Translations under genes and position numbers: made by a program | In this document: piece by piece, positions 1-64,000 of the stretch | Layout: each line of letters opens with the position of its first letter | Numbering within the stretch: position 1 is the stretch's first letter | DNA from: a virus | IMG/VR virus record: IMGVR_UViG_3300028840_004184 | Location: 64,001 to 128,000 of that record | Reading direction: 5' to 3' (one strand) | DNA: 64,000 bases | The notes under the pieces: generated by a model | Database searches by the model: none | What the model was told of the DNA's origin: nothing | What the model saw: the letters and a program-made list of their open reading frames with translations, nothing else

Positions 1-4
1 TGGT

Positions 5-1480
5 ATGATTACTGTTGCTGGTGGAGGAGGCGGCGGTAGTGCCGCTGCTGGTAGTGGTATCATGTCTATAAATGGCGAAACTGGGCCAACCATAACTAAC
101 CAAAGCTCTGATAATACCATAAACATCACTGTTCCATCAACTAATATTATAGATTATTCTTGTAGTGGTTTTGTTAGTGGTGTACAGCAACAAATAGAGG
201 CGAAGCTTGCTGTGTCTGGGCAGACATTTTTGTCTGCTATCAATGCGTCTGGGCAAGTACTGTTGTCTGTTAATAGTGCGTCAGGCCAATACCTATGGAC
301 ACAACTAAATGTATCTGGTCAGTATATTCTATCTAGTGTTGTGAGGTCAATTGGTGTCCAGGGTGGTGCCGATTTAAATGGTGACGTAGATCTTTTATCC
401 ACTAGTGGGTTTATAATTATAGGTGATAATGCTGGTAGTAGTCCAGTATCTTTCGACGTAGATATACATGCCCTATCTGGGTTTTGGGGACTTGGTAGTC
501 TCGGGGCTGGTAACGTTGCTTCGGTTGGTGTTTTGGGTGGTGCTGATCTAACGGGCGATATTGATTTTTCAGATCCAAGTGGATTCATAGTGTGGGGCGA
601 TACCGCTGGTGCAAATCCGATTACTGCAAGCATTGACACCCATGCTCTTTCTGGGTTATGGGATCTAAATTTAATTAATTTAAATCGACAAGCCATTCAT
701 TCTTCGGGGCAGGTATTATTATCCGAAAATAGTGCGTCGGGTCAGTATTTGTGGACACAACTAAAGGTATCAGGCCAGCAAATTTTGTCTAGTGTTGTAA
801 GATCGATTGGTGTTCAAGGGGGGGCAAACCTGAGTGGTGATGTGGATCTTGTATCATCTAGTGGTTTTGTTGTCCTGGGTGATAACACTGGGACAAGCCC
901 CATATCATTTGATGTTGATATTCATTCTTTGTCTGGTTTCTGGGGACTTGGAAGCCTTGGGGCTGGTAATGTTACTTCAGTGGGTGCTTTAGGCGGTGCT
1001 GATTTAACAGGTGACATTGATTTTTCTGATCCAAGCGGGTTTATTGTTTGGGGAGATACTGTTGGTGCTAGTCCAGTCACTGCTAGTGTTGATATCCATG
1101 CTCTTTCAGGTTTTTGGGGCTTGAGTCAGATTGATCTAAATAAACAGGCTGTAATAGCATCCGGGCAGGTATTGTTAAGTAATACTGCTGACCACAATAG
1201 CTTGGATGGACTTCAGGGTGGTACAGGCGGACAGTATTATCATCTTACGGAGGATGAACATAATAATACGGTGCCTCGTAAATATTATGGGTATTTTAAT
1301 AACTTTGGTAGTGGGTATTTTAATCATGGACTTAATACAAAGTTATTGACGTGGGGTGTATATGCCTCAGGCACAACCGTTGATGCCATCGAGCCGGATC
1401 AGTTTAGGGTCATGGATGAGGATCATATATTTTTAAAGTTCAATTCTGAAGAAACCGGCCTAGTTGTTATTATGGGGTAA
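5..1480 (+). CDS. Tail-fibre-like virion protein with internal 152-aa tandem duplication (may begin upstream of the window)
   Basis: Gly/Ser-rich; 456-nt period repeat (nt 275 vs 731); repeated GGADLxGDxDx..SGF..LSGFWGL modules; C-terminal 'HNSLDGLQGG...YYHLT' and 'HGLNTK' segments typical of phage tail proteins. Confidence 0.65.
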   Translation: MITVAGGGGGGSAAAGSGIMSINGETGPTITNQSSDNTINITVPSTNIIDYSCSGFVSGVQQQIEAKLAVSGQTFLSAINASGQVLLSVNSASGQYLWTQLNVSGQYILSSVVRSIGVQGGADLNGDVDLLSTSGFIIIGDNAGSSPVSFDVDIHALSGFWGLGSLGAGNVASVGVLGGADLTGDIDFSDPSGFIVWGDTAGANPITASIDTHALSGLWDLNLINLNRQAIHSSGQVLLSENSASGQYLWTQLKVSGQQILSSVVRSIGVQGGANLSGDVDLVSSSGFVVLGDNTGTSPISFDVDIHSLSGFWGLGSLGAGNVTSVGALGGADLTGDIDFSDPSGFIVWGDTVGASPVTASVDIHALSGFWGLSQIDLNKQAVIASGQVLLSNTADHNSLDGLQGGTGGQYYHLTEDEHNNTVPRKYYGYFNNFGSGYFNHGLNTKLLTWGVYASGTTVDAIEPDQFRVMDEDHIFLKFNSEETGLVVIMG

Positions 1481-1498
1481 ACATAAGATAGGAGTAAG

Positions 1499-2959
1499 AT
1501 GCATAAGTATATATTAACAATTATGTCTTTGCTTATACTGATGTGTGGTTTGGTACACGCTAGTGAGATCTGGGTCGATACAGATGGTGGTAATGATGAT
1601 AATGTAGGCACCAGAGAGTCGCCAATAAAGTCTCCTAATATTGCTGTGGGTAGACTCGGTGAAGGTGGTGGAATCGTACATATAAATGCTGATGGTTTCG
1701 CTCCATGTTACGAATCGTTACACCCTGGTATGATTATTTATGATAAAAATAATCCGCTTATTATAGATGGTCATAACAATACTATTTTTTATGGCTTTGA
1801 TGGTGATTTTGATGATTTTGACCCTATCAATCAGCCAGTTCGTAATTATCATGTTGTTGGTGTGATGGATTGTCACAATGTTATTTTTAAAAATTTCGAG
1901 ACATGGGGTGGTGTTACCCAAGCTTTTGGTTTAAATGATTCTTATCCAGATGTTGGTTTACATCATATCACTTTAGATAATATAACCGTTCGTTATGGCC
2001 GAGACCGTGGCATTTTTATGGGTGGGAGCAACATTTCTAACATAAAAATTCTTAATAGTCACATAACAGAAACAGCATATGGTGATGTGACGCACGGAAT
2101 TTATTTATCCGGTGGTATTTGGAGCGGAGACTATCCGCCGATTAGACATATTACTATAAAGAATACTACAGTAAGTTATTCAACTGGGCGACATGGTATC
2201 CAGCTTAATGGTCGTTTTGAGCATGTTATGATTGAAAATTGCTCTTTGTTTCATAATGAATTAGCTGGTATTAGTTTGATGGGGTGTAGGTTTGTAGAAG
2301 TAAAAGATTGTCTTATATACGGTAATCATAAACAAGGTATTGTTATATCTGACTATTTTGATGATCATTACTGGGACCCCGATGATGAGGCCAGCGTCAC
2401 TGATTGGCGTAGTAGTCATCATTCCAGTGGCTGGATGTATATACATCATAATACCATCGTAGTTGGTCCTACTCAATGGCATAGAGATGGTCATCACAAC
2501 AATATACCGGGTGGACATGGGTGTATAGCTATTAATAATGCCGCTAGAGCACAAATTATAGATTATGAAATGGGTCCATATTTTATATATAATAATATCC
2601 TATGGACTCCTGGGCCTGTTTCTCTTGCCCTAGGTAGTCAGTATAAGGGATACCATGGTGAAGCCAACATGCTTTATGTGCATAATAATATTGTGTGGTC
2701 TAGTGGGTCCGATGATAGTCCGTTGGTGGTGGTTCATAGGCATATGGGGCGATATTCTTATGATTTCCTTGAGGGTATATTGGGTAATTTTTTTATAAAC
2801 AATAGTGTTCATGATCCTGAATTTAATAAAATACCAGTATATGATTTCGTGGATCTAACAAAGCCACCCTATCGTTTCAATTGGTCAGAGCATATTTCGT
2901 CAGCAGATTTATTTTCTATAAAATGTAGAAAGTTGGGGATTGGTAGACGCAAGAGATAA
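1499..2959 (+). CDS. Right-handed parallel beta-helix (pectin-lyase-like) protein with N-terminal signal peptide
   Basis: 'IWVDTDGGNDDNVGTRESPIKS' start motif, PbH1-like repeats (NITVRYG, HGIYL, NCSLFHN), hydrophobic N-terminus ending VHA. Confidence 0.75.
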   Translation: MHKYILTIMSLLILMCGLVHASEIWVDTDGGNDDNVGTRESPIKSPNIAVGRLGEGGGIVHINADGFAPCYESLHPGMIIYDKNNPLIIDGHNNTIFYGFDGDFDDFDPINQPVRNYHVVGVMDCHNVIFKNFETWGGVTQAFGLNDSYPDVGLHHITLDNITVRYGRDRGIFMGGSNISNIKILNSHITETAYGDVTHGIYLSGGIWSGDYPPIRHITIKNTTVSYSTGRHGIQLNGRFEHVMIENCSLFHNELAGISLMGCRFVEVKDCLIYGNHKQGIVISDYFDDHYWDPDDEASVTDWRSSHHSSGWMYIHHNTIVVGPTQWHRDGHHNNIPGGHGCIAINNAARAQIIDYEMGPYFIYNNILWTPGPVSLALGSQYKGYHGEANMLYVHNNIVWSSGSDDSPLVVVHRHMGRYSYDFLEGILGNFFINNSVHDPEFNKIPVYDFVDLTKPPYRFNWSEHISSADLFSIKCRKLGIGRRKR

Positions 2960-3015
2960 TTTATTAGTGTATATTGATGAGAAAGAGCCTTTTAAAACAC
3001 ATAAGGGACAGATAG

Positions 3016-5190
3016 ATGATACGTAATGGCAATATTATACCTAGGGCTAGTGGTCACCCAGAGGGGTCTGTGCTTGGTAATGCATGGACGCCGTGGGGCG
3101 AAGTGCATATGGAAAGCGGTGTTTTCCATAACCTAGTTGGTGTATCACAATCTGGTGTTATAAGATTTGATCCTTACAATAATGGTCTTGAGTTTAGTAA
3201 TGATGGTGGAAAAACATTCGATAGTTTTGGTAAAATCACCAGCCTGGGTGTTATTGGCGATGCAGACCTAACCGGAGATATAGATCTTTCAGTACCAAAT
3301 AGTGGTTTTATGACTATTCAGGATACTGGTGATGCCAGCCCATTATCTTTCGCCGTAGATCATTTAGGTTTGTCTGGCCTATGGAGATTCCCGACTCAAG
3401 GCCTTAGTAACGTAGTTAATAATATAAGACAAATCGGAAATACTCCGTTACAGGGTGTTGTCAATTTCCAAACCAAGTCTAGCGGCTTCATGTCAATTAC
3501 GCAAAATGGTCAAAATCTCCAGTGGCAGGTTGATTACCATGCACTTTCGGGACTATGGGGCTTATCACCCAGTAGTGGTATCGCCGCCGTAAATCAGCAG
3601 GATGGTCAATATTTAACCTTAATAGGTGATGACTCTGTTTCTATAGAAAACCCCGCTGATGACGTTATACAGGTCGTGTGTAGCGGTATAACTTCTTCAG
3701 GCGAGGTCAACTTTTTGCCTACGACCATGATGACGGTTTCTGGACAAAAGGTTCAGTATGATATGCATCATCCGGCTGGTAATGCTGTGACGTATCGTTT
3801 TTATGACTGGAGTACATTTGGGCATTATCGTGTTGGTAATGACAACGATCCTGATTATCATGGTTCACCTTTTACATTACACCAAACATCTAAAGGAACT
3901 ATAGAACAGAGGGCTATGTTATGGATTTACAATTTAGTTAGAGTAGATCCTAACGACATTGCCGCTGGTTATTATGGCTGGGTTATGGAAAACCATAACG
4001 TACAGATTAATACTGTGGCTGGTCAGAGGCCGATTGTTGCTCAACCTACCGTAGGTTTGTCAAGCGGTATAGCTACTTTTGACGGAGAAGGAGTTCTTCC
4101 TTACAACCATGTTTCTGGTATACAGTCCACGAGAGATATACGTTTGGAAGCCACCGATAATATCTATATGTTTACCATGTTGGGTAATCGTCCCGAAGTT
4201 AATGGTAGCGGGATAGCGTTGCTTGGTGAACCAAGAGTGTTATCATCTATAAACGATGAAGATGGTCCTGATATTGATATCATAGGAGATGACTCTATTT
4301 CGATAGATGTTCCGGCAAGTGATGTTATCCAAGTTATATGTAGTGGTGTTGCTTCGTCTGGTACTTTGTTGCTTGATGCTACGCAGAATTTCGACACTAT
4401 GGCTGGGGGAAATGTTCTTCATTCTGGTGCTGGAAATTTTAAGACTTATGTTTACAATAAAAATTATTCGATTGGTGAGGCATCTGGTGTTGATAACTAT
4501 GATATCACTAAGACCCCCACTAATATATACGGGTTCGCTACATCTAGTGTACGACTAGATGCTCTTAACATATACCTTTATCCTCAAACCAATTTACACG
4601 TTGGTCATAGTAGTAAACTTAAAGATAAAACACCATGGAATATTAATTTTTACACACGTAATCAATTCAGACTATTTTATGATGGTGCCCAAATAACAGT
4701 TAATAACAAGAGACTCCCCGAGGGGTACGGCCAATTCTATGCTTATATGAGTGCTGCCAATTCTGGTATTCCAACTTTAATATCTGGTAATAGGGGCGTT
4801 ATTCCATGGGGTGCTGAAGAAATAGAAGATTCTGACTATTTCACGCATGCTACAGCGTGGCCAGGATACAACACCCATGTTTATGTAGATAGAGATGGTG
4901 TGTATGAGATCACATATACTGTTACTACTGATATATCTGTTGGTACGACAAGAACTGGTTGTCGAGGTCAGTGCAAAATAAATAATACAACATTAGTTCC
5001 TGGATCAACAACCTATACTTATAATAGAACTTTGGGTGCTGGTAAAGACACAATGACATGGAAGGGTACTCAGGAATTAAATAGTGGGGACTCCATAACT
5101 GTCGAGGTGGTGGAGTATGGTAATTCAACTAACTGTGTAGCCGTTCAAGGGGCATGTTCTATACATGTAAAATGGGTCAGAGATAGTTAA
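3016..5190 (+). CDS. Tail-fibre/receptor-binding-like protein with C-terminal C1q/TNF-like jelly-roll
   Basis: Shares the GDADLTGDIDL..SGF..LSGLW module with 5..1480; C-terminal 'VYVDRDGVYEITYTV...LNSGDSITV' C1q/BclA-like pattern. Confidence 0.6.
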   Translation: MIRNGNIIPRASGHPEGSVLGNAWTPWGEVHMESGVFHNLVGVSQSGVIRFDPYNNGLEFSNDGGKTFDSFGKITSLGVIGDADLTGDIDLSVPNSGFMTIQDTGDASPLSFAVDHLGLSGLWRFPTQGLSNVVNNIRQIGNTPLQGVVNFQTKSSGFMSITQNGQNLQWQVDYHALSGLWGLSPSSGIAAVNQQDGQYLTLIGDDSVSIENPADDVIQVVCSGITSSGEVNFLPTTMMTVSGQKVQYDMHHPAGNAVTYRFYDWSTFGHYRVGNDNDPDYHGSPFTLHQTSKGTIEQRAMLWIYNLVRVDPNDIAAGYYGWVMENHNVQINTVAGQRPIVAQPTVGLSSGIATFDGEGVLPYNHVSGIQSTRDIRLEATDNIYMFTMLGNRPEVNGSGIALLGEPRVLSSINDEDGPDIDIIGDDSISIDVPASDVIQVICSGVASSGTLLLDATQNFDTMAGGNVLHSGAGNFKTYVYNKNYSIGEASGVDNYDITKTPTNIYGFATSSVRLDALNIYLYPQTNLHVGHSSKLKDKTPWNINFYTRNQFRLFYDGAQITVNNKRLPEGYGQFYAYMSAANSGIPTLISGNRGVIPWGAEEIEDSDYFTHATAWPGYNTHVYVDRDGVYEITYTVTTDISVGTTRTGCRGQCKINNTTLVPGSTTYTYNRTLGAGKDTMTWKGTQELNSGDSITVEVVEYGNSTNCVAVQGACSIHVKWVRDS

Positions 5191-5210
5191 TTGGAAGGGT
5201 GTAATTTATA

Positions 5211-5579
5211 ATGTCTGATGAAAAAAAGACCGCACTTAGCGGCACTCCGTGTGATGATTGTCGAGTGCATGATACTTTGTGTTTGCGTGTAGATTACGTG
5301 GAAAGCGATCACGAGGATCTGAGGGAGAGTCACAACGAAGGAAAAAGAGTTATATGGCAAAGTATTAATAAGTTAAACGACGAGAAGGTTAGTTTCAGAA
5401 ACTTCAAGATGTTCATGTCCTTAATTGTAGCTCTTCTTTTATTGGGTGCTGGATTAATTGTAGAAACTCGCGTGGCTGTGGTTAAGGAGTTAAGCGAGAT
5501 ACGCAAAGAGTTGAATGGAAAGATAGAGACGACTAAGGCGATCGAAGGCAAGGAGATAAAATTGAAGCCAGGGGAATAA
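5211..5579 (+). CDS. Small membrane protein (coiled coil + one TM), holin-like position
   Basis: TM segment MSLIVALLLLGAGLIV; last gene of the structural operon. Confidence 0.4.
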   Translation: MSDEKKTALSGTPCDDCRVHDTLCLRVDYVESDHEDLRESHNEGKRVIWQSINKLNDEKVSFRNFKMFMSLIVALLLLGAGLIVETRVAVVKELSEIRKELNGKIETTKAIEGKEIKLKPGE

Positions 5580-5592
5580 AGAGGGAGGTTGT

Positions 5593-5625
5593 ACCGCCTA
5601 CAGAATTGTAGGCGGTATTTTTTTT
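5593..5625 (+). terminator. Intrinsic terminator between convergent genes
   Basis: TACCGCCTACA-GAAT-TGTAGGCGGTA hairpin followed by a T tract. Confidence 0.8.
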
Positions 5626-6604
5626 ACCCGTCTAAAACTACTAGTGTATTGTTGTTTGCATCAGAGCCCATCCTAGCATTTCCTTTGTCCGATAATTCTC
5701 TGCCCCTTGAAGTTATTTTAATATACCCCTTCTGCAAAAGAAACGGCTCTACTAATGTTATTATATCTTCTTCGGGTAGCCCAGACATAGCCACGATGCT
5801 TTTTAAGCCAGACACACCGTGTTCTCTCAGTATAGACATACACAAGAGGTCTTCTTTTGTGCATCCGTCTTCTTCGATGCTATATATATTGCAAAATGCC
5901 TTAAAGTGATCCATGGTAATCTTTTTTGCATTATTCATATCCAGAAACGCGGCGAATGTCTTAAGACGCCCCTTTGCTCCTCTAGGGTTTCTCCCTATCC
6001 TGGAGAGAGCTATCATTACATTATTCGGGATATCGAGATTGGTGTTTCTTTTAATGATTTCCACCATTTCATCTTCGGTATAGTCATCAAATGTTATTTT
6101 CATGATCCTGTCGAGGATGGTGTCTCTTAAGCATCCACGATGAGTAGTCCCAAGGATAAAGGAAATATTAGTAGGTAAAACAGCTTTAATTATATCTCCC
6201 TTTTGAAAAGTTTTTGTTTTGCCGCTTTCCGTGTTATAGGTTTTCTTTGTGGGACTAGAAAAACATAATGTAGCAGGTTCTTCAAGTACAGACAGAAGGT
6301 TTTCCTGTATGCCCTTTGGTAACTCGTGTGCCTCGTCCAGGAATACTAAAAAATGCTTGTGTGGGTTGGATCTGGCCTTATTTATGTCTTTGAGAAAGGC
6401 CATAGGGGTTTCAACAGACGTGGAGTTAATATAAATAAGCTCAGCCCCCATCTCTTCTGCTATTAATTCGCTTATGAAGGATTTACCCATGCCCTTAGTA
6501 GCGAATATACCAAGGTGAGGCATCTTTCCCATAGATCCCTCGTGGATAGCAATCCTAAGCTGCATTTTTACTCGGTCCTGTCCAACGAATTTCTCAAATG
6601 GCAT
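5624..6604 (-). CDS. ruvB: Holliday junction branch-migration AAA+ helicase RuvB-like
   Basis: FEKFVGQ start, Walker A GMGKS, Walker B FLDEAH, 'GTTHRGCL..TILDR', C-terminal 'VEPFLLQKGYIKITSRGR'. Confidence 0.9.
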   Translation of the reverse strand: MPFEKFVGQDRVKMQLRIAIHEGSMGKMPHLGIFATKGMGKSFISELIAEEMGAELIYINSTSVETPMAFLKDINKARSNPHKHFLVFLDEAHELPKGIQENLLSVLEEPATLCFSSPTKKTYNTESGKTKTFQKGDIIKAVLPTNISFILGTTHRGCLRDTILDRIMKITFDDYTEDEMVEIIKRNTNLDIPNNVMIALSRIGRNPRGAKGRLKTFAAFLDMNNAKKITMDHFKAFCNIYSIEEDGCTKEDLLCMSILREHGVSGLKSIVAMSGLPEEDIITLVEPFLLQKGYIKITSRGRELSDKGNARMGSDANNNTLVVLDG

Positions 6605-6630
6605 TTCAACGTTCCTTTAAAATTAACCGA

Positions 6631-7230
6631 CTATTTATTAAGTATAGCTATGACCTTCTCCCAGTGGGATCTGGCTTTTGCGGCAACTTCTTTATCCTTT
6701 TGTTTACGGAGCAAGTATGAAGGATGATATGAAAACGCAACAGGGCATTTAAAATCGTCTATCGCGATCTCATGACTTGTATCACATAGCTCGCCTAGAT
6801 TATCCACCTTATCTTGACCTATAAGGGCCTTAGCAGCAGCAGCACCGAGTCCTAGAATAACCTTGGGTTTTATAAGATAAATTTGACACATTAGCCTACG
6901 ATTGCAGGCCAAGATCTCTTCATTAAAGAGCGGTGTTCTGTTACCAGGAGGGCGACACAGAACTGTATTTGTAATATAGGTATTTTTGTCTCGTTCCAAC
7001 TTAAAGAATTTCAGTATTTCATCAAGCTTTTTCCCCGCCCTTCCTACGAAAGGTATGCCCTGTTCATCTTCATTTTGGCCGGGGGCTTCACCGACAATAA
7101 ACAGGGGGGCGAATACATTGCCCTCCCCGAGCACTATATTTTTTCTTACGGAGCTAAGTTCACAATTTTTACATGAAGAAGCTGCTTCTTTAAACAGATT
7201 ATGCAATGTTTGTTTTGCTGAGAAATCCAT
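6631..7230 (-). CDS. Uracil-DNA glycosylase family 4 (Fe-S)
   Basis: CxxCxL, GEAPG, PFVGRAG, TNTVLCRPPGNR and YHPSYLLR motifs. Confidence 0.93.
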   Translation of the reverse strand: MDFSAKQTLHNLFKEAASSCKNCELSSVRKNIVLGEGNVFAPLFIVGEAPGQNEDEQGIPFVGRAGKKLDEILKFFKLERDKNTYITNTVLCRPPGNRTPLFNEEILACNRRLMCQIYLIKPKVILGLGAAAAKALIGQDKVDNLGELCDTSHEIAIDDFKCPVAFSYHPSYLLRKQKDKEVAAKARSHWEKVIAILNK

Positions 7231-7251
7231 ATGTTGTTTCCTTAAAATGAA

Positions 7252-7506
7252 TTATCGTCTTTTCCTATTGTTTCCTACTCTGTATGGGGGAATTGTTTTG
7301 TTGTATCTTGGCGAATGATTGTCGGGTATACGTCGATCATGCTCATCTATTTCATTGCAATTCGTACACTTTGATATAGATGATGGTAGTATCGACACGA
7401 GATCTCCCGGCTTCAGTTCTATCCTATTTCCTTTATACCACTGAGATCCGCACTTTTTACATTCAACTAGACTCAGTGTTTTCGGTGGCATTTGATTCAT
7501 CTTCAC
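7252..7506 (-). CDS. Small Zn-binding hypothetical protein
   Basis: Two CxxC pairs; co-oriented in operon. Confidence 0.55.
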   Translation of the reverse strand: MKMNQMPPKTLSLVECKKCGSQWYKGNRIELKPGDLVSILPSSISKCTNCNEIDEHDRRIPDNHSPRYNKTIPPYRVGNNRKRR

Positions 7507-7891
7507 TCATCTCCATTATAATACGTGCTGCCATCTCTGTCAAGACATTTTTACTTTTTGGTGAAAAATTTTTGAACTGCCTTACGGTATGATTATTGCT
7601 TGGTAGTACTTTCATTTTGCGTTTTAGTGTTTTATTTCCTATATTTTTTTCATTATATCTGAATACTGGTATAGCGGCTTTCTTGTTAACAAGATGTATG
7701 GCCATAGCCACAATATCTTTGTTCTCTTTTAAAATTTCCGATATATGTTCCTTAAAATTGTCTATTTTACAATATGTTGTATTGTTTCGCTTTTTTTTAG
7801 TATTATATTTGATCTGGATTTTTGTGTCGGGTTCGACTCGTGCATCCCTTTTTAGACTTTCATAGAAGCCTGATAGGTTTTCCCACTTCAT
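7463..7891 (-). CDS. Basic hypothetical protein
   Basis: ORF with upstream GGAG, operon context. Confidence 0.65.
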   Translation of the reverse strand: MKWENLSGFYESLKRDARVEPDTKIQIKYNTKKKRNNTTYCKIDNFKEHISEILKENKDIVAMAIHLVNKKAAIPVFRYNEKNIGNKTLKRKMKVLPSNNHTVRQFKNFSPKSKNVLTEMAARIIMEMSEDESNATENTESS

Positions 7892-7911
7892 GTATTTCGT
7901 ACTCCACAGAA

Positions 7912-8190
7912 TTACTTTTCGTATGTCGTTAATTCAGAATTTAATGTTGCTATAATATCAAGTAGGTCGTGTTCTAATGCAAAACCTAAAGCTTCTTGTT
8001 TGGTAATCAATTGCCATTGACCTCCTCCCGCCCCTGAGTTCCAGTGTCTTACCCAGTTGTTTTTTACTGTTCTATAAAATGTGAATGTTTGTCCTCCTAT
8101 ATTATATGGTATATATTGGGTAGCTGATATAATGTCAAACCACCATTTTTTTCCTGTTGAATCTGTTATAACTTGTTCTATATGTGCCAC
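7912..8190 (-). CDS. Hypothetical protein
   Basis: GTG start preceded by AAAGGAGG. Confidence 0.7.
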   Translation of the reverse strand: MAHIEQVITDSTGKKWWFDIISATQYIPYNIGGQTFTFYRTVKNNWVRHWNSGAGGGQWQLITKQEALGFALEHDLLDIIATLNSELTTYEK

Positions 8191-8259
8191 TTTTCTTGCC
8201 TCCTTTCACATATGTTATTTCCTAATGAATATACACTAAAAGGAAGCTTCAGTTAAATT

Positions 8260-8469
8260 TTAATCGTCTGTGACAATGAAACCGTAGTCGTGATCTTCGT
8301 CTACCATATCTATCAAAAAACCATCATCTACTACCTGTTCGTCTAGTTGGAGGGCCTCAGTTTGCTCTTCTTCTGCTTTTTTATTATAGTAGTCTATGAT
8401 CTTACTTAGTATATATAATATCACGAATATGGCGAATATATAGAACGCTATGTGGTCTGAAGTTATCAT
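8260..8469 (-). CDS. Small single-TM protein with acidic tail
   Basis: N-terminal TM helix. Confidence 0.6.
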   Translation of the reverse strand: MITSDHIAFYIFAIFVILYILSKIIDYYNKKAEEEQTEALQLDEQVVDDGFLIDMVDEDHDYGFIVTDD

Positions 8470-8472
8470 TGC

Positions 8473-8679
8473 TCAAACGCCGCAGGGCTTCTGCGGTCTC
8501 CTTTTTTCTTTCCCTCTACGTGGGCATTTATCTGCTTTTACCAGTTTGTAGCAGAATGGCATATTTTCTGTGCCACGGTAAATTCCCCCACGAGATATGC
8601 CATATTTACAGTGACATTTTTTATGCCAGGGGCATGCTGGTACCCTATATTCGCATTTTCTTATTCTTATATTACTCAC
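8473..8679 (-). CDS. Small Cys-rich hypothetical protein
   Basis: Overlaps the stop of the upstream gene. Confidence 0.5.
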   Translation of the reverse strand: MSNIRIRKCEYRVPACPWHKKCHCKYGISRGGIYRGTENMPFCYKLVKADKCPRRGKEKRRPQKPCGV

Positions 8680-9155
8680 TTTTGTAAGTCACTCCACTGT
8701 AGTAAGTTAATCGGTACTTTGTACGCAGGTTTGTTGCCTGCCGTGAACCATTTGACCAGTTCGCATCTTGCTGCTATCACTTTACATTGTCTAACCCCTA
8801 TTAAGGTAAACTTAGGTACGTTTTCTTTCCATCCGTTTACCATAAGAATTTGGGCCTTTTTACGTATGCATGTATGAAGCTTACCCTCCTTAAGATGAAA
8901 ATGGGTTGGGCACATTGGATTAGCATACTGAATTTCCACCAAGCCAAGTTTTTCTATTTCGTAGTCTGGGTCTGTGGTGACGTTTTTATTGTTTCTGATA
9001 AATCTGCCGCTATTGTCTGACCCTTTGTCCCAATATTTTAGGTCGGTTTTGCCAATTGTTTTAAGCCAGCATTTCAGTATAGTCACCTGATCTCGGGTGC
9101 TCCGCTTAATGTCTTTTCTAAACTCCTCTTCGGTCCTTCTATCAAATCTACTCAT
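8676..9155 (-). CDS. Putative PD-(D/E)XK-type nuclease
   Basis: 'PDYEI...VEIQY' pattern. Confidence 0.45.
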   Translation of the reverse strand: MSRFDRRTEEEFRKDIKRSTRDQVTILKCWLKTIGKTDLKYWDKGSDNSGRFIRNNKNVTTDPDYEIEKLGLVEIQYANPMCPTHFHLKEGKLHTCIRKKAQILMVNGWKENVPKFTLIGVRQCKVIAARCELVKWFTAGNKPAYKVPINLLQWSDLQK

Positions 9156-9251
9156 ATTATACCTTCTTTTCCTGTAAAGTCAAGGAAGTTTTGCCCAGAA
9201 TTTTTAAGTCCTGGGCAAATACTGTTCTACCTTACGAGATTTTAACCGAAC

Positions 9252-9752
9252 TTATTCGTCGAAAAATGGAGATGATTCATTATTTCCCACATGTTCGTTC
9301 GCTATAAGTGGAGAATCTTGGGTCGCGGTTACAACATCAACTCCCTGTTCCTCTTGAGTTTCGGCCAATACGGGGGTGTCGGCCTGGGGCTGGACAAGAT
9401 CCTGTATGTGTGATAGATTAAGATTTACTTTGTTCCCTCCGAGTGCCTCAACCTTGTTGTTAAGATTAGTGAAAGTCTCGAAGGTTTTTTTGGGATCATC
9501 AATGCTTGTCACATCCCGAAGTGCCTGTTTAGCATCTTGAACTGCTTTGCTTAGTTTGTTCATTTTTTCAAGGATGATCACGATATTTTTCCGCTGTTGT
9601 GTAGCCTTTTTTAATTCGGCTGGAGACTTGTGTTTTTGCTCAATGCTTTCAATTAGGGCCACAGCACGGGGGTCGTTCTTTTCCCAACCAGCAGCTTCAA
9701 TAACTCGCTTGGCTCGATCGAGGTCGATTACTCGTTTGGTTCTTCGCTTCAT
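9252..9752 (-). CDS. Coiled-coil hypothetical protein
   Basis: AAGGAG SD, helical composition. Confidence 0.65.
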   Translation of the reverse strand: MKRRTKRVIDLDRAKRVIEAAGWEKNDPRAVALIESIEQKHKSPAELKKATQQRKNIVIILEKMNKLSKAVQDAKQALRDVTSIDDPKKTFETFTNLNNKVEALGGNKVNLNLSHIQDLVQPQADTPVLAETQEEQGVDVVTATQDSPLIANEHVGNNESSPFFDE

Positions 9753-9765
9753 GTGTAGTTACTCC

Positions 9766-10737
9766 TTAAGTAAAATAGTTTGTAAATTTATTAGACCAAT
9801 AACTGATTATATTATGTATAAATGTTATATTGCTGTGTTGTGATGGTATCACTTGAATCGGTGCTGTTTTTAATACCGACCTTTTAATAAGTGGTCCCAT
9901 CTCATCCCAAAAATGTGATAGTGCCCTTTTCACAACGGAGTTTTTCGTATATTTACTCATTTTGAATTTAGCTACCTTCCATAATTCTTTTTGTTGATAG
10001 GCAGATAATTCAAAGATCTTAGATGGGAAAAATTGTTCCGTTTCTGGTGGGATTATAATGCTTTGTCTTATAGCATGTTTTAGCAACCTTGTCCATACCT
10101 TTGGTTCTCGCGTTTTTTTTGTTGGTAATGAAGGTGTCAAGAACGCCTTTCTGTGTTGGGTAAATCTGTAAAATTCTGTCGTACTTATTTTAGTTTCGTT
10201 TTCATCTATTCCCACTTGGCAAAAATTCCAGTCGAAACCTTGTAGAATTTTTAATGGATCATTTATGTTATCCACATTCATAAATATAAGTTGTATTTTT
10301 TTGTCCCATTTTGTGTCTATGTATTGATACTCAAATATAGCAGCAATGTTATGTTTTGATGATTTGAAGTGCTTGAGTTTGAGAGCCTGTTTCTTGGTTT
10401 GCCCGATAGCTTTAAAGTTTCCTTTAGGGTTTACAAGTTTGTCTATTACATTATCCGTGATATTATTACTAAGGGGCACGAATACATCAACATCACCATA
10501 ATTATTTGTGTATCCTTCCGCAAACAATCCAGCACCACCGGCTATTAAGAATGGATGACCGTGCTGTATACGGGTATCAATAAAACCCATAACCCTGTTA
10601 AATACAGTGTTCCTGTCATAAGACGATATATTCTGTGTAGGTTCGATAATAACATGTCCTGATGGCGGATCACATACATCACACACCCAGTTTACAAGAA
10701 GCTGAGTCATTTTGTTATTACATTTGGGACATTTCAT
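9766..10737 (-). CDS. N-terminal Zn-ribbon + Pol-beta-fold nucleotidyltransferase (CCA-adding/poly(A) polymerase head-like)
   Basis: 'FLIAGGA...YGDVDVF' and 'IQLIF...FDWNFCQVG' motifs. Confidence 0.7.
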   Translation of the reverse strand: MKCPKCNNKMTQLLVNWVCDVCDPPSGHVIIEPTQNISSYDRNTVFNRVMGFIDTRIQHGHPFLIAGGAGLFAEGYTNNYGDVDVFVPLSNNITDNVIDKLVNPKGNFKAIGQTKKQALKLKHFKSSKHNIAAIFEYQYIDTKWDKKIQLIFMNVDNINDPLKILQGFDWNFCQVGIDENETKISTTEFYRFTQHRKAFLTPSLPTKKTREPKVWTRLLKHAIRQSIIIPPETEQFFPSKIFELSAYQQKELWKVAKFKMSKYTKNSVVKRALSHFWDEMGPLIKRSVLKTAPIQVIPSQHSNITFIHNIISYWSNKFTNYFT

Positions 10738-10943
10738 TCGCTTAATCGCCGCGAAGGCTTACTCCATTTATTAAGTCTTTCAAGACATTCTACACAGTCT
10801 GGTTTTCTATATTTATAACCCCATGGCATTATTACTACGTGTTCACATAATGTATGTACGTTATCTATTTCATTACTGGGTTTTTGGTTGTTTTTTGTGG
10901 CACAAAACCCGTTACTATGTTCGACGCACCATACTTTTTTCAT
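10734..10943 (-). CDS. Small Cys/His hypothetical protein
   Basis: 4-nt overlaps with both neighbours. Confidence 0.6.
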   Translation of the reverse strand: MKKVWCVEHSNGFCATKNNQKPSNEIDNVHTLCEHVVIMPWGYKYRKPDCVECLERLNKWSKPSRRLSE

Positions 10944-11317
10944 TGTAATTTCTTTTTCTTATATGGTATAACATAACCACTACTATGTATTGCGAGTAAG
11001 TCACCCGTCTTTATAGGACCAGAAGCAGACACTTGGAATGTTGCTCCTCTTGCTGTGCCGCCAGTCATCATCACGAGCACCGTGTGGTCTTCTGGGTCAG
11101 GAGCAGACACTGCAATACCAATAGGTATCTGTTTATCATCGGCATATTCCCACCCGTTCCATTGATCGTCTTGTGGGAAAACACACTCATCTTCGGTTGA
11201 TGGCTCTTTGTTGTTAGCAGTCTTTTTCTTTTTAGTATTGTCAGACGGATTACAGTTTTCGCAAACCCAGGATGTTAATAACTGTATCATGGGCTTTTTA
11301 CATTTGGGACAATTCAA
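10940..11317 (-). CDS. LLTS Zn-ribbon-tagged hypothetical protein
   Basis: MNCPKCKKPMIQLLTSWVCENC. Confidence 0.7.
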   Translation of the reverse strand: MNCPKCKKPMIQLLTSWVCENCNPSDNTKKKKTANNKEPSTEDECVFPQDDQWNGWEYADDKQIPIGIAVSAPDPEDHTVLVMMTGGTARGATFQVSASGPIKTGDLLAIHSSGYVIPYKKKKLQ

Positions 11318-11320
11318 CCT

Positions 11321-11722
11321 TTAGTCACCCTCTTTCTTTTTCTGTTTTTTGAGTTTTTCCAGCACCTCGGGCGAGGCATTAATTCTACGATAATCAAAGC
11401 CACCATCAAGAGACAGGTTTTGGCATTTGCATGTTTGGTAGTCGTGTCTATGTAACGAATGTATAGTTTTTTTACATTCCGGACATTTTATTTTCGGTGC
11501 TTTGTTTTCGTCAATAATATTTTTCTTCAACATGTTAGACGGTAAAGTTAGTGGTAGGGCCATGCCTCCATAGACTGAAAAATGTCTATAGCGTTTATGT
11601 AGCCATCCGAATGACTGTCTACATTCACAATAAACTTTACGTCGTTGAAGTTTTTTGATGTCCCGGCATCTGGGACAATATATAAAGACATATTTGTACC
11701 AATCTTTTTCGTTATATTCCAT
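11321..11722 (-). CDS. Zn-binding phage protein
   Basis: 'CPECKKTIHSLHRHDYQTCKC..SLDGG' pattern common in phages. Confidence 0.65.
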   Translation of the reverse strand: MEYNEKDWYKYVFIYCPRCRDIKKLQRRKVYCECRQSFGWLHKRYRHFSVYGGMALPLTLPSNMLKKNIIDENKAPKIKCPECKKTIHSLHRHDYQTCKCQNLSLDGGFDYRRINASPEVLEKLKKQKKKEGD

Positions 11723-12461
11723 TAGCTATATCCACGTATTGTTTACTTATATCAAAACCAAGCCATCTACGGTTTAGTTTTTTCGCTACCTTAAGAGTTG
11801 TTCCAATACCACAAAAAGGATCGACAACAAGGTCACCAGCATAACTAAGCATTTGTATAAGCCTATAAGGCAATTCTTCTGGGAAAACGGCAGGATGTAC
11901 CTCGTGTTTAACTCCTGGAAACTTCCATATGCCATTAGAAAACTTAACAAACTCTTCTTTTGAAACAGTTATTTTTTCTTTATCACCTTCCTTGCGATGT
12001 GTTTTGTGTGCAAACACCAGTATGTATTCAAACGGTCTAGGGAAAGACGGGTTAAGAGGAGATTGGAACGATCCCCACGCCGTTCTATTGCTTGTACTCC
12101 CTTTGTCCCACAAAATAATTGTTACAGGGAGAAATCCCAGATTGTCAGTCATTCTCTGTATAATGTCAGAATGAGTGGGGACCTTCCCGTTTTTGCCGTC
12201 TCCTATATTGATGCAAACCCTAGCACCGTCTTTTAAAAGAGGCATAAGGCGAACCATTTTCATCATTAACCACTCTATATAGTCTTTGTGATCTTTATTG
12301 TCGTTATATAGATCATAGGGACGCTTATTGTATTTGTTGTTTCCCAAGTTAATGTTGTATGGTGGAGAGCAAATAACCATATCTATTATCGGGTCTTTTA
12401 CGTACTTATTTATATTAATACAATCATCACATATGGCTTTATTAATTATGTTTTTATGCAT
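11712..12461 (-). CDS. DNA amino-methyltransferase, beta class (likely N4-cytosine)
   Basis: Catalytic SPPY before SAM-binding DPFCGIGTT; HPAVFPEEL. Confidence 0.92.
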   Translation of the reverse strand: MHKNIINKAICDDCININKYVKDPIIDMVICSPPYNINLGNNKYNKRPYDLYNDNKDHKDYIEWLMMKMVRLMPLLKDGARVCINIGDGKNGKVPTHSDIIQRMTDNLGFLPVTIILWDKGSTSNRTAWGSFQSPLNPSFPRPFEYILVFAHKTHRKEGDKEKITVSKEEFVKFSNGIWKFPGVKHEVHPAVFPEELPYRLIQMLSYAGDLVVDPFCGIGTTLKVAKKLNRRWLGFDISKQYVDIANGI

Positions 12462-12951
12462 TTTTATACACTTTATAGTTTTTGTTTTTGAGTATTTTTT
12501 TCATTATATTTGTGGATCTGGTTACCCATTGCCAATTACGTGGTATATTTTTCCCACCACGAGATTTAGGGATTATATGATCTACGGTAGCGTCGAAACC
12601 TAATTCAAGTTTTTCATTTGTATAAGCACATTGATAGTTTTGTTTTTCAAGAATATTTTGTAAATCTTTCCAGTGTTTATTGGTGCCTGTAATTTTGTAT
12701 GACTTAGTTTTAAGCCAACATATTTCACACTTTACGCCAACGATAGCTTGACAACCACAATAGGGACATAGCCCAGATTGTTTCCGCTGATGTTTTGTCT
12801 TGAGTTTAAGTTTCGCGGCTCTCTTTTTATTTAATTTATACCATGGATCACCACCATGTTTTCTGCGATATGCTCTCCTACAGGCATTTATTTTGTCTTT
12901 ATTTTGCTCTCTGTACACACGAAGGTATTCTTTTCGTTCTTGACGATTCAT
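12454..12951 (-). CDS. HNH endonuclease
   Basis: 'QNYQCAYT...TVDHIIPKSRGG..NWQWV...NIMK'. Confidence 0.85.
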   Translation of the reverse strand: MNRQERKEYLRVYREQNKDKINACRRAYRRKHGGDPWYKLNKKRAAKLKLKTKHQRKQSGLCPYCGCQAIVGVKCEICWLKTKSYKITGTNKHWKDLQNILEKQNYQCAYTNEKLELGFDATVDHIIPKSRGGKNIPRNWQWVTRSTNIMKKILKNKNYKVYKNA

Positions 12952-13361
12952 GGCAGAACAATTCCCCCACCAGTTTCTTCGTTAGGGAGAATGATACCTT
13001 TGCCATGTTTCTTTTCCATCATACGTAAGCATACTTTTAATATATGGGCGGGGGCTTTTTTGTCTTGTTCAGCGATGTGCCCTATTAATGACAATATAAC
13101 GGCTACGTGTTTATCAAGATAGCTTTGGAATAGAACTTGGCTTAGCTCAGTTTTGCTTTTTATTTCTTCTTTGAGTATAACACCTTCTTGTATAGTCCAT
13201 TCATCTATAACTTGTTCAATAGCAATAGCTAATGCACGAAGTGTGTTCACACGAGATATATTTTCGTGTTGATATAGGATATAAACTATTTGTTGAACTG
13301 CTGATTTTATTAAATCTAGATCTTGTTCTGTTGGCTCTTCTTTAAAGGCTTCCATGCTCAT
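12948..13361 (-). CDS. Hypothetical helical protein
   Basis: Operon overlap, SD. Confidence 0.65.
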   Translation of the reverse strand: MSMEAFKEEPTEQDLDLIKSAVQQIVYILYQHENISRVNTLRALAIAIEQVIDEWTIQEGVILKEEIKSKTELSQVLFQSYLDKHVAVILSLIGHIAEQDKKAPAHILKVCLRMMEKKHGKGIILPNEETGGGIVLP

Positions 13362-13951
13362 TTGGTGCTCCCGTATATTTCTTGAAACGCTTCTTCCCGA
13401 GTAATTTCGCCCTTCTTATGTCTGATCGCTTGTTCTTTTTTCATGCGAAATCTTTGTCCTGTGGCTTCTGTAAATTCTTTGATGTTTGAATACACAGTGT
13501 CGTTTTCTGAAGTATCAGATTCTTTTGCTTTTTCGCGACGGAACTGGATGCATTTTTGTCGTATGCGGCCCTGCTCTTTTCTGATATACACTATTTTTTC
13601 TTCACAGTCATTTCTTTTACTTAGGACTGGATGAAATTCTATGGCCATGCGTACTATCATACTTGATTTATGTTCTCTAAGTATTTGTATTATATCCATT
13701 TCTGCACCGCATGTTCGATGATCGATCATGAGCATTTTACGCATAAAATGTTTAAAAAGTTCTCCTTGAAAATGATTGGTTTGACCATTTTCTTGGGTTG
13801 TAAAAGGATAAGAGCCATGAAAGTTCTTAAGAAAGTCGTACAAAAGAAGATAAAGATCTTTGTCGCTTAATTTAAGCTTGTCTGTCATTAGAATGTTCCT
13901 TTTTTTATTTTTTCCTTGACTTATTCTATCCCATAAAGTATACTTTGTCAA
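13358..13951 (-). CDS. Hypothetical protein (true start may be downstream)
   Basis: 197-aa ORF, first of the minus-strand operon. Confidence 0.6.
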   Translation of the reverse strand: MTKYTLWDRISQGKNKKRNILMTDKLKLSDKDLYLLLYDFLKNFHGSYPFTTQENGQTNHFQGELFKHFMRKMLMIDHRTCGAEMDIIQILREHKSSMIVRMAIEFHPVLSKRNDCEEKIVYIRKEQGRIRQKCIQFRREKAKESDTSENDTVYSNIKEFTEATGQRFRMKKEQAIRHKKGEITREEAFQEIYGSTK

Positions 13952-13990
13952 GTTGTTTTTTCTTTTTTTTACTATATGGAGGCCTTATAA

Positions 13991-14254
13991 ATGCCTTATA
14001 TTCCAGCCGAGCGTCGAGAAGAAAGATTTGATGAACACCTCGAAAGAATTCTTGAAGGTATTGAGGTCCAGGGCGATCTTACCTACTGTATCTATTGGTT
14101 GATGGTCAAGTGGGCTCGTTCTAAGCCTGGACGACCCAGCTATCATAATTATAGCCCATCCGGAGCAGCCTGTCAAGATGCAAATAGTGAATTTTACAGA
14201 AAGGAGATGATCCCTTTAGAAGATAATGCTATTGAGAGAAATGGAGATATTTAA
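13991..14254 (+). CDS. Conserved phage hypothetical protein
   Basis: GGAGG SD; 'MPYI...GDLTYCI...EFYR...ED.AI..NGDI' pattern. Confidence 0.75.
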   Translation: MPYIPAERREERFDEHLERILEGIEVQGDLTYCIYWLMVKWARSKPGRPSYHNYSPSGAACQDANSEFYRKEMIPLEDNAIERNGDI

Positions 14255-14336
14255 TTTTGTATTGCATAAATGTGGTAATTCTGTGTGTTGCAATCCGAAA
14301 CATTTATTTTTAAGCAGGAAATCGACAAAAGATTAG
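14253..14336 (+). pseudogene. HNH endonuclease remnant
   Basis: Start-less frame reads FVLHKCGNSVCCNPKHLFL, the classic HxCxNxxCxNPxHL core. Confidence 0.6.
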
Positions 14337-14419
14337 TGTATATATAATTAAGGCAATTTGACAAAGAGCAAGTTACGAAAGCTATTGAACATATATAACA
14401 ACTATGAAGGAGGTGGGTC

Positions 14420-15202
14420 ATGTTCAAGAGTAGTATTGTAACGTGTGTTTTGTCCGTTTCTTATTGTCTTTTAACACTTCTCGGCTGTACCACATGCAAA
14501 AAGGATGTTTCCCCCTCTTTATTTCCGGAAGAACAAAGAATATCTAATATTTATGATCGTGTAGCCCGGTCTGTTGTTTTAATTAAAAACAAAAGAAAGC
14601 ATCCTACTATGGGTGTAGCTACGTACTGTATGGGTAGTGGATATGTTGTATCTTGTGGTATGGATAAAATTATTGTAACAAACTATCATGTTGTGGATTT
14701 AGCATATTCTGTTTGGGTAGTGATTAATGAACAAGAATGGGAAGCCGATTTCGTAGGCGGGGCTAAGTCTTGTGATATCGCAATTATTAGAATAAAAAAC
14801 CCAGCTATTTTGCAACACATGCCGTCTTTGACATTTGGCTCATCTGCTGACTTGAAGGTTGGCCAAGATGTTTATACTCTGGGTTACCCCTTTGCTTTGC
14901 CGTTAACTATGACAAGAGGTATAGTTAGTGGTTTGAATAGAAGGGTTTGTGTGGGTGACGATATCGATATGCATGGATGTATACAGATTGATAGTGCCGT
15001 CAATCCAGGCAGTTCTGGTGGTGCGGTTTTGAATAGTAGAGGAGAATTAATAGGTATGGCTACCATGATTATGTCTCGTGGAGGAGACTTTTGTGGGATA
15101 GCATTTGCCATTCCAAGTGATCTTATTCGTACTATTGTAGACTCTATTATGGAAGAATATAATAAAATGTTAATATTTTTTCATAATTCACTTGACTATT
15201 GA
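14420..15202 (+). CDS. Trypsin-like (HtrA/DegP family) serine protease, predicted lipoprotein, no PDZ
   Basis: TNYHVV, DIAII, IQIDSAVNPGSSGG triad motifs; LLGC lipobox. Confidence 0.9.
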   Translation: MFKSSIVTCVLSVSYCLLTLLGCTTCKKDVSPSLFPEEQRISNIYDRVARSVVLIKNKRKHPTMGVATYCMGSGYVVSCGMDKIIVTNYHVVDLAYSVWVVINEQEWEADFVGGAKSCDIAIIRIKNPAILQHMPSLTFGSSADLKVGQDVYTLGYPFALPLTMTRGIVSGLNRRVCVGDDIDMHGCIQIDSAVNPGSSGGAVLNSRGELIGMATMIMSRGGDFCGIAFAIPSDLIRTIVDSIMEEYNKMLIFFHNSLDY

Positions 15203-15233
15203 AAATAATATGTTATGGTAAAATAGTTATGGT

Positions 15234-15620
15234 GTGAGAAAAACATTTACACTTCGTGGTCTTAAGGGTAAATTGATTATGTCACAGAATACAATGGATG
15301 ATTTCGATAAACTTTTTCCTGGCTTATCAGAAAAGATATTTGAGCAGTTTTACGGTGATGCTGATCATGGTATATTAATATGGAATAGAGAACAATTAGA
15401 CAGAGAAGGTTTCAACCATACGTTTTGTGCTGAAATAATATTACATGGGCAACATATTTATGTAAGCTGTCAAGACGGAAATTGGAATGGATCAGAGATA
15501 CTGGATTTTGAATGTTGTAAATTAGATAATCATCAAGAAAATATATGTCCATATTGTGGTGGACAAATAGAAACAATTATTGGAAACTTTAAAATATGTC
15601 AAAAGTGTGAGGATTGTTAA
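15234..15620 (+). CDS. Hypothetical protein with C-terminal Zn ribbon
   Basis: CPYC...CQKC; ATG start probably at 15279. Confidence 0.6.
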   Translation: MRKTFTLRGLKGKLIMSQNTMDDFDKLFPGLSEKIFEQFYGDADHGILIWNREQLDREGFNHTFCAEIILHGQHIYVSCQDGNWNGSEILDFECCKLDNHQENICPYCGGQIETIIGNFKICQKCEDC

Positions 15621-15621
15621 T

Positions 15622-16902
15622 ATGAGAAATCTTGCTTCTATCCAGAAGATCAAAAGCCTTCAACCCATTGAAGGGGCTGATAAAATTGAAGTGGCTCGCG
15701 TTCTTGGTTGGGATGTTGTGGTAAAAAAGAATGAGTTTCAGCCTGGAGATCTCTGTGTCTATATTGAAATTGATTCTGTTCTACCATCGCGGGATGAGTT
15801 TAATTTTTTACTTAAGCTAACGGCTAAATGCTCTAATGACAATTGCCCAAATCGTTGGCAGGTTCCATATGATTTTAAGCTTATTGGTGGTCGTGTATAC
15901 TGCCCTAAGTGTGATAAGCTAAGCGAAGAGATCGAGGAGATTCCTGAAGTCAAGCAAGAAAAAATGAGACGTATTCGAACTATTAGGCTTCGCGGTCAGT
16001 TATCTCAGGGAATTGTTTTCCCATTGTCGATCTTGCCTAATAATGCCATGTGTTTTAAGAAAGATATGGTAGATACCGATGTTACTGAAGCCCTCGGTAT
16101 TAAGAAATATGAGCCCCCTATTGCTAGCGGCCCTGGTGGCCCCAATCGTAACAAGAGAACTAAGGGGAAGCGACCTATTTATGTACCACTGACTGACGAG
16201 ACCCGTGTACAGATCCTGGGTCCTGTTATCGAGAAATATCAAGGAACCGTGGGTTATATTAGTGAGAAACTGGACGGCTCTAGTTTCTCTGCTTCGCTCG
16301 TAGGAGGTAAGTACGAGGTATGTAGCCGGAATATGAATTTGGCAAAGCCCGGACTTCCTTGGTTACGCAGGTTATTGAATTGGTACTGGCAGTTGCGAAA
16401 CCGACAAGAAATGGTCCGTCATCCCGAAAGGGTAGACGCCTGGTGGTCTGTGGCCAATACTCTTGGTTTAAAAGAACGCATGCAAAAGTACTGTAAAAAT
16501 CATGGAATAAGAAATATTGTTTTACAGGCAGAATTAATAGGACCTAGAGTACAAGGAAACAAATACGCACTAGATGATTACGACCTTTACGTTTTTCAAA
16601 TTTATAATCCCGACACTGATAGTTATTTTAGTTTTATTGATTTTATTAATGCTGTTGAAGAAATGGGACTTAAAACTGTGCCAATTTTGAATGATAATTA
16701 TATTCTCGGTGGTGACAGTGATACTTTACTTCAGGTGGCGAAGGGCGATAGTGTATTAAACCCTAAAATTCCAAGGGAAGGCATAGTCTTCCGTCCATTA
16801 AAAGAAGTCTTGGTTACTTCTGGTATCGGTAGTAAGTTGCATCGAAGTAGATTAAGTTTTAAGGCAATCAATAATGATTTTCTACTAAGATATGGTGAAT
16901 AA
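15622..16902 (+). CDS. ATP-dependent RNA ligase, DRB0094 family
   Basis: MRNLASIQKI..PIEGADKIE..VLGW.VVVKK..GDLCVYIEIDS; motif I EKLDGSS; QAELIGP, FQI, REGIVF, FKAINNDFLL. Confidence 0.92.
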   Translation: MRNLASIQKIKSLQPIEGADKIEVARVLGWDVVVKKNEFQPGDLCVYIEIDSVLPSRDEFNFLLKLTAKCSNDNCPNRWQVPYDFKLIGGRVYCPKCDKLSEEIEEIPEVKQEKMRRIRTIRLRGQLSQGIVFPLSILPNNAMCFKKDMVDTDVTEALGIKKYEPPIASGPGGPNRNKRTKGKRPIYVPLTDETRVQILGPVIEKYQGTVGYISEKLDGSSFSASLVGGKYEVCSRNMNLAKPGLPWLRRLLNWYWQLRNRQEMVRHPERVDAWWSVANTLGLKERMQKYCKNHGIRNIVLQAELIGPRVQGNKYALDDYDLYVFQIYNPDTDSYFSFIDFINAVEEMGLKTVPILNDNYILGGDSDTLLQVAKGDSVLNPKIPREGIVFRPLKEVLVTSGIGSKLHRSRLSFKAINNDFLLRYGE

Positions 16903-17479
16903 TATGGGGAAAATAATCCATGGGCACAGTTTACAAAATAATAAAACCTCTACTTATCAAATATGGAAATCTATGATAAAACGTTGTTCTAATTCTAATG
17001 ATAGGTATTATGCAAATTATGGTGGCCGTGGCATCAAAGTATGTCATCGATGGAAAAAGTTTGAAAATTTTCTAAAGGACATGGGTGAAAAACCCAATGG
17101 CATGACGCTCGATAGAATTGATAATAACGGGCATTACTGTATGGAAAATTGTCGATGGGCTACTAGAAAACAACAAATGAGAAATACTCGTAGAAATAGA
17201 TTAATTACTATAAATAATAAAACCAAGTGTTTGTCCGAATGGTGCGAAGAGTTATGTCTAAATTATCACAGAACCAAAAAAAGACTTAATCGTGGGTGGC
17301 CTGTAGAAGAGGCTTTTGATATAGTGCCACATAAAGTCTTGTGCCATAAATATTTTACGTGGCATAATCAAACACTAAATATGAGACAGTGGTGTAAAGT
17401 ATTAAACCTCAAATATACTACCGTGATGATGCGTATAAAAAGTGGGTGGTCTATCCCAAGAGCCTTAGGTTTACTATAA
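16892..17479 (+). CDS. HNH homing endonuclease with C-terminal DNA-binding repeats
   Basis: YGGRGIKVC.RW..F..F..DMG, TLDRIDNNG.Y..ENCRWAT...Q..N. Confidence 0.88.
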   Translation: MVNNMGKIIHGHSLQNNKTSTYQIWKSMIKRCSNSNDRYYANYGGRGIKVCHRWKKFENFLKDMGEKPNGMTLDRIDNNGHYCMENCRWATRKQQMRNTRRNRLITINNKTKCLSEWCEELCLNYHRTKKRLNRGWPVEEAFDIVPHKVLCHKYFTWHNQTLNMRQWCKVLNLKYTTVMMRIKSGWSIPRALGLL

Positions 17480-17522
17480 AAAATTTAAAGGAAAAAAATA
17501 ACTAACGAAGAGGGGGAAAACA

Positions 17523-17747
17523 ATGACAGCCAGCAGTTTCACCGTGAACTGTTTTCAATCGACGGCGACTAATGCCACCAAGTGTTCAAAATGTCACAGG
17601 CAATTGAAGAATAGTGAAAACTGCTGGGTTATTCAGTGCTGTATGTTTGACGAACGTATTTTTTCCTATTGGATCAATAATTATTGTTCAAGCAACCATA
17701 AAGTTTGTAAACAATGTATTGATGAAATACGGGATATATTTCAATAA
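17523..17747 (+). CDS. Small Zn-finger protein
   Basis: CxxC pairs, SD. Confidence 0.55.
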   Translation: MTASSFTVNCFQSTATNATKCSKCHRQLKNSENCWVIQCCMFDERIFSYWINNYCSSNHKVCKQCIDEIRDIFQ

Positions 17748-18097
17748 TGATTTACAATCATAGATGCCGTGTGTGTCCTAAATTTGTGTCTAGGGGTAAA
17801 AAATTCTGTAGCCCGAAGTGTGCGACAAAGTTTTATGCCTCGGGGGCTCTTAAGGAAAAAAGACAGCGGCTTGCAGCTAACGCAAGAAGAAACTTATCGG
17901 CAGCTACGAAAGCGTATTTCGCAAGATTATGTAGTAAAGAAGAGAGATTCTTCTGGAAAGAGCGACGATGTTCGAAATGTGGAGCAAGCGGTAAACGTAT
18001 GCATGTTATTCTTAAGAAGCCGTTCTGGCAAGGTGGACAATATACACCAGATAATATAAGATATTATTGTAGTAATTGTAATAAATGTAGTGTATAA
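17747..18097 (+). CDS. Degenerate HNH-like Zn-binding protein
   Basis: FCSPKC; CSKC...H...GG....NI...CSNCN. Confidence 0.55.
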   Translation: MIYNHRCRVCPKFVSRGKKFCSPKCATKFYASGALKEKRQRLAANARRNLSAATKAYFARLCSKEERFFWKERRCSKCGASGKRMHVILKKPFWQGGQYTPDNIRYYCSNCNKCSV

Positions 18098-18106
18098 TAG
18101 ATGAAT

Positions 18107-18179
18107 AGCGGGGAGGATGGGTATCCCGGCAGGGCTCATATCCCTGTTCTTGCAGGCTCGACTCCTGCCCCCGCTACCA
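18107..18179 (+). tRNA. tRNA-Met(CAT), initiator-like
   Basis: AGCGGGG/CCCCGCT acceptor, ACCA end, three G-C pairs in the anticodon stem, atypical D arm. Confidence 0.8.
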
Positions 18180-18240
18180 TAAATATTTTCTCCTTAGGGA
18201 GTTGTGTTCTCTGCCTATGGCAGATAATCTAAAAAGGTTT

Positions 18241-18274
18241 CCGCTGAACCCGCCTGGCGAATCAGCGGTTTTTT
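18241..18274 (+). terminator. Intrinsic terminator
   Basis: CCGCTGA...TCAGCGG followed by T6. Confidence 0.6.
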
Positions 18275-18278
18275 ATTT

Positions 18279-18355
18279 GGACCCGTAGCTCAGTTGGTGA
18301 GAGCACTCGCCTCATAAGCGATAGGTCCTTGGTTCAAGTCCAAGCGGGTCCACCA
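18279..18355 (+). tRNA. tRNA-Ile2/Met(CAT)
   Basis: Full cloverleaf, CAT anticodon, encoded CCA; body resembles lysidine-type tRNA-Ile2. Confidence 0.9.
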
Positions 18356-18444
18356 CCTCAAACGGCAATAGCCTTAGTTTTACATTGGAGTATGAATTAA
18401 TGCATTTACCAGTTGGATAAGACTTATTAAGGACATAAAACATA

Positions 18445-18660
18445 ATGAGTGAAGAACTAATACGCAAGATAGAGGAAGAGTGGGATCAGCCGCAACCAAT
18501 GCAGTGCCCGGATTGTGGAAATTTTGTCATGGTTTCTCCAGAAGATTTGCTGGTACCAGTTGAGGATTTGTGTGAATGCTGCTTCAGATATAATGAAGAA
18601 TGTATCAGAGAACACGAAACTATGCACAGCGACCGACTATTCGACGATGATTTATGGTAA
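18445..18660 (+). CDS. Small acidic Zn-binding protein
   Basis: AAGGA SD, CxxC pairs. Confidence 0.6.
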   Translation: MSEELIRKIEEEWDQPQPMQCPDCGNFVMVSPEDLLVPVEDLCECCFRYNEECIREHETMHSDRLFDDDLW

Positions 18661-18678
18661 TTTTTTCGAAAAAATAAC

Positions 18679-18707
18679 TTGACTTTTCGTAAGGTTTAGA
18701 GTATTAT
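18679..18707 (+). promoter_or_regulatory. Sigma70-type promoter upstream of the attenuator/tRNA array
   Basis: TTGACT-N17-TATTAT. Confidence 0.7.
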
Positions 18708-18830
18708 ATATATACACGGGGTTATTCCCGATCTTACTATAGTTTGTGGGATTGTGACAGTTTGACTCAATTCCACTAAATAGTAGAACACGCATATAGC
18801 GTAGTTATTTCATAGGTTATGGAGAATAAA

Positions 18831-18911
18831 ATGTTTCTCGCAGAGCGACCATCTAGTTTGTCACATTTATGGACACCGGCATACGGCATCGAAGGAGCCG
18901 ATACGGGATAG
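18831..18911 (+). CDS. Putative 26-aa attenuator leader peptide MFLAERPSSLSHLWTPAYGIEGADTG
   Basis: GGAG SD; stop codon abuts the antiterminator strand. Confidence 0.65.
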   Translation: MFLAERPSSLSHLWTPAYGIEGADTG

Positions 18912-18985
18912 CTGAGGGTCTGCTTATAACACATTTTTTAACACAATATACAGACCCTCAGGAGAAAAACTTCTGAGGGTTTTTT
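18912..18985 (+). promoter_or_regulatory. Transcription attenuator (mutually exclusive antiterminator/terminator)
   Basis: CTGAGGGTCTG (18912-22) pairs with CAGACCCTCAG (18951-61), which overlaps the terminator ACCCTCAGGAG/CTTCTGAGGGT + T tract. Confidence 0.75.
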
Positions 18986-19063
18986 AATGTTCAGTCGCCG
19001 AAGGGCTCACAAAAAAGTAGCTTTAAGATTAGCCGAATGGATTCAAGATATTTATAAATAAGT

Positions 19064-19137
19064 GCGTGGATGGTGTAGTGATAGCATCTGTGATTCCAAC
19101 TCATAGGGCCAGGGTTTGATTCCTTGTCTGCGTGCCA
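19064..19137 (+). tRNA. tRNA-Trp(CCA)
   Basis: Cloverleaf, loop TTCCAAC, G73, CCA. Confidence 0.85.
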
Positions 19138-19161
19138 ATTTTTATTGAGATATTTTATAAC

Positions 19162-19238
19162 GGGGGTGTAGTTCAGGTAGTTAGAACGCCAGCCTGTCAC
19201 GTTGGAGGTCGAGGGTGCGATGCCCTTCATCCCCGCCA
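19162..19238 (+). tRNA. tRNA-Asp(GTC)
   Basis: Cloverleaf, loop CTGTCAC, GCCA end. Confidence 0.92.
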
Positions 19239-19284
19239 CTTATTTCTTTGTTATGGAGGAATGAGCCTTAAATGAACGATATAT

Positions 19285-19359
19285 GGGCGAATAGTGTTAA
19301 CGGGAGCATACTAGATTTGCACTCTAGGGGTTGGGGTTCAACTCCCCATTTGTCCACCA
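19285..19359 (+). tRNA. tRNA-Ala(TGC)
   Basis: Loop TTTGCAC, G3-U70 identity pair, ACCA. Confidence 0.9.
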
Positions 19360-19446
19360 ACACTCAGTCGCCGTGGGGCTTTGATAAAAAATATTGCTCT
19401 TAGGCGAAAAAATAGATTGACAAATAAGAAAGATGTAGTATGATTA

Positions 19447-19522
19447 CTAGGGTTAACTCAGTTTGGTAGAGTACTGGCCTTGGACGCCAGGAGCGTAGGT
19501 TCAAATCCTACACCTTAGACCA
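19447..19522 (+). tRNA. tRNA-Pro(TGG)
   Basis: Cloverleaf, loop CTTGGAC, ACCA. Confidence 0.9.
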
Positions 19523-19531
19523 AAATTATTC

Positions 19532-19639
19532 TTCCTTGCTGGGTCGTCTAATATGGTAGGACGCCAGTGACTCCTGTGGGGCGGAGCCTGCTCCGTAAAC
19601 TGGAAATGGTGGTTCGATTCCACCACCGTCATGGAGGAA
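19532..19639 (+). ncRNA. tRNA-like RNA with a 30-nt structured anticodon loop, no CCA
   Basis: D arm GTCT-AATATGGT-AGGAC, CCAGT/ACTGG stem, T arm GGTGG-TTCGATT-CCACC. Confidence 0.55.
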
Positions 19640-19659
19640 TCTTTTAAGCTTAAGTTATA

Positions 19660-20199
19660 TTGTATTGGATTTGTGTTATGATATATTTAAGTGAAAAGCA
19701 ACGAAAAAACAAACGCATTATATTAGAGGAAATCAAACCTGTTGATTGTCAGGTGTGTTTTTTCCATGACGTATCTCATTTGCCGTTTAGTGGTTATCCT
19801 ATGCGTTCGAGTTATTATGATGAAATTAATAAGATAGCTTTCGTGTATACGGCTGAAGCGACCAACCGTCATATTTTGTATTCGTTACTACATGAGGTAT
19901 GTCATCACATTACATGGGACAAGAGATGGGATAGGCGTAAGTTTAGACGAGATGAATGGGGGGAGTGGAGACCTAGCCATCCTACATATTATTTGCGAGA
20001 ATATAAAGCAGAGAAGTTATTGCGAAAAATATGTAGACGATATGGATGGCATGAATTACTACAAGAGTCGGATATGTTATTAACAAAACATTTATTAAAT
20101 AAAACAAAAGATACTGAAAGACAATATACATATTCTTGTAAACGTATAGTAAGAGAAGAAAAACGAGACATAGCTCAGATGGTTAGAGCGTTCGGCTGA
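19660..20199 (+). CDS. HExxH zinc-metallopeptidase-like protein
   Basis: SLLHEVCHH...REYKAE; 3' end overlaps tRNA-Ile. Confidence 0.65.
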   Translation: MYWICVMIYLSEKQRKNKRIILEEIKPVDCQVCFFHDVSHLPFSGYPMRSSYYDEINKIAFVYTAEATNRHILYSLLHEVCHHITWDKRWDRRKFRRDEWGEWRPSHPTYYLREYKAEKLLRKICRRYGWHELLQESDMLLTKHLLNKTKDTERQYTYSCKRIVREEKRDIAQMVRAFG

Positions 20200-20240
20200 T
20201 AACCGAAAGGGCGTAGGTTCAATTCCTACTGTCTCGACCA
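20164..20240 (+). tRNA. tRNA-Ile(GAT)
   Basis: Canonical cloverleaf, ACCA. Confidence 0.93.
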
Positions 20241-20275
20241 ACACTCAAGCGGCGTGGGCCTTATGGAGAAAATAG

Positions 20276-21055
20276 ATGATAAGAAAGTGTGATAAATGCG
20301 GATCTAACCTTGTTGAGTTGATTACATCGTGGGTTTGCCCTAACAGTTGCAACAAGGTGGACACCCCCTTGAAATCCCCCGGTGACTGGGGATCCGAAAT
20401 AGAACGTGACACCTTCTACCAGGACTTGCTTAAGGAGCAATGCAAAAACTGCGTCAACGAAGGAGATCATGATAATTGTTGTGGCAACGCTTGTGATGAA
20501 ATACCGTGTCCTGGATTTGAGAAAATGCCTGTAAAGAAGTCTATTACAGAACAGTCAATGATGCAACCAGTAGATATAACACAAAGCGGTTGTTTGAGTG
20601 GGCTAAAGAAGCCGCAGACAAAAATGTCATTAAAACAAGATCTCCATAAGCGGCAAGAAGATAAGTCCGCGTCGCTCTGTTCGATGGGTGTTTGGCGATG
20701 TGGATGTGGTAAGTTTCCTATACTCAAAAGCGAACCGGATGAAGAGGGAGATTTATTTTGGTTTTCATGTTGTGATATAGTTTCTTTTAATACGTCAGAT
20801 CTTAAATTGGCAGTTTTGCGATGGAATAATCTCCTTAAGCAGAAGGAGGGGTGGGAAAGACTAGGTGAAGTAGATCACATCGAAATAAACGATGGAAATA
20901 AAATTGTTATACATACTAAAAAGAACAATTTTCATATGAATGAGGATCAAATAATAAGTGATATGTCGGAAAAAGATTGTCCAAATAGTATAAAAAACAT
21001 ATTTCTTTATTATCAACAAAAGCATAATATATATAGATTTGAAATTATACCATGA
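20276..21055 (+). CDS. Multi-Zn-ribbon protein (LITS tag + internal Lar-like segment)
   Basis: CDKCGSNLVELITSWVC; CGCG...FSCC...AVLRWN. Confidence 0.65.
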   Translation: MIRKCDKCGSNLVELITSWVCPNSCNKVDTPLKSPGDWGSEIERDTFYQDLLKEQCKNCVNEGDHDNCCGNACDEIPCPGFEKMPVKKSITEQSMMQPVDITQSGCLSGLKKPQTKMSLKQDLHKRQEDKSASLCSMGVWRCGCGKFPILKSEPDEEGDLFWFSCCDIVSFNTSDLKLAVLRWNNLLKQKEGWERLGEVDHIEINDGNKIVIHTKKNNFHMNEDQIISDMSEKDCPNSIKNIFLYYQQKHNIYRFEIIP

Positions 21056-21141
21056 GTCGAACATATAAAGATACTAAAAGGCGTAGAGATGAAGCAGACG
21101 CACAGAAACAGATAAACGAATATAATCCCGAGCGGGAATAA

Positions 21142-21414
21142 TTGCTGCTTTGCAGCACTAAAATGTTAAATATTTACCGAGCGGTAATATCTAGTTGTTT
21201 TTATTATCATAAACACAAATGTATTATATGTGATGAGATTAATATAGTGGCCGTGCATCATTTTGATTTTAATAATAAAAATAATGAACCGGATAATTTA
21301 ATACCAATGTGCCCAACGCATCATCAATATATGCATAGTAGATTTAGGGAACTAATAGATAAAAAAGTTATTGAATATAGGCAGAGCTTCTTAAAGAAAT
21401 TTCGGAGCACATAA
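21142..21414 (+). CDS. HNH endonuclease fragment, probably truncated
   Basis: CIIC...VHHFDFNNKNNEPDNLIPMCPTHH; weak TTG start, no N-terminal domain. Confidence 0.6.
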   Translation: MLLCSTKMLNIYRAVISSCFYYHKHKCIICDEINIVAVHHFDFNNKNNEPDNLIPMCPTHHQYMHSRFRELIDKKVIEYRQSFLKKFRST

Positions 21415-21417
21415 AAA

Positions 21418-21639
21418 ATGGGAATGTATGATGAAATCAAGGTGCCTTGTCCTGAATGTGGTACAATTCATCTTGCCCAATCTAAGGGCGGCGATTGTAC
21501 ACTGGCACTTTATACGTTAAACGAAGCACCGACAGACGTATTACTTGATGTAAACAGACATGGTCCATTCCAATGTGAAAGGTGCTGTACAAGATTTGCT
21601 GTTAAAATACATTGTGTAGCTCAGGTTGTAAAAGAATAA
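21418..21639 (+). CDS. Small Zn-ribbon protein
   Basis: MGMYDEI..CPECG...QSK pattern. Confidence 0.7.
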   Translation: MGMYDEIKVPCPECGTIHLAQSKGGDCTLALYTLNEAPTDVLLDVNRHGPFQCERCCTRFAVKIHCVAQVVKE

Positions 21640-21656
21640 TTTGCGTAGCAATAGCA

Positions 21657-21730
21657 GGACATATCGTATAATGGTATTATGTGTGGCTTACATCCACAAG
21701 ACGGTGGTTCGATTCCATCTATGTCCACCA
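21657..21730 (+). tRNA. tRNA-Val(TAC)
   Basis: Cloverleaf, loop CTTACAT, ACCA. Confidence 0.9.
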
Positions 21731-21767
21731 ATGCTCAATCGCCGCAAGGCTTGTTAAGGATATTATT

Positions 21768-21944
21768 ATGAAAACAAAATTAAAAATTGTGATTGAATAT
21801 GAAGCAGATCCCGAGGATTATGATACCGAAGATCCAAAGAAAATGGCTGAAATTGATGAGAGTAATTTTAGAGAAGACCCACCATCTTTGATGGAAATGT
21901 TATGTGATTTAGAAGATATTAAAGTTAAAGTGGAGCCAGCATAG
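21768..21944 (+). CDS. Small acidic protein
   Basis: AAGGA SD; ATG downstream of tRNA-Val. Confidence 0.65.
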   Translation: MKTKLKIVIEYEADPEDYDTEDPKKMAEIDESNFREDPPSLMEMLCDLEDIKVKVEPA

Positions 21945-21946
21945 TC

Positions 21947-22405
21947 ATGCAAACTTTTCTCCCGTACCGCGACTTTGAAAAATCGGCTAAATGTCTCGAT
22001 TATCGTCGGCTCGGTAAACAAAGAGTTGAGGCAAAACAGATCCTTAATGTTCTCCTGGGAAGGACAAATAAAAAGGGTTGGCGTAATCATCCATGCGTGA
22101 CAATGTGGCGTGATTATGAACTTGCTTTACAAGAATATTATAATATGATTCTGAAAGAATGGATAAGGCGTGGATATAAAAATAATATGGAATTTGAGTA
22201 TACTTCATATTATAAACATGGTATACTGAGGGTATATCAAGAACCATATACTAATCCTTATTATTGTAAGCCAGAATGGCTCAATAAGACATTCTGTGCC
22301 TCTCATCGTTCTAATCTGCTCCGTAAAGATCCTGAGTGGTATGGACGATTTGAGTGGGAAGAACCAAATAATTTACCGTACATTTGGCCCATTCAGTCAG
22401 CGTGA
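21947..22405 (+). CDS. Pyrimidine-dimer DNA glycosylase-like protein (MSMEG_6728 family, DenV-related)
   Basis: MQTFLPY.DF..SA..LD.RRLGKQRVEA.QI, GW.NHP...MW, SHRSNLLRKDP.WY, LPY.WP. Confidence 0.9.
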   Translation: MQTFLPYRDFEKSAKCLDYRRLGKQRVEAKQILNVLLGRTNKKGWRNHPCVTMWRDYELALQEYYNMILKEWIRRGYKNNMEFEYTSYYKHGILRVYQEPYTNPYYCKPEWLNKTFCASHRSNLLRKDPEWYGRFEWEEPNNLPYIWPIQSA

Positions 22406-22430
22406 GCCTTTTTTGTTTATGGAGTAAAAT

Positions 22431-22625
22431 ATGATTGATCCCCAAATTAAAGAATGGATCGACGGTGCTAATATTGAAATGTTGTTGAGGAAATGGAGGT
22501 TCGCAAGGTCTGGTGATCCATATTTCCAAGGAGAAGCCGGAAAGTATTATTCTGAAGTTATGGCCAAGAAACGAAATGAAGACCCGGCGGCTTATACTCG
22601 GGCTAGCAAGAATATTGGATGGTAA
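22431..22625 (+). CDS. Small conserved phage protein
   Basis: 'LLRKWRFA..GDP.FQGE.G.Y...ASK.IGW'; GGAG SD. Confidence 0.7.
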   Translation: MIDPQIKEWIDGANIEMLLRKWRFARSGDPYFQGEAGKYYSEVMAKKRNEDPAAYTRASKNIGW

Positions 22626-22649
22626 TAAGTTATTTTTGGAGACAATGAA

Positions 22650-23114
22650 ATGAAAACTACGGCTATAGTAACCCTGGCGATATTTATGTTCATAATAGGA
22701 TACGGAGCCTTACATTGTATTATGATAGAACGGGTGAAAGATAATGCAGTTGAAGACTATCGTAGATCGGCGGGTATGATAAGTTTTGATGATGAAGGTC
22801 CTAAGAAAACGGCATGTAAATGGGGCTGGGATATGGAGGCTGATCTTATCGAGACTCCTCATGGTAATCACAAGTTGATACTTAATGCAACTATTACCAA
22901 AGAACCCTGTGGAGAGCCCACGTTCACATTTTTTGTCTTTTTCTTTGGTTCTGATAATCAGATACTAGGGACTAGGAAAATTGTACGTCCTTGTGATAGT
23001 CCTGTGCAGTTATGGATTCCACGAAACACAGCGTATATACTAGTTTGCGGTGAGGGTAAATGTGGTAAATGCGGAAGCGAAGTGTTGAATGCGGCATTGT
23101 TGGAAATAGAATAA
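22650..23114 (+). CDS. Membrane-anchored/exported beta-rich protein
   Basis: N-terminal TM, Cys pairs. Confidence 0.65.
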   Translation: MKTTAIVTLAIFMFIIGYGALHCIMIERVKDNAVEDYRRSAGMISFDDEGPKKTACKWGWDMEADLIETPHGNHKLILNATITKEPCGEPTFTFFVFFFGSDNQILGTRKIVRPCDSPVQLWIPRNTAYILVCGEGKCGKCGSEVLNAALLEIE

Positions 23115-23120
23115 TCAAGA

Positions 23121-23197
23121 GTTGACCATGGTGTAGATAGTTAACATATCGGATTGTGACTCCGGGGTCAGCGGGGCGGAACCGCTTGGTCAACCCA
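23121..23197 (+). tRNA. tRNA-His(GTG)
   Basis: Encoded G-1:C73, loop TTGTGAC, CCA. Confidence 0.88.
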
Positions 23198-23236
23198 CAT
23201 AACTTCGTTATGAAGAAAGTCGTAGTTTAAAAATTG

Positions 23237-23329
23237 GGAGGGTTGTCGGAGCGGTCAATCGAGGCGGATTTGAAATCCGTTGGTCAGTTTAAAGCTGGCA
23301 CGGGGGTTCGAATCCCTCACCCTCCTCCA
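23237..23329 (+). tRNA. tRNA-Ser(TGA)
   Basis: Long variable arm, loop TTTGAAA, CCA. Confidence 0.92.
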
Positions 23330-23342
23330 AACTTTAAATAAA

Positions 23343-23433
23343 AGTCCATGGCGAAGTGGCAGACGTGTTATTTCATGGTGGGCGTCGGGAGCCGTTAACC
23401 GATAGCTGTTGGTTCGAATCCAGCCCATGGACT
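23343..23433 (+). ncRNA. tRNA-like RNA without a canonical anticodon arm
   Basis: 9-bp AGTCCATGG/CCATGGACT closing stem, D-like GGCGAAGTGGCAGACG, T arm GTTGG-TTCGAAT-CCAGC. Confidence 0.55.
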
Positions 23434-23456
23434 GTTTTTAAAATGGATAACTTCCC

Positions 23457-23756
23457 ATGGATGATAAAATAAAAATACTAAGATGGTGGAATAAAAATGA
23501 AGCCGAAGTAATAAAAGAATACCATATTGCTGTACGGGTTACAAGAACTAAATCTGGTAAACGACATAGGTATGATGTATGTGCTCAAGACGATGATCCG
23601 AACTTAGCGGGGTGGAATTTTATTAGTATATATCTTCCTCACGATCAGGATGAAGAGGCGAAAAAGAAAGCTATTGAAAAAATTAAAGGCATGGTTCGGT
23701 GTGGTTCTCCTGACATACATATGATAAGAAATGATATCGAGGAACATAAATCATGA
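23457..23756 (+). CDS. Hypothetical protein
   Basis: ORF in operon. Confidence 0.6.
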   Translation: MDDKIKILRWWNKNEAEVIKEYHIAVRVTRTKSGKRHRYDVCAQDDDPNLAGWNFISIYLPHDQDEEAKKKAIEKIKGMVRCGSPDIHMIRNDIEEHKS

Positions 23757-23962
23757 AACCCAGCAAAAAATCTGAAGGTATTGAGGATTTCCTAGATCGT
23801 TTTGGCGAAGTCGCATACGGAAGAGGCCGTATAGAATCAATTGAAAATGATATCTGTATAAAATGTGGTCAACCAGCCAAAGTTTTTCGCGACGATCTTT
23901 CCCGTAGGGAATATACGATTTCTGGTCTTTGCCAAAAGTGTCAGGATAAGATATTTAAGTAG
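23753..23962 (+). CDS. Small Zn-binding phage protein
   Basis: 'C..CG....FRD.LS.REY.ISGLCQ.CQD.IF'. Confidence 0.75.
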   Translation: MKPSKKSEGIEDFLDRFGEVAYGRGRIESIENDICIKCGQPAKVFRDDLSRREYTISGLCQKCQDKIFK

Positions 23963-24048
23963 GGGTGGCGGAATAATAGACGCAGCCCGATTATGGGTGG
24001 CTATTTTGATCAAATAGTGTGTAGGTGTGAATCCTACCCTCTACACCA
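23959..24048 (+). tRNA. Leu-like class II tRNA with truncated (4-6 nt) anticodon loop
   Basis: GTAGGGG/CCTCTAC acceptor, A73-CCA, long variable arm, anticodon arm GCCCG-ATTA-TGGGT. Confidence 0.6.
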
Positions 24049-24082
24049 AAACTTAGACGCCGTTAGGCTTTGAAATAGAGAC

Positions 24083-24167
24083 GGGCGGGTACCCAAGCGG
24101 CAAAGGGGTGTGGCTGTAGACCACATGGCTAACGCCTACGTTGGTTCGAGTCCAACTCCGCCCACCA
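24083..24167 (+). tRNA. tRNA-Tyr(GTA)
   Basis: Class II cloverleaf, ACCA. Confidence 0.93.
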
Positions 24168-24180
24168 ACATAACTTCGTT

Positions 24181-24390
24181 ATGGAGAAAGAAAAAATGCG
24201 ACTAAGTGAGTTGATTAATGTATTACTAGAAGTACAGAGAGATTGTAAAAATGATCCCGATTATCCTGATGATCCCCCCGTAGAGATTTGTCAAGCAATT
24301 AGTACAAATATAGGATCGGTAGAGAGATCAAGATATTATAATCACAGGACGGACGGAAAAGATCCAATTGTTATGATACATGAAGCATGA
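24181..24390 (+). CDS. Small hypothetical protein
   Basis: ORF after tRNA-Tyr; start may be the second ATG. Confidence 0.55.
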   Translation: MEKEKMRLSELINVLLEVQRDCKNDPDYPDDPPVEICQAISTNIGSVERSRYYNHRTDGKDPIVMIHEA

Positions 24391-24407
24391 AGGTCGATAA
24401 ACATAGT

Positions 24408-24493
24408 GGCTCCGTGGGGGAAATTAGCAGACCCGTATCGCTTAAGACGATATGCCCTAGGGCGTTCCAGTGCAAGTCTGGACGGAGCTACCA
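24408..24493 (+). tRNA. tRNA-Leu(TAA)
   Basis: Class II cloverleaf, loop CTTAAGA, ACCA. Confidence 0.88.
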
Positions 24494-24534
24494 AAACATA
24501 AATACCGCTACAGACTTTTGCGGAGCATATACTA

Positions 24535-25155
24535 ATGGGAATGTCACGATCAGAAGCTGGTAAGCTTGGTGCTAAGAAAGTTAATCCGGCACAAAGACAA
24601 AGAGCGATAAACAAATACTACAAAAGTCCATCTATTTGTAAATATTGTGGTAAAGTTATACGAATCAAAAATAAGGAAAAAGCATCTTATGTTAAAAGAA
24701 AGAAATTTTGTAATAGATCATGTTTAATGAGATACATAAACGCGTTACATGTTCGGCAAAGCGATAAACGAAATTGTTTACAATGCGACAAGGTAATACC
24801 AGCGAGACAGAAATACTGCTCTTTGAAATGTCAGCAATTATATAAAAAAATAAAAAGATTCAACGATATAGACGAAAGACAAGATGCTGATGGGTATGGT
24901 AATAAAACTATTAAGTCATATTTGTTATATAAATATGGTTATAAATGCTCTATATGTAATAATACTGTGTGGATGGACAAACAAATCCCCTTAGTTATGG
25001 ACCACGTAGATGGTAATCCATACAATAATAAGATCAATAACTTAAGGCTGGTCTGTGGTAACTGTGATATGCAGTTACCAACGTATAAGTCAAAAAATAG
25101 AGGAAGTGGTCGTCATTATAGACGACTAAGATATAAACAAGACAAAAGCTATTAG
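24535..25155 (+). CDS. HNH homing endonuclease in the tRNA array
   Basis: FCNRSC/YCSLKC repeats; MDHVDGNPYNNKINNLRLVCGNC. Confidence 0.88.
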   Translation: MGMSRSEAGKLGAKKVNPAQRQRAINKYYKSPSICKYCGKVIRIKNKEKASYVKRKKFCNRSCLMRYINALHVRQSDKRNCLQCDKVIPARQKYCSLKCQQLYKKIKRFNDIDERQDADGYGNKTIKSYLLYKYGYKCSICNNTVWMDKQIPLVMDHVDGNPYNNKINNLRLVCGNCDMQLPTYKSKNRGSGRHYRRLRYKQDKSY

Positions 25156-25228
25156 CCTGCATAGTTTAATGGTAAAACCTCGGTTTTGTAATCCGAATTT
25201 CGGCGTTCGATTCGTCGTGCAGGCTCCA
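25155..25228 (+). tRNA. tRNA-Thr(TGT)
   Basis: Cloverleaf, loop TTTGTAA, TCCA. Confidence 0.88.
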
Positions 25229-25258
25229 TGTATTTTTCTTTGTTATGGAGGTGTTAAA

Positions 25259-25465
25259 ATGGTTAACTTCAGTAACGTAAGGGATGTCGGCAGAATTCTT
25301 GCTCTTAGAGAGAGAGCATACCGCAGGTCTAATCGTGAAAAATCATTACAGCCTCGTCATAGCAAACATTGGTGTCCGTCTTGTGACGGAGCTATAATTG
25401 GTGCTGGTAGCAAATGTCCTAGATGTGGAAAGCGTATTTCGCCGAGACGGCTGAAAAAGGAATAA
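25259..25465 (+). CDS. Small basic Zn-ribbon protein
   Basis: GGAGGT SD; CPSC...CPRC. Confidence 0.65.
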   Translation: MVNFSNVRDVGRILALRERAYRRSNREKSLQPRHSKHWCPSCDGAIIGAGSKCPRCGKRISPRRLKKE

Positions 25466-25488
25466 TGCTACGCAGGCTAAAATTTTAC

Positions 25489-25579
25489 GGAAGGGTGGCC
25501 GAGTTGGCTTATGGCACCGTCCTGCTAAGGCGGAGGGGTATAATAGCCCCCGCAAGTTCGAATCTTGTCCCTTCCTCCA
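25489..25579 (+). tRNA. tRNA-Ser(GCT)
   Basis: Class II cloverleaf, CCA. Confidence 0.92.
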
Positions 25580-25608
25580 TGCTCAATCGCCGCAAGGCTT
25601 ACAGTTGA

Positions 25609-25790
25609 TCTTTGAATATTTATAAGCAAGAGGACTAGGGGCGAGAATCCGTATAATTCAATTCTTAGCCAGGACGTTCGGAGCATGTAAAATGCAGCAC
25701 CGCCTAGTATGAGTTTGCGGATACATATACAGCAACTCTGGTGATAGTTGCTCTGTGAAATCTAACAGAAAAGGCCGTAATATTCAAAGA
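25609..25790 (+). ncRNA. Candidate structured ncRNA (~180 nt)
   Basis: Perfect 12-bp closing stem TCTTTGAATATT/AATATTCAAAGA; internal ACTAGG/CCTAGT and AGCAACT/AGTTGCT helices. Confidence 0.5.
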
Positions 25791-25822
25791 CTTGATTAAT
25801 TTTAACTAAGGAGCAATTTATC

Positions 25823-26209
25823 ATGTTTAACTTTCTAATTTATCTGTTGATTACATTTAGTTCTTTTATAATGCAAGATCCTGGGCCTGGTCCGCAGGTT
25901 TGTGTACTGGAGGGGTGTATTGATCTTGTCACTGTTGATTATGGTGATGGACTATACGGCCTTGAAGTCTATTCAAGGGGTAGTTCCAGCTTGAATCACG
26001 GGGTCTCTATGGAGATTTATTGGTATGTTTTTGACATGTTCGGGAAACTTGTGGGGCTTGGTCGTGATCTTATTCCGTATTGGTATGACGAGAGAGAATT
26101 AATCCCTTTGGTGGCTGGTCAACACGTATATATCGAACTAAGAGTGATTTGTTGGAAATGTAAGATCGATACGTGGGCTTATGCGGATACTAAGATACCT
26201 CCATTTTAA
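25823..26209 (+). CDS. Exported beta-rich protein
   Basis: Signal peptide, AAGGAG SD, C-terminal CxxC. Confidence 0.7.
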   Translation: MFNFLIYLLITFSSFIMQDPGPGPQVCVLEGCIDLVTVDYGDGLYGLEVYSRGSSSLNHGVSMEIYWYVFDMFGKLVGLGRDLIPYWYDERELIPLVAGQHVYIELRVICWKCKIDTWAYADTKIPPF

Positions 26210-26274
26210 ACTCAGGTGGCGTTGGCCTTATATTGTATTGTTTTAAAGGCACAAAAAATTGTGCGTAGCACAAT

Positions 26275-26361
26275 GGCATCCTGGCGAAATGGCAGACGCG
26301 GTAGGTTCAAAACCTGCTACCACGTAGTGGTGTCCCGGTTCAAGTCCGGGGGGTGCCACCA
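26275..26361 (+). tRNA. tRNA-Leu(CAA)
   Basis: Class II cloverleaf, ACCA. Confidence 0.92.
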
Positions 26362-26399
26362 TATTCAGTTGCCGCAGGGCTTAGAAAAGGAAAGATAAC

Positions 26400-26555
26400 A
26401 TGAGTGAAGATGAAATAGTCGAATGTCCCGAGTGTGGTTTTCAGCAGCTAGATCCTGGTAAAGGAGTTGCTTGTGAAGAATGCGGACATTATCCCCTTGT
26501 TTCTCTTAAGGAGATCGAGAAGCAGGACAAAGAGTGGAGAAAAGGCAATGGCTAG
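26400..26555 (+). CDS. 51-aa Zn-ribbon protein (below the ORF-track cutoff)
   Basis: MSEDEIVECPECG...CEECG, AAGGA SD. Confidence 0.55.
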   Translation: MSEDEIVECPECGFQQLDPGKGVACEECGHYPLVSLKEIEKQDKEWRKGNG

Positions 26556-26745
26556 ATGTAATTATTGCAATTTTGTAAGTATTAGAGAAGAGCATAAGAA
26601 TAGTGATAAGACGGTGACTTTAACACCAGACAATCACGTATATGTACACCCTAAAGAGATTATTATTGCTGATTTGTCAAAGGAGGAAAGGGAAAAATAC
26701 TTTGTGGCCTGGTTTATGGAGTTGCCTAATTATTGTTGTTGCTAA
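26548..26745 (+). CDS. Small Cys-containing protein
   Basis: GGAG SD, MARCNYC. Confidence 0.6.
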   Translation: MARCNYCNFVSIREEHKNSDKTVTLTPDNHVYVHPKEIIIADLSKEEREKYFVAWFMELPNYCCC

Positions 26746-26746
26746 A

Positions 26747-26823
26747 GCGGGTGTAGTTTAGTCGAATAGAACACCTCGCTACGAACGAGGAGGTCGGGGG
26801 TTTAAGTCCTCCCACCCGCACCA
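26747..26823 (+). tRNA. tRNA-Arg(ACG)
   Basis: Cloverleaf, loop CTACGAA, ACCA. Confidence 0.9.
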
Positions 26824-26832
26824 TTGAAGCTC

Positions 26833-26930
26833 GATAAGAGATTGTCAGAGCCCGTTGTACAGGCTTGATTCGGTGGACGTGGTGACCGAATGACTATGAT
26901 ACAAGGAAGCAACCTTGCAGTTATCTTATC
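26833..26930 (+). ncRNA. Candidate four-way-junction RNA between tRNAs
   Basis: GATAAGA/TCTTATC closing stem with three hairpins. Confidence 0.45.
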
Positions 26931-26951
26931 CATACAGCATTATTTTTATGT

Positions 26952-27036
26952 GGGAGAGTGGCGTAACTGGTAGCCGCGTATGGTTTAGGACCATATGTCG
27001 AAAGGCGTGCAGGTTCGAGTCCTGTCTCTCCTACCA
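26952..27036 (+). tRNA. tRNA-Leu(TAG)
   Basis: Class II cloverleaf, ACCA. Confidence 0.93.
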
Positions 27037-27078
27037 ACACTCATGCTTCGCTGGCGTGGGCCTTATTAGGGGTATATT

Positions 27079-27300
27079 ATGACCAGGAAAGAATTTAGTG
27101 AAGTGCTTCGTGATTTATCTCCCGTTGTTTACGATGGTATGTTGGCTGGGGGTATGTCGCTGCCTAAAATAGCACAGGCTGTTGCCCTGGACTGTTTTTT
27201 ATATAGGTCGGGAGAAGTAGACAGTATTATGCAGAGAACACTGCGTGGGTATTTACAAAACCTAGATAAGACTGGCGTCTTTGGATTTGATAAAGAATAG
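27079..27300 (+). CDS. Hypothetical protein
   Basis: SD + ORF. Confidence 0.6.
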   Translation: MTRKEFSEVLRDLSPVVYDGMLAGGMSLPKIAQAVALDCFLYRSGEVDSIMQRTLRGYLQNLDKTGVFGFDKE

Positions 27301-27301
27301 A

Positions 27302-27375
27302 GAGGCTATGGTGTAGTGGTAACACGTCAGGTTTTCAGCCTGAGGTCGAGAGTTCGATTCTCTCTAGCCTTACCA
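27302..27375 (+). tRNA. tRNA-Glu(TTC)
   Basis: Cloverleaf, loop TTTTCAG, ACCA. Confidence 0.9.
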
Positions 27376-27396
27376 ACTTAAGAAGAATATGATATA

Positions 27397-28011
27397 ATGA
27401 GAATTCCTGATATTTTGATAAAAGATCTTAATAGCCTAAGTCCAGGCAATCGTGTTTTGAGATTAAGGGGATTGTCGTCATATTATCGAAACCCAAGATA
27501 TTGTTTGTTTTGTAACAAAGTTATTAATGCTGTACCTGGAGTACGTCTTGCACGCACAAAGGCAAAAAAGTTTTGTAACCAAAGATGTGCTGCATTATAC
27601 AATAATAAGCGTAAGCTGTCTAATGAGTGTTTGTATTGTGGTAAATCAATATATAAGTATCGTAAATACTGTTCTCATAAGTGTGTTCAAGAGCATAAAT
27701 ATAGAACATATATCGGTAAATGGCTTAGCGGTAAAGTAAGTGGTATAAAAGGCAAGGACAGCATATCTAATTATATCAGACGTTGGTTAATTGATAAATA
27801 TAACAATCGATGCGTTAAGTGTGGATGGAGTGTAAAAAATAGATATACGAATAAAGTCCCTCTACAAATTAATCACATCGATGGTAATTGGAAAAACAAC
27901 AAGTCCGAGAATTTAGAGCTTGTATGTCCTAATTGTCATTCATTAACACCTAATTATGGTGGTAGAAATAAAGGAAAAGGACGACCATATAGGTATAAAA
28001 TGCGAGTATAA
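27397..28011 (+). CDS. HNH homing endonuclease in the tRNA array
   Basis: FCNQRC/YCSHKC; LQINHIDGNWKNNKSENLELVCPNCHS. Confidence 0.9.
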   Translation: MRIPDILIKDLNSLSPGNRVLRLRGLSSYYRNPRYCLFCNKVINAVPGVRLARTKAKKFCNQRCAALYNNKRKLSNECLYCGKSIYKYRKYCSHKCVQEHKYRTYIGKWLSGKVSGIKGKDSISNYIRRWLIDKYNNRCVKCGWSVKNRYTNKVPLQINHIDGNWKNNKSENLELVCPNCHSLTPNYGGRNKGKGRPYRYKMRV

Positions 28012-28075
28012 TTCAATGGTAGAAAGTCACCCTTCCAAGGTGGATATGCCGGTTCGAATCCGGCTACTCGCTCCA
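28002..28075 (+). tRNA. tRNA-Gly(TCC)
   Basis: Cloverleaf, U73-CCA. Confidence 0.92.
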
Positions 28076-28116
28076 TACTGCTCAATCGCCGCAGGGCTTG
28101 CTTTTTAAGGAAGAAT

Positions 28117-28371
28117 ATGGTGGAAAATAAACCGAGTTATCTCTGGGTGTGTGATCAATGTCGTGAGAAAGATTGGGAAACCCTGACTATTGGCAGATTA
28201 ATTGATGACCGGGTGTGCAAGTGGTGTGGTAGGGGTGGCGTTAATACATCTGCTGTTTCGTTTGATAAACTTATTGGTACTCATGCTATGAATTATATTT
28301 CTAAGAGAAATGATATTGGGGGTGGTTCATGTGGCGAAGAAGAGAAAAGAGAGGGTAATAAAGCTGGCTAA
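28117..28371 (+). CDS. Small Zn-binding protein
   Basis: CxxC pairs, SD. Confidence 0.6.
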   Translation: MVENKPSYLWVCDQCREKDWETLTIGRLIDDRVCKWCGRGGVNTSAVSFDKLIGTHAMNYISKRNDIGGGSCGEEEKREGNKAG

Positions 28372-28525
28372 GGAATTGTGGAAAGATAAGATAGAGCAAA
28401 TGTCTGACCAGGAATTTGTAAATTTCCTTAAGATGAATTCGCCATGTGAAAATAAAAGCAAAAAAGGATTTGACATTCTCCGAAAATAGGATAAGCTTGA
28501 CTAAAAACTCTTAGGGATTATCTGG

Positions 28526-28909
28526 ATGGAAATTAATGAACGTGTTGTAGGCATGTTAGAACAATCAGCACAAAAACTTAACATTACCGCAGAGCATCTT
28601 TGGGGTGCTCTTGTTGCCCAAGCTCCTATTCAGGGCTTAGTGAACTGTTGTTATCTTTTTTTGTTTTTAATATCATCTATCTTATGTCTTAGAATGGCTT
28701 TTAAGTTTAGCGTAAAGGGTCGATGGGGTCCTAACGATCCATGTACCAAAACCGAGGCCATCACTGTTATATATGGCATTTTATGTTGTATATCGGTTCT
28801 TTGGGGGCTGGTAATGATGTATCGCCTGCCCATGTCTATCGGTGCTATTGTTAATCCTGATTATTGGGCTCTCAATGAATTAGCCACAATACTTGGTGTA
28901 TCTAAATAA
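28526..28909 (+). CDS. Two-TM membrane protein
   Basis: 'AEHLWGALVAQA...NPDYWAL' phage membrane-protein pattern. Confidence 0.75.
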   Translation: MEINERVVGMLEQSAQKLNITAEHLWGALVAQAPIQGLVNCCYLFLFLISSILCLRMAFKFSVKGRWGPNDPCTKTEAITVIYGILCCISVLWGLVMMYRLPMSIGAIVNPDYWALNELATILGVSK

Positions 28910-28920
28910 GGAGTGTATTC

Positions 28921-29676
28921 ATGAGAGGTGATTATGGTTCCATGGGATGTAATTTAGGTAAATCATCTGGGGCGGAACGATGGGTGTTTATTTGTCTTAT
29001 AGTCGCCGTCTGTCTTGTCACCGTAGTATCGGGTCTATGGAGTGCTTTTGCTGATGAACCCGTTATACGGCAGACGGGTGCTCCTCAAGATACAGAAGAA
29101 GAGACTGGTGGCTGTCCCGTTAGTATAGAAGTTAATGTTTATGAGGAAGATGGCAGTCTGTATTATTGGGTGAAGACAGCAGAAGGATGTGGCGAAACAG
29201 TTTTTGAAATTTCGTTTACATACTGTGTAAGTATTGGTGGAGTATTCTCTGTAACCCATAGGATATATGGAGATATAGAGGACTCTTTTTTAATCGACTC
29301 CGCTGATCTTAAGCTACTCACCATCGTAGGTAATGCGGTTGATGAGGAAAGACATCAAAGCGTTGATTATGATGTGTGGGTTTCTCCTTCTCATACGGAG
29401 AGCCTACTTAATATTGCCGTTAATGTATGGCATATGAAGTTCAGTGTTTTTTATTCTGCTGATATCACAAAGGACACATCACCAGCCAGGTTCAGTATAA
29501 GTATAACTACGGTATTAAAAGGTGGTGGTATAGCTACTTATTCATCGCCGATCCATCGTGATTGGCCGCATGTTCCCACTGATAACTATGTCGATTTGGC
29601 ATTGTCCAGTATAGTCGGCGAAGCCATAGACCAACAAGGACACCATAAACTCGACCATGATATGTGGAAGGAGTAA
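28921..29676 (+). CDS. Membrane-anchored protein with two similar beta domains
   Basis: TM; internal repeat TIVGNAVDEERHQSVDYDVW / SIVGEAIDQQGHHKLDHDMW. Confidence 0.7.
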   Translation: MRGDYGSMGCNLGKSSGAERWVFICLIVAVCLVTVVSGLWSAFADEPVIRQTGAPQDTEEETGGCPVSIEVNVYEEDGSLYYWVKTAEGCGETVFEISFTYCVSIGGVFSVTHRIYGDIEDSFLIDSADLKLLTIVGNAVDEERHQSVDYDVWVSPSHTESLLNIAVNVWHMKFSVFYSADITKDTSPARFSISITTVLKGGGIATYSSPIHRDWPHVPTDNYVDLALSSIVGEAIDQQGHHKLDHDMWKE

Positions 29677-29683
29677 ATAAAAA

Positions 29684-30133
29684 ATGAGATGCGGAATGAA
29701 GCTTTTAACATCTTTGTGGATAGCATTTTCTTTGATGACATTGTGTGGATGCATTAGTCGAAACGAAGCCGAGGCTGTTGTCACCGCAGATATCGTTGCT
29801 ATTGAAAACAAAATTATAGATGGCGATTTGAATTTTGGTATTCTCGGTGGCCGTGGTTCGGTGAGTAATGATACCATTAAAATAGGCGTCAGATTTTATC
29901 TTGCCGATGAGTTATTTTTGCTTGATATTGATGCTTTACATGCCGAACTTGCACATTTTTGTAGTAATGAGAATAATAACAAAATACCTATTCGGGTTAG
30001 AGCAGTAACTTGTGATACCTGGGTGACAGACGAAGGAATTTTATATTTTCATTTGAATCATAGGCGGATATATTATAATCGTATCCCTATGGGGCGAGCA
30101 GACAAGTTTATTAATTACCTGAAGTACAAATAG
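29684..30133 (+). CDS. Putative lipoprotein
   Basis: LCGC lipobox. Confidence 0.65.
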   Translation: MRCGMKLLTSLWIAFSLMTLCGCISRNEAEAVVTADIVAIENKIIDGDLNFGILGGRGSVSNDTIKIGVRFYLADELFLLDIDALHAELAHFCSNENNNKIPIRVRAVTCDTWVTDEGILYFHLNHRRIYYNRIPMGRADKFINYLKYK

Positions 30134-30202
30134 GGGGCGATGTTGAAGTACATTATCAACTTATTGTCAACTTATCCTAAATTTTATTGACAACTTCATG
30201 GG

Positions 30203-30260
30203 GCAAGTAAGCGACTATCATTATAGGGCTTGCCGCGAGTAAGCCCGTCTCATTATAGGG
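30203..30260 (+). repeat. GCRAGTAAG-N-TATAG repeat cluster 1 (2 copies)
   Basis: Copies at 30203 and 30235. Confidence 0.7.
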
Positions 30261-30404
30261 TCTCTTTGCCGCTATATTCTTCGGTTATGGAGCAGCCCCA
30301 CATGTCGAAGAACATTTACTCCTGTCGAAATGACAGGTTTTTCCTGCCAATTTGTCGAAACGCAAATACTACCTATTTTTTGCGTCAAAAAAATATTTTT
30401 CAAC

Positions 30405-30432
30405 TTGACAACACCATTTCGCGATGTATAAT
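30405..30432 (+). promoter_or_regulatory. Sigma70-type promoter
   Basis: TTGACA-N16-TATAAT. Confidence 0.75.
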
Positions 30433-30535
30433 AAGGTAACTTCGAAAGAAAAAGGAAGCTGAGTTTTCCTTACTCTTTTTAGGCAAAATAGTTATGTGAG
30501 TGTACCATTCTTTCATGGATTGTCAAGGAGTTTTT

Positions 30536-30700
30536 ATGAAAATCGCTGTCGAAGATCTTGAGATAGGTATGCAGGTCGGACCTTATGGCGAGGTATATGA
30601 CATAAGAATCTATGATACTTTCATAGTCGTAGAATTCATAAGAGATGATACAATACACGATGGGATTTATGGTAGATACCAGGAAATTATGTGGCTATGA
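30536..30700 (+). CDS. Small hypothetical protein
   Basis: AAGGAG SD. Confidence 0.6.
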   Translation: MKIAVEDLEIGMQVGPYGEVYDIRIYDTFIVVEFIRDDTIHDGIYGRYQEIMWL

Positions 30701-30730
30701 GTTATAGACAAATTCAAGGGGATTAAATTA

Positions 30731-31210
30731 ATGAATAATATGTGTCCTAAATGTGGTGGTGTTATGGAGCTAGGTTTTAACCAATACACTTGTTATCAGT
30801 GCGGAAAAGAACCGGTATATAACGAATATAATTTCGATGTAGGTTATAACCGTGATTTTAAAATTGGCGATAGGTGGTGTAATATTTTTAAGTCTGGTGG
30901 TACAAAGTATTTTAGAATAGCCACTAGCATTACAGTAGATGCTTCTACTTGCAACTGGTTTCCTTTGTGTCCAGATGAATTGAAGATATTTCTTTATACT
31001 ATTAAGTCTCCTTATAAAAATCATTTGCTTTCAGGCACGCAACACGCATTGTCAGGAAAGCATTTTGATATCACAATATATAACAGAGACCAATTAGTTA
31101 TAAAGGGTTCTACAACATCTGAGCAGATGGAAATCATTTTTAGTAAAAAAGATGCGGAAAAACTTGTATCTCTTGTGAAACAAGTGAAAAAATTATTTGA
31201 CTCTTGTTGA
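30731..31210 (+). CDS. Zn-ribbon-tagged hypothetical protein
   Basis: MCPKCGGVMELGFNQYTCYQC. Confidence 0.7.
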   Translation: MNNMCPKCGGVMELGFNQYTCYQCGKEPVYNEYNFDVGYNRDFKIGDRWCNIFKSGGTKYFRIATSITVDASTCNWFPLCPDELKIFLYTIKSPYKNHLLSGTQHALSGKHFDITIYNRDQLVIKGSTTSEQMEIIFSKKDAEKLVSLVKQVKKLFDSC

Positions 31211-31251
31211 AAAATAAGCTATACTTTAATCAACAAGGAAAGGATTAATCG

Positions 31252-31458
31252 ATGACTGAACATTGTACATGTTGTGGCCGTCCACTTAAAGAGAGTCGGA
31301 TAGTGTGGTTAGAACTTGACCAGAGGATTAATGAGTATCATGATGGCATTATTCCGGAGGAGTCATCACAGGGTGCGTTTCCGTTTGGAACTGATTGTGC
31401 AAGGAAAGCAATCGTCAGAGCCAATAATGCTCTTATCAAGCTAAAGAAAGGAACTTAA
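31252..31458 (+). CDS. Small conserved phage protein
   Basis: C..CGR.L....VWLELD...SQG.FPFG.DCA; promoter TTGACT-N17-TATACT at 31197. Confidence 0.7.
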   Translation: MTEHCTCCGRPLKESRIVWLELDQRINEYHDGIIPEESSQGAFPFGTDCARKAIVRANNALIKLKKGT

Positions 31459-31459
31459 C

Positions 31460-31643
31460 TCGGCGTGGCAGGTTGCTACCCGCTTGCGGGGAAAAACGGT
31501 TAAGCGTGATCAAAGCGAAAGAATCGAATCATAGGTTGCTGATCACTGATCTGCTGAGGGCTATAGTCCGTTGAGGCTTAATATGATGAGTGAATTTCGT
31601 TAAGGTTTAATTGAGCGGGTTCGAATCCCGCCGCCGATGTCCA
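31460..31643 (+). ncRNA. ~180-nt RNA closed by a tRNA-like acceptor stem and T arm
   Basis: TCGGCG/CGCCGA stem and GCGGG-TTCGAAT-CCCGC T arm. Confidence 0.5.
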
Positions 31644-31744
31644 AAATTAATCTTGTTTTTTCTCTTGACTCTTGGAAAAAAAGAGATATAATTTAGTTGA
31701 TGTGAATAAAAGACAAGCAGGAATTTGTTGAGCGGAGCGAAACA

Positions 31745-32185
31745 ATGAATCTTAGGGAAGCTAGAGAGAGAACCCAGTATTTAATGAAGAGGCATGGCTT
31801 AGGGAATAACTGGTCTTTCAGGTGGTCTCGTGGCAGAAGGCTTCATGGGTATGCTCAATATAATGAGAGAACAAAAAGGGGACATATCGCGTTGTCAAGA
31901 TTTTTTGTGCAGCTTAATACATCTGACGAGATTGAAGATACTATTTTGCATGAAATAGCTCACGCTCTTGTCGGTGTCGGCAAGGGGCATAGTCCTGCCT
32001 GGAAGCTTAAGGCTATAGAAATAGGGCTATCTAATCCACAAAGGGTAACTATAGCTAATATGCCTGAGCCTAAATATTTTGCTGTTTGTGCTTGTGCGAT
32101 AAGACATAAGCGTCATAGAAAAAGTCGTAGACATGCTTACTTTTGTCGAAAGTGTGGCGAAGAATTAAGGTGGAAAGAAAAATAA
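31745..32185 (+). CDS. SprT-like zinc metalloprotease
   Basis: DTILHEIAHAL...GH...WK..A..IG; C-terminal Cys/His; promoter TTGACT-N16-TATAAT at 31665. Confidence 0.85.
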   Translation: MNLREARERTQYLMKRHGLGNNWSFRWSRGRRLHGYAQYNERTKRGHIALSRFFVQLNTSDEIEDTILHEIAHALVGVGKGHSPAWKLKAIEIGLSNPQRVTIANMPEPKYFAVCACAIRHKRHRKSRRHAYFCRKCGEELRWKEK

Positions 32186-32269
32186 AATTTCTTCCTTGAC
32201 TCTGATTGAAGATCAAGATATAATTAGGTAAATCGAAACTAAGAACTTTTGTTAAAAGGAGTAATGCTG

Positions 32270-33232
32270 ATGGAATCAACTTTGTGGCGTGATGAAGGCA
32301 AGGACGTTAGTCACCTTACTACTCTTGATGAGGTAATCGAGGCGGCTGGTCTTGATTTCCCGATGGTTCTTTGTCAGGTTAAGACTATGCTGCCTGACGG
32401 TAACGAGAGGCTGGAAGAGAATCAGTTCAACGTGGTCCGTTCCGATACGAACGTGACCCTCACCAGGAAGACTGTCGCCGGGTCTTATGGTCTTCTCCAG
32501 AATAAAAATCTCCTGGACATAGCTAGGCAGTTGATGGAGCAGGGATGTACTCCCGATGCTGCTGGTGTCATCGAAGATGGCCGTCGTGTTTTCTGTGTCC
32601 TTAATTTTCCCGAAGATGAAAGTACTGTCACTGATGTCGGATCTTTAGGTGGTCAGGCTGAGGATATCATTCTTCCTCGTATCGGCATCTTTGCCGCAAA
32701 TGATGGTTCGGGCAGTGTGGTTGCCAAGCTTATGTCGCTTCGTATGTGGTGTAACAACATGTACCAGGCTGCTATCGGGCAGAAGGGATATACTATCCAT
32801 ATGAAGCATAGCAAGAATGTTCATGACAGACTTGCGGAAGCTACGAACGTTCTCAAGAACATGAGAGAAGAATGGATTCGGAGAATTGATTTTTACAAGG
32901 CTCTTCGTAGCAAGCCATTGCCTTTCGACCAGGCCCAGATGGCGGCTCGCCGTATCCTCAAAATAGATACCGAGAAGCCTTATGATGAACTTCCTACTAA
33001 AAGCCGTAATCGCATTGAAGCTTTGCTTGGTGAATTCAATAACCCCGAGAGAGGGGCTTTCGGCAAGACTGCTTTTGACATGTTTAATGCGGTAACAGCC
33101 TATAATACTCACACTGTCAATACTAAGAAGTCTCGACTCGACTATGCGGCCCTTGGTGATGGTGCTAAGAGGGAAGACCGTGCTATGCGGATATTGGCCG
33201 AGATGATCGGATACGATCTAAAAGAGGAGTAG
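32270..33232 (+). CDS. DUF932/DUF945-family phage/plasmid protein
   Basis: AAGLDF, VVRSDT, Y..LQN, AG.I.DGRRVF, NDGSGS, R.WCNN, TAFDMFNAVTAY.TH. Confidence 0.85.
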   Translation: MESTLWRDEGKDVSHLTTLDEVIEAAGLDFPMVLCQVKTMLPDGNERLEENQFNVVRSDTNVTLTRKTVAGSYGLLQNKNLLDIARQLMEQGCTPDAAGVIEDGRRVFCVLNFPEDESTVTDVGSLGGQAEDIILPRIGIFAANDGSGSVVAKLMSLRMWCNNMYQAAIGQKGYTIHMKHSKNVHDRLAEATNVLKNMREEWIRRIDFYKALRSKPLPFDQAQMAARRILKIDTEKPYDELPTKSRNRIEALLGEFNNPERGAFGKTAFDMFNAVTAYNTHTVNTKKSRLDYAALGDGAKREDRAMRILAEMIGYDLKEE

Positions 33233-33340
33233 TAAACCCCTTTTACAGTGAATAAGTGTGCAGCCCCTACACGGATAGTCCGGTAAGAGTCCGGTTAAAT
33301 CGGGGATTCATCGAGCAGAGCTATCCTTTATATTTCTATT

Positions 33341-33658
33341 ATGGAGAGGATCATGGAATTGATCAGTAAGGTCGGGCATTATTACTGGAGAGATAATGAG
33401 GATCGTATTGTTATCAGTGACGAATCAGCAGATGGTGTTGATGAGATTGGAAAACCCGAAAACACTGATGATGGCATCTTGTATCTTGATGAAGAGGGGT
33501 TGAGGAACATCGATTTGAAGAAAGCCAGGAGTAGTTTTCGTCAGTCTACTTATTACCTGTTGCCTATTATCACTACAAATGGAGAGAAAAGATGGACCCC
33601 GGCAGAGACAAATGAATTTTATTTTGCTTTGGGGTTGGCACTTGGAGTTAAACAGTAG
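33341..33658 (+). CDS. Hypothetical protein
   Basis: ORF in + strand cluster. Confidence 0.6.
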   Translation: MERIMELISKVGHYYWRDNEDRIVISDESADGVDEIGKPENTDDGILYLDEEGLRNIDLKKARSSFRQSTYYLLPIITTNGEKRWTPAETNEFYFALGLALGVKQ

Positions 33659-33768
33659 TTAAAAAATAGCCGGTATGTGTCAGATGGAAAACTCTCAATG
33701 GTCCAATAGAATGCTCGCCGGTTTATTTAAACTCAGTTGCCGTTAGGCTAAAAAAGGACTAATAACAA

Positions 33769-34149
33769 ATGAGTACTAATAAAAATATTAAGCGTCTTCC
33801 TATCGAGTGGCAAGCGATAGATGAAATAGTTGTTATAGATGCTGATGGATGGCGTTGTGATAATAAATCTTGGGACGATCCGATTACTCGTTTTGAATGG
33901 GATAAACGCAAATCTCAGTCTACTATTCGACCTAAAAAGAAGATTAAGGGGATGACTGTCCGACGTGGTGATACAATCGAAAGTGAATTTGGTAGGGGTT
34001 TAATTGTTGCCATTACTAAACAGTGGGTTATCCACGAGATTCGTGGTGGGGAAGAAGAGGTTGCTTTATATCGTGCAAGAGATTCTTTTTGGATACCTGC
34101 TGAGCCCGTGGGCGAAGATGTACTTGATGTAGAGATGGAGATCGATTAA
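33769..34149 (+). CDS. Hypothetical protein
   Basis: AAGGA SD. Confidence 0.65.
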   Translation: MSTNKNIKRLPIEWQAIDEIVVIDADGWRCDNKSWDDPITRFEWDKRKSQSTIRPKKKIKGMTVRRGDTIESEFGRGLIVAITKQWVIHEIRGGEEEVALYRARDSFWIPAEPVGEDVLDVEMEID

Positions 34150-34349
34150 TGGACAAGGACCAACGAATTGCTTACATTAATGCTATGGTTGTATGTGCTC
34201 AAATCGAAGCTATGGGCATGCAAGCCGAAAATAAATATCGAGAAGAATGTGGTAAACAGATAGCTTACGATGAAAAGTCTTTCATGGACGTGATAAATAA
34301 GTATGGTATTCATCACAATGCCGTAATAGAATATTTGAGGGATTATTAA
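34149..34349 (+). CDS. Small phage protein
   Basis: 'IEAMGMQAEN..RE..G..IAYDE..F' pattern. Confidence 0.7.
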   Translation: MDKDQRIAYINAMVVCAQIEAMGMQAENKYREECGKQIAYDEKSFMDVINKYGIHHNAVIEYLRDY

Positions 34350-34643
34350 ATGACACGAAAGCAAATCTTGACGCGAAGCGTCAAATATTTTCTTTGGAGA
34401 TGGTTCATTTGTCCCTGGAGAGTATACCATCATTTAAGAAGATGGCCAAATAAGTCAGCGGCTATTAGATATGTTCGTGAAAACACAGGATGGCCCCTGC
34501 TGAAATGCAGAGATTATGTCTATAGTAAATTTGGGCGGCATGTGTGGCATGAGAATCTTCATTGTATGTATTACAAAATAGGACCGATCAAATTGTGGCA
34601 ATATCCACGCCTGGCTAGACTAAGATTAAGGAACCCAAAATGA
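34350..34643 (+). CDS. Small basic protein
   Basis: 'AIRYVRENTGWPL..CRDYV' segment resembling the L7/L12 C-terminal helices. Confidence 0.55.
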   Translation: MTRKQILTRSVKYFLWRWFICPWRVYHHLRRWPNKSAAIRYVRENTGWPLLKCRDYVYSKFGRHVWHENLHCMYYKIGPIKLWQYPRLARLRLRNPK

Positions 34644-35041
34644 TTCGTATTAGTGAATATCCTATTCATAATATATTAAGTAATGTTGTTATTGCTCAAA
34701 GAGGTAAGAAAACAAGAAAGAAAGACAAGAGATATTTGGAATGGAATGAACATAAGGTCAGAATGGATTCGTTACGCCTCAAAACATTTGCGAATTATGG
34801 CACACAGTGTGTGAAGTGTGGAATCAAAGGTAGGTTTTTTGCTCTTGAGAAACATCACATAAATGCGAGTCGTGATGTTGCACATTTTAATCTTTATGCT
34901 TTTGATGATAGGGGTCACGAAGTATTAATGACAAGGGATCACGTTATCCCAAAATCTAGGGGGGGAAGAAATTTTCTTGGTAATATGCAACCGATGTGCT
35001 GTAAATGTAATAATGAAAAAGGTGATCGAATTGGAGATTAA
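34640..35041 (+). CDS. HNH endonuclease
   Basis: CVKCG...MTRDHVIPKSRGG....NMQPMCCKCN.EKG. Confidence 0.85.
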   Translation: MIRISEYPIHNILSNVVIAQRGKKTRKKDKRYLEWNEHKVRMDSLRLKTFANYGTQCVKCGIKGRFFALEKHHINASRDVAHFNLYAFDDRGHEVLMTRDHVIPKSRGGRNFLGNMQPMCCKCNNEKGDRIGD

Positions 35042-35043
35042 AA

Positions 35044-35442
35044 ATGAATTTTAGAATAACCAGAAACAAAAGAAGTCGAAAAATGGCTACGGTAGGCAGC
35101 TTGGTCCGTGTAGGAGGAGTAGTTGTGATTGCTCTTCTAATTATTGGGGCGATTACATCTGCTTACTGGTCTCACGACACCGTAGTTGTGACCGTAAAGG
35201 ACAAGGAGAGGGTTAATAGTGGCGATTCTTCATACTATCTGGTGTTTACCGAAAACGAGGTATTCAAAAACAAAGACTCTCTCCTCTATATGAAATTTAA
35301 TTCGTCTGATTTATATGGCGAATTGGATAAGGGAGAGACTTATGAATTCGATGTGTATTGGTTTCGTATACCATTTCTCTCAATGTACCGTAACGTTGTG
35401 GATGCCCGGTTATGCGGCTTTAATAAGAAAGGTGAAGAGTAA
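35044..35442 (+). CDS. Membrane-anchored phage protein (DUF1523-like)
   Basis: TM, then 'TVKDKER...YYLVFT...VFKNKDSL...KFNSSDLY...RIPFLSMYRN'. Confidence 0.7.
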   Translation: MNFRITRNKRSRKMATVGSLVRVGGVVVIALLIIGAITSAYWSHDTVVVTVKDKERVNSGDSSYYLVFTENEVFKNKDSLLYMKFNSSDLYGELDKGETYEFDVYWFRIPFLSMYRNVVDARLCGFNKKGEE

Positions 35443-35733
35443 ATGAACATCACAACTGCTGATATCCTCGGAGTTCTTGAGGGTGTTTCGGGTATAAAAA
35501 AGTATGAAGTTGCTTTTATCCTAAAGTGGGATAGTGATATTGAACTTTTATTTAATGTCGAAGCTACAAATAAAGATAAAGCAGTTCAGGCAGGTCGCCA
35601 GAGGCTTATCGCCATGAATCAAAGGGAGCGGAAAAAGAAGGAAGACGGTGGTCCTCTTATTGATCTAAATATCTGGAAGAAACATCCTCGGGTGACCGAG
35701 ATTGTTGAGAGTGGTCGAAGAATAGGTAAATAA
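35443..35733 (+). CDS. Hypothetical protein
   Basis: Adjacent ORF. Confidence 0.6.
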   Translation: MNITTADILGVLEGVSGIKKYEVAFILKWDSDIELLFNVEATNKDKAVQAGRQRLIAMNQRERKKKEDGGPLIDLNIWKKHPRVTEIVESGRRIGK

Positions 35734-35767
35734 ATCGGCGTTTCACGCCGATGGAACAGTAGGAACG

Positions 35768-36055
35768 AAAAGAGAATTTGTGTTAGTGTGTTGGTTAATC
35801 ACACTGCGGGTAAAAAGCCTCGCTCGTAAAAACCCGGAAAAGTTAATAGCGAATCCCGGTCAGCTTTGTCTTGAGGCAAACTGCTAAATTGATGACCCCA
35901 TACCTGAGGCTCAGGTGAGGTAAAATTATTGAGGTTTTTTTGGTGCTTGTCATTTTTGTCCTAGTAGAAGGTCAATGATCGTAAAGATCAACCGGATAGG
36001 ATAAGAATCACCAAAGAACCATAAGTGGTGAGAATCCACACACAAGTTTTCTTTT
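35768..36055 (+). ncRNA. Candidate ~290-nt highly structured ncRNA
   Basis: 16-nt 5'/3' closing stem, D-arm-like and T-arm-like ends, multiple nested helices, no ORF. Confidence 0.6.
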
Positions 36056-36077
36056 TTTAATTATTATTAGCTTTGGA

Positions 36078-36323
36078 GTGAAACTACAAATGTACCACGA
36101 AGTTAAAATATCTCTCCAGTGGTTTTTGGATCAAGAGATCACCGGTCAGGCTGCGACGGTTAAAGATATGTTGGTGGATGAAGCGATGAAGAGAATGTCC
36201 AATGAGAATGTCCCTATTTCTGAGTATGACTTGGGCAAGCCTGTTATAATATGTAGGGATGGGTATCTTGTGATCCATTTTTATCCGCATAGGGGAGAGG
36301 ACAATGAAGTGCCCCAGGTATGA
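36078..36323 (+). CDS. Hypothetical protein
   Basis: ORF in cluster. Confidence 0.55.
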   Translation: MKLQMYHEVKISLQWFLDQEITGQAATVKDMLVDEAMKRMSNENVPISEYDLGKPVIICRDGYLVIHFYPHRGEDNEVPQV

Positions 36324-36759
36324 TAGAGAGATGACTATGTTGCTTACGTCTTCGTCTTGCGACGTGTGTGATGCCAAGAGTGATCCGGATGGGAAGGAAA
36401 AACCATCTTCGTGTAATAGCAATATAGGGTATAAGGTCACTGATGCTGCTCTTTTTAAAACTGGGTCTGATGGAAAGGGATCTGTAAAAAGTCTTGTTCC
36501 AGGATTTCAATTCAGGACAAACTGTGTCAAACAACCATCTATTCACGACCCTTACCGTATCGAAGATTATGCTGTGGCTGCTTCTGGTAGATTTGCTGAC
36601 GTGGAAATAAAAATTCTAAGCTTTGGTTTTGATGGTTACGGGAAGAGAATAGATTCTTATTATGCTATTTATCTTCCTGTGGATTGTGACTGGAAGAAAT
36701 TTGGTGAAATGTTATCCCGTGTTCGACAGAGACGAAAGGACAAAACTAATGGCCCTTAA
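36304..36759 (+). CDS. LLTS Zn-ribbon-tagged protein
   Basis: MKCPRYDREMTMLLTSSSCDVC. Confidence 0.7.
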   Translation: MKCPRYDREMTMLLTSSSCDVCDAKSDPDGKEKPSSCNSNIGYKVTDAALFKTGSDGKGSVKSLVPGFQFRTNCVKQPSIHDPYRIEDYAVAASGRFADVEIKILSFGFDGYGKRIDSYYAIYLPVDCDWKKFGEMLSRVRQRRKDKTNGP

Positions 36760-36997
36760 AGTTTGTACACAAGACGGAAGTTTCGAAATCAACGGACCCA
36801 TTTTGATTTCTTTAAAAGATGGTCACCAGGTTAGACTGTATGAATCGTCACATGGTGGTATAGCGGTATCAAATAACACTGTACATCCTGTACAAGAAGT
36901 AAAAGATGGCACCGTTGTTTTTGGTCGTAAAGATAACGATAGGGTTCGTAAAAGCCATCTTTGTGTGAAGAGATGGGACAGGGTGGCGAAGTACTAG
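36749..36997 (+). CDS. Hypothetical protein
   Basis: AAGGA SD. Confidence 0.6.
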   Translation: MALKVCTQDGSFEINGPILISLKDGHQVRLYESSHGGIAVSNNTVHPVQEVKDGTVVFGRKDNDRVRKSHLCVKRWDRVAKY

Positions 36998-37032
36998 GAG
37001 TATAGTATGTTAAAATTGGAGTATAACAACAA

Positions 37033-37245
37033 ATGATAAACTTAATCGAAGGTAGAATTATAGAAAGGTTTGCTCACATAATCAAATGGCATACCATTAT
37101 TATGTCTGGTGCTTATAAAGATAATAAGTATTGTTTAAAGACAGCATCGGATAGTGAAAGAGCCCGGCTATCCAACGCGGTGGGGATCATGAATAACCAC
37201 GTAACCCGACTCGGCGAGATAGTAGAAAGATTACCGACGGAGTAG
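37033..37245 (+). CDS. Hypothetical protein
   Basis: GGAG SD. Confidence 0.55.
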   Translation: MINLIEGRIIERFAHIIKWHTIIMSGAYKDNKYCLKTASDSERARLSNAVGIMNNHVTRLGEIVERLPTE

Positions 37246-37316
37246 TCTCAAGAAGTATGTCCGGGTTGTAGTAAACTAGTAAGAGATTGCACCGGACAGT
37301 TTCCCATGTGTAATAG

Positions 37317-37544
37317 GTGATAAAAGTGCAGTTCACAGTCAGAGAGATTGTTCCCGACATGGATTACATCGCATACTGCGATAGGGTCCCAGGAATTCAA
37401 ACCAAAGGCAGAAGCGTAGCCGATGCTATTGGTAACTTTGTGATTGAAATGAATAATCGGAAAATAGGTACGGTAAAAATTGTTATTAAAGCCGCACCCA
37501 TTGGGTCGGCTTTAAGGGCTCTTAAGGATAAAAACAGTGGCTAA
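37317..37544 (+). CDS. HicB-like (partial RNase H fold) small protein
   Basis: 'YIAYC..VPGI.T.G.SV.DAI.N' HicB N-terminal pattern. Confidence 0.55.
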   Translation: MIKVQFTVREIVPDMDYIAYCDRVPGIQTKGRSVADAIGNFVIEMNNRKIGTVKIVIKAAPIGSALRALKDKNSG

Positions 37545-37794
37545 TACATGCAAAACTTTTTGTCGTCGGTTACATACTGAGGGTATGAAAACTGTTCGCA
37601 AGCATGTATCCAGTATTGATATCAAGGCGGCATGGGCATTTAAGAGTATAAGCGGTACCATGGAGTTTCATGGCCCTAATAAATTTTACTGGCATAATCA
37701 GTCTTGTTGTAAGTGGTATATGAAATATAAAGGATGGATGAAATACCTTGATTACATTGGCGTCAATATAGATGAGGAAAAACATAATGATTAA
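37537..37794 (+). CDS. Hypothetical protein
   Basis: Overlapping operon. Confidence 0.6.
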   Translation: MANTCKTFCRRLHTEGMKTVRKHVSSIDIKAAWAFKSISGTMEFHGPNKFYWHNQSCCKWYMKYKGWMKYLDYIGVNIDEEKHND

Positions 37795-37999
37795 AGGATA
37801 CTGTAAAACACATTATGACATAGGAGATAATTCTATGCCGTGGCCGACTACGTTTGCTTCTGTCCCACGAAAAGGCGAATTGATAGCTAGTCCATTCAGC
37901 ATAGCATATGCGAGAGTGCTTAATGTTATGCATGCTACTGAAGATAAAGAACCAGTAATTATTGTGTTTATTGAAGTAATAGATCATATAAACTCATGA
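37787..37999 (+). CDS. Hypothetical protein
   Basis: GAGG SD. Confidence 0.6.
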   Translation: MIKGYCKTHYDIGDNSMPWPTTFASVPRKGELIASPFSIAYARVLNVMHATEDKEPVIIVFIEVIDHINS

Positions 38000-38250
38000 A
38001 AGGAATACTTGATATGGATAACGACATTAATCAAAGAATCGAAGACGCAAAGACAAGGGCTAAGAATCAGTTTACTAAGGTAAGAAGCCATCTTAGTGAA
38101 CTTGAGAGTTTCGTAGATAACGCCGAACCTATCGTGGAAGACCGGGTAGCGGAAGCCTGCGATATAGCCAGAGAACGGATAGATGGTGTCGAAGAAGCCA
38201 TTAATGATTTTTTCAGCGAGATTACGGAAATGAGGAACATGGAGGATTAA
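37996..38250 (+). CDS. Acidic coiled-coil protein
   Basis: Heptad pattern. Confidence 0.6.
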   Translation: MKGILDMDNDINQRIEDAKTRAKNQFTKVRSHLSELESFVDNAEPIVEDRVAEACDIARERIDGVEEAINDFFSEITEMRNMED

Positions 38251-38289
38251 TGCTCAATCGCCGCAGGGCTTATATTAAGGATCAATGAA

Positions 38290-38487
38290 ATGAACTGGGG
38301 TGATTTTTTATACAACACACCTAAGGGTTTTTATTTTGTGTGGCCCTATTCTTCTCTTAAGAAGCATAAAACATTTTTTGATTATCCTTATCACAAAAGG
38401 ATACAGATAGTCTGTGATTACCTTGATGAACAAATAAGACTTGTTAATCGGTATGGCTGGGATTACGATCATAATAAACGGAGATAA
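38290..38487 (+). CDS. Hypothetical protein
   Basis: AAGGA SD. Confidence 0.6.
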   Translation: MNWGDFLYNTPKGFYFVWPYSSLKKHKTFFDYPYHKRIQIVCDYLDEQIRLVNRYGWDYDHNKRR

Positions 38488-38489
38488 TA

Positions 38490-39848
38490 ATGGCAACATA
38501 TGAATTAACCGTGTCAACAAATCATTATCGTGATTGGGGTGTTAAGGAAGGAGTGAGTGAACTTTTCCAAAACGCGATGGATGGAGACACAAGGGGTAAT
38601 ATTATGTCCTATAAATATATCCCCAAATCTAATACTTTAAGAGTTCATAACCAGGGGGCTTTTCTTAATATTTCTACTTTGCTTCTTGGAGAAGGAGACA
38701 AGGCGGATGACTCCAGCCAAATAGGTGGATTCGGTGTGGGTTATAAGCTGGCTGCCATAGCTCTGCTCCGTATGGGTAAAGAGTTTGTTATTTTTAATCG
38801 GTGTCATCCTGATGGTCCTCAGCAGTGGAAAGGTTTTATCAAACATTCTAAGAAATATGATAGACCTACTGTTAACTTTAGGGTCACTAATATTAATCCA
38901 AGTCGCGACCTTGATAAATTGACGTTTAAGATCAAGGGTATTACTCCAGTAGAATGGGAAGAATGCAGAAAGAGGTTTTTGAATTCTGGAACTTATGGAG
39001 ATTATACCGCCTTTGATACACCGAAGGGACAGATACTTGATGGGGAAAAAGTTAAGGGATGTATTTTTGTAGGTGTGTCTGAGGACAAAGCTATTTTTGT
39101 CCAGAAAAATGATAGACTTCATTATGGTTATAATTTTAAACCTGGTGAAATCCAACTAAACCAGGAAAGAAATATGGCCCAGAGTTGGTCATTAGAATTT
39201 GGTACCAGCAGCATATGGAATCATTTGGGTAAGGACGATAAGCATTTACTAGCTATCGAAAATATGCTTGGTCAAGATGCTCTTGATGTATGCAGACTCA
39301 ACGAAACATGGTGTGGTAGTGATGATTTGGTGAGCAAGCTATCAAATAGATTTCGTTCGAAACATGGTGATAACGCTCATCCTGTTACAGACTCAGCTAA
39401 TACTACTGCATTGGGCTTTTCAAATATAATTGGTGTTCCAACCAGCCCTCTTTATACTAAAGTCTTAGAGCGTGATATCGGCAACGTAGATGATCGTGTT
39501 AAAAATGAACAAGAGTCTGTAAGAGGAACGGTTCCTTATGCAGCCCTGGATAAAGACGAACAACATGTATTTGATACCGCGATTTCCTTGATAACAAAGG
39601 AAGTTGGCAACATAGTAGATGTCAGTATTGTGACTTTTAATGGAGATAAAACAGAAGGGTTGTTTGTGGACGGGATCATTCTGGTTGCCAGGAAGGTTTT
39701 AAAAGATATGGGCAGAGCCCTAAAAGTGCTTATCCATGAACATGCACATTCTGCTGGTTATGACGGAGAGGCTGATTTTTGCGAAGCAGAAAGATCTTTA
39801 TGGGCTAAGGTATTCGTGAGGTTATATAACAAACATGTCACGAGATAA
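38490..39848 (+). CDS. GHKL (HATPase_c) ATPase with C-terminal HExxH zincin-like domain
   Basis: ELFQNAMD, NQGA, IGGFGVGYKLA; LIHEHAH. Confidence 0.8.
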   Translation: MATYELTVSTNHYRDWGVKEGVSELFQNAMDGDTRGNIMSYKYIPKSNTLRVHNQGAFLNISTLLLGEGDKADDSSQIGGFGVGYKLAAIALLRMGKEFVIFNRCHPDGPQQWKGFIKHSKKYDRPTVNFRVTNINPSRDLDKLTFKIKGITPVEWEECRKRFLNSGTYGDYTAFDTPKGQILDGEKVKGCIFVGVSEDKAIFVQKNDRLHYGYNFKPGEIQLNQERNMAQSWSLEFGTSSIWNHLGKDDKHLLAIENMLGQDALDVCRLNETWCGSDDLVSKLSNRFRSKHGDNAHPVTDSANTTALGFSNIIGVPTSPLYTKVLERDIGNVDDRVKNEQESVRGTVPYAALDKDEQHVFDTAISLITKEVGNIVDVSIVTFNGDKTEGLFVDGIILVARKVLKDMGRALKVLIHEHAHSAGYDGEADFCEAERSLWAKVFVRLYNKHVTR

Positions 39849-40137
39849 AGAAAGCTTAGTTTTTCTTGATGGCAAATGGTGGAGTAATAGCGTGTACTAT
39901 GCTATTAAGGAGGGATGGAGTCGTACAAGGGTCGTAAATGCCGCCATACGGGCTGGAGAAGAGGTAGACATACCTGAGACCATTAGACAAACAAAAGACG
40001 ATCCTCGGGTATATTTGGTGCTCCAAAGTGGCGAAGTGTTCAGGGGCGGATATGATAAATATGGAGAGATCAGTTTTTCAAGATTCAATCCAATAGAATA
40101 TGCCTGTATGGGTATCTTGCCCGGACTACAACTTTAG
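39835..40137 (+). CDS. Hypothetical protein
   Basis: Overlapping operon. Confidence 0.6.
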   Translation: MSRDKESLVFLDGKWWSNSVYYAIKEGWSRTRVVNAAIRAGEEVDIPETIRQTKDDPRVYLVLQSGEVFRGGYDKYGEISFSRFNPIEYACMGILPGLQL

Positions 40138-40149
40138 GATAGTATAATT

Positions 40150-40629
40150 ATGATATGTTCTAAGTGCGGATCGAAAATGAAGCTTTTATTAACTTCATCT
40201 TATTGTGATTGTGAAGATACGGCTATCGCCAAAAATAATATCAACGATAAAAAGGCGGGACGATTCAATGAAATGATTGGAGGGGTTAATTTCTTTTATG
40301 AGGATGGATCACCACCCGTTGAATATATAGGTCGTCCATTTTCAATGACATGTCGGCAACCAGACGATCATGGTCAATATACTTACAAGTGGTTTTTTAG
40401 TATAAATAGTATACGTACTATTGTGAATTTTTTATCCAGTGTTTATTATGACCATAATGATAAAGACAAAATAATAGCTGACCATATTTGTTTTGAGTGT
40501 GATAAAAAAAGAACCGGAAGCTTCGTACATATTTATCATAAGGATTATAGTGATGAGCGGTGGATGTTTACAGAAAGAGAAATTGGGCTTATCGTAGGTT
40601 TTTGGCATAAGTTTTTATCCAGTAGTTGA
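40150..40629 (+). CDS. LLTS Zn-ribbon-tagged protein
   Basis: MICSKCGSKMKLLLTSSYCDC. Confidence 0.7.
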   Translation: MICSKCGSKMKLLLTSSYCDCEDTAIAKNNINDKKAGRFNEMIGGVNFFYEDGSPPVEYIGRPFSMTCRQPDDHGQYTYKWFFSINSIRTIVNFLSSVYYDHNDKDKIIADHICFECDKKRTGSFVHIYHKDYSDERWMFTEREIGLIVGFWHKFLSSS

Positions 40630-40774
40630 TTATAAGTCAATGTACATAGATCCTATAAGGTACATGTATTTCTATACATCCAATCATACATTTTAACGAT
40701 GTATATACATTTTTCTGCTTGACTTTATACATCCTTCGGAGTAGAATATAAGAAGAAAGGAACAAAGTAGTAAT

Positions 40775-41176
40775 ATGAGCGATTTAAGAAAGAAAATTAT
40801 CGATACTACGGCAAGATTAGTGTCTTTTGCCCGAGATGACTTTCCCTTACATGAACTTGAGCGGAAAGTTTTCTTAAGAGTTATAGAGCAGATCGATAAT
40901 AACTTTGTTAACATGACGACAGACATTATGCGATATGTAGAGAGGGCTATCGATGAAATTGTCCGGAGTGGCATGGACAAAATTTTTATCGTTCATAATG
41001 GCGTAACCCCTGCTACTAGGTATGTTAAGGACATACTTGGTAAGTTCAGTTTGTCATGGACATCAAGTCGAGAAGACGCTATGTTGTTTAACAGGGAGGA
41101 AGCAGGGGCGGTGTTGGCTTTGGCGGAAAGGCAGTTTAGCTGCCCCTGTTTTGTAAGGATAGATCGTCATGAATAA
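40775..41176 (+). CDS. Hypothetical protein
   Basis: Promoter TTGACT-N17-TAGAAT at 40719, SD. Confidence 0.65.
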   Translation: MSDLRKKIIDTTARLVSFARDDFPLHELERKVFLRVIEQIDNNFVNMTTDIMRYVERAIDEIVRSGMDKIFIVHNGVTPATRYVKDILGKFSLSWTSSREDAMLFNREEAGAVLALAERQFSCPCFVRIDRHE

Positions 41177-41834
41177 TGAAGAAAAGACTAAAAAAAATCC
41201 ATGTGCAAATGGTTGCATATGCGGCAGTTACAATGCTGTTCGGAATTTTATAGCAAATAGTTCAGATGGTACCAAATATACGGAAGCGTTATTGAGGAGA
41301 TTGTCCAAGTTTAGCGTCAGGGATGATTTGCATGAAGGGATTGTGGAGTTTGTCAAAGCATTATCTCAGGACCTCGAAGACATATACAAAGACGCAAAAG
41401 GTCCTAAGACTTGTTGTGTTAAGGAGGTAAAGGAATCCCGTATCCCATATGCTAATAGTCATTTCATGAAGCCCTATAGTCATCCCGGCCCGGATGGGTG
41501 GGATAACCATAATGAGCGGGTAGATACTCCCGAACGTATTATTAGTCTATTAAGGAGGGTAAGACAAGACAGTCGTCATATTTCTGTTGTTAGTGATGAA
41601 GAAATTGCCTGGGCTATCGGCAAGGTAAGAGGAATGAGCGACTACAGAATACCTCCTCATCTTTACCAGATGTTAGCTGATCTTAAATATTTCATAGACC
41701 TGCCTTTACATAAGTTTTATAGGAGGCGGTGGCCGTTTACAACGGTAAAATTTGTGGTTAAAATACTGGACAATCTTTCGCGGAGGACAGGCGAGATCGT
41801 AGAATCTGCAAGAACCTATCTGCCTAAATCATAA
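41169..41834 (+). CDS. Hypothetical protein
   Basis: 221-aa ORF. Confidence 0.65.
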   Translation: MNNEEKTKKNPCANGCICGSYNAVRNFIANSSDGTKYTEALLRRLSKFSVRDDLHEGIVEFVKALSQDLEDIYKDAKGPKTCCVKEVKESRIPYANSHFMKPYSHPGPDGWDNHNERVDTPERIISLLRRVRQDSRHISVVSDEEIAWAIGKVRGMSDYRIPPHLYQMLADLKYFIDLPLHKFYRRRWPFTTVKFVVKILDNLSRRTGEIVESARTYLPKS

Positions 41835-41996
41835 ACAGTTATGCTCCATAAACAGATCCCGGAAGTCGGTTAAAACTATCGAAACAAAATCGAGTAATAT
41901 GTGTAAATTGGTTTTTATGTGTTGCTCGAAAAAATATATAAAGCAGCTTGACTTTCCCGGTGTTATGGAGTATATTAAATATGAAGCGATCGCTTC

Positions 41997-42217
41997 AAAG
42001 ACGAGATCTAAAGCCTCACGATCAGTTTTCGTGGCTTCCTAACAACAGAAAGAAGAAAAGGGCTAACCTTGCCAAATGGGCGAGTTGAGTCATGGCCAGA
42101 CTTGGGAGATCTCAGTCTTGTTTTTCTTAGTAAGAGAACGGCGGTCAATGCCTGGTATCCAGAAGACCGACTACGTAGTAGGCATCGGCGTATCTGATTA
42201 TCTGCCTCTTGGCCGCC
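41997..42217 (+). ncRNA. Candidate structured leader/ncRNA(s)
   Basis: Follows promoter at 41948; AAGACGAGATCT/AGATCTCAGTCTT and GGCGGTCAA/TTGGCCGCC closing stems, then a T tract. Confidence 0.45.
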
Positions 42218-42245
42218 TATTTTTTTCTTAAGGAGCCTAAAATAA

Positions 42246-42515
42246 ATGTATGCTCTAACATCACATTATAAAAGAGGTTATCATGACTGCGTTGATTTTC
42301 TTGCAGTTTGGGGTCGTAAACCTACCCCTAAACAAGTCAAGAAAGTCTTGTGTGATAAGAACATTACACAGTTTTATGCTGCATATGAAGAGATACCCAT
42401 GGCTCCGTATCAAGTATTGTGTTCGAAAAATGAGGTTAAGATTGGTACAGCAGTTACTTATAGACTAAAGTCTTTTGCCAAAGGAAAGCGTATCAGACTG
42501 GATACAAGTAAGTGA
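42246..42515 (+). CDS. Hypothetical protein
   Basis: AAGGAG SD. Confidence 0.65.
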   Translation: MYALTSHYKRGYHDCVDFLAVWGRKPTPKQVKKVLCDKNITQFYAAYEEIPMAPYQVLCSKNEVKIGTAVTYRLKSFAKGKRIRLDTSK

Positions 42516-42658
42516 TCGGAGTATATAGACATGACGTTTCTTGAATGGCTTGGTGAAAAACAGAATCAGGATTTTGTTTTACTGTTGGCAGTTTTGTTTT
42601 TTGTGTTTGCGGGTCCTCTCATGGTCGTTATTCGGAAGAACAAAAATGACCTGGATGA

Positions 42659-42795
42659 CGAGTAAGTAACTTCTTATATAGCCGCAAGTAAGCGAGATCC
42701 TATATAGGACCCCGGCCATCATACTTCCTCCTGGCTCCGTAACCTGAATAGAGCCCACCTGCCAAAATGGCAGATCCCAGGCCAGAATGGCACCT
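42659..42795 (+). repeat. Repeat cluster 2 (2 AGTAAG-TATAG copies + TGCCA-N3-TGGCA palindromes)
   Basis: Copies at 42659 and 42684. Confidence 0.65.
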
Positions 42796-42966
42796 GAGCC
42801 AAATCTGCACACTGCGGATTATACTATTATCATAGTCCCTCACATAGAAAAAAAGTCAAGTGGAAAATAAAAAAAACTTAATTGAGTTTTTTGTTTGACT
42901 ATTTCCTTCTATGATTTATACTCTTAATGACGAGAAAAATAAGGTTAAACTTAAGGAGTATAAGTT

Positions 42967-43185
42967 ATGTTGCCTGTTACAGTTACAAATCTCGGTACTG
43001 GAAAGACTTTGACTTTTGTTGGAATATCACCGAAAAAGGCTGTTGTTTGTGCTTATGAACAATCAAGGGGTAATTTTAATACGTGGACCTATGATGAAAA
43101 CAAGGCGATTGTTTCAACTAGTGGTGCTACAGTATCTTGCGGTGATTTTTGCAGTATCATTGATAGGAGCAAGATGAAATCATGA
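42967..43185 (+). CDS. Small phage protein
   Basis: Promoter at 42895; 'AVVCAYEQSRGNFNTW.Y'. Confidence 0.7.
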   Translation: MLPVTVTNLGTGKTLTFVGISPKKAVVCAYEQSRGNFNTWTYDENKAIVSTSGATVSCGDFCSIIDRSKMKS

Positions 43186-43553
43186 ATCCTAATTTAGAAG
43201 GTATTATCGGTTTTATTCCAATAAAAGATATTAAGCGTATTTTAACCAGTTATAATGTAGTATTTTATGATGATGATTTAAATTGGCAATTAAGGGCATT
43301 ATTGTTAGAGAAAATCAAAGACGGCACAATTCCCGATAGTGCTATCCATAATTTTCTTTGATTTATTCTTGACTATTGTTTTCTATCTAGTATACTCTTA
43401 ATAACAAAGACAAGGATAAGTTTTTTCAGGAGTTTAGATTATGAAACAATGGTACGCCATAGAATATTATGATAAATCTGTTTGGGAAAAAATAGCTAGA
43501 CAATCTATGGAGCAAAAAGGGGCTTGTGTCGGTTCATGGGGGGTATCGTAACA

Positions 43554-44366
43554 ATGAATGCATCTGTTTTTAAAACAAGCCATTACAAACAATTCATTAA
43601 TGGTAAACGTCCTAAAAAATGGTCTCCTACCATAAGTATCAATTATGGGAACGAAAAAACTAGACCACGTAAACGTGGCGGGTTTAAGGGAGAATCCCTT
43701 GATATTTGGTCAACCGATGTAACTAAAGGATGTGACAATGGTTGTGTCGAATGCTATGCTGCAAAAATGTCGGCTATGGCTATGCGTAACTTTGGTTGTG
43801 TCAAAACCGTTAAGCTTATTGGTAAACCTAAGGGGAATCCTTTTATATGGACGGCGGGACAAGGGGATATACCTAAGTGTATTATCGATAGCAAGATAGG
43901 GGTTATCGTAACGGTTGATCCTATGCGGGAAAAATCCTTTGTCGATAATTCTATCAAGGCTGTATTGTCGGTACCACCTAGGCAAGTTTTGATCGGTTTT
44001 CGGGTATATCCTAAAAATATGGTCTCAATAGCTAGATGCTTGAAGCTTGCAAAGTATTTTCGAGCAAAGGGTTACAAGGGCATCTTTCATATGATTGTCC
44101 GGATAAACTCTTTAGAAATGGCTAGCAGGCTTGATTCTATCATATGCCCTAAAGGAAAAGTCAACCGTAAAATCTTCTATGAAGATAACAAAATTCCCGG
44201 TCTAGGCCTAGCTTGTGGGTCAAAGGGTAACGGCACTTGTGCCGATTGCATGTTTTGTTTTAACTATCATAATGCTACGCATAGGGTTGGAACATCTAGC
44301 GATCCTCTAAGATACCCTAAACATCTTGTGTCGGAATTCAAAAGAGTTGGATGGATAAAGTCTTAG
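43554..44366 (+). CDS. Radical-SAM-like Fe-S protein (divergent)
   Basis: GCDNGCVECYA (CxxxCxxC); C-terminal C..CADC..C. Confidence 0.55.
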   Translation: MNASVFKTSHYKQFINGKRPKKWSPTISINYGNEKTRPRKRGGFKGESLDIWSTDVTKGCDNGCVECYAAKMSAMAMRNFGCVKTVKLIGKPKGNPFIWTAGQGDIPKCIIDSKIGVIVTVDPMREKSFVDNSIKAVLSVPPRQVLIGFRVYPKNMVSIARCLKLAKYFRAKGYKGIFHMIVRINSLEMASRLDSIICPKGKVNRKIFYEDNKIPGLGLACGSKGNGTCADCMFCFNYHNATHRVGTSSDPLRYPKHLVSEFKRVGWIKS

Positions 44367-44635
44367 ACGCCGACGGGCTAATAATAAGGAAAAATAACCA
44401 TGATGGAAATTATAAAAATCCTTTGTTTGTTTATAGCAATTTTGTTTACTATATCATGTTTGTTTCGTGCCCATGCTAAGAATGATATTGCATTCCATAA
44501 CATGGTTATGATGAGTATAGGATGGACGGGATTTATTTATTTGCAATTTATTTACAAATAATGATTTTTGATTTGACTATCCGAATATGTTGAATATACT
44601 TTTATAACTAAGTCACATTTAAGGAGTTACGAAGC

Positions 44636-45049
44636 ATGGAATTGATCAATACTCCAGCCGATCAAATCTTTGAAACGGTTGCCGATTATGAAAAGGCAAA
44701 AGGTAATTTCAAAACCCTGAAAAGTGATATTGAAGTCTTTGAAAAGGCTTTGATTGAACAGGCGGGTGAAGGAAAAAGAGACTTTGTTTTTCCTGATGGA
44801 ATTCTCGTTATCCCCGAAAAAGAAAGGTCTGGAGATAGCCCAGCATACAAGGCTATGTTTGAAGCTATTAAGGAGCGTATAAACGACGGCTCTATATGGA
44901 CGGATAGCAAAGACGACGTAAGGCTATGGCTTGAAAATCTTTGGAATGATAAAAGAGGAAACAAGTATAAAAGCCGGAAACCCAAGATAAAAAAGGAAAT
45001 CGCATCTAAGAGCAAAAGAAAAGCCAAGAAAATGGCATCTGCGAGTTAA
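44636..45049 (+). CDS. Hypothetical protein with basic C-terminus
   Basis: Promoter at 44573, AAGGAG SD. Confidence 0.7.
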   Translation: MELINTPADQIFETVADYEKAKGNFKTLKSDIEVFEKALIEQAGEGKRDFVFPDGILVIPEKERSGDSPAYKAMFEAIKERINDGSIWTDSKDDVRLWLENLWNDKRGNKYKSRKPKIKKEIASKSKRKAKKMASAS

Positions 45050-45105
45050 ATAGATCTCCTCTAACCTCCTTGTCATCGCCGGTTTACATCGGGTAGACCG
45101 GTCAA

Positions 45106-45136
45106 GAGACCGGGCGAAAGCCCGGTCTCATTTTTT
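45106..45136 (+). terminator. Intrinsic terminator
   Basis: GAGACCGGGC-GAAA-GCCCGGTCTC + T tract. Confidence 0.85.
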
Positions 45137-45224
45137 ATTTAAAAACAAGCTTGACGTTTCCGTTTCATGGGATATAATATACATAACAAGGCAATAAAAG
45201 GTTAGTTATTAAGGAGTTAAGGAT

Positions 45225-45641
45225 ATGTCAAGAGATAATGTCTATGGTTTCTGGGCGGGAAATCTTAAGCTTGATAATAGCAATTCTGGTAAATCTTTGG
45301 TTGTTTCCGACGGAAAAAACAATTCTATAAGGGTTATCAGAACACAACAGGGTTTGTTAATTGACAATCTTCAAGGTATAGTCAAGGGCTCAAAGGCGGT
45401 CATAGACTCTATGGAATTTCTTAGGGCTAAGCCTGTTACGGAGCAAAAGAAAGCGGGATTAAGGATTGACATCAAACTATTAGAGAAACAAGCCAATCAA
45501 ATTGGTATAATGCATCAAGAGATGAAAAACGGTCTTTCTGAAAATGATGATGATATGCTTGAAGGGTTATTAAACTTTGTAACTAGTGCTCTATTCCAGC
45601 TTAAGGAAAATGGGGCTGTAACCCTTATTGTAGCTGATTAA
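45225..45641 (+). CDS. Hypothetical protein
   Basis: Promoter at 45151; C-terminal 'IDIKLLEKQ...LEGLLNF' shared with 46514..46903. Confidence 0.7.
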   Translation: MSRDNVYGFWAGNLKLDNSNSGKSLVVSDGKNNSIRVIRTQQGLLIDNLQGIVKGSKAVIDSMEFLRAKPVTEQKKAGLRIDIKLLEKQANQIGIMHQEMKNGLSENDDDMLEGLLNFVTSALFQLKENGAVTLIVAD

Positions 45642-45806
45642 GGAGAAAAAGAAAAATGAGATATAAAACGTCTAATACAAAAGAAGCTAAGTATGTCCGA
45701 CGACATAACGTCTATCGGTGTATTTGTGGCCGAAAAAAGATTATGCCTTTCAGAACAAAGGTTTTTGAAATGATATGGTGTCCTAGGTGTAAAAAGAAGA
45801 CTCTTC

Positions 45807-46058
45807 ATGAAACGCCATAAAAATCAATGGTACAAGGTATTATGGAGAAGAATACATCGGAATATCCGTATTATATACCTTAAAATAAACAAAAAAAGAT
45901 ACAATGAACTACTTAAAGAAAGACGGGGAATCGCTTGCAAGGTTATCTTAACCCATAAGGAGGAAAAAGAGTTAAGGAGGATTAATATTTTGTTAGGTAA
46001 TGGCCCCTTATACATATTTTCAAAAAAGGAAATACAGGATGCGTTGCGAAAGATGTAA
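45807..46058 (+). CDS. Basic hypothetical protein
   Basis: ORF in cluster. Confidence 0.5.
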   Translation: MKRHKNQWYKVLWRRIHRNIRIIYLKINKKRYNELLKERRGIACKVILTHKEEKELRRINILLGNGPLYIFSKKEIQDALRKM

Positions 46059-46278
46059 ACGACATATAGAGAATGATAAGAATAGGGAAAAAGAAAGAAT
46101 CTGGTCAAACATAGCTGAATTGACAAACGTGTTAATGTGTCAAGCGGCGTCAATACCTACTTCTTATGGAGAGAAGAGTTATAAAGAAGTTAAGGACCTT
46201 ATTTATCAACAGATTAAGGATATTGTACTAAGAAATGATCAAGAGACTTTGAAGCATTGTTTTAAGGAAGAAGTATAA
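46039..46278 (+). CDS. Hypothetical protein
   Basis: AAGGA SD, MRCERC. Confidence 0.55.
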   Translation: MRCERCKRHIENDKNREKERIWSNIAELTNVLMCQAASIPTSYGEKSYKEVKDLIYQQIKDIVLRNDQETLKHCFKEEV

Positions 46279-46279
46279 T

Positions 46280-46486
46280 ATGCTAATCCCACAACTGATT
46301 ATAAAAATAAGCCTTGCGGAGTTATCAATAGGTAAAAATGATTCTTTTGATGGGCAATACGAAACAGCGAGAGTTTTAGAGGCTTTTGCAGAAAAAATAA
46401 GGAAAGAAGGTATACCCGAAGTTTTAGCAGATATAAAAGATAATAAAGATGGAAGAACCGTAGGCTTTGCATATCTTCATTGTTAA
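46280..46486 (+). CDS. Hypothetical protein
   Basis: 'ND.F...E.ARVL..AEKI...D.DG.TVG' phage pattern. Confidence 0.65.
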   Translation: MLIPQLIIKISLAELSIGKNDSFDGQYETARVLEAFAEKIRKEGIPEVLADIKDNKDGRTVGFAYLHC

Positions 46487-46513
46487 ATGTATTAGGTTAT
46501 GGAGTAAAGAATT

Positions 46514-46903
46514 GTGAAAACTTTTAACATAGATACAAAACTATTATCTAGACAATTAAACCTAATAGGACAATTAATCAATACCCTACCAGATGATCAT
46601 TTCAAGGAAAGGGATACGGAATTGTTATCTGGTATCCTCGATATGTTTTGTTCTATTGAAGCAAGCATTATGCGGGATAATGGGGTTATGCTTGTTGAAC
46701 ATAAGGAATTAACAGAAAAGCAAGGGGTTACGGAGCAAGAAAAAACATATTTCATAAAAATACAACAAGAACTAGTATACACAAACAAAGAAACAAATAA
46801 TAAAAAAGAAGCAATAGAACATGCAAGGCGAGATATGATCGAAAGGTTACAAAGGGGGGAAATGGACAATTCTATTTTCCACATCATTGAAGTATCATCG
46901 TAA
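46514..46903 (+). CDS. Hypothetical protein
   Basis: GGAG SD, GTG start. Confidence 0.65.
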   Translation: MKTFNIDTKLLSRQLNLIGQLINTLPDDHFKERDTELLSGILDMFCSIEASIMRDNGVMLVEHKELTEKQGVTEQEKTYFIKIQQELVYTNKETNNKKEAIEHARRDMIERLQRGEMDNSIFHIIEVSS

Positions 46904-47083
46904 CAGGGGAAACAACGGGATTCGGTAGTTTTAAACTAGGTTCATTGTCAACATTATATAAGCCCCTTGTAAATGTACATTAATCCTCGAAGCAAGCGGG
47001 ATTTTAACGAAAGGTATCGATAATGCGTGATTAATTCTGAAAAACTGATTTGACTTTTCTTAAGGGCAGGGTATAATAAAAGC

Positions 47084-47248
47084 AGAGAAGAGTAGTAGTG
47101 AGTAGCTTAACTGGGGGACGCGTACCTGACTTACTATAACAAAAGTTAAGCCTTCTCTTTAACTGGGTGATGACGAAAGTCAATATTTCCGGACTCATGA
47201 TAGTTTGCCGGAAAAGCCCCTCATGGAAATTGCATGGGGGGGACACCC
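47084..47248 (+). ncRNA. Candidate pseudoknot + four-way-junction RNA
   Basis: Begins 6 nt after promoter 47050-47077; two interlocked 8-bp helices; GGGTG/CACCC junction. Confidence 0.55.
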
Positions 47249-47277
47249 TATTTATTTTTAGGTTAAGGAGTTAGGGA

Positions 47278-47475
47278 TTGACTAATTTTAAGCTTAAACT
47301 TAAACGCGTATTCGCGGGAAGGTATATAACTCATAGTCGCGATTTTATCATTAACAAAGATAAAGACGGGTTGTGGAAAGTCATACCTACGAAAAGCCCG
47401 TTGATGCATATCCTAGAGGCCGAGACCTTAGGTTTAGTCCGGGCTTATTATGAACAGCATGGAACATTTTACTAG
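47278..47475 (+). CDS. Hypothetical protein
   Basis: AAGGAG SD, TTG start. Confidence 0.55.
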   Translation: MTNFKLKLKRVFAGRYITHSRDFIINKDKDGLWKVIPTKSPLMHILEAETLGLVRAYYEQHGTFY

Positions 47476-47484
47476 GAGGTTTTA

Positions 47485-47928
47485 ATGGGCTGGAGTTTTT
47501 GTTTTGCACACACAAAAAGAAAGATGCTTATTGAAGACTTGTGTCGTAACTGGTCTTATACGGGTTATAGAGGGACCCTCTTAACGATTAGAGTAATAGC
47601 CCATTGTTATCGCGGAAATCCCGGTAACGGGATATTATGGAGCGTACAGGAGCGATATAATGAGAAGACGGGGGAAATCGAAGATAGGATGATCCGTTGT
47701 GATAAGATGCATTATAGTCGTTTCGATGGATGTTGGGGCTATAAGCCTATGTGTGAAAGGGAAGGTCCCTATTATTATTCGTGTCCTCAAAGGTATTTAG
47801 ATATGACTCCTAAGGAAATTAATCCAGGATTTAATCCATCATGGAGAAATACGGTTGAAGGACTCCATAACATGAAGAAAACAACCAGAAGTTTAAAAAA
47901 ACTAAATAAAAGGATTGCGGTGTCATAA
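47485..47928 (+). CDS. Conserved MGE protein (MGW...WGYKPM.E..GP.YY.CP..YLD)
   Basis: Motif seen in plasmid/phage early proteins; AGGAGG SD. Confidence 0.75.
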   Translation: MGWSFCFAHTKRKMLIEDLCRNWSYTGYRGTLLTIRVIAHCYRGNPGNGILWSVQERYNEKTGEIEDRMIRCDKMHYSRFDGCWGYKPMCEREGPYYYSCPQRYLDMTPKEINPGFNPSWRNTVEGLHNMKKTTRSLKKLNKRIAVS

Positions 47929-47949
47929 CTCCATTGTTTTCCTCCAATT

Positions 47950-47977
47950 AGGGCCGGAATTTTTCCGGCCCTTTTTT
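47950..47977 (+). terminator. Intrinsic terminator
   Basis: AGGGCCGGAA/TTCCGGCCCT + T tract. Confidence 0.85.
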
Positions 47978-48057
47978 ATTAAAATGTTTGACAATGGGCA
48001 AAGCCCATGATATACTCTTAATAGTTAAGAAAAACTAAGCTTTAAGGAGCTAAAATC

Positions 48058-48327
48058 ATGGCAAGGACCATCACACTAAAGTATAGTGGTCGCTGTAAAG
48101 ATTGCGGTGCTTTTCTTCCAGCCGGTTCACGGGCTAAGTATTATGGACGTGGACGTATCTATGGGATCGGTTGCCATAGTAAGAAAAACAAAACTGCTTA
48201 TGAACAAGGTGATAGATCCCCCGGAGCGATAGCAAGTCATTTTGATCGTACAGGAGTATATAGCTATGATGGGCGGAAAATAGGCTCTACTTGTGGGTGT
48301 GAGGATTATCCTTGTTGCGGTCATTAA
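48058..48327 (+). CDS. Small Zn-binding phage protein
   Basis: KYSGRCKDCG... ends CEDYPCCGH; promoter at 47988. Confidence 0.75.
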   Translation: MARTITLKYSGRCKDCGAFLPAGSRAKYYGRGRIYGIGCHSKKNKTAYEQGDRSPGAIASHFDRTGVYSYDGRKIGSTCGCEDYPCCGH

Positions 48328-48344
48328 CTCTTAAGGAGCATATA

Positions 48345-48542
48345 ATGATTTTCAAAAATATCATCCATGCAAATTTAGGCATTATACTTGCAAGGGAATC
48401 TAAGAAGGCGAGAGGGGAAAGGCATTACTGCCCAGATTGCGGGAAGGAACTAATCATTGATGATGGGGTAGCTTATTGTCTTATGGAGGAGGGTGGTTGT
48501 GGATATTCGTTTGACCCTAATTATAAAAGGAATATAGGATAA
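48345..48542 (+). CDS. Small Zn-ribbon protein
   Basis: AAGGAG SD, CPDCG. Confidence 0.6.
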   Translation: MIFKNIIHANLGIILARESKKARGERHYCPDCGKELIIDDGVAYCLMEEGGCGYSFDPNYKRNIG

Positions 48543-48704
48543 TGACTCTTAAGAAAACGCTTGAAGAGAAAAGGGAAGCTTTAGCAAAACGGGATATGGA
48601 AATATTAGATGGTGAATCTTTGTTCCATATTTTCTTGCATGGATGTACCGGATATAATAATATGTCTGATGAAGAGGTAGAAGAATTGTATCTGATGTTT
48701 TTCA

Positions 48705-48885
48705 GCGAGTAAGTGAAAACCGTATATAGGTTAAGAGTAAGTGATTTCTGTATATAGAGGGATCGGCAAGTAAGTATCTCTTGTATATAGAGACGTAGGA
48801 AAACGCCCCCATGCCATATCGGCAGACCGGTACCGTCATTCTGGCAGTGTGCAGAATTGGCACATGTCACCCTATGGTAACATAG
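48705..48885 (+). repeat. Repeat cluster 3 (3 AGTAAG-TATAG copies + palindromes)
   Basis: Copies at 48705, 48734, 48766. Confidence 0.7.
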
Positions 48886-49196
48886 GGGATTCCGATCAAG
48901 TGTATCATATTTAATGAGACAATCAAGGAAAAAATAAAATTTTTTCGGCGGGGTGATTTGGTGTGAACAAAATTCTACACCGTCCTGCTATCTTCCCGGC
49001 TCTTTATTCCGGAGTTTCAAGTTTATTTATACTGGTAACTTTTCTTATCCAGTCTTTTGTTTTGTTATCTCTATTATACTATATATCGACATACAATCAA
49101 GTAAAATTAAGATTAAATTTTCATTTGACTACATATTTTTATCGACTATAATAATGGAAACGAAACAACAGGATAGAATCATAAGGAGTTAATAGT

Positions 49197-50120
49197 ATGA
49201 AAAAAACAAAGCTAAGCTTAACCGAAAAGAAGATAGCAGAAATGCTAACTGAAAATACAGGGACTCATTTTTTAGATTCCGGCGGGGCATATGGTCGAAA
49301 CTGGGAAAGAAACCAGGGAAGGAATTTCAAAGCTGAAAATGAAACATCTTTTCGGGCTAGCAACGGCTATCTTGAAATAACGCATAATCTTTTTCACTGG
49401 TTATCGGAACGGTTGGAATATTCTCCGGAATGGCAAAGAAGATTTTCTAGGTTTGCTAATAGAGAAGAGGAACAAAATAATTCTTGGTTTGAAACGGTTG
49501 ATAATTTCCTAGGATACTTAAGAGAAAAGGGGCATGAACTAGGCGGGATATATGGGGAAGGTGAGCCCCTAACCGTTAATACTTATAACGGGGAAGATTT
49601 GCTTTCACAAACAATTCAATATACTTATTTTACTTATAATGATTCGGAAGTAGTTATTGCTCTTTTCATTCATGGCGGTTGTGATGTTAGGGGGGGATAT
49701 ACAGCACCTAAATTTTTCACTGAAAATGGCAATTATTCCGAACTAGCTATATTAAATAATGCCGATGCTAGAATATACTGTCAAAACAAAAACGATCGTC
49801 ATTCATGGTATACTGATGATGGTTGTCATTTTTACGGGGATAATCAGGAACCGGATATAAACGGCTTTAGAAATAGCATGGAATTCATTGATTTTACTGA
49901 TGATGAAAATGATTATCCTTTTTCTATTGACAAGAATGAAAAGGGGGATATAATTAATGTATTCCATGAGGGGAAAATTATTGATTCACCTTTGAAATCA
50001 TTCAAGGGTATTCCTTTTAATGAGGTACCGATAGAAGAAAAACTAATTTTGCCTTTCGACGGGGAAACGGGAAAGGCTTTTTGTCCTATATGCGGGGAAG
50101 AATTGCTAGCCCATAGTTAA
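49197..50120 (+). CDS. Conserved phage early protein
   Basis: 'MLTENTGTHFLDSGGAYGRNWERNQ', 'NTYNGE..LSQ', 'IHGGCDVRGGYT.P'; promoter at 49125. Confidence 0.8.
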   Translation: MKKTKLSLTEKKIAEMLTENTGTHFLDSGGAYGRNWERNQGRNFKAENETSFRASNGYLEITHNLFHWLSERLEYSPEWQRRFSRFANREEEQNNSWFETVDNFLGYLREKGHELGGIYGEGEPLTVNTYNGEDLLSQTIQYTYFTYNDSEVVIALFIHGGCDVRGGYTAPKFFTENGNYSELAILNNADARIYCQNKNDRHSWYTDDGCHFYGDNQEPDINGFRNSMEFIDFTDDENDYPFSIDKNEKGDIINVFHEGKIIDSPLKSFKGIPFNEVPIEEKLILPFDGETGKAFCPICGEELLAHS

Positions 50121-50172
50121 GTCTCAATTGCCGACGGGCTTAATAGGGGGGATTTTAAAAGGAAACGATAAA

Positions 50173-50643
50173 ATGAGCAATGAAGTTTTAGAAACAAGGG
50201 TAAAAGGGGTAAATAATGCTCATAAATACGGAAATGAACTATATCGTATTTTAGTAAAGGTTTTTAAGCCTTTCATAGGTCAAAAGGTTATCAAGAAAAC
50301 AGGGGGATTAATTCAGAAGGTACAAAGGGCTATTGATTCTCTTAATTTACCTTGTAGTGTACCTATACAAGTTTATAGAAATTCATTTAGTGATTATTCC
50401 CTTTCATATGTTGTTAAAACTTGTGAAACATTAAATCAAAGGGCCTATTATTATGAAGTAAGTATCTATATCGGGAACATAGAAAACGGAATCTTAAAAG
50501 ATATTGATTATCCTTTTCCTAATTTTAAAACAGATTATAAAGCGGAAACAATTAGAGAAAACAGGAAAATATATAAGGAACTGCAAGAAAAAGCGGATAA
50601 AGCAAAAAGCAATTTATTTCCTTTTGATACGTATGATAGATAG
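50173..50643 (+). CDS. Hypothetical protein
   Basis: AAGGA SD. Confidence 0.7.
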   Translation: MSNEVLETRVKGVNNAHKYGNELYRILVKVFKPFIGQKVIKKTGGLIQKVQRAIDSLNLPCSVPIQVYRNSFSDYSLSYVVKTCETLNQRAYYYEVSIYIGNIENGILKDIDYPFPNFKTDYKAETIRENRKIYKELQEKADKAKSNLFPFDTYDR

Positions 50644-50701
50644 CATGTCTAAATCTTAGTTTTTGATTTGACTTTTCTTTTCGCGGGGATATACTTAGAT
50701 A

Positions 50702-50911
50702 ATGCCGACATATGATTATCAATGTAAAAACTGTGGAAACACATTAGAGAAATTTCAAGGCATAACCGATAAGCCCCTTAAGAGGTGTCCTAGGTGCCGG
50801 AAAATGGCTCTTAAGCGAAAAATAGGACCGGGAAGTGGTTTTATATTCAGGGGGGAGCCGTTTTCAGCCAGTACTGAATATCTAGCAAAAAACAAGGATA
50901 AAAACAAATGA
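50702..50911 (+). CDS. FmdB-family zinc-ribbon regulatory protein (probably leaderless)
   Basis: MPTYDYQCKNCG..E.FQ.ITD.PL..CP.C....L.R.IG.G.G.IF.G; ATG 6 nt after -10 of the promoter at 50668. Confidence 0.85.
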   Translation: MPTYDYQCKNCGNTLEKFQGITDKPLKRCPRCRKMALKRKIGPGSGFIFRGEPFSASTEYLAKNKDKNK

Positions 50912-51132
50912 GCAAAGAAAAGGAAACGTATCCTCTAGCTGATTATCATTCAATGGCAAATCGGGCCATTAGAACCGGCGATTTTAGAAAGCCTAAAAAA
51001 GGGGAGTGGTTTCTTAGTGGGGCGATACCAGAGGCATATAAAGCCCCTAATGATTTGTCTGTTGCATATTATATCATGAGACCCGTCAAGGCTAAAACTA
51101 AAACCGTATGGATTATTAAAGAATATTATTAA
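50908..51132 (+). CDS. Small phage protein
   Basis: 'TGDFR.PKKGEWFLSGAIPEAY.APNDL'. Confidence 0.7.
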   Translation: MSKEKETYPLADYHSMANRAIRTGDFRKPKKGEWFLSGAIPEAYKAPNDLSVAYYIMRPVKAKTKTVWIIKEYY

Positions 51133-51222
51133 TCTGTTGACAAAAAGAAAATCGGGGATATAATTAAATCAACAGGAACAAACCGCCGTTTACTTTTTCA
51201 GTTAAAGAGCAGGGGGTAACAA

Positions 51223-51465
51223 ATGACAAATACAAAGACTCTTAAGGCAGTGATTCAAAAAGAATTCCCGGAATTGACTGATCAATATTTTGATGCTCAT
51301 GAATCAGATCTTTATGTTCAATGGGTGCCGGGATTAAGGCATTTTTTGCGGCATAACTTAGGCTTGCCAAGTATTCAAACATTTATGGATGATATAGACG
51401 GCTTAGCATGGCTTGACATTGCTTTTATGAATGATAATTTCTGGGATAGATTTAACTATCTGTAA
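51223..51465 (+). CDS. Small MGE protein
   Basis: 'D.HESDLYV...F.D.IDG..W.DI.F'; promoter at 51137. Confidence 0.7.
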   Translation: MTNTKTLKAVIQKEFPELTDQYFDAHESDLYVQWVPGLRHFLRHNLGLPSIQTFMDDIDGLAWLDIAFMNDNFWDRFNYL

Positions 51466-51540
51466 AATAAACCCCTTCTTTTCCTGTTGCTATAGGCGGG
51501 GGGATTTATCCCCCTGCCTAGGCTCTTAAGAGGAAACAAT

Positions 51541-51744
51541 ATGGATAAATATAATATTCAATGGAAAAATCGAATAATCAATAATCAACCTGGTATATCA
51601 TTAAAAGAAACTGGGTATTATTTTATTGATCATTATGGGTGTTGGCATAAAGTTAAGGTTATTGCTATAACCGATAGCAAAACAGCAAAAAATAAAATAG
51701 ATGATGAATTTTATATGATAGGGGAATATCCGGAAAATTATTAA
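51541..51744 (+). CDS. Hypothetical protein
   Basis: GAGG SD. Confidence 0.6.
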   Translation: MDKYNIQWKNRIINNQPGISLKETGYYFIDHYGCWHKVKVIAITDSKTAKNKIDDEFYMIGEYPENY

Positions 51745-51822
51745 TTTTTCGTTGACAATATAAAACAACAGGGTATAATTGAGTATCGTAACAAAAGGAA
51801 GTTTTTTTAGGGGTCAAAAATT

Positions 51823-52038
51823 ATGAGTACAATCGGAAAAGTCATCATGGGTGCCGGTCGGGAAAAATCGTATACTTCCCCCACCTCCCCCCTCGTTTAT
51901 CTCCGTCACGAGGTTGATTTGAACGGGGATTTTATGGAAGAATGGAAAAAGCTCGACGATACCACCAAAGAATGGTATCGAGCCGCCGCTCTGGCGGAAA
52001 TGGAAGCAAATAATATTCCTGTCCAGGGTAAAAAGTAA
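51823..52038 (+). CDS. Hypothetical protein, own transcription unit
   Basis: Promoter at 51752, terminator at 52082. Confidence 0.7.
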   Translation: MSTIGKVIMGAGREKSYTSPTSPLVYLRHEVDLNGDFMEEWKKLDDTTKEWYRAAALAEMEANNIPVQGKK

Positions 52039-52081
52039 AATTGTTGTAGTGGATTGTAAGCCCCACTAATTTCATGGATAA

Positions 52082-52116
52082 GCCCCGTTGTGGATCGGCC
52101 ACGGCGGGGTTTTTTT
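52082..52116 (+). terminator. Intrinsic terminator
   Basis: GCCCCGTTGTGG/CCACGGCGGGGT + T tract. Confidence 0.8.
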
Positions 52117-52146
52117 ATTGCTATCTGGGGACCGGGGTAAAGCCCT

Positions 52147-52336
52147 GCGAGTAAGCGGTTTTAAGTTATATCGCGAGTAAGTAGTTTCCCTCTATAGGTG
52201 GCAAGTAAGCGGTTGTCCTATATAGGCACCCTGCCGGGGGGGTGTTACCGAGTGGTAACGTTACCGAATGGTGACGCTCAATGTTACCAAAATGTGACTT
52301 GTAGTCAAATGGCGACATGTTACCGAAAAGTAACAT
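52147..52336 (+). repeat. Repeat cluster 4 (3 AGTAAG-TATAG copies + GTTACC..GGTAAC palindromes)
   Basis: Copies at 52147, 52173, 52201; four GTTACC-led imperfect palindromes. Confidence 0.7.
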
Positions 52337-52494
52337 AGGCAGATTTTAGGTATATGTTAGCATTATACAATACAAAAGAAAAATCGTCAATATGAATTTT
52401 TTTTTATTAAGTTATTGACTATATTATTCCGACAATATATAATAGTATTATGTTTTTTTGTTATTTGACAAATCATCTTTTAAGGAAAAGCATT

Positions 52495-52680
52495 ATGGCG
52501 AAAAAAGGAAAGGCTAGCAACAAAACGGAAATGCTTTGCAATGAATGTAACCATACTTTCAAACGTGTTATAGGTAAAAATACGTTTGAGGTTAGATGCC
52601 CTAAATGTAAAGGGTATGATACGGAACCAAGCGGTTACATATTGGTTGTGAATCCTTTACGTACCAACACAAGAGGATAA
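52495..52680 (+). CDS. Small Zn-ribbon protein
   Basis: CNECNH.F...CPKC; promoter at 52415. Confidence 0.7.
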   Translation: MAKKGKASNKTEMLCNECNHTFKRVIGKNTFEVRCPKCKGYDTEPSGYILVVNPLRTNTRG

Positions 52681-53074
52681 CATGGAAAAGACTAAACTCA
52701 TTTTGTTACAAGAGGATATATCCTCTAGGTTAAGGCTCTTAAAAAGGTTTAACGGAAATCCTGATAGAATCAAAGAGTTATCCGAAAAAAACAAAGCCTT
52801 ATCGGATCAAATCAAACGTAAAGCCTAGCAACACAAAAATTTAGCCCCTAAAAAAATTTTTAGGGGCTAAATTATTTTATCCTTCATTTTACCCGTTTAT
52901 CGGTCGATAATATATATTAGTCAAGGAAAATTAACAAAAGGGGTTAAAAATGAAACACTTAATCGATAAAGCAAAACTTTACAGTACTATCCCGGTTATC
53001 GCAATAGTTATTTATATTTTTGCGAGAATAGCAATAACCCTTAGTACTGTAACCCGATAAAGGGGTTATCATAA

Positions 53075-53281
53075 ATGATGATTATCGAAGCTAAAATGCT
53101 AGTCTTGTCTAGCATTTTAGACGAAAACGTTTATCAGACTAGTGTTATATCATCATTAATTAATGATGAAACGCATATTAAACTTTTAGATATTTTTGAA
53201 AAACTACAAGATACATATGGATTAGAAAAATCCATTAACTTTTTCCGTAAATATAGGGGAGAAAAGCCTTTAGATTTTTAA
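53075..53281 (+). CDS. Hypothetical protein
   Basis: AGGGG SD; N-terminus IEAKML similar to 54609..54878. Confidence 0.55.
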   Translation: MMIIEAKMLVLSSILDENVYQTSVISSLINDETHIKLLDIFEKLQDTYGLEKSINFFRKYRGEKPLDF

Positions 53282-53290
53282 GGGGTTAAA

Positions 53291-53497
53291 ATGGCGAAAA
53301 TTCCGGATATGTCAAAATGGCCTAGTTTTCACGTTCCTATGAATCATCATAAAACTAGTGGAATAAAACCTTTAACCCCTAGACAAGAAAAACTTTTGCA
53401 ACTAGTTAGAATGTACCGAAAAGCAAAATCTAAAAACGTTAAATCAAGAATATTAGACAAGATACATCAGATTGAATTAAACCCCTTAAGAGATTAA
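53291..53497 (+). CDS. Hypothetical protein
   Basis: AGGGG SD. Confidence 0.55.
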   Translation: MAKIPDMSKWPSFHVPMNHHKTSGIKPLTPRQEKLLQLVRMYRKAKSKNVKSRILDKIHQIELNPLRD

Positions 53498-53713
53498 GGG
53501 GCTTTTGTCATTATTGATTGAACATTGACAAATGATTTTCCTAATAAGGGGCTTTGTATGCTCAAAAATGACCGAAAAAGACGATTCAGGCGAAAAGCCT
53601 TCAATACCCTTATCAAGCTTAAGAATAGGCTTAAAGGGGTTATCAGGGGCTTTTGTGAAGGTTTATTTGATCAAGATGAAAGGGGTTATTTCATCAAATA
53701 AGGGGTTTCAAAA

Positions 53714-53923
53714 ATGGGAATAGTTATGAAAACATTTTGTACATCTAACAAAAAATCATTTCTTGGAAGAATAGAAAGATTATCCCTTGAACTAGAAAAC
53801 CATTTCAAGAGGATAACCGTTATTCCAGATAAAAAGACTAGGATCAAGAAAAGGGATGAAATCAATTTTTTGACGGATTTTCTATATCGGGATATGAAAT
53901 ATAATCCTCTTGAAAATCACTAG
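53714..53923 (+). CDS. Hypothetical protein
   Basis: AGGGG SD, followed by a terminator. Confidence 0.5.
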   Translation: MGIVMKTFCTSNKKSFLGRIERLSLELENHFKRITVIPDKKTRIKKRDEINFLTDFLYRDMKYNPLENH

Positions 53924-53946
53924 CGAAAACTGTACCAAACAAATAG

Positions 53947-53972
53947 AAAACCCGGATTTATCCGGGTTTTTT
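53947..53972. terminator. Bidirectional intrinsic terminator
   Basis: AAAACCCGGA-TTTA-TCCGGGTTTT. Confidence 0.75.
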
Positions 53973-53993
53973 ATTTTTTATATTGTTAATTAT

Positions 53994-54010
53994 TGGTATA
54001 CCTTTTGCTA
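53994..54010 (+). promoter_or_regulatory. Sigma54-like -24/-12 site
   Basis: TGGTATACCTTTTGCTA (GG-N10-GC). Confidence 0.45.
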
Positions 54011-54260
54011 TGCCCTAATCTATACCCTAAAATCTGGGATTCGTTTTGATACATGATTTTGATACGTTATTAGAGCCCCATATTTAGCCCCTATCGCATA
54101 TTAACACCTAGGACGTATCTTAACCCTATTTTCTGGAGAATTCAATTTATACCTAATAAACCCCTAACAAAAAAAGAAAATAAATTTATTTTGTTTTTGA
54201 TTTTTTATTTAGGTTAGGTATACTTAATAGACGATATAAAGGAATGAAGGGAAAAAGAAA

Positions 54261-54500
54261 ATGAATAGATTATCAGATGAAATTATTTTACGTGATAATG
54301 ATCATTTTGAAGGGGAAATAATAAGGTATCCGATTGATTTCATGTTTGAAAACTTTGGACCTTATGAAACCCTTGACGGAAAAACGGTACCGATACAACA
54401 ATATCGTTTTTATATGAATGTAGGTTGTACCGGTAACAAATGGCAAGCTTGCTATATTTGGGATATTAACTCTAGGCAATGGACATTAGGGGCTAATTAG
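54261..54500 (+). CDS. Hypothetical protein
   Basis: Promoter at 54197. Confidence 0.6.
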   Translation: MNRLSDEIILRDNDHFEGEIIRYPIDFMFENFGPYETLDGKTVPIQQYRFYMNVGCTGNKWQACYIWDINSRQWTLGAN

Positions 54501-54608
54501 ACAATCGATAGGAATAGGGGAGAATAGGGTTATAAAAGGAACTAGAAAGCCTTTGAATCCTGATAATTTCTAAGATCCTATTCCTAGTTTTTTATAAAAG
54601 GGGTTTTT

Positions 54609-54878
54609 GTGTTACGTCCTATCGAAGCAAAATTATTGATTCTCTATTGTATTATGTCTTTCGATGTTTTGCCTAATTTTACATCAAATCATTTTACTTT
54701 AGTCAATAATAGATTTGCCTTATTGGAATCGGAATATAATAAACCGGTTGATGATTATCACACCGATAGATTAATCGATAAATATGCTGCCTATTATGAA
54801 TATCCCGATTTGTTTGAAATAGGGGTAGAATACGATAGATTCGGGAATAGATGGTATACAGGAAAAGAGGATAAATAA
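54609..54878 (+). CDS. Hypothetical protein
   Basis: AGGGG SD, GTG start. Confidence 0.55.
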   Translation: MLRPIEAKLLILYCIMSFDVLPNFTSNHFTLVNNRFALLESEYNKPVDDYHTDRLIDKYAAYYEYPDLFEIGVEYDRFGNRWYTGKEDK

Positions 54879-55060
54879 TGGTATACTTTAGAGAATTGAA
54901 AGGCGAAAAGCCTATTGAATATGATAATCAAAGATGGTTATATGTTCATGATATTAAAGAAGGAAAAAACACATATTTGCATCTAAACTGCGATTGTCAA
55001 GTTGATGAAGAGGGATATTGTCTTTTATGCGGTTGTCCTAGTCCAATAGTGATTAAATAA
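54878..55060 (+). CDS. Small Cys-containing protein
   Basis: GAGG SD; last + strand gene. Confidence 0.55.
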   Translation: MVYFRELKGEKPIEYDNQRWLYVHDIKEGKNTYLHLNCDCQVDEEGYCLLCGCPSPIVIK

Positions 55061-55090
55061 AAAATACTCCTTTTCCCATTTCCTGATTTT

Positions 55091-55121
55091 AGCCCCTGGA
55101 TTAAATCCAGGGGCTTTTTTT
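55091..55121 (+). terminator. Intrinsic terminator
   Basis: AGCCCCTGGAT/ATCCAGGGGCT + T tract. Confidence 0.85.
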
Positions 55122-55194
55122 ATTGTCTAGTCATATCCTAATAATACCCTAGCAAAAAGCATACCAAACCACTAATAAAATTAAATTTATTTTT

Positions 55195-55460
55195 TGTCTT
55201 GACGTATTCCAATGCGTCAAGATGTTACCATATGGTAACGGTCATTTTGACATGTCAACCTGCCAGCTTGGCAGGGTACCCGGTTTTTTAATTTCCTGCC
55301 ATTTTGACACTGCCATTTTGGCAGCCGGGGGGGCCATCTATCAACGCCCCGCCTCGGCGTGAGCCGAGTTGCTCACCCAAGTTGTCAAAAATCGATGACC
55401 CCCCGGTTCAAAAAAGTTGCTCACCTAAGGGGGACACCCCCTTAAAACCCCCGGCTTCTT
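55195..55460. repeat. Palindrome/direct-repeat-rich non-coding block at the strand convergence
   Basis: TGCCA-N3-TG(A/G)CA palindromes, GTTACCATATGGTAAC, AGTTGCTCACCYAAG x2, G/C runs. Confidence 0.65.
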
Positions 55461-55470
55461 AACTACACAT

Positions 55471-55710
55471 TCATGTATTTTGTGCAGACTCACAATAGCA
55501 TGGTCTGTGTGCTATATCTGCAATATCACCACACCTCATATGTAATGCTTTAATTTCTTCGTATATCGAATCCAGTATAGCAAGTATATCACCAGCAGGG
55601 ACGTTCTCACTTTTATGGTTGTTTAACCATACTGCCCAGCAGTGTACACAGTTTGTTTTTCGTAACGGCTTCCTGACACCTTTATATTTGGTGTGTTTAG
55701 GGCATTCCAT
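55471..55710 (-). CDS. Small Cys/His protein
   Basis: CPKH.KYKG..KP...C..CW. Confidence 0.65.
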   Translation of the reverse strand: MECPKHTKYKGVRKPLRKTNCVHCWAVWLNNHKSENVPAGDILAILDSIYEEIKALHMRCGDIADIAHRPCYCESAQNT

Positions 55711-55726
55711 TATTATTTCCTTTCAG

Positions 55727-56044
55727 TTAACCTATCCCAAATGATATAATTTGTTTCAAAACCCCCGGCTTGGGTGTGGTTTTGTAACAATGGGAAGCTT
55801 TATCCCACTTATACCACGTTTCATATTCTGGAAGCGGGGGGAGGGCGTATGTCCCTTCGGGGACTTTTTCAACAACAGCGAAGCTATAATATCCACCATC
55901 ATTGATATCAAGATCATTTCGTATAACCATTTTTTCGGCTATACTCTTTTCAGAATACCAGCCAACCAACCTGCTGCGTTTGATGGGATAACTACCATCA
56001 CTCAATTCGATCATGGTGATCGTGTAGATATATTTAGTGGTCAT
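55727..56044 (-). CDS. Conserved phage hypothetical protein
   Basis: 'R.VGWY....A...V..N..DI....Y..AVVE...EG.Y......WYKW'. Confidence 0.7.
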   Translation of the reverse strand: MTTKYIYTITMIELSDGSYPIKRSRLVGWYSEKSIAEKMVIRNDLDINDGGYYSFAVVEKVPEGTYALPPLPEYETWYKWDKASHCYKTTPKPGVLKQIISFGIG

Positions 56045-56115
56045 ATTTAAGACTTTCTCTTCTCTGATGGCATCGCTGTGCGTTCGTGACCCAATTGCCC
56101 ACTTCCTTTCTTTTG

Positions 56116-56313
56116 TTAAGGAGTAATATCGGTATCACCGGTATATTCCTTATACGCATCATCAATTTGTTGCTTAGTAATACCCTTATCACATGATTCA
56201 CATCTGATAAAAACAAGCTGTTGTTTTTCAAAAGCCTGGATATTAATTATCGGTATAGGTTGATTACAATGTGGACAATATAAAGTTGATAAATTAGAAT
56301 CGTCACGGACCAT
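56116..56313 (-). CDS. Small Zn-ribbon protein
   Basis: CPHC...CESC. Confidence 0.55.
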   Translation of the reverse strand: MVRDDSNLSTLYCPHCNQPIPIINIQAFEKQQLVFIRCESCDKGITKQQIDDAYKEYTGDTDITP

Positions 56314-56447
56314 TATAAATGAAGCCTTTCTGTTTCACCGCTCATAAAACCATCTCTTCTAAAAGCACCCTTCTACTGGTTGCATAAAAAAGAAACTATT
56401 AAACCAATCTACAACATCCAAGGCCCTTATAAGCCTATCTTCGAAAA

Positions 56448-56651
56448 TCATACTTGTCTTTTAAGCCACCCAATACATCTACGACACTCGACCCAACTAT
56501 ACACAATATCATAAGCACACCATTGGTATACTGCCCTTTTAGACATATGAGTACCACAAGCGGGTTTACCATCTTGTACGATGTGAACCTTCCCGCCATT
56601 CCTGCCCGGAATACCAAAGTATCCTGTTTCGTAATTACCTTTGTCTTTCAA
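56448..56651 (-). CDS. Small Zn-binding protein
   Basis: KVH...CGT...CRRC. Confidence 0.6.
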   Translation of the reverse strand: MKDKGNYETGYFGIPGRNGGKVHIVQDGKPACGTHMSKRAVYQWCAYDIVYSWVECRRCIGWLKRQV

Positions 56652-56898
56652 AATATATATCCAAAGTATAAGTCAATACACCATATGGAATCTTAGTTCC
56701 ATTTACCTTATGAAAACCGTCTACCTTAGACGTGTCTCTCCATCTACTATTTATAAAGTGATTCAAATATTTATCGTTATCACCCAACGTGTCTTTTATA
56801 GCCCTCCATGCCAATTGGTCCCAATCTAGTTGGGTGAGAACCCCATAATTTTCAGGATGCTTCCGGTATTTTTTCAGTACTATGGTTATTTTTTTCAT
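56635..56898 (-). CDS. Hypothetical protein
   Basis: Overlapping operon. Confidence 0.6.
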   Translation of the reverse strand: MKKITIVLKKYRKHPENYGVLTQLDWDQLAWRAIKDTLGDNDKYLNHFINSRWRDTSKVDGFHKVNGTKIPYGVLTYTLDIYFERQR

Positions 56899-57368
56899 CT
56901 AAGTTGTCCATTGATCATTTTTTCCCAAAACTCATGAATAACTTTTAGTTCACTCTTTGTGAATCTTATTTCAGCGGTAGAACTCGTTTTTGTAAACACG
57001 GCTCCCCATTGAGGGGCTGCTTTGCTATTTATTATACACAACCCATCTTGACTATAGTTACTATCCCAGACTGGTACCTGAATAGCATTGTTATGATCAA
57101 AAAAGAGCCATCTTTGTTTTACTATCTTTTCAATATCACTTCTACGAAAGAACCATTCTATTGTACTATTTAACACACTAACCCTGAAAAACGTATTTTC
57201 CGAACGATACGAAAAGAGAACACCATTTACATCGATGACGGTATTAGATGCGGAAGATATTTTATCATTAGAAGAACATTTTTCACAGACACAACTTGTC
57301 AGCAAGGGAATCATTTTATTTCCGCAAACTGGACATATCTTTTCACATTTAGTTCGCCTTGTTACCAC
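56895..57368 (-). CDS. LLTS Zn-ribbon-tagged protein
   Basis: ICPVCGNKMIPLLTSCVCEKC; GTG start after AAGGAG. Confidence 0.7.
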   Translation of the reverse strand: MVTRRTKCEKICPVCGNKMIPLLTSCVCEKCSSNDKISSASNTVIDVNGVLFSYRSENTFFRVSVLNSTIEWFFRRSDIEKIVKQRWLFFDHNNAIQVPVWDSNYSQDGLCIINSKAAPQWGAVFTKTSSTAEIRFTKSELKVIHEFWEKMINGQLR

Positions 57369-57441
57369 GGAACACTCCTTAACAAAAAAATATAGCGGCA
57401 AAACAGATCACGCGGGGGTTCCAAAGGGGGTATCCCCCTTT

Positions 57442-57645
57442 TTAGTCGTTTGGATCTACCTCACTGACGCCCTCGCCCTTTACCTGATCTTTAATCCTCT
57501 CTACGAGAATATACCACCAGTCTTTTTGGCTTCTATCAGACAAGCTGTTTATAAATTTAAAACCCGCCTCCTCTATAGAATCATTTTCATAAGGACACAA
57601 AAAGCCTGCTTTGTGGCGAAGCCTATCTTTTTTCTTCTTTTTCAA
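57442..57645 (-). CDS. Hypothetical protein
   Basis: 4-nt overlap with the DHH gene. Confidence 0.55.
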   Translation of the reverse strand: MKKKKKDRLRHKAGFLCPYENDSIEEAGFKFINSLSDRSQKDWWYILVERIKDQVKGEGVSEVDPND

Positions 57646-58517
57646 TTGGTTGTTCCATTTCCATCGAATAAAGTAAAAGGAGTTTCCTTACACTGAAAGC
57701 CAGATGCCCCCTTATGTCCGCCACCGCCGTGCTTTTTGGCGATATCCCCAACATTTACATCACCCTTCGTAGAATACATGGTCACAACCCAGTGTTTGCC
57801 ATTCTTGTTATAATAAACCATCATTGCATCATGTTTGTCGGGATCATACACAGAGTCGAACAACTTGGACCCAGGCATACAGGCGTTCGCCGCTATGAAA
57901 CGAAGGCCCTCAAATTCGAACTCATAACACAGTGGACCACACAAGAATTCGTTTTGTTTATTAACATACTTTTGAATTGTACGACCTTCACTGACAATAT
58001 CCATAACAAGCGTATAAGAAGGCAGCATTTTGTTACCATCAAACAATATATGCCACAAACGATCGTCATCTTCCGGATTCGTGTCTCGTTGCTTGATGCC
58101 ATACTGAAACGGCAGTACGTCCATGTCTTTATGATCCCAAACGTCATACCTACCCAACAGAAAGACAGAGCGAGGCATTACTTGGTTAGGGAACAGATAT
58201 TGCCACGTAAGTTCACATGCCGCGAATTTCGTATCACGTATACCGGCTATAGCAATTTCGAATGCATTGACGCCGTTTATAGCTGTTTCGTGATGATCAA
58301 TCCAAACCAAGTCACAATGATTAAACAATGTGATCATATCTTCGTGTGGCTGCAAGGAAAAATCGACCATAAAGACAATTTCGCCTTCTGTAATAGAATC
58401 CCACGGAAATTCTTCTCCGTAATCCATGCCGATCATTTCGCATTCTGGATATTTATGTTTGACAATTGCACCAGCACAGTGGCCGTCAAGGTCTGTTGAA
58501 TGATAAAAACATTTCAT
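57642..58517 (-). CDS. DHH/DHHA1 phosphoesterase (nanoRNase NrnB-like)
   Basis: YH..DLDG, VDFS, WIDHH, YDVW, GGGGH.GASGF. Confidence 0.92.
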   Translation of the reverse strand: MKCFYHSTDLDGHCAGAIVKHKYPECEMIGMDYGEEFPWDSITEGEIVFMVDFSLQPHEDMITLFNHCDLVWIDHHETAINGVNAFEIAIAGIRDTKFAACELTWQYLFPNQVMPRSVFLLGRYDVWDHKDMDVLPFQYGIKQRDTNPEDDDRLWHILFDGNKMLPSYTLVMDIVSEGRTIQKYVNKQNEFLCGPLCYEFEFEGLRFIAANACMPGSKLFDSVYDPDKHDAMMVYYNKNGKHWVVTMYSTKGDVNVGDIAKKHGGGGHKGASGFQCKETPFTLFDGNGTTN

Positions 58518-58536
58518 TGCTCAGTCGCCGCAAGGC

Positions 58537-58974
58537 TTAGTTGCAGCCTCCATTTTCTAACACAATTTTTCTTATAAAATTACCTATACGTTTAACGCCA
58601 TTGTTTTTAATAACTATAGAGTCTTTAAAAAGACGAACCCCTACGTCTGGCATCACTATCTTGCTAGCAATCGTTAATTTGCCAAACAGTATGGTAAAAT
58701 ATATCTCTCCAACACGCAATTTAGATGATGAAACTTCACTTAATAAAAAATCAGCTATTCTTGTTGCTTCTTTTTTAGAAAAATATACCCCTCTGGTATT
58801 TAGCATATCACATGACAATACCAATACATAATCTTCATGATCAGAATGTGACCATCGAGCATCATCAGTTATAATAGTTTTATCTGATGAGGTTGCTTTT
58901 TTATCGCATTCTTTGGAACAGTAAAACGAAGTTAGTAACAAAAGCATGTCTGCTCCGCATACAGGGCATTTCAT
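58537..58974 (-). CDS. LLTS Zn-ribbon-tagged protein
   Basis: MKCPVCGADMLLLLTSFYCSKEC. Confidence 0.7.
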   Translation of the reverse strand: MKCPVCGADMLLLLTSFYCSKECDKKATSSDKTIITDDARWSHSDHEDYVLVLSCDMLNTRGVYFSKKEATRIADFLLSEVSSSKLRVGEIYFTILFGKLTIASKIVMPDVGVRLFKDSIVIKNNGVKRIGNFIRKIVLENGGCN

Positions 58975-59706
58975 TTATTTTTTCCTCAGGGAGATAAGGA
59001 AATCATAGATTTCCTTTATGTCTTGCATCGCGAATGTATAAAAACTGTTTCTTTTTTTGCGACCGAAAGCATCTGGGGCTGTATATTTTACCTCAAGACT
59101 GGCTTCGGATTTATGGTGTTTCGAGACTGGACGATAATTAAAAGAGACATTTTTATATCCACATTGGCTTAGAAGAGTCCATTTATATAACTTTTCGTTA
59201 GAAAGAATATATTCCAGGTTTTCGGCTAGTACATGTGTATGGTTTTCACCGAATTCTAAAATATCCCTTAAGTCATGTCTAGAAATAGAAAGTTGACCAT
59301 CTCCGTATCTGAAACACACTTCGTTGTGTAGTATCAGTCGTTTATAGTTATGTGTACGACATTCTTGTTGTATAACATTTTTGTTGTCCGTTGGTGATGG
59401 CTCGACCAGGACTTCACTACGGCAGCTCATTTGATGATGACAAGCCGTGCAATTTAATAGACAATAGTCAAGACTACTCCAATTATTTTGTGAGCATAAC
59501 GAATTGTTTCTGTATAGAATGTCTTCGATGGCTGCTTTACGAGTTTCGATGGACTGATTCCATAAATGTCTTGCTAATGGTTCATCAACGGCTTTTGGCC
59601 CCTTGATACCACACTCACTACAGGTATAATTATTATGAAAACCCATTTCACGATTTAAAACGGCCAACCCACCACATAAACATTTGTCAAGGAAAGTCGC
59701 ATCCAT
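58975..59706 (-). CDS. Protein with N-terminal Lar-like Zn ribbon
   Basis: CLCGG.A......Y.C..CG..GP......A..LWN. Confidence 0.6.
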   Translation of the reverse strand: MDATFLDKCLCGGLAVLNREMGFHNNYTCSECGIKGPKAVDEPLARHLWNQSIETRKAAIEDILYRNNSLCSQNNWSSLDYCLLNCTACHHQMSCRSEVLVEPSPTDNKNVIQQECRTHNYKRLILHNEVCFRYGDGQLSISRHDLRDILEFGENHTHVLAENLEYILSNEKLYKWTLLSQCGYKNVSFNYRPVSKHHKSEASLEVKYTAPDAFGRKKRNSFYTFAMQDIKEIYDFLISLRKK

Positions 59707-60017
59707 TAGAATCCATCTCCTATTTTAAAACCACGGATATAATTATCGTCGTCGCCACATGGGTTATAGTCAGGATTGGGCTCTACTGGTCCATGTATAT
59801 GTTTTTTAATATGTATAGGGAAACATGGGATGATACAAATCCATATGTCTGTTGATATATGTCGTCTATGTTTTGGTGTCGCTCCTGGATGTGTTTGTCC
59901 AGTATAGTTATATGTTTTTTTCCAGTATACACCAATCCACATATCCCGTAGATTAAATTCCCATTTTACGCTTGTATTTTTCATGATTTTCCTTAAGTGC
60001 TTTATATGCTGGGTCAT
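59706..60017 (-). CDS. Hypothetical protein
   Basis: 'DMWIGVYW...WICIIPCFPI' phage pattern. Confidence 0.65.
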   Translation of the reverse strand: MTQHIKHLRKIMKNTSVKWEFNLRDMWIGVYWKKTYNYTGQTHPGATPKHRRHISTDIWICIIPCFPIHIKKHIHGPVEPNPDYNPCGDDDNYIRGFKIGDGF

Positions 60018-60228
60018 TAGTGTCAGCTTTGCCTAATGCCGACAGGATGTTAAGTTTTAGTACTTCTGGTATTCCTCGCCAATAACATATGTTGCCGCAA
60101 CCATCCTGACACTTAATATATTCTTCGCCATCCTCACCCTTGGAGAAGAACAAGGCATAATGCTTGCAAAAGGGACACTTTACTTTATCACCATGATCTG
60201 GTTTTAACATTATAGAAACCTTTTCCAT
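59953..60228 (-). CDS. Small Zn-ribbon protein
   Basis: CPFC...C..GCG. Confidence 0.55.
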   Translation of the reverse strand: MEKVSIMLKPDHGDKVKCPFCKHYALFFSKGEDGEEYIKCQDGCGNICYWRGIPEVLKLNILSALGKADTNDPAYKALKENHEKYKRKMGI

Positions 60229-60692
60229 ATATCGTGTTCGTTGTCAAGCTTGCTTTTAGTTCGCCGACCACGGATATTGTTGATAAGTTTGAATTCATTT
60301 GTTATACGATTTATCATAAGGCTATGTTTGCCTTTCATAAAAGCTTCTGATAGACCAGGCGGATCGGGCGGACACGACATCCAATTATTTATTCTTTCTT
60401 TTGTAGAATAACATATGGTCCATTCCGAGGTATCACTATTATTTATCATACCAAGCGGGAGGCCGTCTATATTAACAGATTTGGCATGTATAATAGAATA
60501 ACATTCGCCTATGTATTCCCAGTCTGAATCTTTTAATTCTATGCCATATGGCCTTTGTTGATACTGTGTTTTGAATATATTTCTATCCACATCGGGGGTT
60601 TTTGAGGGGGTCCCCTTAATGCATCCCTTGGGGCAATATGTCGAAGTCAGCAGCATTTCTAGCTCAGAACCACATACACTACACTTTTCCAT
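60210..60692 (-). CDS. LLTS Zn-ribbon-tagged protein
   Basis: MEKCSVCGSELEMLLTSTYCPKGC. Confidence 0.7.
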   Translation of the reverse strand: MEKCSVCGSELEMLLTSTYCPKGCIKGTPSKTPDVDRNIFKTQYQQRPYGIELKDSDWEYIGECYSIIHAKSVNIDGLPLGMINNSDTSEWTICYSTKERINNWMSCPPDPPGLSEAFMKGKHSLMINRITNEFKLINNIRGRRTKSKLDNEHDIWKRFL

Positions 60693-60855
60693 TGAAGTCT
60701 CCGAATATATTACTAAACATACCAGAAGTCATCATCGCTGCTTGAACTTTACGTATAAGGTCTTCAAGCCTTGCCCTGTGTGTAGGATCTCGTGTCACAC
60801 TAAATTCGATGCTAAGCTTCTCGTTAAACGTTTTTAATGTTTGTCTGATGTTCAT
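60679..60855 (-). CDS. Small hypothetical protein
   Basis: GGAG SD before MNIRQ. Confidence 0.5.
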   Translation of the reverse strand: MNIRQTLKTFNEKLSIEFSVTRDPTHRARLEDLIRKVQAAMMTSGMFSNIFGDFNGKV

Positions 60856-60877
60856 ATGGCTCCATAATGAAAAAAAT

Positions 60878-60976
60878 AGCGGAGATTGATGCATCTATAA
60901 CGGTGCTCTCTGCCATCAAGTGGCAGCAGCATTCCCGGCTTAATAGGCAATAGAAGGAAGATGCAATATAGCCGCT
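60878..60976 (-). ncRNA. CUUCCUU-bulge RNA motif, copy A
   Basis: AGCGG-CTAT-ATTGCAT-CTTCCTT-CTA...TAG-ATGCATC-AATCT-CCGCT. Confidence 0.75.
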
Positions 60977-60985
60977 CATATTAAC

Positions 60986-61041
60986 AGAGGTAATTATAAC
61001 ACCTAAATTTATCTTTAGAAGGAAGATGTTATATAGCCTCT
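60986..61041 (-). ncRNA. CUUCCUU-bulge RNA motif, copy B
   Basis: AGAGG-CTAT-ATAACAT-CTTCCTT-CTA...TAG-GTGTTAT-AATTA-CCTCT. Confidence 0.75.
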
Positions 61042-61073
61042 TTTTTATTATATAAAGTAGCCTTTATATTTCA

Positions 61074-61147
61074 GGTCGGTCGGGGACAAGATTCGATACT
61101 TGTCATATCGGGGATCAGCCGCAGTTTATCTTAACCTACCCGCCGAG
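61074..61147 (-). ncRNA. tRNA-mimic RNA
   Basis: TCGG-CGGG/CCCG-A-CCGA acceptor, short D arm, 3-bp anticodon stem, ACAAG-TATCGAAT-CTTGT T arm. Confidence 0.5.
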
Positions 61148-61170
61148 TTTGTTTGTTATCAAGGATCATC

Positions 61171-63333
61171 TTACAAAAACTCTCCCATAATAACATCATC
61201 ATCAAAATGAGTTACTACACGAGCACCTTCTTTAAGAGGCAGGGAGTTCACGTCGTCAACGACAGTAAATATGGTGTCGGCTTCTTCGATACTGACGAGT
61301 TCGCCGCGAGCCTCTACGTGTAAATTGAATAGATCGAAGAGAGTGGGTTTTACACAGATGAAGTTAGACATAGCTTTGCCCATGGCGATCATGCCTCTCT
61401 GGTTACTCTCGACGTTGTTCCCGCTCCACGAAGGTCTTTTCTTAAGAGCAAGATCGGTCCAAATCACCTTATTATTTTTAAGGTCTATAATCATAGGAAT
61501 ACAGATGCGAGTATTGGCGGTTAGATCGATTTTGTTTTCTACCGTCTTGGGCTCGTAAATTTCTCCGGAGCCAGGTTCTTCTCTGCTCATCCAACCCATA
61601 AAACATTCAGGGACCTTACAGAATGGCTGACCGCTATATGAAAGTACCGACCATACGATGTAACGAACACCATATCGTCTAGCGGACTCGATATCTATAT
61701 CAATGAATTCGCTTGCTCCATTGGGAGCATTAGTAATATCTCCGCTATGACATGCTTTATAAGCGTTTGACCTTATGCGTGTATATGATATATGCTCCTT
61801 ATAATTCCAGTCGTCGTCGTATAGAACAGCGGACGAATCAATATCAACGCGATTACTAGCGGATATGTTTTTCCAATGGATAAAGCTGCGTAAGGTTTTC
61901 ATATTTTCCGGCATATCCACCTGTGATCCACGAGTAATGGTCCGGAATGCACCGCTTGCCGACCTCTGAGAAAATGGAACGAGGTAGCTAGCAAGCCTTT
62001 CGTCGATATGTACGTTACCTAGACTACCCCTTTCCTTAAATATTGTACATAGTGCTTTATCGCACACTGTTACTACTCTTTGACAAATATCATCATCAAT
62101 CTCGGGCAGATGATTATCCATACTAAAGGCTTTAGCTATTGTTCTTTTGGGGAAAAACACCCTTGTATTATGCTCAAGGCTATTCCTGCCGCGAAAATGA
62201 GCCATAACCTGTAGCAACACCGGGACGGAGACCTTGCTGGCTACGGCAGCAAATCGAGCAATTATATTGCCGGGCCTCGCGGTCATTCTCATTAAATGAT
62301 CGAGTCTACGGGCGAATTCTCCCGGCCTCTGCTTAAGGAGATCGGCCGCCACGCGGGTTTCCCCTTGTGACAGGGCTGTTTCGACCTTACCATTAAAAGT
62401 CTTGATTTTCCTATGATTGTTACGGAGATTCCAGAAAGCACTATAAGCCTTTTCAAAACGCCCTTTATAATCACCAGGATGTAATTTTTCACCAAGACGA
62501 ATCCATTTCATGGTGTAACGCTTCATGTCTTCTTCAAGAAGCCCACACGCATGCTCTAATAGACCAAGTAGTAGTTTTCTTTCTGAGCGATTGAAATTAC
62601 GATAATTGGTGTTGGTAGCAAGACTTATATCACCATCTGACATGGATGTTGCCAGCCTCAAAACGTCGGTAGCTGTTTTGAAATAAGGTTTTAGAAACGT
62701 TATAGCGGCATCGTCAACCTGAATATTTTCAAGAACACACTTTGAAACCAGGGCTACGTTTTCTTTAAGAGGAATGGCATCAGGCAATAGTCGTTCAAGA
62801 TCATTTTTGTAGTATTCGACGTACCACATTACGTCAGTCTTATCGGTTTCCGACAGAGAAGTTTTTGAGTTGATTAGATTTTGTCCTATCTCCACAAACT
62901 CTTTTTCTGTACCTAGACCAATACCCTTGGGCTTGTGTGTTTCTAAAGACGGAAATCTTTCTTTGACTTCATATTCTGGAATCCATTCGCCGAAAGTCAG
63001 ATAGTGAAAAATGGCATTAATGTAAAGTTCAGCTTCAACCATTTCCATTACTTGCTGGGGGAAATTGGGATACATGGGTTTGTGACGAACGTTGGCACCC
63101 ACCATCTTTTTAAGGTTTGCGGCTATGTTCACGTAAAAAGTTTTAGCCTGATCGATGGATAATGTCCTTAGGGCGTTAACTAGATCTTTTGAGAAAGTAA
63201 AACCAAGGTTTTCGATATTACGCATCATAGTTGCGATGTACTGATCGGGAAGACAGTTGCTTTTGAACATTCTACTGGTTCCAGTGGGAATAAACACCTT
63301 TAGTTTTCTTCTCAGATAAATTTCGTTTCTCAT
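61171..63333 (-). CDS. 720-aa protein: large helical N-terminal region + C-terminal TerD-like domain
   Basis: 'HKPMYPNFPQQVM', 'TATDVLRLA', 'RPGEFARRLDHL'; TerD motifs 'VDIDSSAVLYD', 'HSGDITNAPNGASEFIDID'. Confidence 0.85.
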   Translation of the reverse strand: MRNEIYLRRKLKVFIPTGTSRMFKSNCLPDQYIATMMRNIENLGFTFSKDLVNALRTLSIDQAKTFYVNIAANLKKMVGANVRHKPMYPNFPQQVMEMVEAELYINAIFHYLTFGEWIPEYEVKERFPSLETHKPKGIGLGTEKEFVEIGQNLINSKTSLSETDKTDVMWYVEYYKNDLERLLPDAIPLKENVALVSKCVLENIQVDDAAITFLKPYFKTATDVLRLATSMSDGDISLATNTNYRNFNRSERKLLLGLLEHACGLLEEDMKRYTMKWIRLGEKLHPGDYKGRFEKAYSAFWNLRNNHRKIKTFNGKVETALSQGETRVAADLLKQRPGEFARRLDHLMRMTARPGNIIARFAAVASKVSVPVLLQVMAHFRGRNSLEHNTRVFFPKRTIAKAFSMDNHLPEIDDDICQRVVTVCDKALCTIFKERGSLGNVHIDERLASYLVPFSQRSASGAFRTITRGSQVDMPENMKTLRSFIHWKNISASNRVDIDSSAVLYDDDWNYKEHISYTRIRSNAYKACHSGDITNAPNGASEFIDIDIESARRYGVRYIVWSVLSYSGQPFCKVPECFMGWMSREEPGSGEIYEPKTVENKIDLTANTRICIPMIIDLKNNKVIWTDLALKKRPSWSGNNVESNQRGMIAMGKAMSNFICVKPTLFDLFNLHVEARGELVSIEEADTIFTVVDDVNSLPLKEGARVVTHFDDDVIMGEFL

Positions 63334-63360
63334 CTTAGTTCGTCCTTATAATAAATAAAA

Positions 63361-63443
63361 AAGGAAATTGACGCCTCTAATAAGGTAGCTCCCAAAGCTA
63401 CTGGCGAATCGCCAGTGATAGAAGGAAGAAGCGTCGTGGCCTT
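63361..63443 (-). ncRNA. CUUCCUU-bulge RNA motif, copy C
   Basis: AAGG-CCAC-GACGCTT-CTTCCTT-CTA...TAG-AGGCGTC-AATTT-CCTT. Confidence 0.75.
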
Positions 63444-63457
63444 AAAATTTTTAAAGC

Positions 63458-63528
63458 AGCAGGAAATTTTCCTATCTAATAACAATATAATGAATAGTTT
63501 TTAGAAGGAAGATAAGATGTAGTCTGCT
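63458..63528 (-). ncRNA. CUUCCUU-bulge RNA motif, copy D
   Basis: AGCAGA-CTAC-ATCTTAT-CTTCCTT-CTA...TAG-ATAGGAA-AATTT-CCTGCT. Confidence 0.75.
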
Positions 63529-63535
63529 TGTTTTT

Positions 63536-63563
63536 ATTATATACAATTTTCCAAGAAAGTCAA
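63536..63563 (-). promoter_or_regulatory. Sigma70-type promoter of the RNA/TerD-like locus
   Basis: TTGACT-N16-TATAAT; predicted start about at the 5' end of copy D. Confidence 0.75.
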
Positions 63564-63581
63564 GTAAAAAATCTAGAAATA

Positions 63582-64000
63582 TTATGAAGTAGTTACTGGT
63601 ATAATACCTCCGACCATCATTTGAGCCTTACAGGTAGTACACTTAACTTTACATGTGAATTTAAGACCTTTGGTTACATCATAGTCGCTTGGGTTTACTT
63701 TGTCATTCCACCATCCAGCAGCTTCTTCATCAGGCAGAGTTTGGCTACCGCCGTGATTACCTAGTTCTCCATCAGCGGTTCGATCATCATTGAAAATACA
63801 TGTCCAGTCGCCTTCACCGTCTTTGGCGTCAGGGTCCCATGCGAAAATTTTCCAGTAATATATCCATTTTGGATTGTCACATAGTTGGACGCAATTAAAG
63901 CTGGCCGTCCATACAAAACCCTCTCCGTATACCAGAGGATTAGGATCTAGTATCATCTCTTTTCTATTCCACGCACACATTTTAACTTGTGGGTTCGGAT
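63582..64000 (-). CDS. Beta-rich Cys-containing protein (5' end outside the window)
   Basis: Frame is open to the window edge; C-terminal CxxC. Confidence 0.6.
   Translation of the reverse strand, partial: PNPQVKMCAWNRKEMILDPNPLVYGEGFVWTASFNCVQLCDNPKWIYYWKIFAWDPDAKDGEGDWTCIFNDDRTADGELGNHGGSQTLPDEEAAGWWNDKVNPSDYDVTKGLKFTCKVKCTTCKAQMMVGGIIPVTTS

What the first reader, a model, noticed from the sequence alone, without database searches (positions are those of the whole stretch)
60878..63563. Candidate new ribonucleoprotein system: 720-aa TerD-domain protein bracketed by four covarying small RNAs
Seen: four non-identical copies (56-99 nt) of one fold on the minus strand, two directly upstream (63361-63443, 63458-63528) and two downstream (60878-60976, 60986-61041) of the gene. 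Each reads P1 - CYAY/AAUYW internal loop - P2 (about 7 bp) - invariant 7-nt bulge CUUCCUU - CUA/UAG stem - variable apical insert. P1 and P2 differ in sequence between copies but stay paired (ATAACAT/GTGTTAT, GACGCTT/AGGCGTC, TGCAT/ATGCA, TCTTAT/ATAGGA), i.e. covariation within one genome. Each pair sits just downstream of a TATATAATAAAAAA -10 element. Established: Ro60/TROVE proteins are helical rings whose genes lie next to Y RNAs that have a conserved bulged protein-binding stem and a variable loop. Inference: the helical N-terminal ~450 aa binds the conserved bulged stem while the variable inserts act as interchangeable effector or guide modules, giving a Ro60/Y-RNA-like RNP with TerD in place of vWA, perhaps for RNA repair or counter-defence. 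I do not recognise this RNA as a named family.
Basis: partly seen in the sequence, partly recalled or inferred. Interest (0 to 1): 0.93.

Follow-up and report, generated by a model that had tools for sequence, protein, structure and literature searches.

The report
Handle RNAs paired with Ro60-shaped TerD protein
Four small folded RNAs flanking an unstudied 720-residue phage gene belong to a widespread RNA family, absent from Rfam, that occurs almost only beside this one protein family in bacteria and phages, so the pair is probably an undescribed RNA-protein particle built on the plan of Ro60 and its Y RNAs.

Summary
All four copies sit at the stated coordinates on the minus strand. A covariance model built almost entirely from bacterial examples finds exactly these four in the 170-kb phage genome.

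The RNA is a 60-100-nt "handle": a 6-bp P1, an internal loop (CUA / UUU), a 10-bp P2, then an apical loop opening with invariant UUCCUUCUA and closing with UAG. Over 132 distinct sequences, 97.7% of cells pair.

It matches no Rfam 15 family. It lies next to homologues of the 720-aa protein in 84 of 86 loci from at least five bacterial phyla. It also lies next to phage homologues only about 26% identical.

In 101 Paenibacillaceae genomes, all 25 with the protein have the RNA, and 75 of 76 without the protein lack it.

Binding and function are inferred, not shown. Neighbouring tRNA- and RNA-repair genes point to RNA repair or surveillance. The "guide module" idea and the "7-nt bulge" detail are not supported.

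This scan has already reported the same RNA-protein pairing in at least eight other genomes.

The parts
63536..63563 (-). Sigma-70-type promoter-like site (TTGACT-16-TATAAT) placing a transcription start a few bases before RNA A
   Evidence: 11 of 12 matches; sequence
63458..63528 (-). Handle RNA copy A (71 nt, short AU-rich apical loop)
   Evidence: R1 44.4 bits, E 6e-10; fold z -2.3
63359..63445 (-). Handle RNA copy B (87 nt; apical insert of two hairpins). A U-run follows, then the AAGGA ribosome-binding site of the gene
   Evidence: R1 36.1 bits, E 1e-7; fold z -4.1; sequence
61171..63333 (-). 720-aa protein of PHROG 33734, named 'TerD family protein' by NCBI. Helical N-terminal part, TerD beta-sandwich, C-terminal helices
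61954..63333 (-). Residues 1-460: helical repeat region; the best long structural matches are Ro60 structures
61369..61905 (-). Residues 477-655: TerD fold
61074..61146 (-). Cloverleaf-like fold between the stop codon and the second promoter. Unsupported as a tRNA mimic; listed for completeness
   Evidence: The minimum-energy fold is a cloverleaf but z is only -1.3. No Rfam hit at E<=10. No ARAGORN call
61047..61074 (-). Second promoter-like site (CTGAAA-16-TATAAT) just before RNA C
   Evidence: 10 of 12 matches
60985..61042 (-). Handle RNA copy C (58 nt, minimal form)
   Evidence: R1 54.2 bits, E 1e-12; fold z -3.2
60877..60977 (-). Handle RNA copy D (101 nt; 54-nt structured apical insert). 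A U-run follows, then the next small gene
   Evidence: R1 37.9 bits, E 4e-8; sequence

Best explanation
The four elements are genes, or leader-embedded copies, of a small structured 'handle' RNA that is the dedicated partner of the 720-aa protein. Together they probably form a ribonucleoprotein organised like Ro60 with its Y RNAs.

Proposed working:
- The helical, Ro60-shaped part of the protein binds the conserved handle: P1, the CUA/UUU internal loop, P2 with a conserved U-G wobble, and the invariant UUCCUUCUA...UAG loop edges.
- The TerD beta-sandwich takes the place of Ro60's vWA domain as a metal- or ligand-dependent interaction module.
- The apical loop tolerates inserts.

In this phage, two sigma-70-type promoters drive A-B-gene and C-D. 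Copies next to the start codon of the gene probably also let the protein limit its own translation. This is seen most clearly in Paenibacillus, where the handle sits between the Shine-Dalgarno sequence and the AUG.

The likely field of action is repair or surveillance of tRNA or other RNA during infection.

Shown here: the RNA family, its structure, and its exclusive genomic coupling to the protein. Inferred: physical binding, autoregulation and the RNA-repair role.
For: Structure: 12 of 16 pairs carry compensatory changes in the seed. Over 132 distinct sequences 97.7% of cells pair, with a covariation score of 0.62 against 0.20 when shuffled and about 0.1 when slid.

Coupling:
- 159 R1 hits, all on the gene's strand, in 84 of 86 homologue loci. 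These come from Bacillota, Bacteroidota, Acidobacteriota, Chloroflexota, Pseudomonadota and phages.
- In four whole bacterial genomes of 5-8 Mb, the only hits are the two at the gene.
- In 101 Paenibacillaceae genomes the RNA is in 26 and the protein in 25, with 25 shared.
- Phage homologues at 26-32% identity also carry copies: the LR745208 megaphage, XacN1 and Weasels2.

More than a 5' leader:
- Copies lie downstream of the gene in Niallia and Heyndrickxia, LR745208, Weasels2 and here (C, D).
- A free-standing copy lies 1.85 kb upstream in Brevibacillus, with its own promoter-like site and U-tail.
- Orphan copies lie next to an RNA ligase gene.

Ro60 parallel: Ro60 chains are the top long structural matches. 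In the same Paenibacillus genomes, canonical Ro60 genes have a YrlA-like RNA just upstream and no R1 hit.

RNA-repair context:
- In this phage, on the same strand: a CCA-adding enzyme, a Thg1-like enzyme and a DHH phosphoesterase.
- RlaP upstream in XacN1.
- tRNA genes beside the locus in Weasels2 and the faecal phage.
- In L006, a tRNA-like RNA carrying the handle signature.

Autoregulation hint: about 30 of 59 distinct bacterial arrangements read GGAGG-[handle]-9 to 12 nt-AUG.
Against: There is no binding, expression or processing data.

Most bacterial copies (145 of 150) are upstream, and the nearest ends a median of 19 nt before the start codon. That also fits a purely cis-acting operator.

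The RNA-repair neighbours are circumstantial, because phages cluster such genes anyway. In bacteria the gene has no conserved neighbours.

One homologue locus (Bacillus toyonensis, L013) shows no copy.
Confidence: 0.6

Rival explanations
1. The motif is only a cis-acting operator. The protein, whose real substrate is some other RNA, binds copies in its own mRNA leader to repress or enable translation, as ribosomal-protein leaders and the ThrRS operator do. No functional RNP with these RNAs exists.
For: 145 of 150 aligned copies are upstream on the gene's strand, and the nearest ends 8-20 nt before the start codon in most loci. In about 30 arrangements the handle is inserted exactly between GGAGG and the AUG; in others a plain hairpin sits there. 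In the window, A and B lie between the only visible promoter and the gene.
Against: Copies lie downstream of the gene in several lineages and in this phage. Brevibacillus has a promoter-plus-U-tail copy 1.85 kb away. Orphan copies lie beside an RNA ligase gene with no homologue within 4 kb. Loci carry two to four copies. An autoregulatory site whose sequence stays invariant across five phyla and 26%-identical proteins implies a conserved ligand, yet no other genomic target appears in whole-genome searches.
Confidence: 0.2
2. The motif is a tandem riboswitch aptamer that senses a small molecule or ion related to the TerD domain, such as Ca2+ or a nucleoside derivative, and controls the downstream gene.
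For: The arrangement is tandem and upstream. Loop and junction nucleotides are invariant while helices covary. U-runs follow copies B and D.
Against: It is associated with a single gene family only. It also occurs downstream of the gene and as free-standing or orphan copies. The apical region beside the invariant nucleotides accepts inserts of 9 to 54 nt. No recurrent expression platform is seen, and no canonical terminator is found in the window region.
Confidence: 0.07
3. The copies are true Y RNAs (YrlA/YrlB family) and the protein is a divergent Ro60 orthologue, so this is simply a known system.
For: Ro60 chains are the best long structural matches. The RNA genes lie adjacent on the same strand, as in rsr loci (PMC4201824).
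Against: No Rfam hit at all at E<=10, including YrlA RF02553 and Y_RNA. No TROVE signal by Pfam, HMM or hhalign. TerD replaces vWA. Canonical Ro60 with a YrlA-like RNA coexists separately in the same genomes and has no R1 hit.
Confidence: 0.08

Closest known systems
Bacterial and phage Ro60 (Rsr) with Y RNAs (Yrn1, YrlA/YrlB; Rfam RF02553; Chen et al. 2014, PMC4201824; Thermus phage phiLo Ro60, PMC12135203, PDB 9l5y)
   Same: A protein of about 500-700 residues with a helical-repeat part plus a second globular domain is encoded next to one to four small structured RNAs on the same strand. Each RNA is closed by a stem formed from its 5' and 3' ends and carries a conserved protein-binding-type segment and a variable distal part. 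The system occurs in bacteria and large phages, often near RNA-repair or tRNA genes. Ro60 chains are the best long structural matches.
   Different: No sequence-level TROVE signal. A TerD beta-sandwich replaces the vWA/MIDAS domain. The RNA has a different conserved core (GGCUA...UUCCUUCUA...UAG...UUUCC rather than the GNCGAA-type motif) and no Rfam match. The four copies here have no tRNA-like domain. Both systems coexist in single genomes with separate RNAs.
TerD-family proteins of tellurite-resistance (Ter) clusters (PDB 2kxt, 3ibz, 2qz7)
   Different: Classical TerD proteins are single-domain, about 190 aa, and sit in ter operons with TerB, TerC and others. This protein is 720 aa with a large helical part, stands alone in bacterial genomes, and is tied to an RNA. 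Pfam TerD is not matched at E<=1.
NCBIfam NF041916, MXAN_6230/SCO0854 family RING domain-containing protein
   Same: Clear homology over most of the protein (E 2e-142, 476 bits). ESM Atlas structural neighbours at TM 0.86.
   Different: The score is below the equivalog cut-off of 600 bits. This protein lacks the N-terminal RING domain. No function is published for that family either.
Autoregulatory mRNA leaders with a structure between the Shine-Dalgarno sequence and the start codon (phage T4 genes 38 and 25; ribosomal-protein leaders). This comparison rests on my own knowledge, not on a tool result.
   Same: In many Paenibacillus loci the handle sits exactly between GGAGG and the AUG. Folding would bring the two together, and a bound protein would block the ribosome.
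   Different: This arrangement is absent in the phage window, where an ordinary AAGGA site follows copy B. The same RNA also occurs free-standing and downstream of the gene.

Membership tests
Ro60 / TROVE proteins | Match to the TROVE domain (Pfam PF05731) or profile-level similarity to Ro60 | tested here: not met
   No Pfam family at E<=1. A profile of the N-terminal part finds no Ro60 chain among PDB sequences. hhalign against four Paenibacillus-type Ro60 proteins gives probability 0.6%, though both alignments are shallow.
Ro60 / TROVE proteins | HEAT-like helical repeats forming a ring | tested here: inconclusive
Ro60 / TROVE proteins | C-terminal vWA domain with a MIDAS site | tested here: not met
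   The second domain is a TerD beta-sandwich.
Ro60 / TROVE proteins | Cognate small RNA encoded next to the gene and bound by the protein | tested here: inconclusive
   Adjacency and co-occurrence are met. Binding cannot be tested with these tools.
Y RNA / YrlA (Rfam RF00019, RF02553) | Match to the family covariance model | tested here: not met
   No Rfam hit at E<=10 in the window region, nor at E<=1 on the motif in 10 homologue loci. YrlA-like hits appear only beside canonical Ro60 genes.
Y RNA / YrlA (Rfam RF00019, RF02553) | tRNA-like domain in at least one RNA of the locus | tested here: not met
   ARAGORN and the Rfam tRNA model find nothing in 60800-63650. The neighbouring cloverleaf-like fold has z -1.3. 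A related jumbo-phage locus (L006) does have a tRNA-like RNA carrying the handle signature.
TerD family | TerD beta-sandwich fold | tested here: met
TerD family | Match to Pfam TerD (PF02342) | tested here: not met
   No hit at E<=1 for this protein. Two homologues carry a precomputed PF02342 hit.
Riboswitches | Aptamer in a 5' leader coupled to an expression platform, found upstream of genes related to the ligand | tested here: inconclusive
   Most copies are upstream, but downstream, free-standing and orphan copies exist. No canonical terminator is found. Ligand binding is not testable here.

The most novel reading that the evidence does not exclude
This is a second, independently evolved or extremely diverged lineage of Ro60/Y-RNA-type particles, present in thousands of bacteria from at least five phyla and in many large phages. 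A TerD-bearing ring protein uses a universal RNA handle to recruit or present RNAs for repair. Phages deploy it alongside CCA-adding, Thg1-like, RlaP and RNA-ligase enzymes to undo host nuclease attack on tRNA or rRNA. A further possibility is that the invariant pyrimidine loop UUCCUUCUA imitates the anti-Shine-Dalgarno tail of 16S rRNA. That resemblance is recalled from memory and was not tested here.
Probability: 0.3. Interest if true: 0.9.

Novelty: new variant of a known kind. Interest (0 to 1): 0.8.

Why it matters
If the pairing is a true RNP, it adds a widespread, uncatalogued structured RNA class and a partner protein family to the very short list of bacterial and phage RNA-protein particles. 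The protein family has more than 4,600 clusters at 90% identity in the search.

It would give the large 'TerD family protein / cytoplasmic protein' group its first functional handle. It would show that the Ro60/Y-RNA design (ring protein, handle RNA, variable module) exists in a second version with a different accessory domain.

It would also give phage biologists a new candidate for counter-defence against RNA-targeting host toxins.

The system is easy to test. Culturable Bacillus thuringiensis, Paenibacillus and Brevibacillus strains carry it as a single gene plus one to three RNAs.

Tried and rejected
- Rfam: a gathering scan of the whole window finds only 15 tRNAs. E<=10 scans of 60800-63650 and 61040-61180 find nothing. 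An E<=1 scan of ten homologue loci finds nothing on the motif.
- Near-identical DNA in the phage collection: none. A large structural ORF of the window also has no tblastn match, so the phage and its host remain unidentified.
- Kissing-loop pairing between tandem copies: the best complementary run averages 4.23 in real pairs, against 4.55 for mismatched loci and 4.48 for shuffled loops. Rejected.
- Guide-like inserts: blastn-short of the four apical inserts against the phage genome gives only chance matches of 11 nt or less. Rejected for self-targets; host targets could not be tested.
Left open.
- Defence-system libraries: no PADLOC match.
- Sequence-level link to Ro60: negative. The ESM Atlas gives only the protein's own superfamily.
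- Literature: searches for TerD with TROVE, Y RNA, RNP, riboswitch candidate, SCO0854 and MXAN_6230 found no description of this pairing. Three relevant papers were not held, among them Burroughs and Aravind 2016 and Sim et al. 2020. An earlier mention there cannot be excluded.
- The 750-aa proteins next to the orphan copies are not relatives of the family.
Full report
**What is in the window.** The region lies on the minus strand of a complete 170,410-bp virus record with terminal repeats, 39% G+C. The record carries 19 tRNA genes elsewhere in the window. It has no near relative in the phage collection.

Reading 5' to 3' on the minus strand:
- a near-consensus promoter-like site, TTGACT-16-TATAAT (63563-63536)
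- RNA copy A (63528-63458)
- RNA copy B (63445-63359), followed by a U-run
- an AAGGA ribosome-binding site and the 720-aa ORF (63333-61171)
- a 73-nt stretch that can fold as a cloverleaf
- a second promoter-like site, CTGAAA-16-TATAAT (61074-61047)
- RNA copy C (61042-60985)
- RNA copy D (60977-60877), followed by a U-run and then small ORFs

The exact 10-mer CTTCCTTCTA occurs only at these four places in the window. No further copy in context exists in the genome.

**The RNA is a real, conserved, structured family.** Homologues of the protein came from a faecal phage (L001), five IMG/VR contigs (L002-L006) and 80 bacterial genomes (L007-L086). Their flanks carry the same signature.

A seed of 31 short instances, only one of them from the window, gives a consensus of a 6-bp P1, CUA, a 10-bp P2, and an apical loop that starts UCCUUCUA and ends just before A-G. 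Twelve of the 16 pairs carry compensatory changes.

The covariance model R1 recovers all four window copies at 36-54 bits and nothing else in the phage genome. On the model-based alignment of 150 hits (132 distinct), 97.7% of cells pair. The covariation score is 0.62, against 0.20 for shuffles and about 0.1 for slid partners.

Invariant or nearly invariant positions are GG:CC at the inner end of P1, CUA and UUU in the internal loop, a mostly U-G wobble inside P2, and UUCCUUCUA...UAG.

The base before UUCCUU covaries with the G of UAG, whereas the alternative pairing breaks in the same four sequences.

The family has no Rfam 15 match at any threshold tried.

**Coupling to the protein.** R1 gives 159 hits in 84 of the 86 loci. 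All lie on the strand of the gene and beside it. Included are loci from Bacteroidota (L010), Acidobacteriota (L044), Chloroflexota (L049, L061, L068, L075) and Pseudomonadota (L066).

In four complete or draft genomes of 5-8 Mb, the only hits are the two next to the gene. In an even sample of 101 Paenibacillaceae genomes the RNA is found in 26 and the protein in 25. All 25 protein carriers have the RNA, usually within 10-200 nt of the gene.

The link survives very deep protein divergence:
- The 485-kb phage LR745208 (26.5% identity) has three copies after the gene.
- Xanthomonas phage XacN1 (26.5%) has three copies before it.
- Rhodococcus phage Weasels2 (32.5%) has three weak copies after it.
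- Lactobacillus phage LpeD has one or two weak copies before it.

In bacteria the gene is monocistronic with no conserved neighbours. The RNA is therefore the only constant companion.

**Is it a leader or a separate RNA?** Most bacterial copies are upstream (145 of 150). The nearest ends a median of 19 nt from the start codon.

In about 30 of 59 distinct arrangements, mainly Paenibacillus, the handle lies exactly between a GGAGG and the AUG. In others a plain hairpin sits there. At least that copy is therefore part of the mRNA. It is well placed for the protein to control its own translation. This is an inference, by analogy with split ribosome-binding sites known from phage T4, which I cite from my own knowledge.

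Other facts argue that the RNA is more than an operator:
- Copies lie downstream of the gene in Niallia and Heyndrickxia, in LR745208 and Weasels2, and here (C, D).
- A Brevibacillus copy 1.85 kb upstream starts right after a promoter-like site and ends in a U-run.
- Orphan copies in two Paenibacillaceae genomes lie about 200-240 nt after an RNA ligase gene (PF09414), with no family member within 4 kb.

**The protein.** Pfam finds nothing at E<=1. PHROGs files it under phrog_33734, function unknown. NCBIfam relates it to NF041916, the MXAN_6230/SCO0854 RING-domain family, below that model's cut-off. More than 4,600 clusters match it, and most are named 'TerD family protein' or 'cytoplasmic protein'.

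For the helical part, the three Ro60 representatives are the only long matches:

Two Paenibacillus genomes hold both a canonical Ro60 gene and the TerD-type gene. The Ro60 gene has a sub-threshold YrlA-like RNA just upstream and no R1 hit. The TerD-type gene has its R1 RNAs. These are two parallel systems with separate RNAs.

**Function.** Nothing here shows function. The context points to RNA, and especially tRNA, repair or surveillance:
- In this phage, on the same strand: a CCA-adding tRNA nucleotidyltransferase about 1 kb upstream of copy A, a Thg1-like enzyme about 11 kb upstream, and a DHH phosphoesterase 3 kb downstream.
- In XacN1, an RlaP RNA-repair nucleotidyltransferase two genes upstream.
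- tRNA or tmRNA genes beside the locus in Weasels2 and the faecal phage.
- A tRNA-like RNA whose anticodon arm holds the handle signature, right after the gene in a 389-kb phage.
- The RNA-ligase-linked orphan copies.

The idea that the variable inserts act as guides finds no support, and neither do kissing loops between tandem copies.

**Comparison and novelty.** The closest known system is Ro60 (Rsr) with Y RNAs (PMC4201824). The organisation is the same, but the defining features of membership are not met: TROVE signature, vWA domain, and the YrlA/Y RNA model. So it works like, but cannot be filed as, a Ro60/Y RNA system.

I found no paper that describes the RNA or the pairing. Three relevant papers could not be read.

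Within this scan the same pairing has been reported for at least eight other genomes. My results were obtained independently on this window and agree with those notes.

**Verdict.** This is a new variant of a known kind of system, of high interest, and it awaits a binding experiment.

Noticed in passing
window 61074-61146 (-): The stretch between the stop codon and the second promoter folds as a cloverleaf in the minimum-energy structure. The z-score is only -1.3, and neither Rfam tRNA (E<=10) nor ARAGORN recognises it.
   Followed up: partly
L106 803-2092 (-) = genome 128302-129591, just beyond the window end: A CCA-adding tRNA nucleotidyltransferase (PolyA_pol 6e-17; phrog_2244 7e-97) lies about 1 kb upstream of RNA A on the same strand. 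A Thg1-like tRNA-His guanylyltransferase lies at L106 12201-12995 and ThyX at L106 5132-5914.
   Followed up: partly
window 57642-58517 (-): A DHH/DHHA1 phosphoesterase (phrog_4771 9e-41) lies 3 kb downstream on the same strand.
   Followed up: no
window 18107-28075 (+): An array of 19 tRNA genes covering 16 amino acids (two Met, two Ser, three Leu).
   Followed up: no
L006 4524-4657 (+) (IMG/VR jumbo phage, 389 kb): Directly after the homologous gene lies a tRNA-like RNA (Rfam tRNA 55.6 bits). An insert of about 65 nt in its anticodon arm holds GGCTAT...TTCCTTCTA...ATTTCC, the handle signature in an unusual arrangement. R1 scores it at only 9 bits.
   Followed up: partly
L104 3856-4901 (-) and L105 4122-5040 (-) (Paenibacillaceae genomes G010, G053): Orphan handle RNAs lie about 200-240 nt downstream of an RNA ligase gene (PF09414). 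They are followed by a SUFU-domain protein and/or a 750-aa membrane protein. No TerD-type gene lies within 4 kb.
   Followed up: partly
L018, L031, L041, L057 and about 26 further Paenibacillus loci, positions about 1905-2003: The last handle copy is inserted exactly between a GAGAGGAGG Shine-Dalgarno sequence and the AUG, 9-12 nt after P1. Related loci such as L009 and L015 have a plain hairpin in that place.
   Followed up: partly
L020 52-160 (+) (Brevibacillus): A free-standing handle RNA lies 1.85 kb upstream of the gene. A promoter-like site TTTACA-17-TATGGT with a TG extension ends 6 nt before it, and a U-run follows it.
   Followed up: partly
L095 2475-2609 (-) and L096 649-715 (+): Canonical Ro60 (TROVE) genes in Paenibacillus genomes that also carry the TerD-type gene have sub-threshold YrlA-like hits (39.9 and 31.6 bits) directly upstream.
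   Followed up: no
L001 710-1611 (+) (faecal phage MT835874): A tmRNA gene and four tRNA genes lie just upstream of the handle RNA array and the homologous gene.
   Followed up: no
L100 128-991 (+) (Xanthomonas phage XacN1 ORF399): An RlaP RNA-repair nucleotidyltransferase (PF10127, 1e-20) lies two genes upstream of the three handle copies.
   Followed up: no
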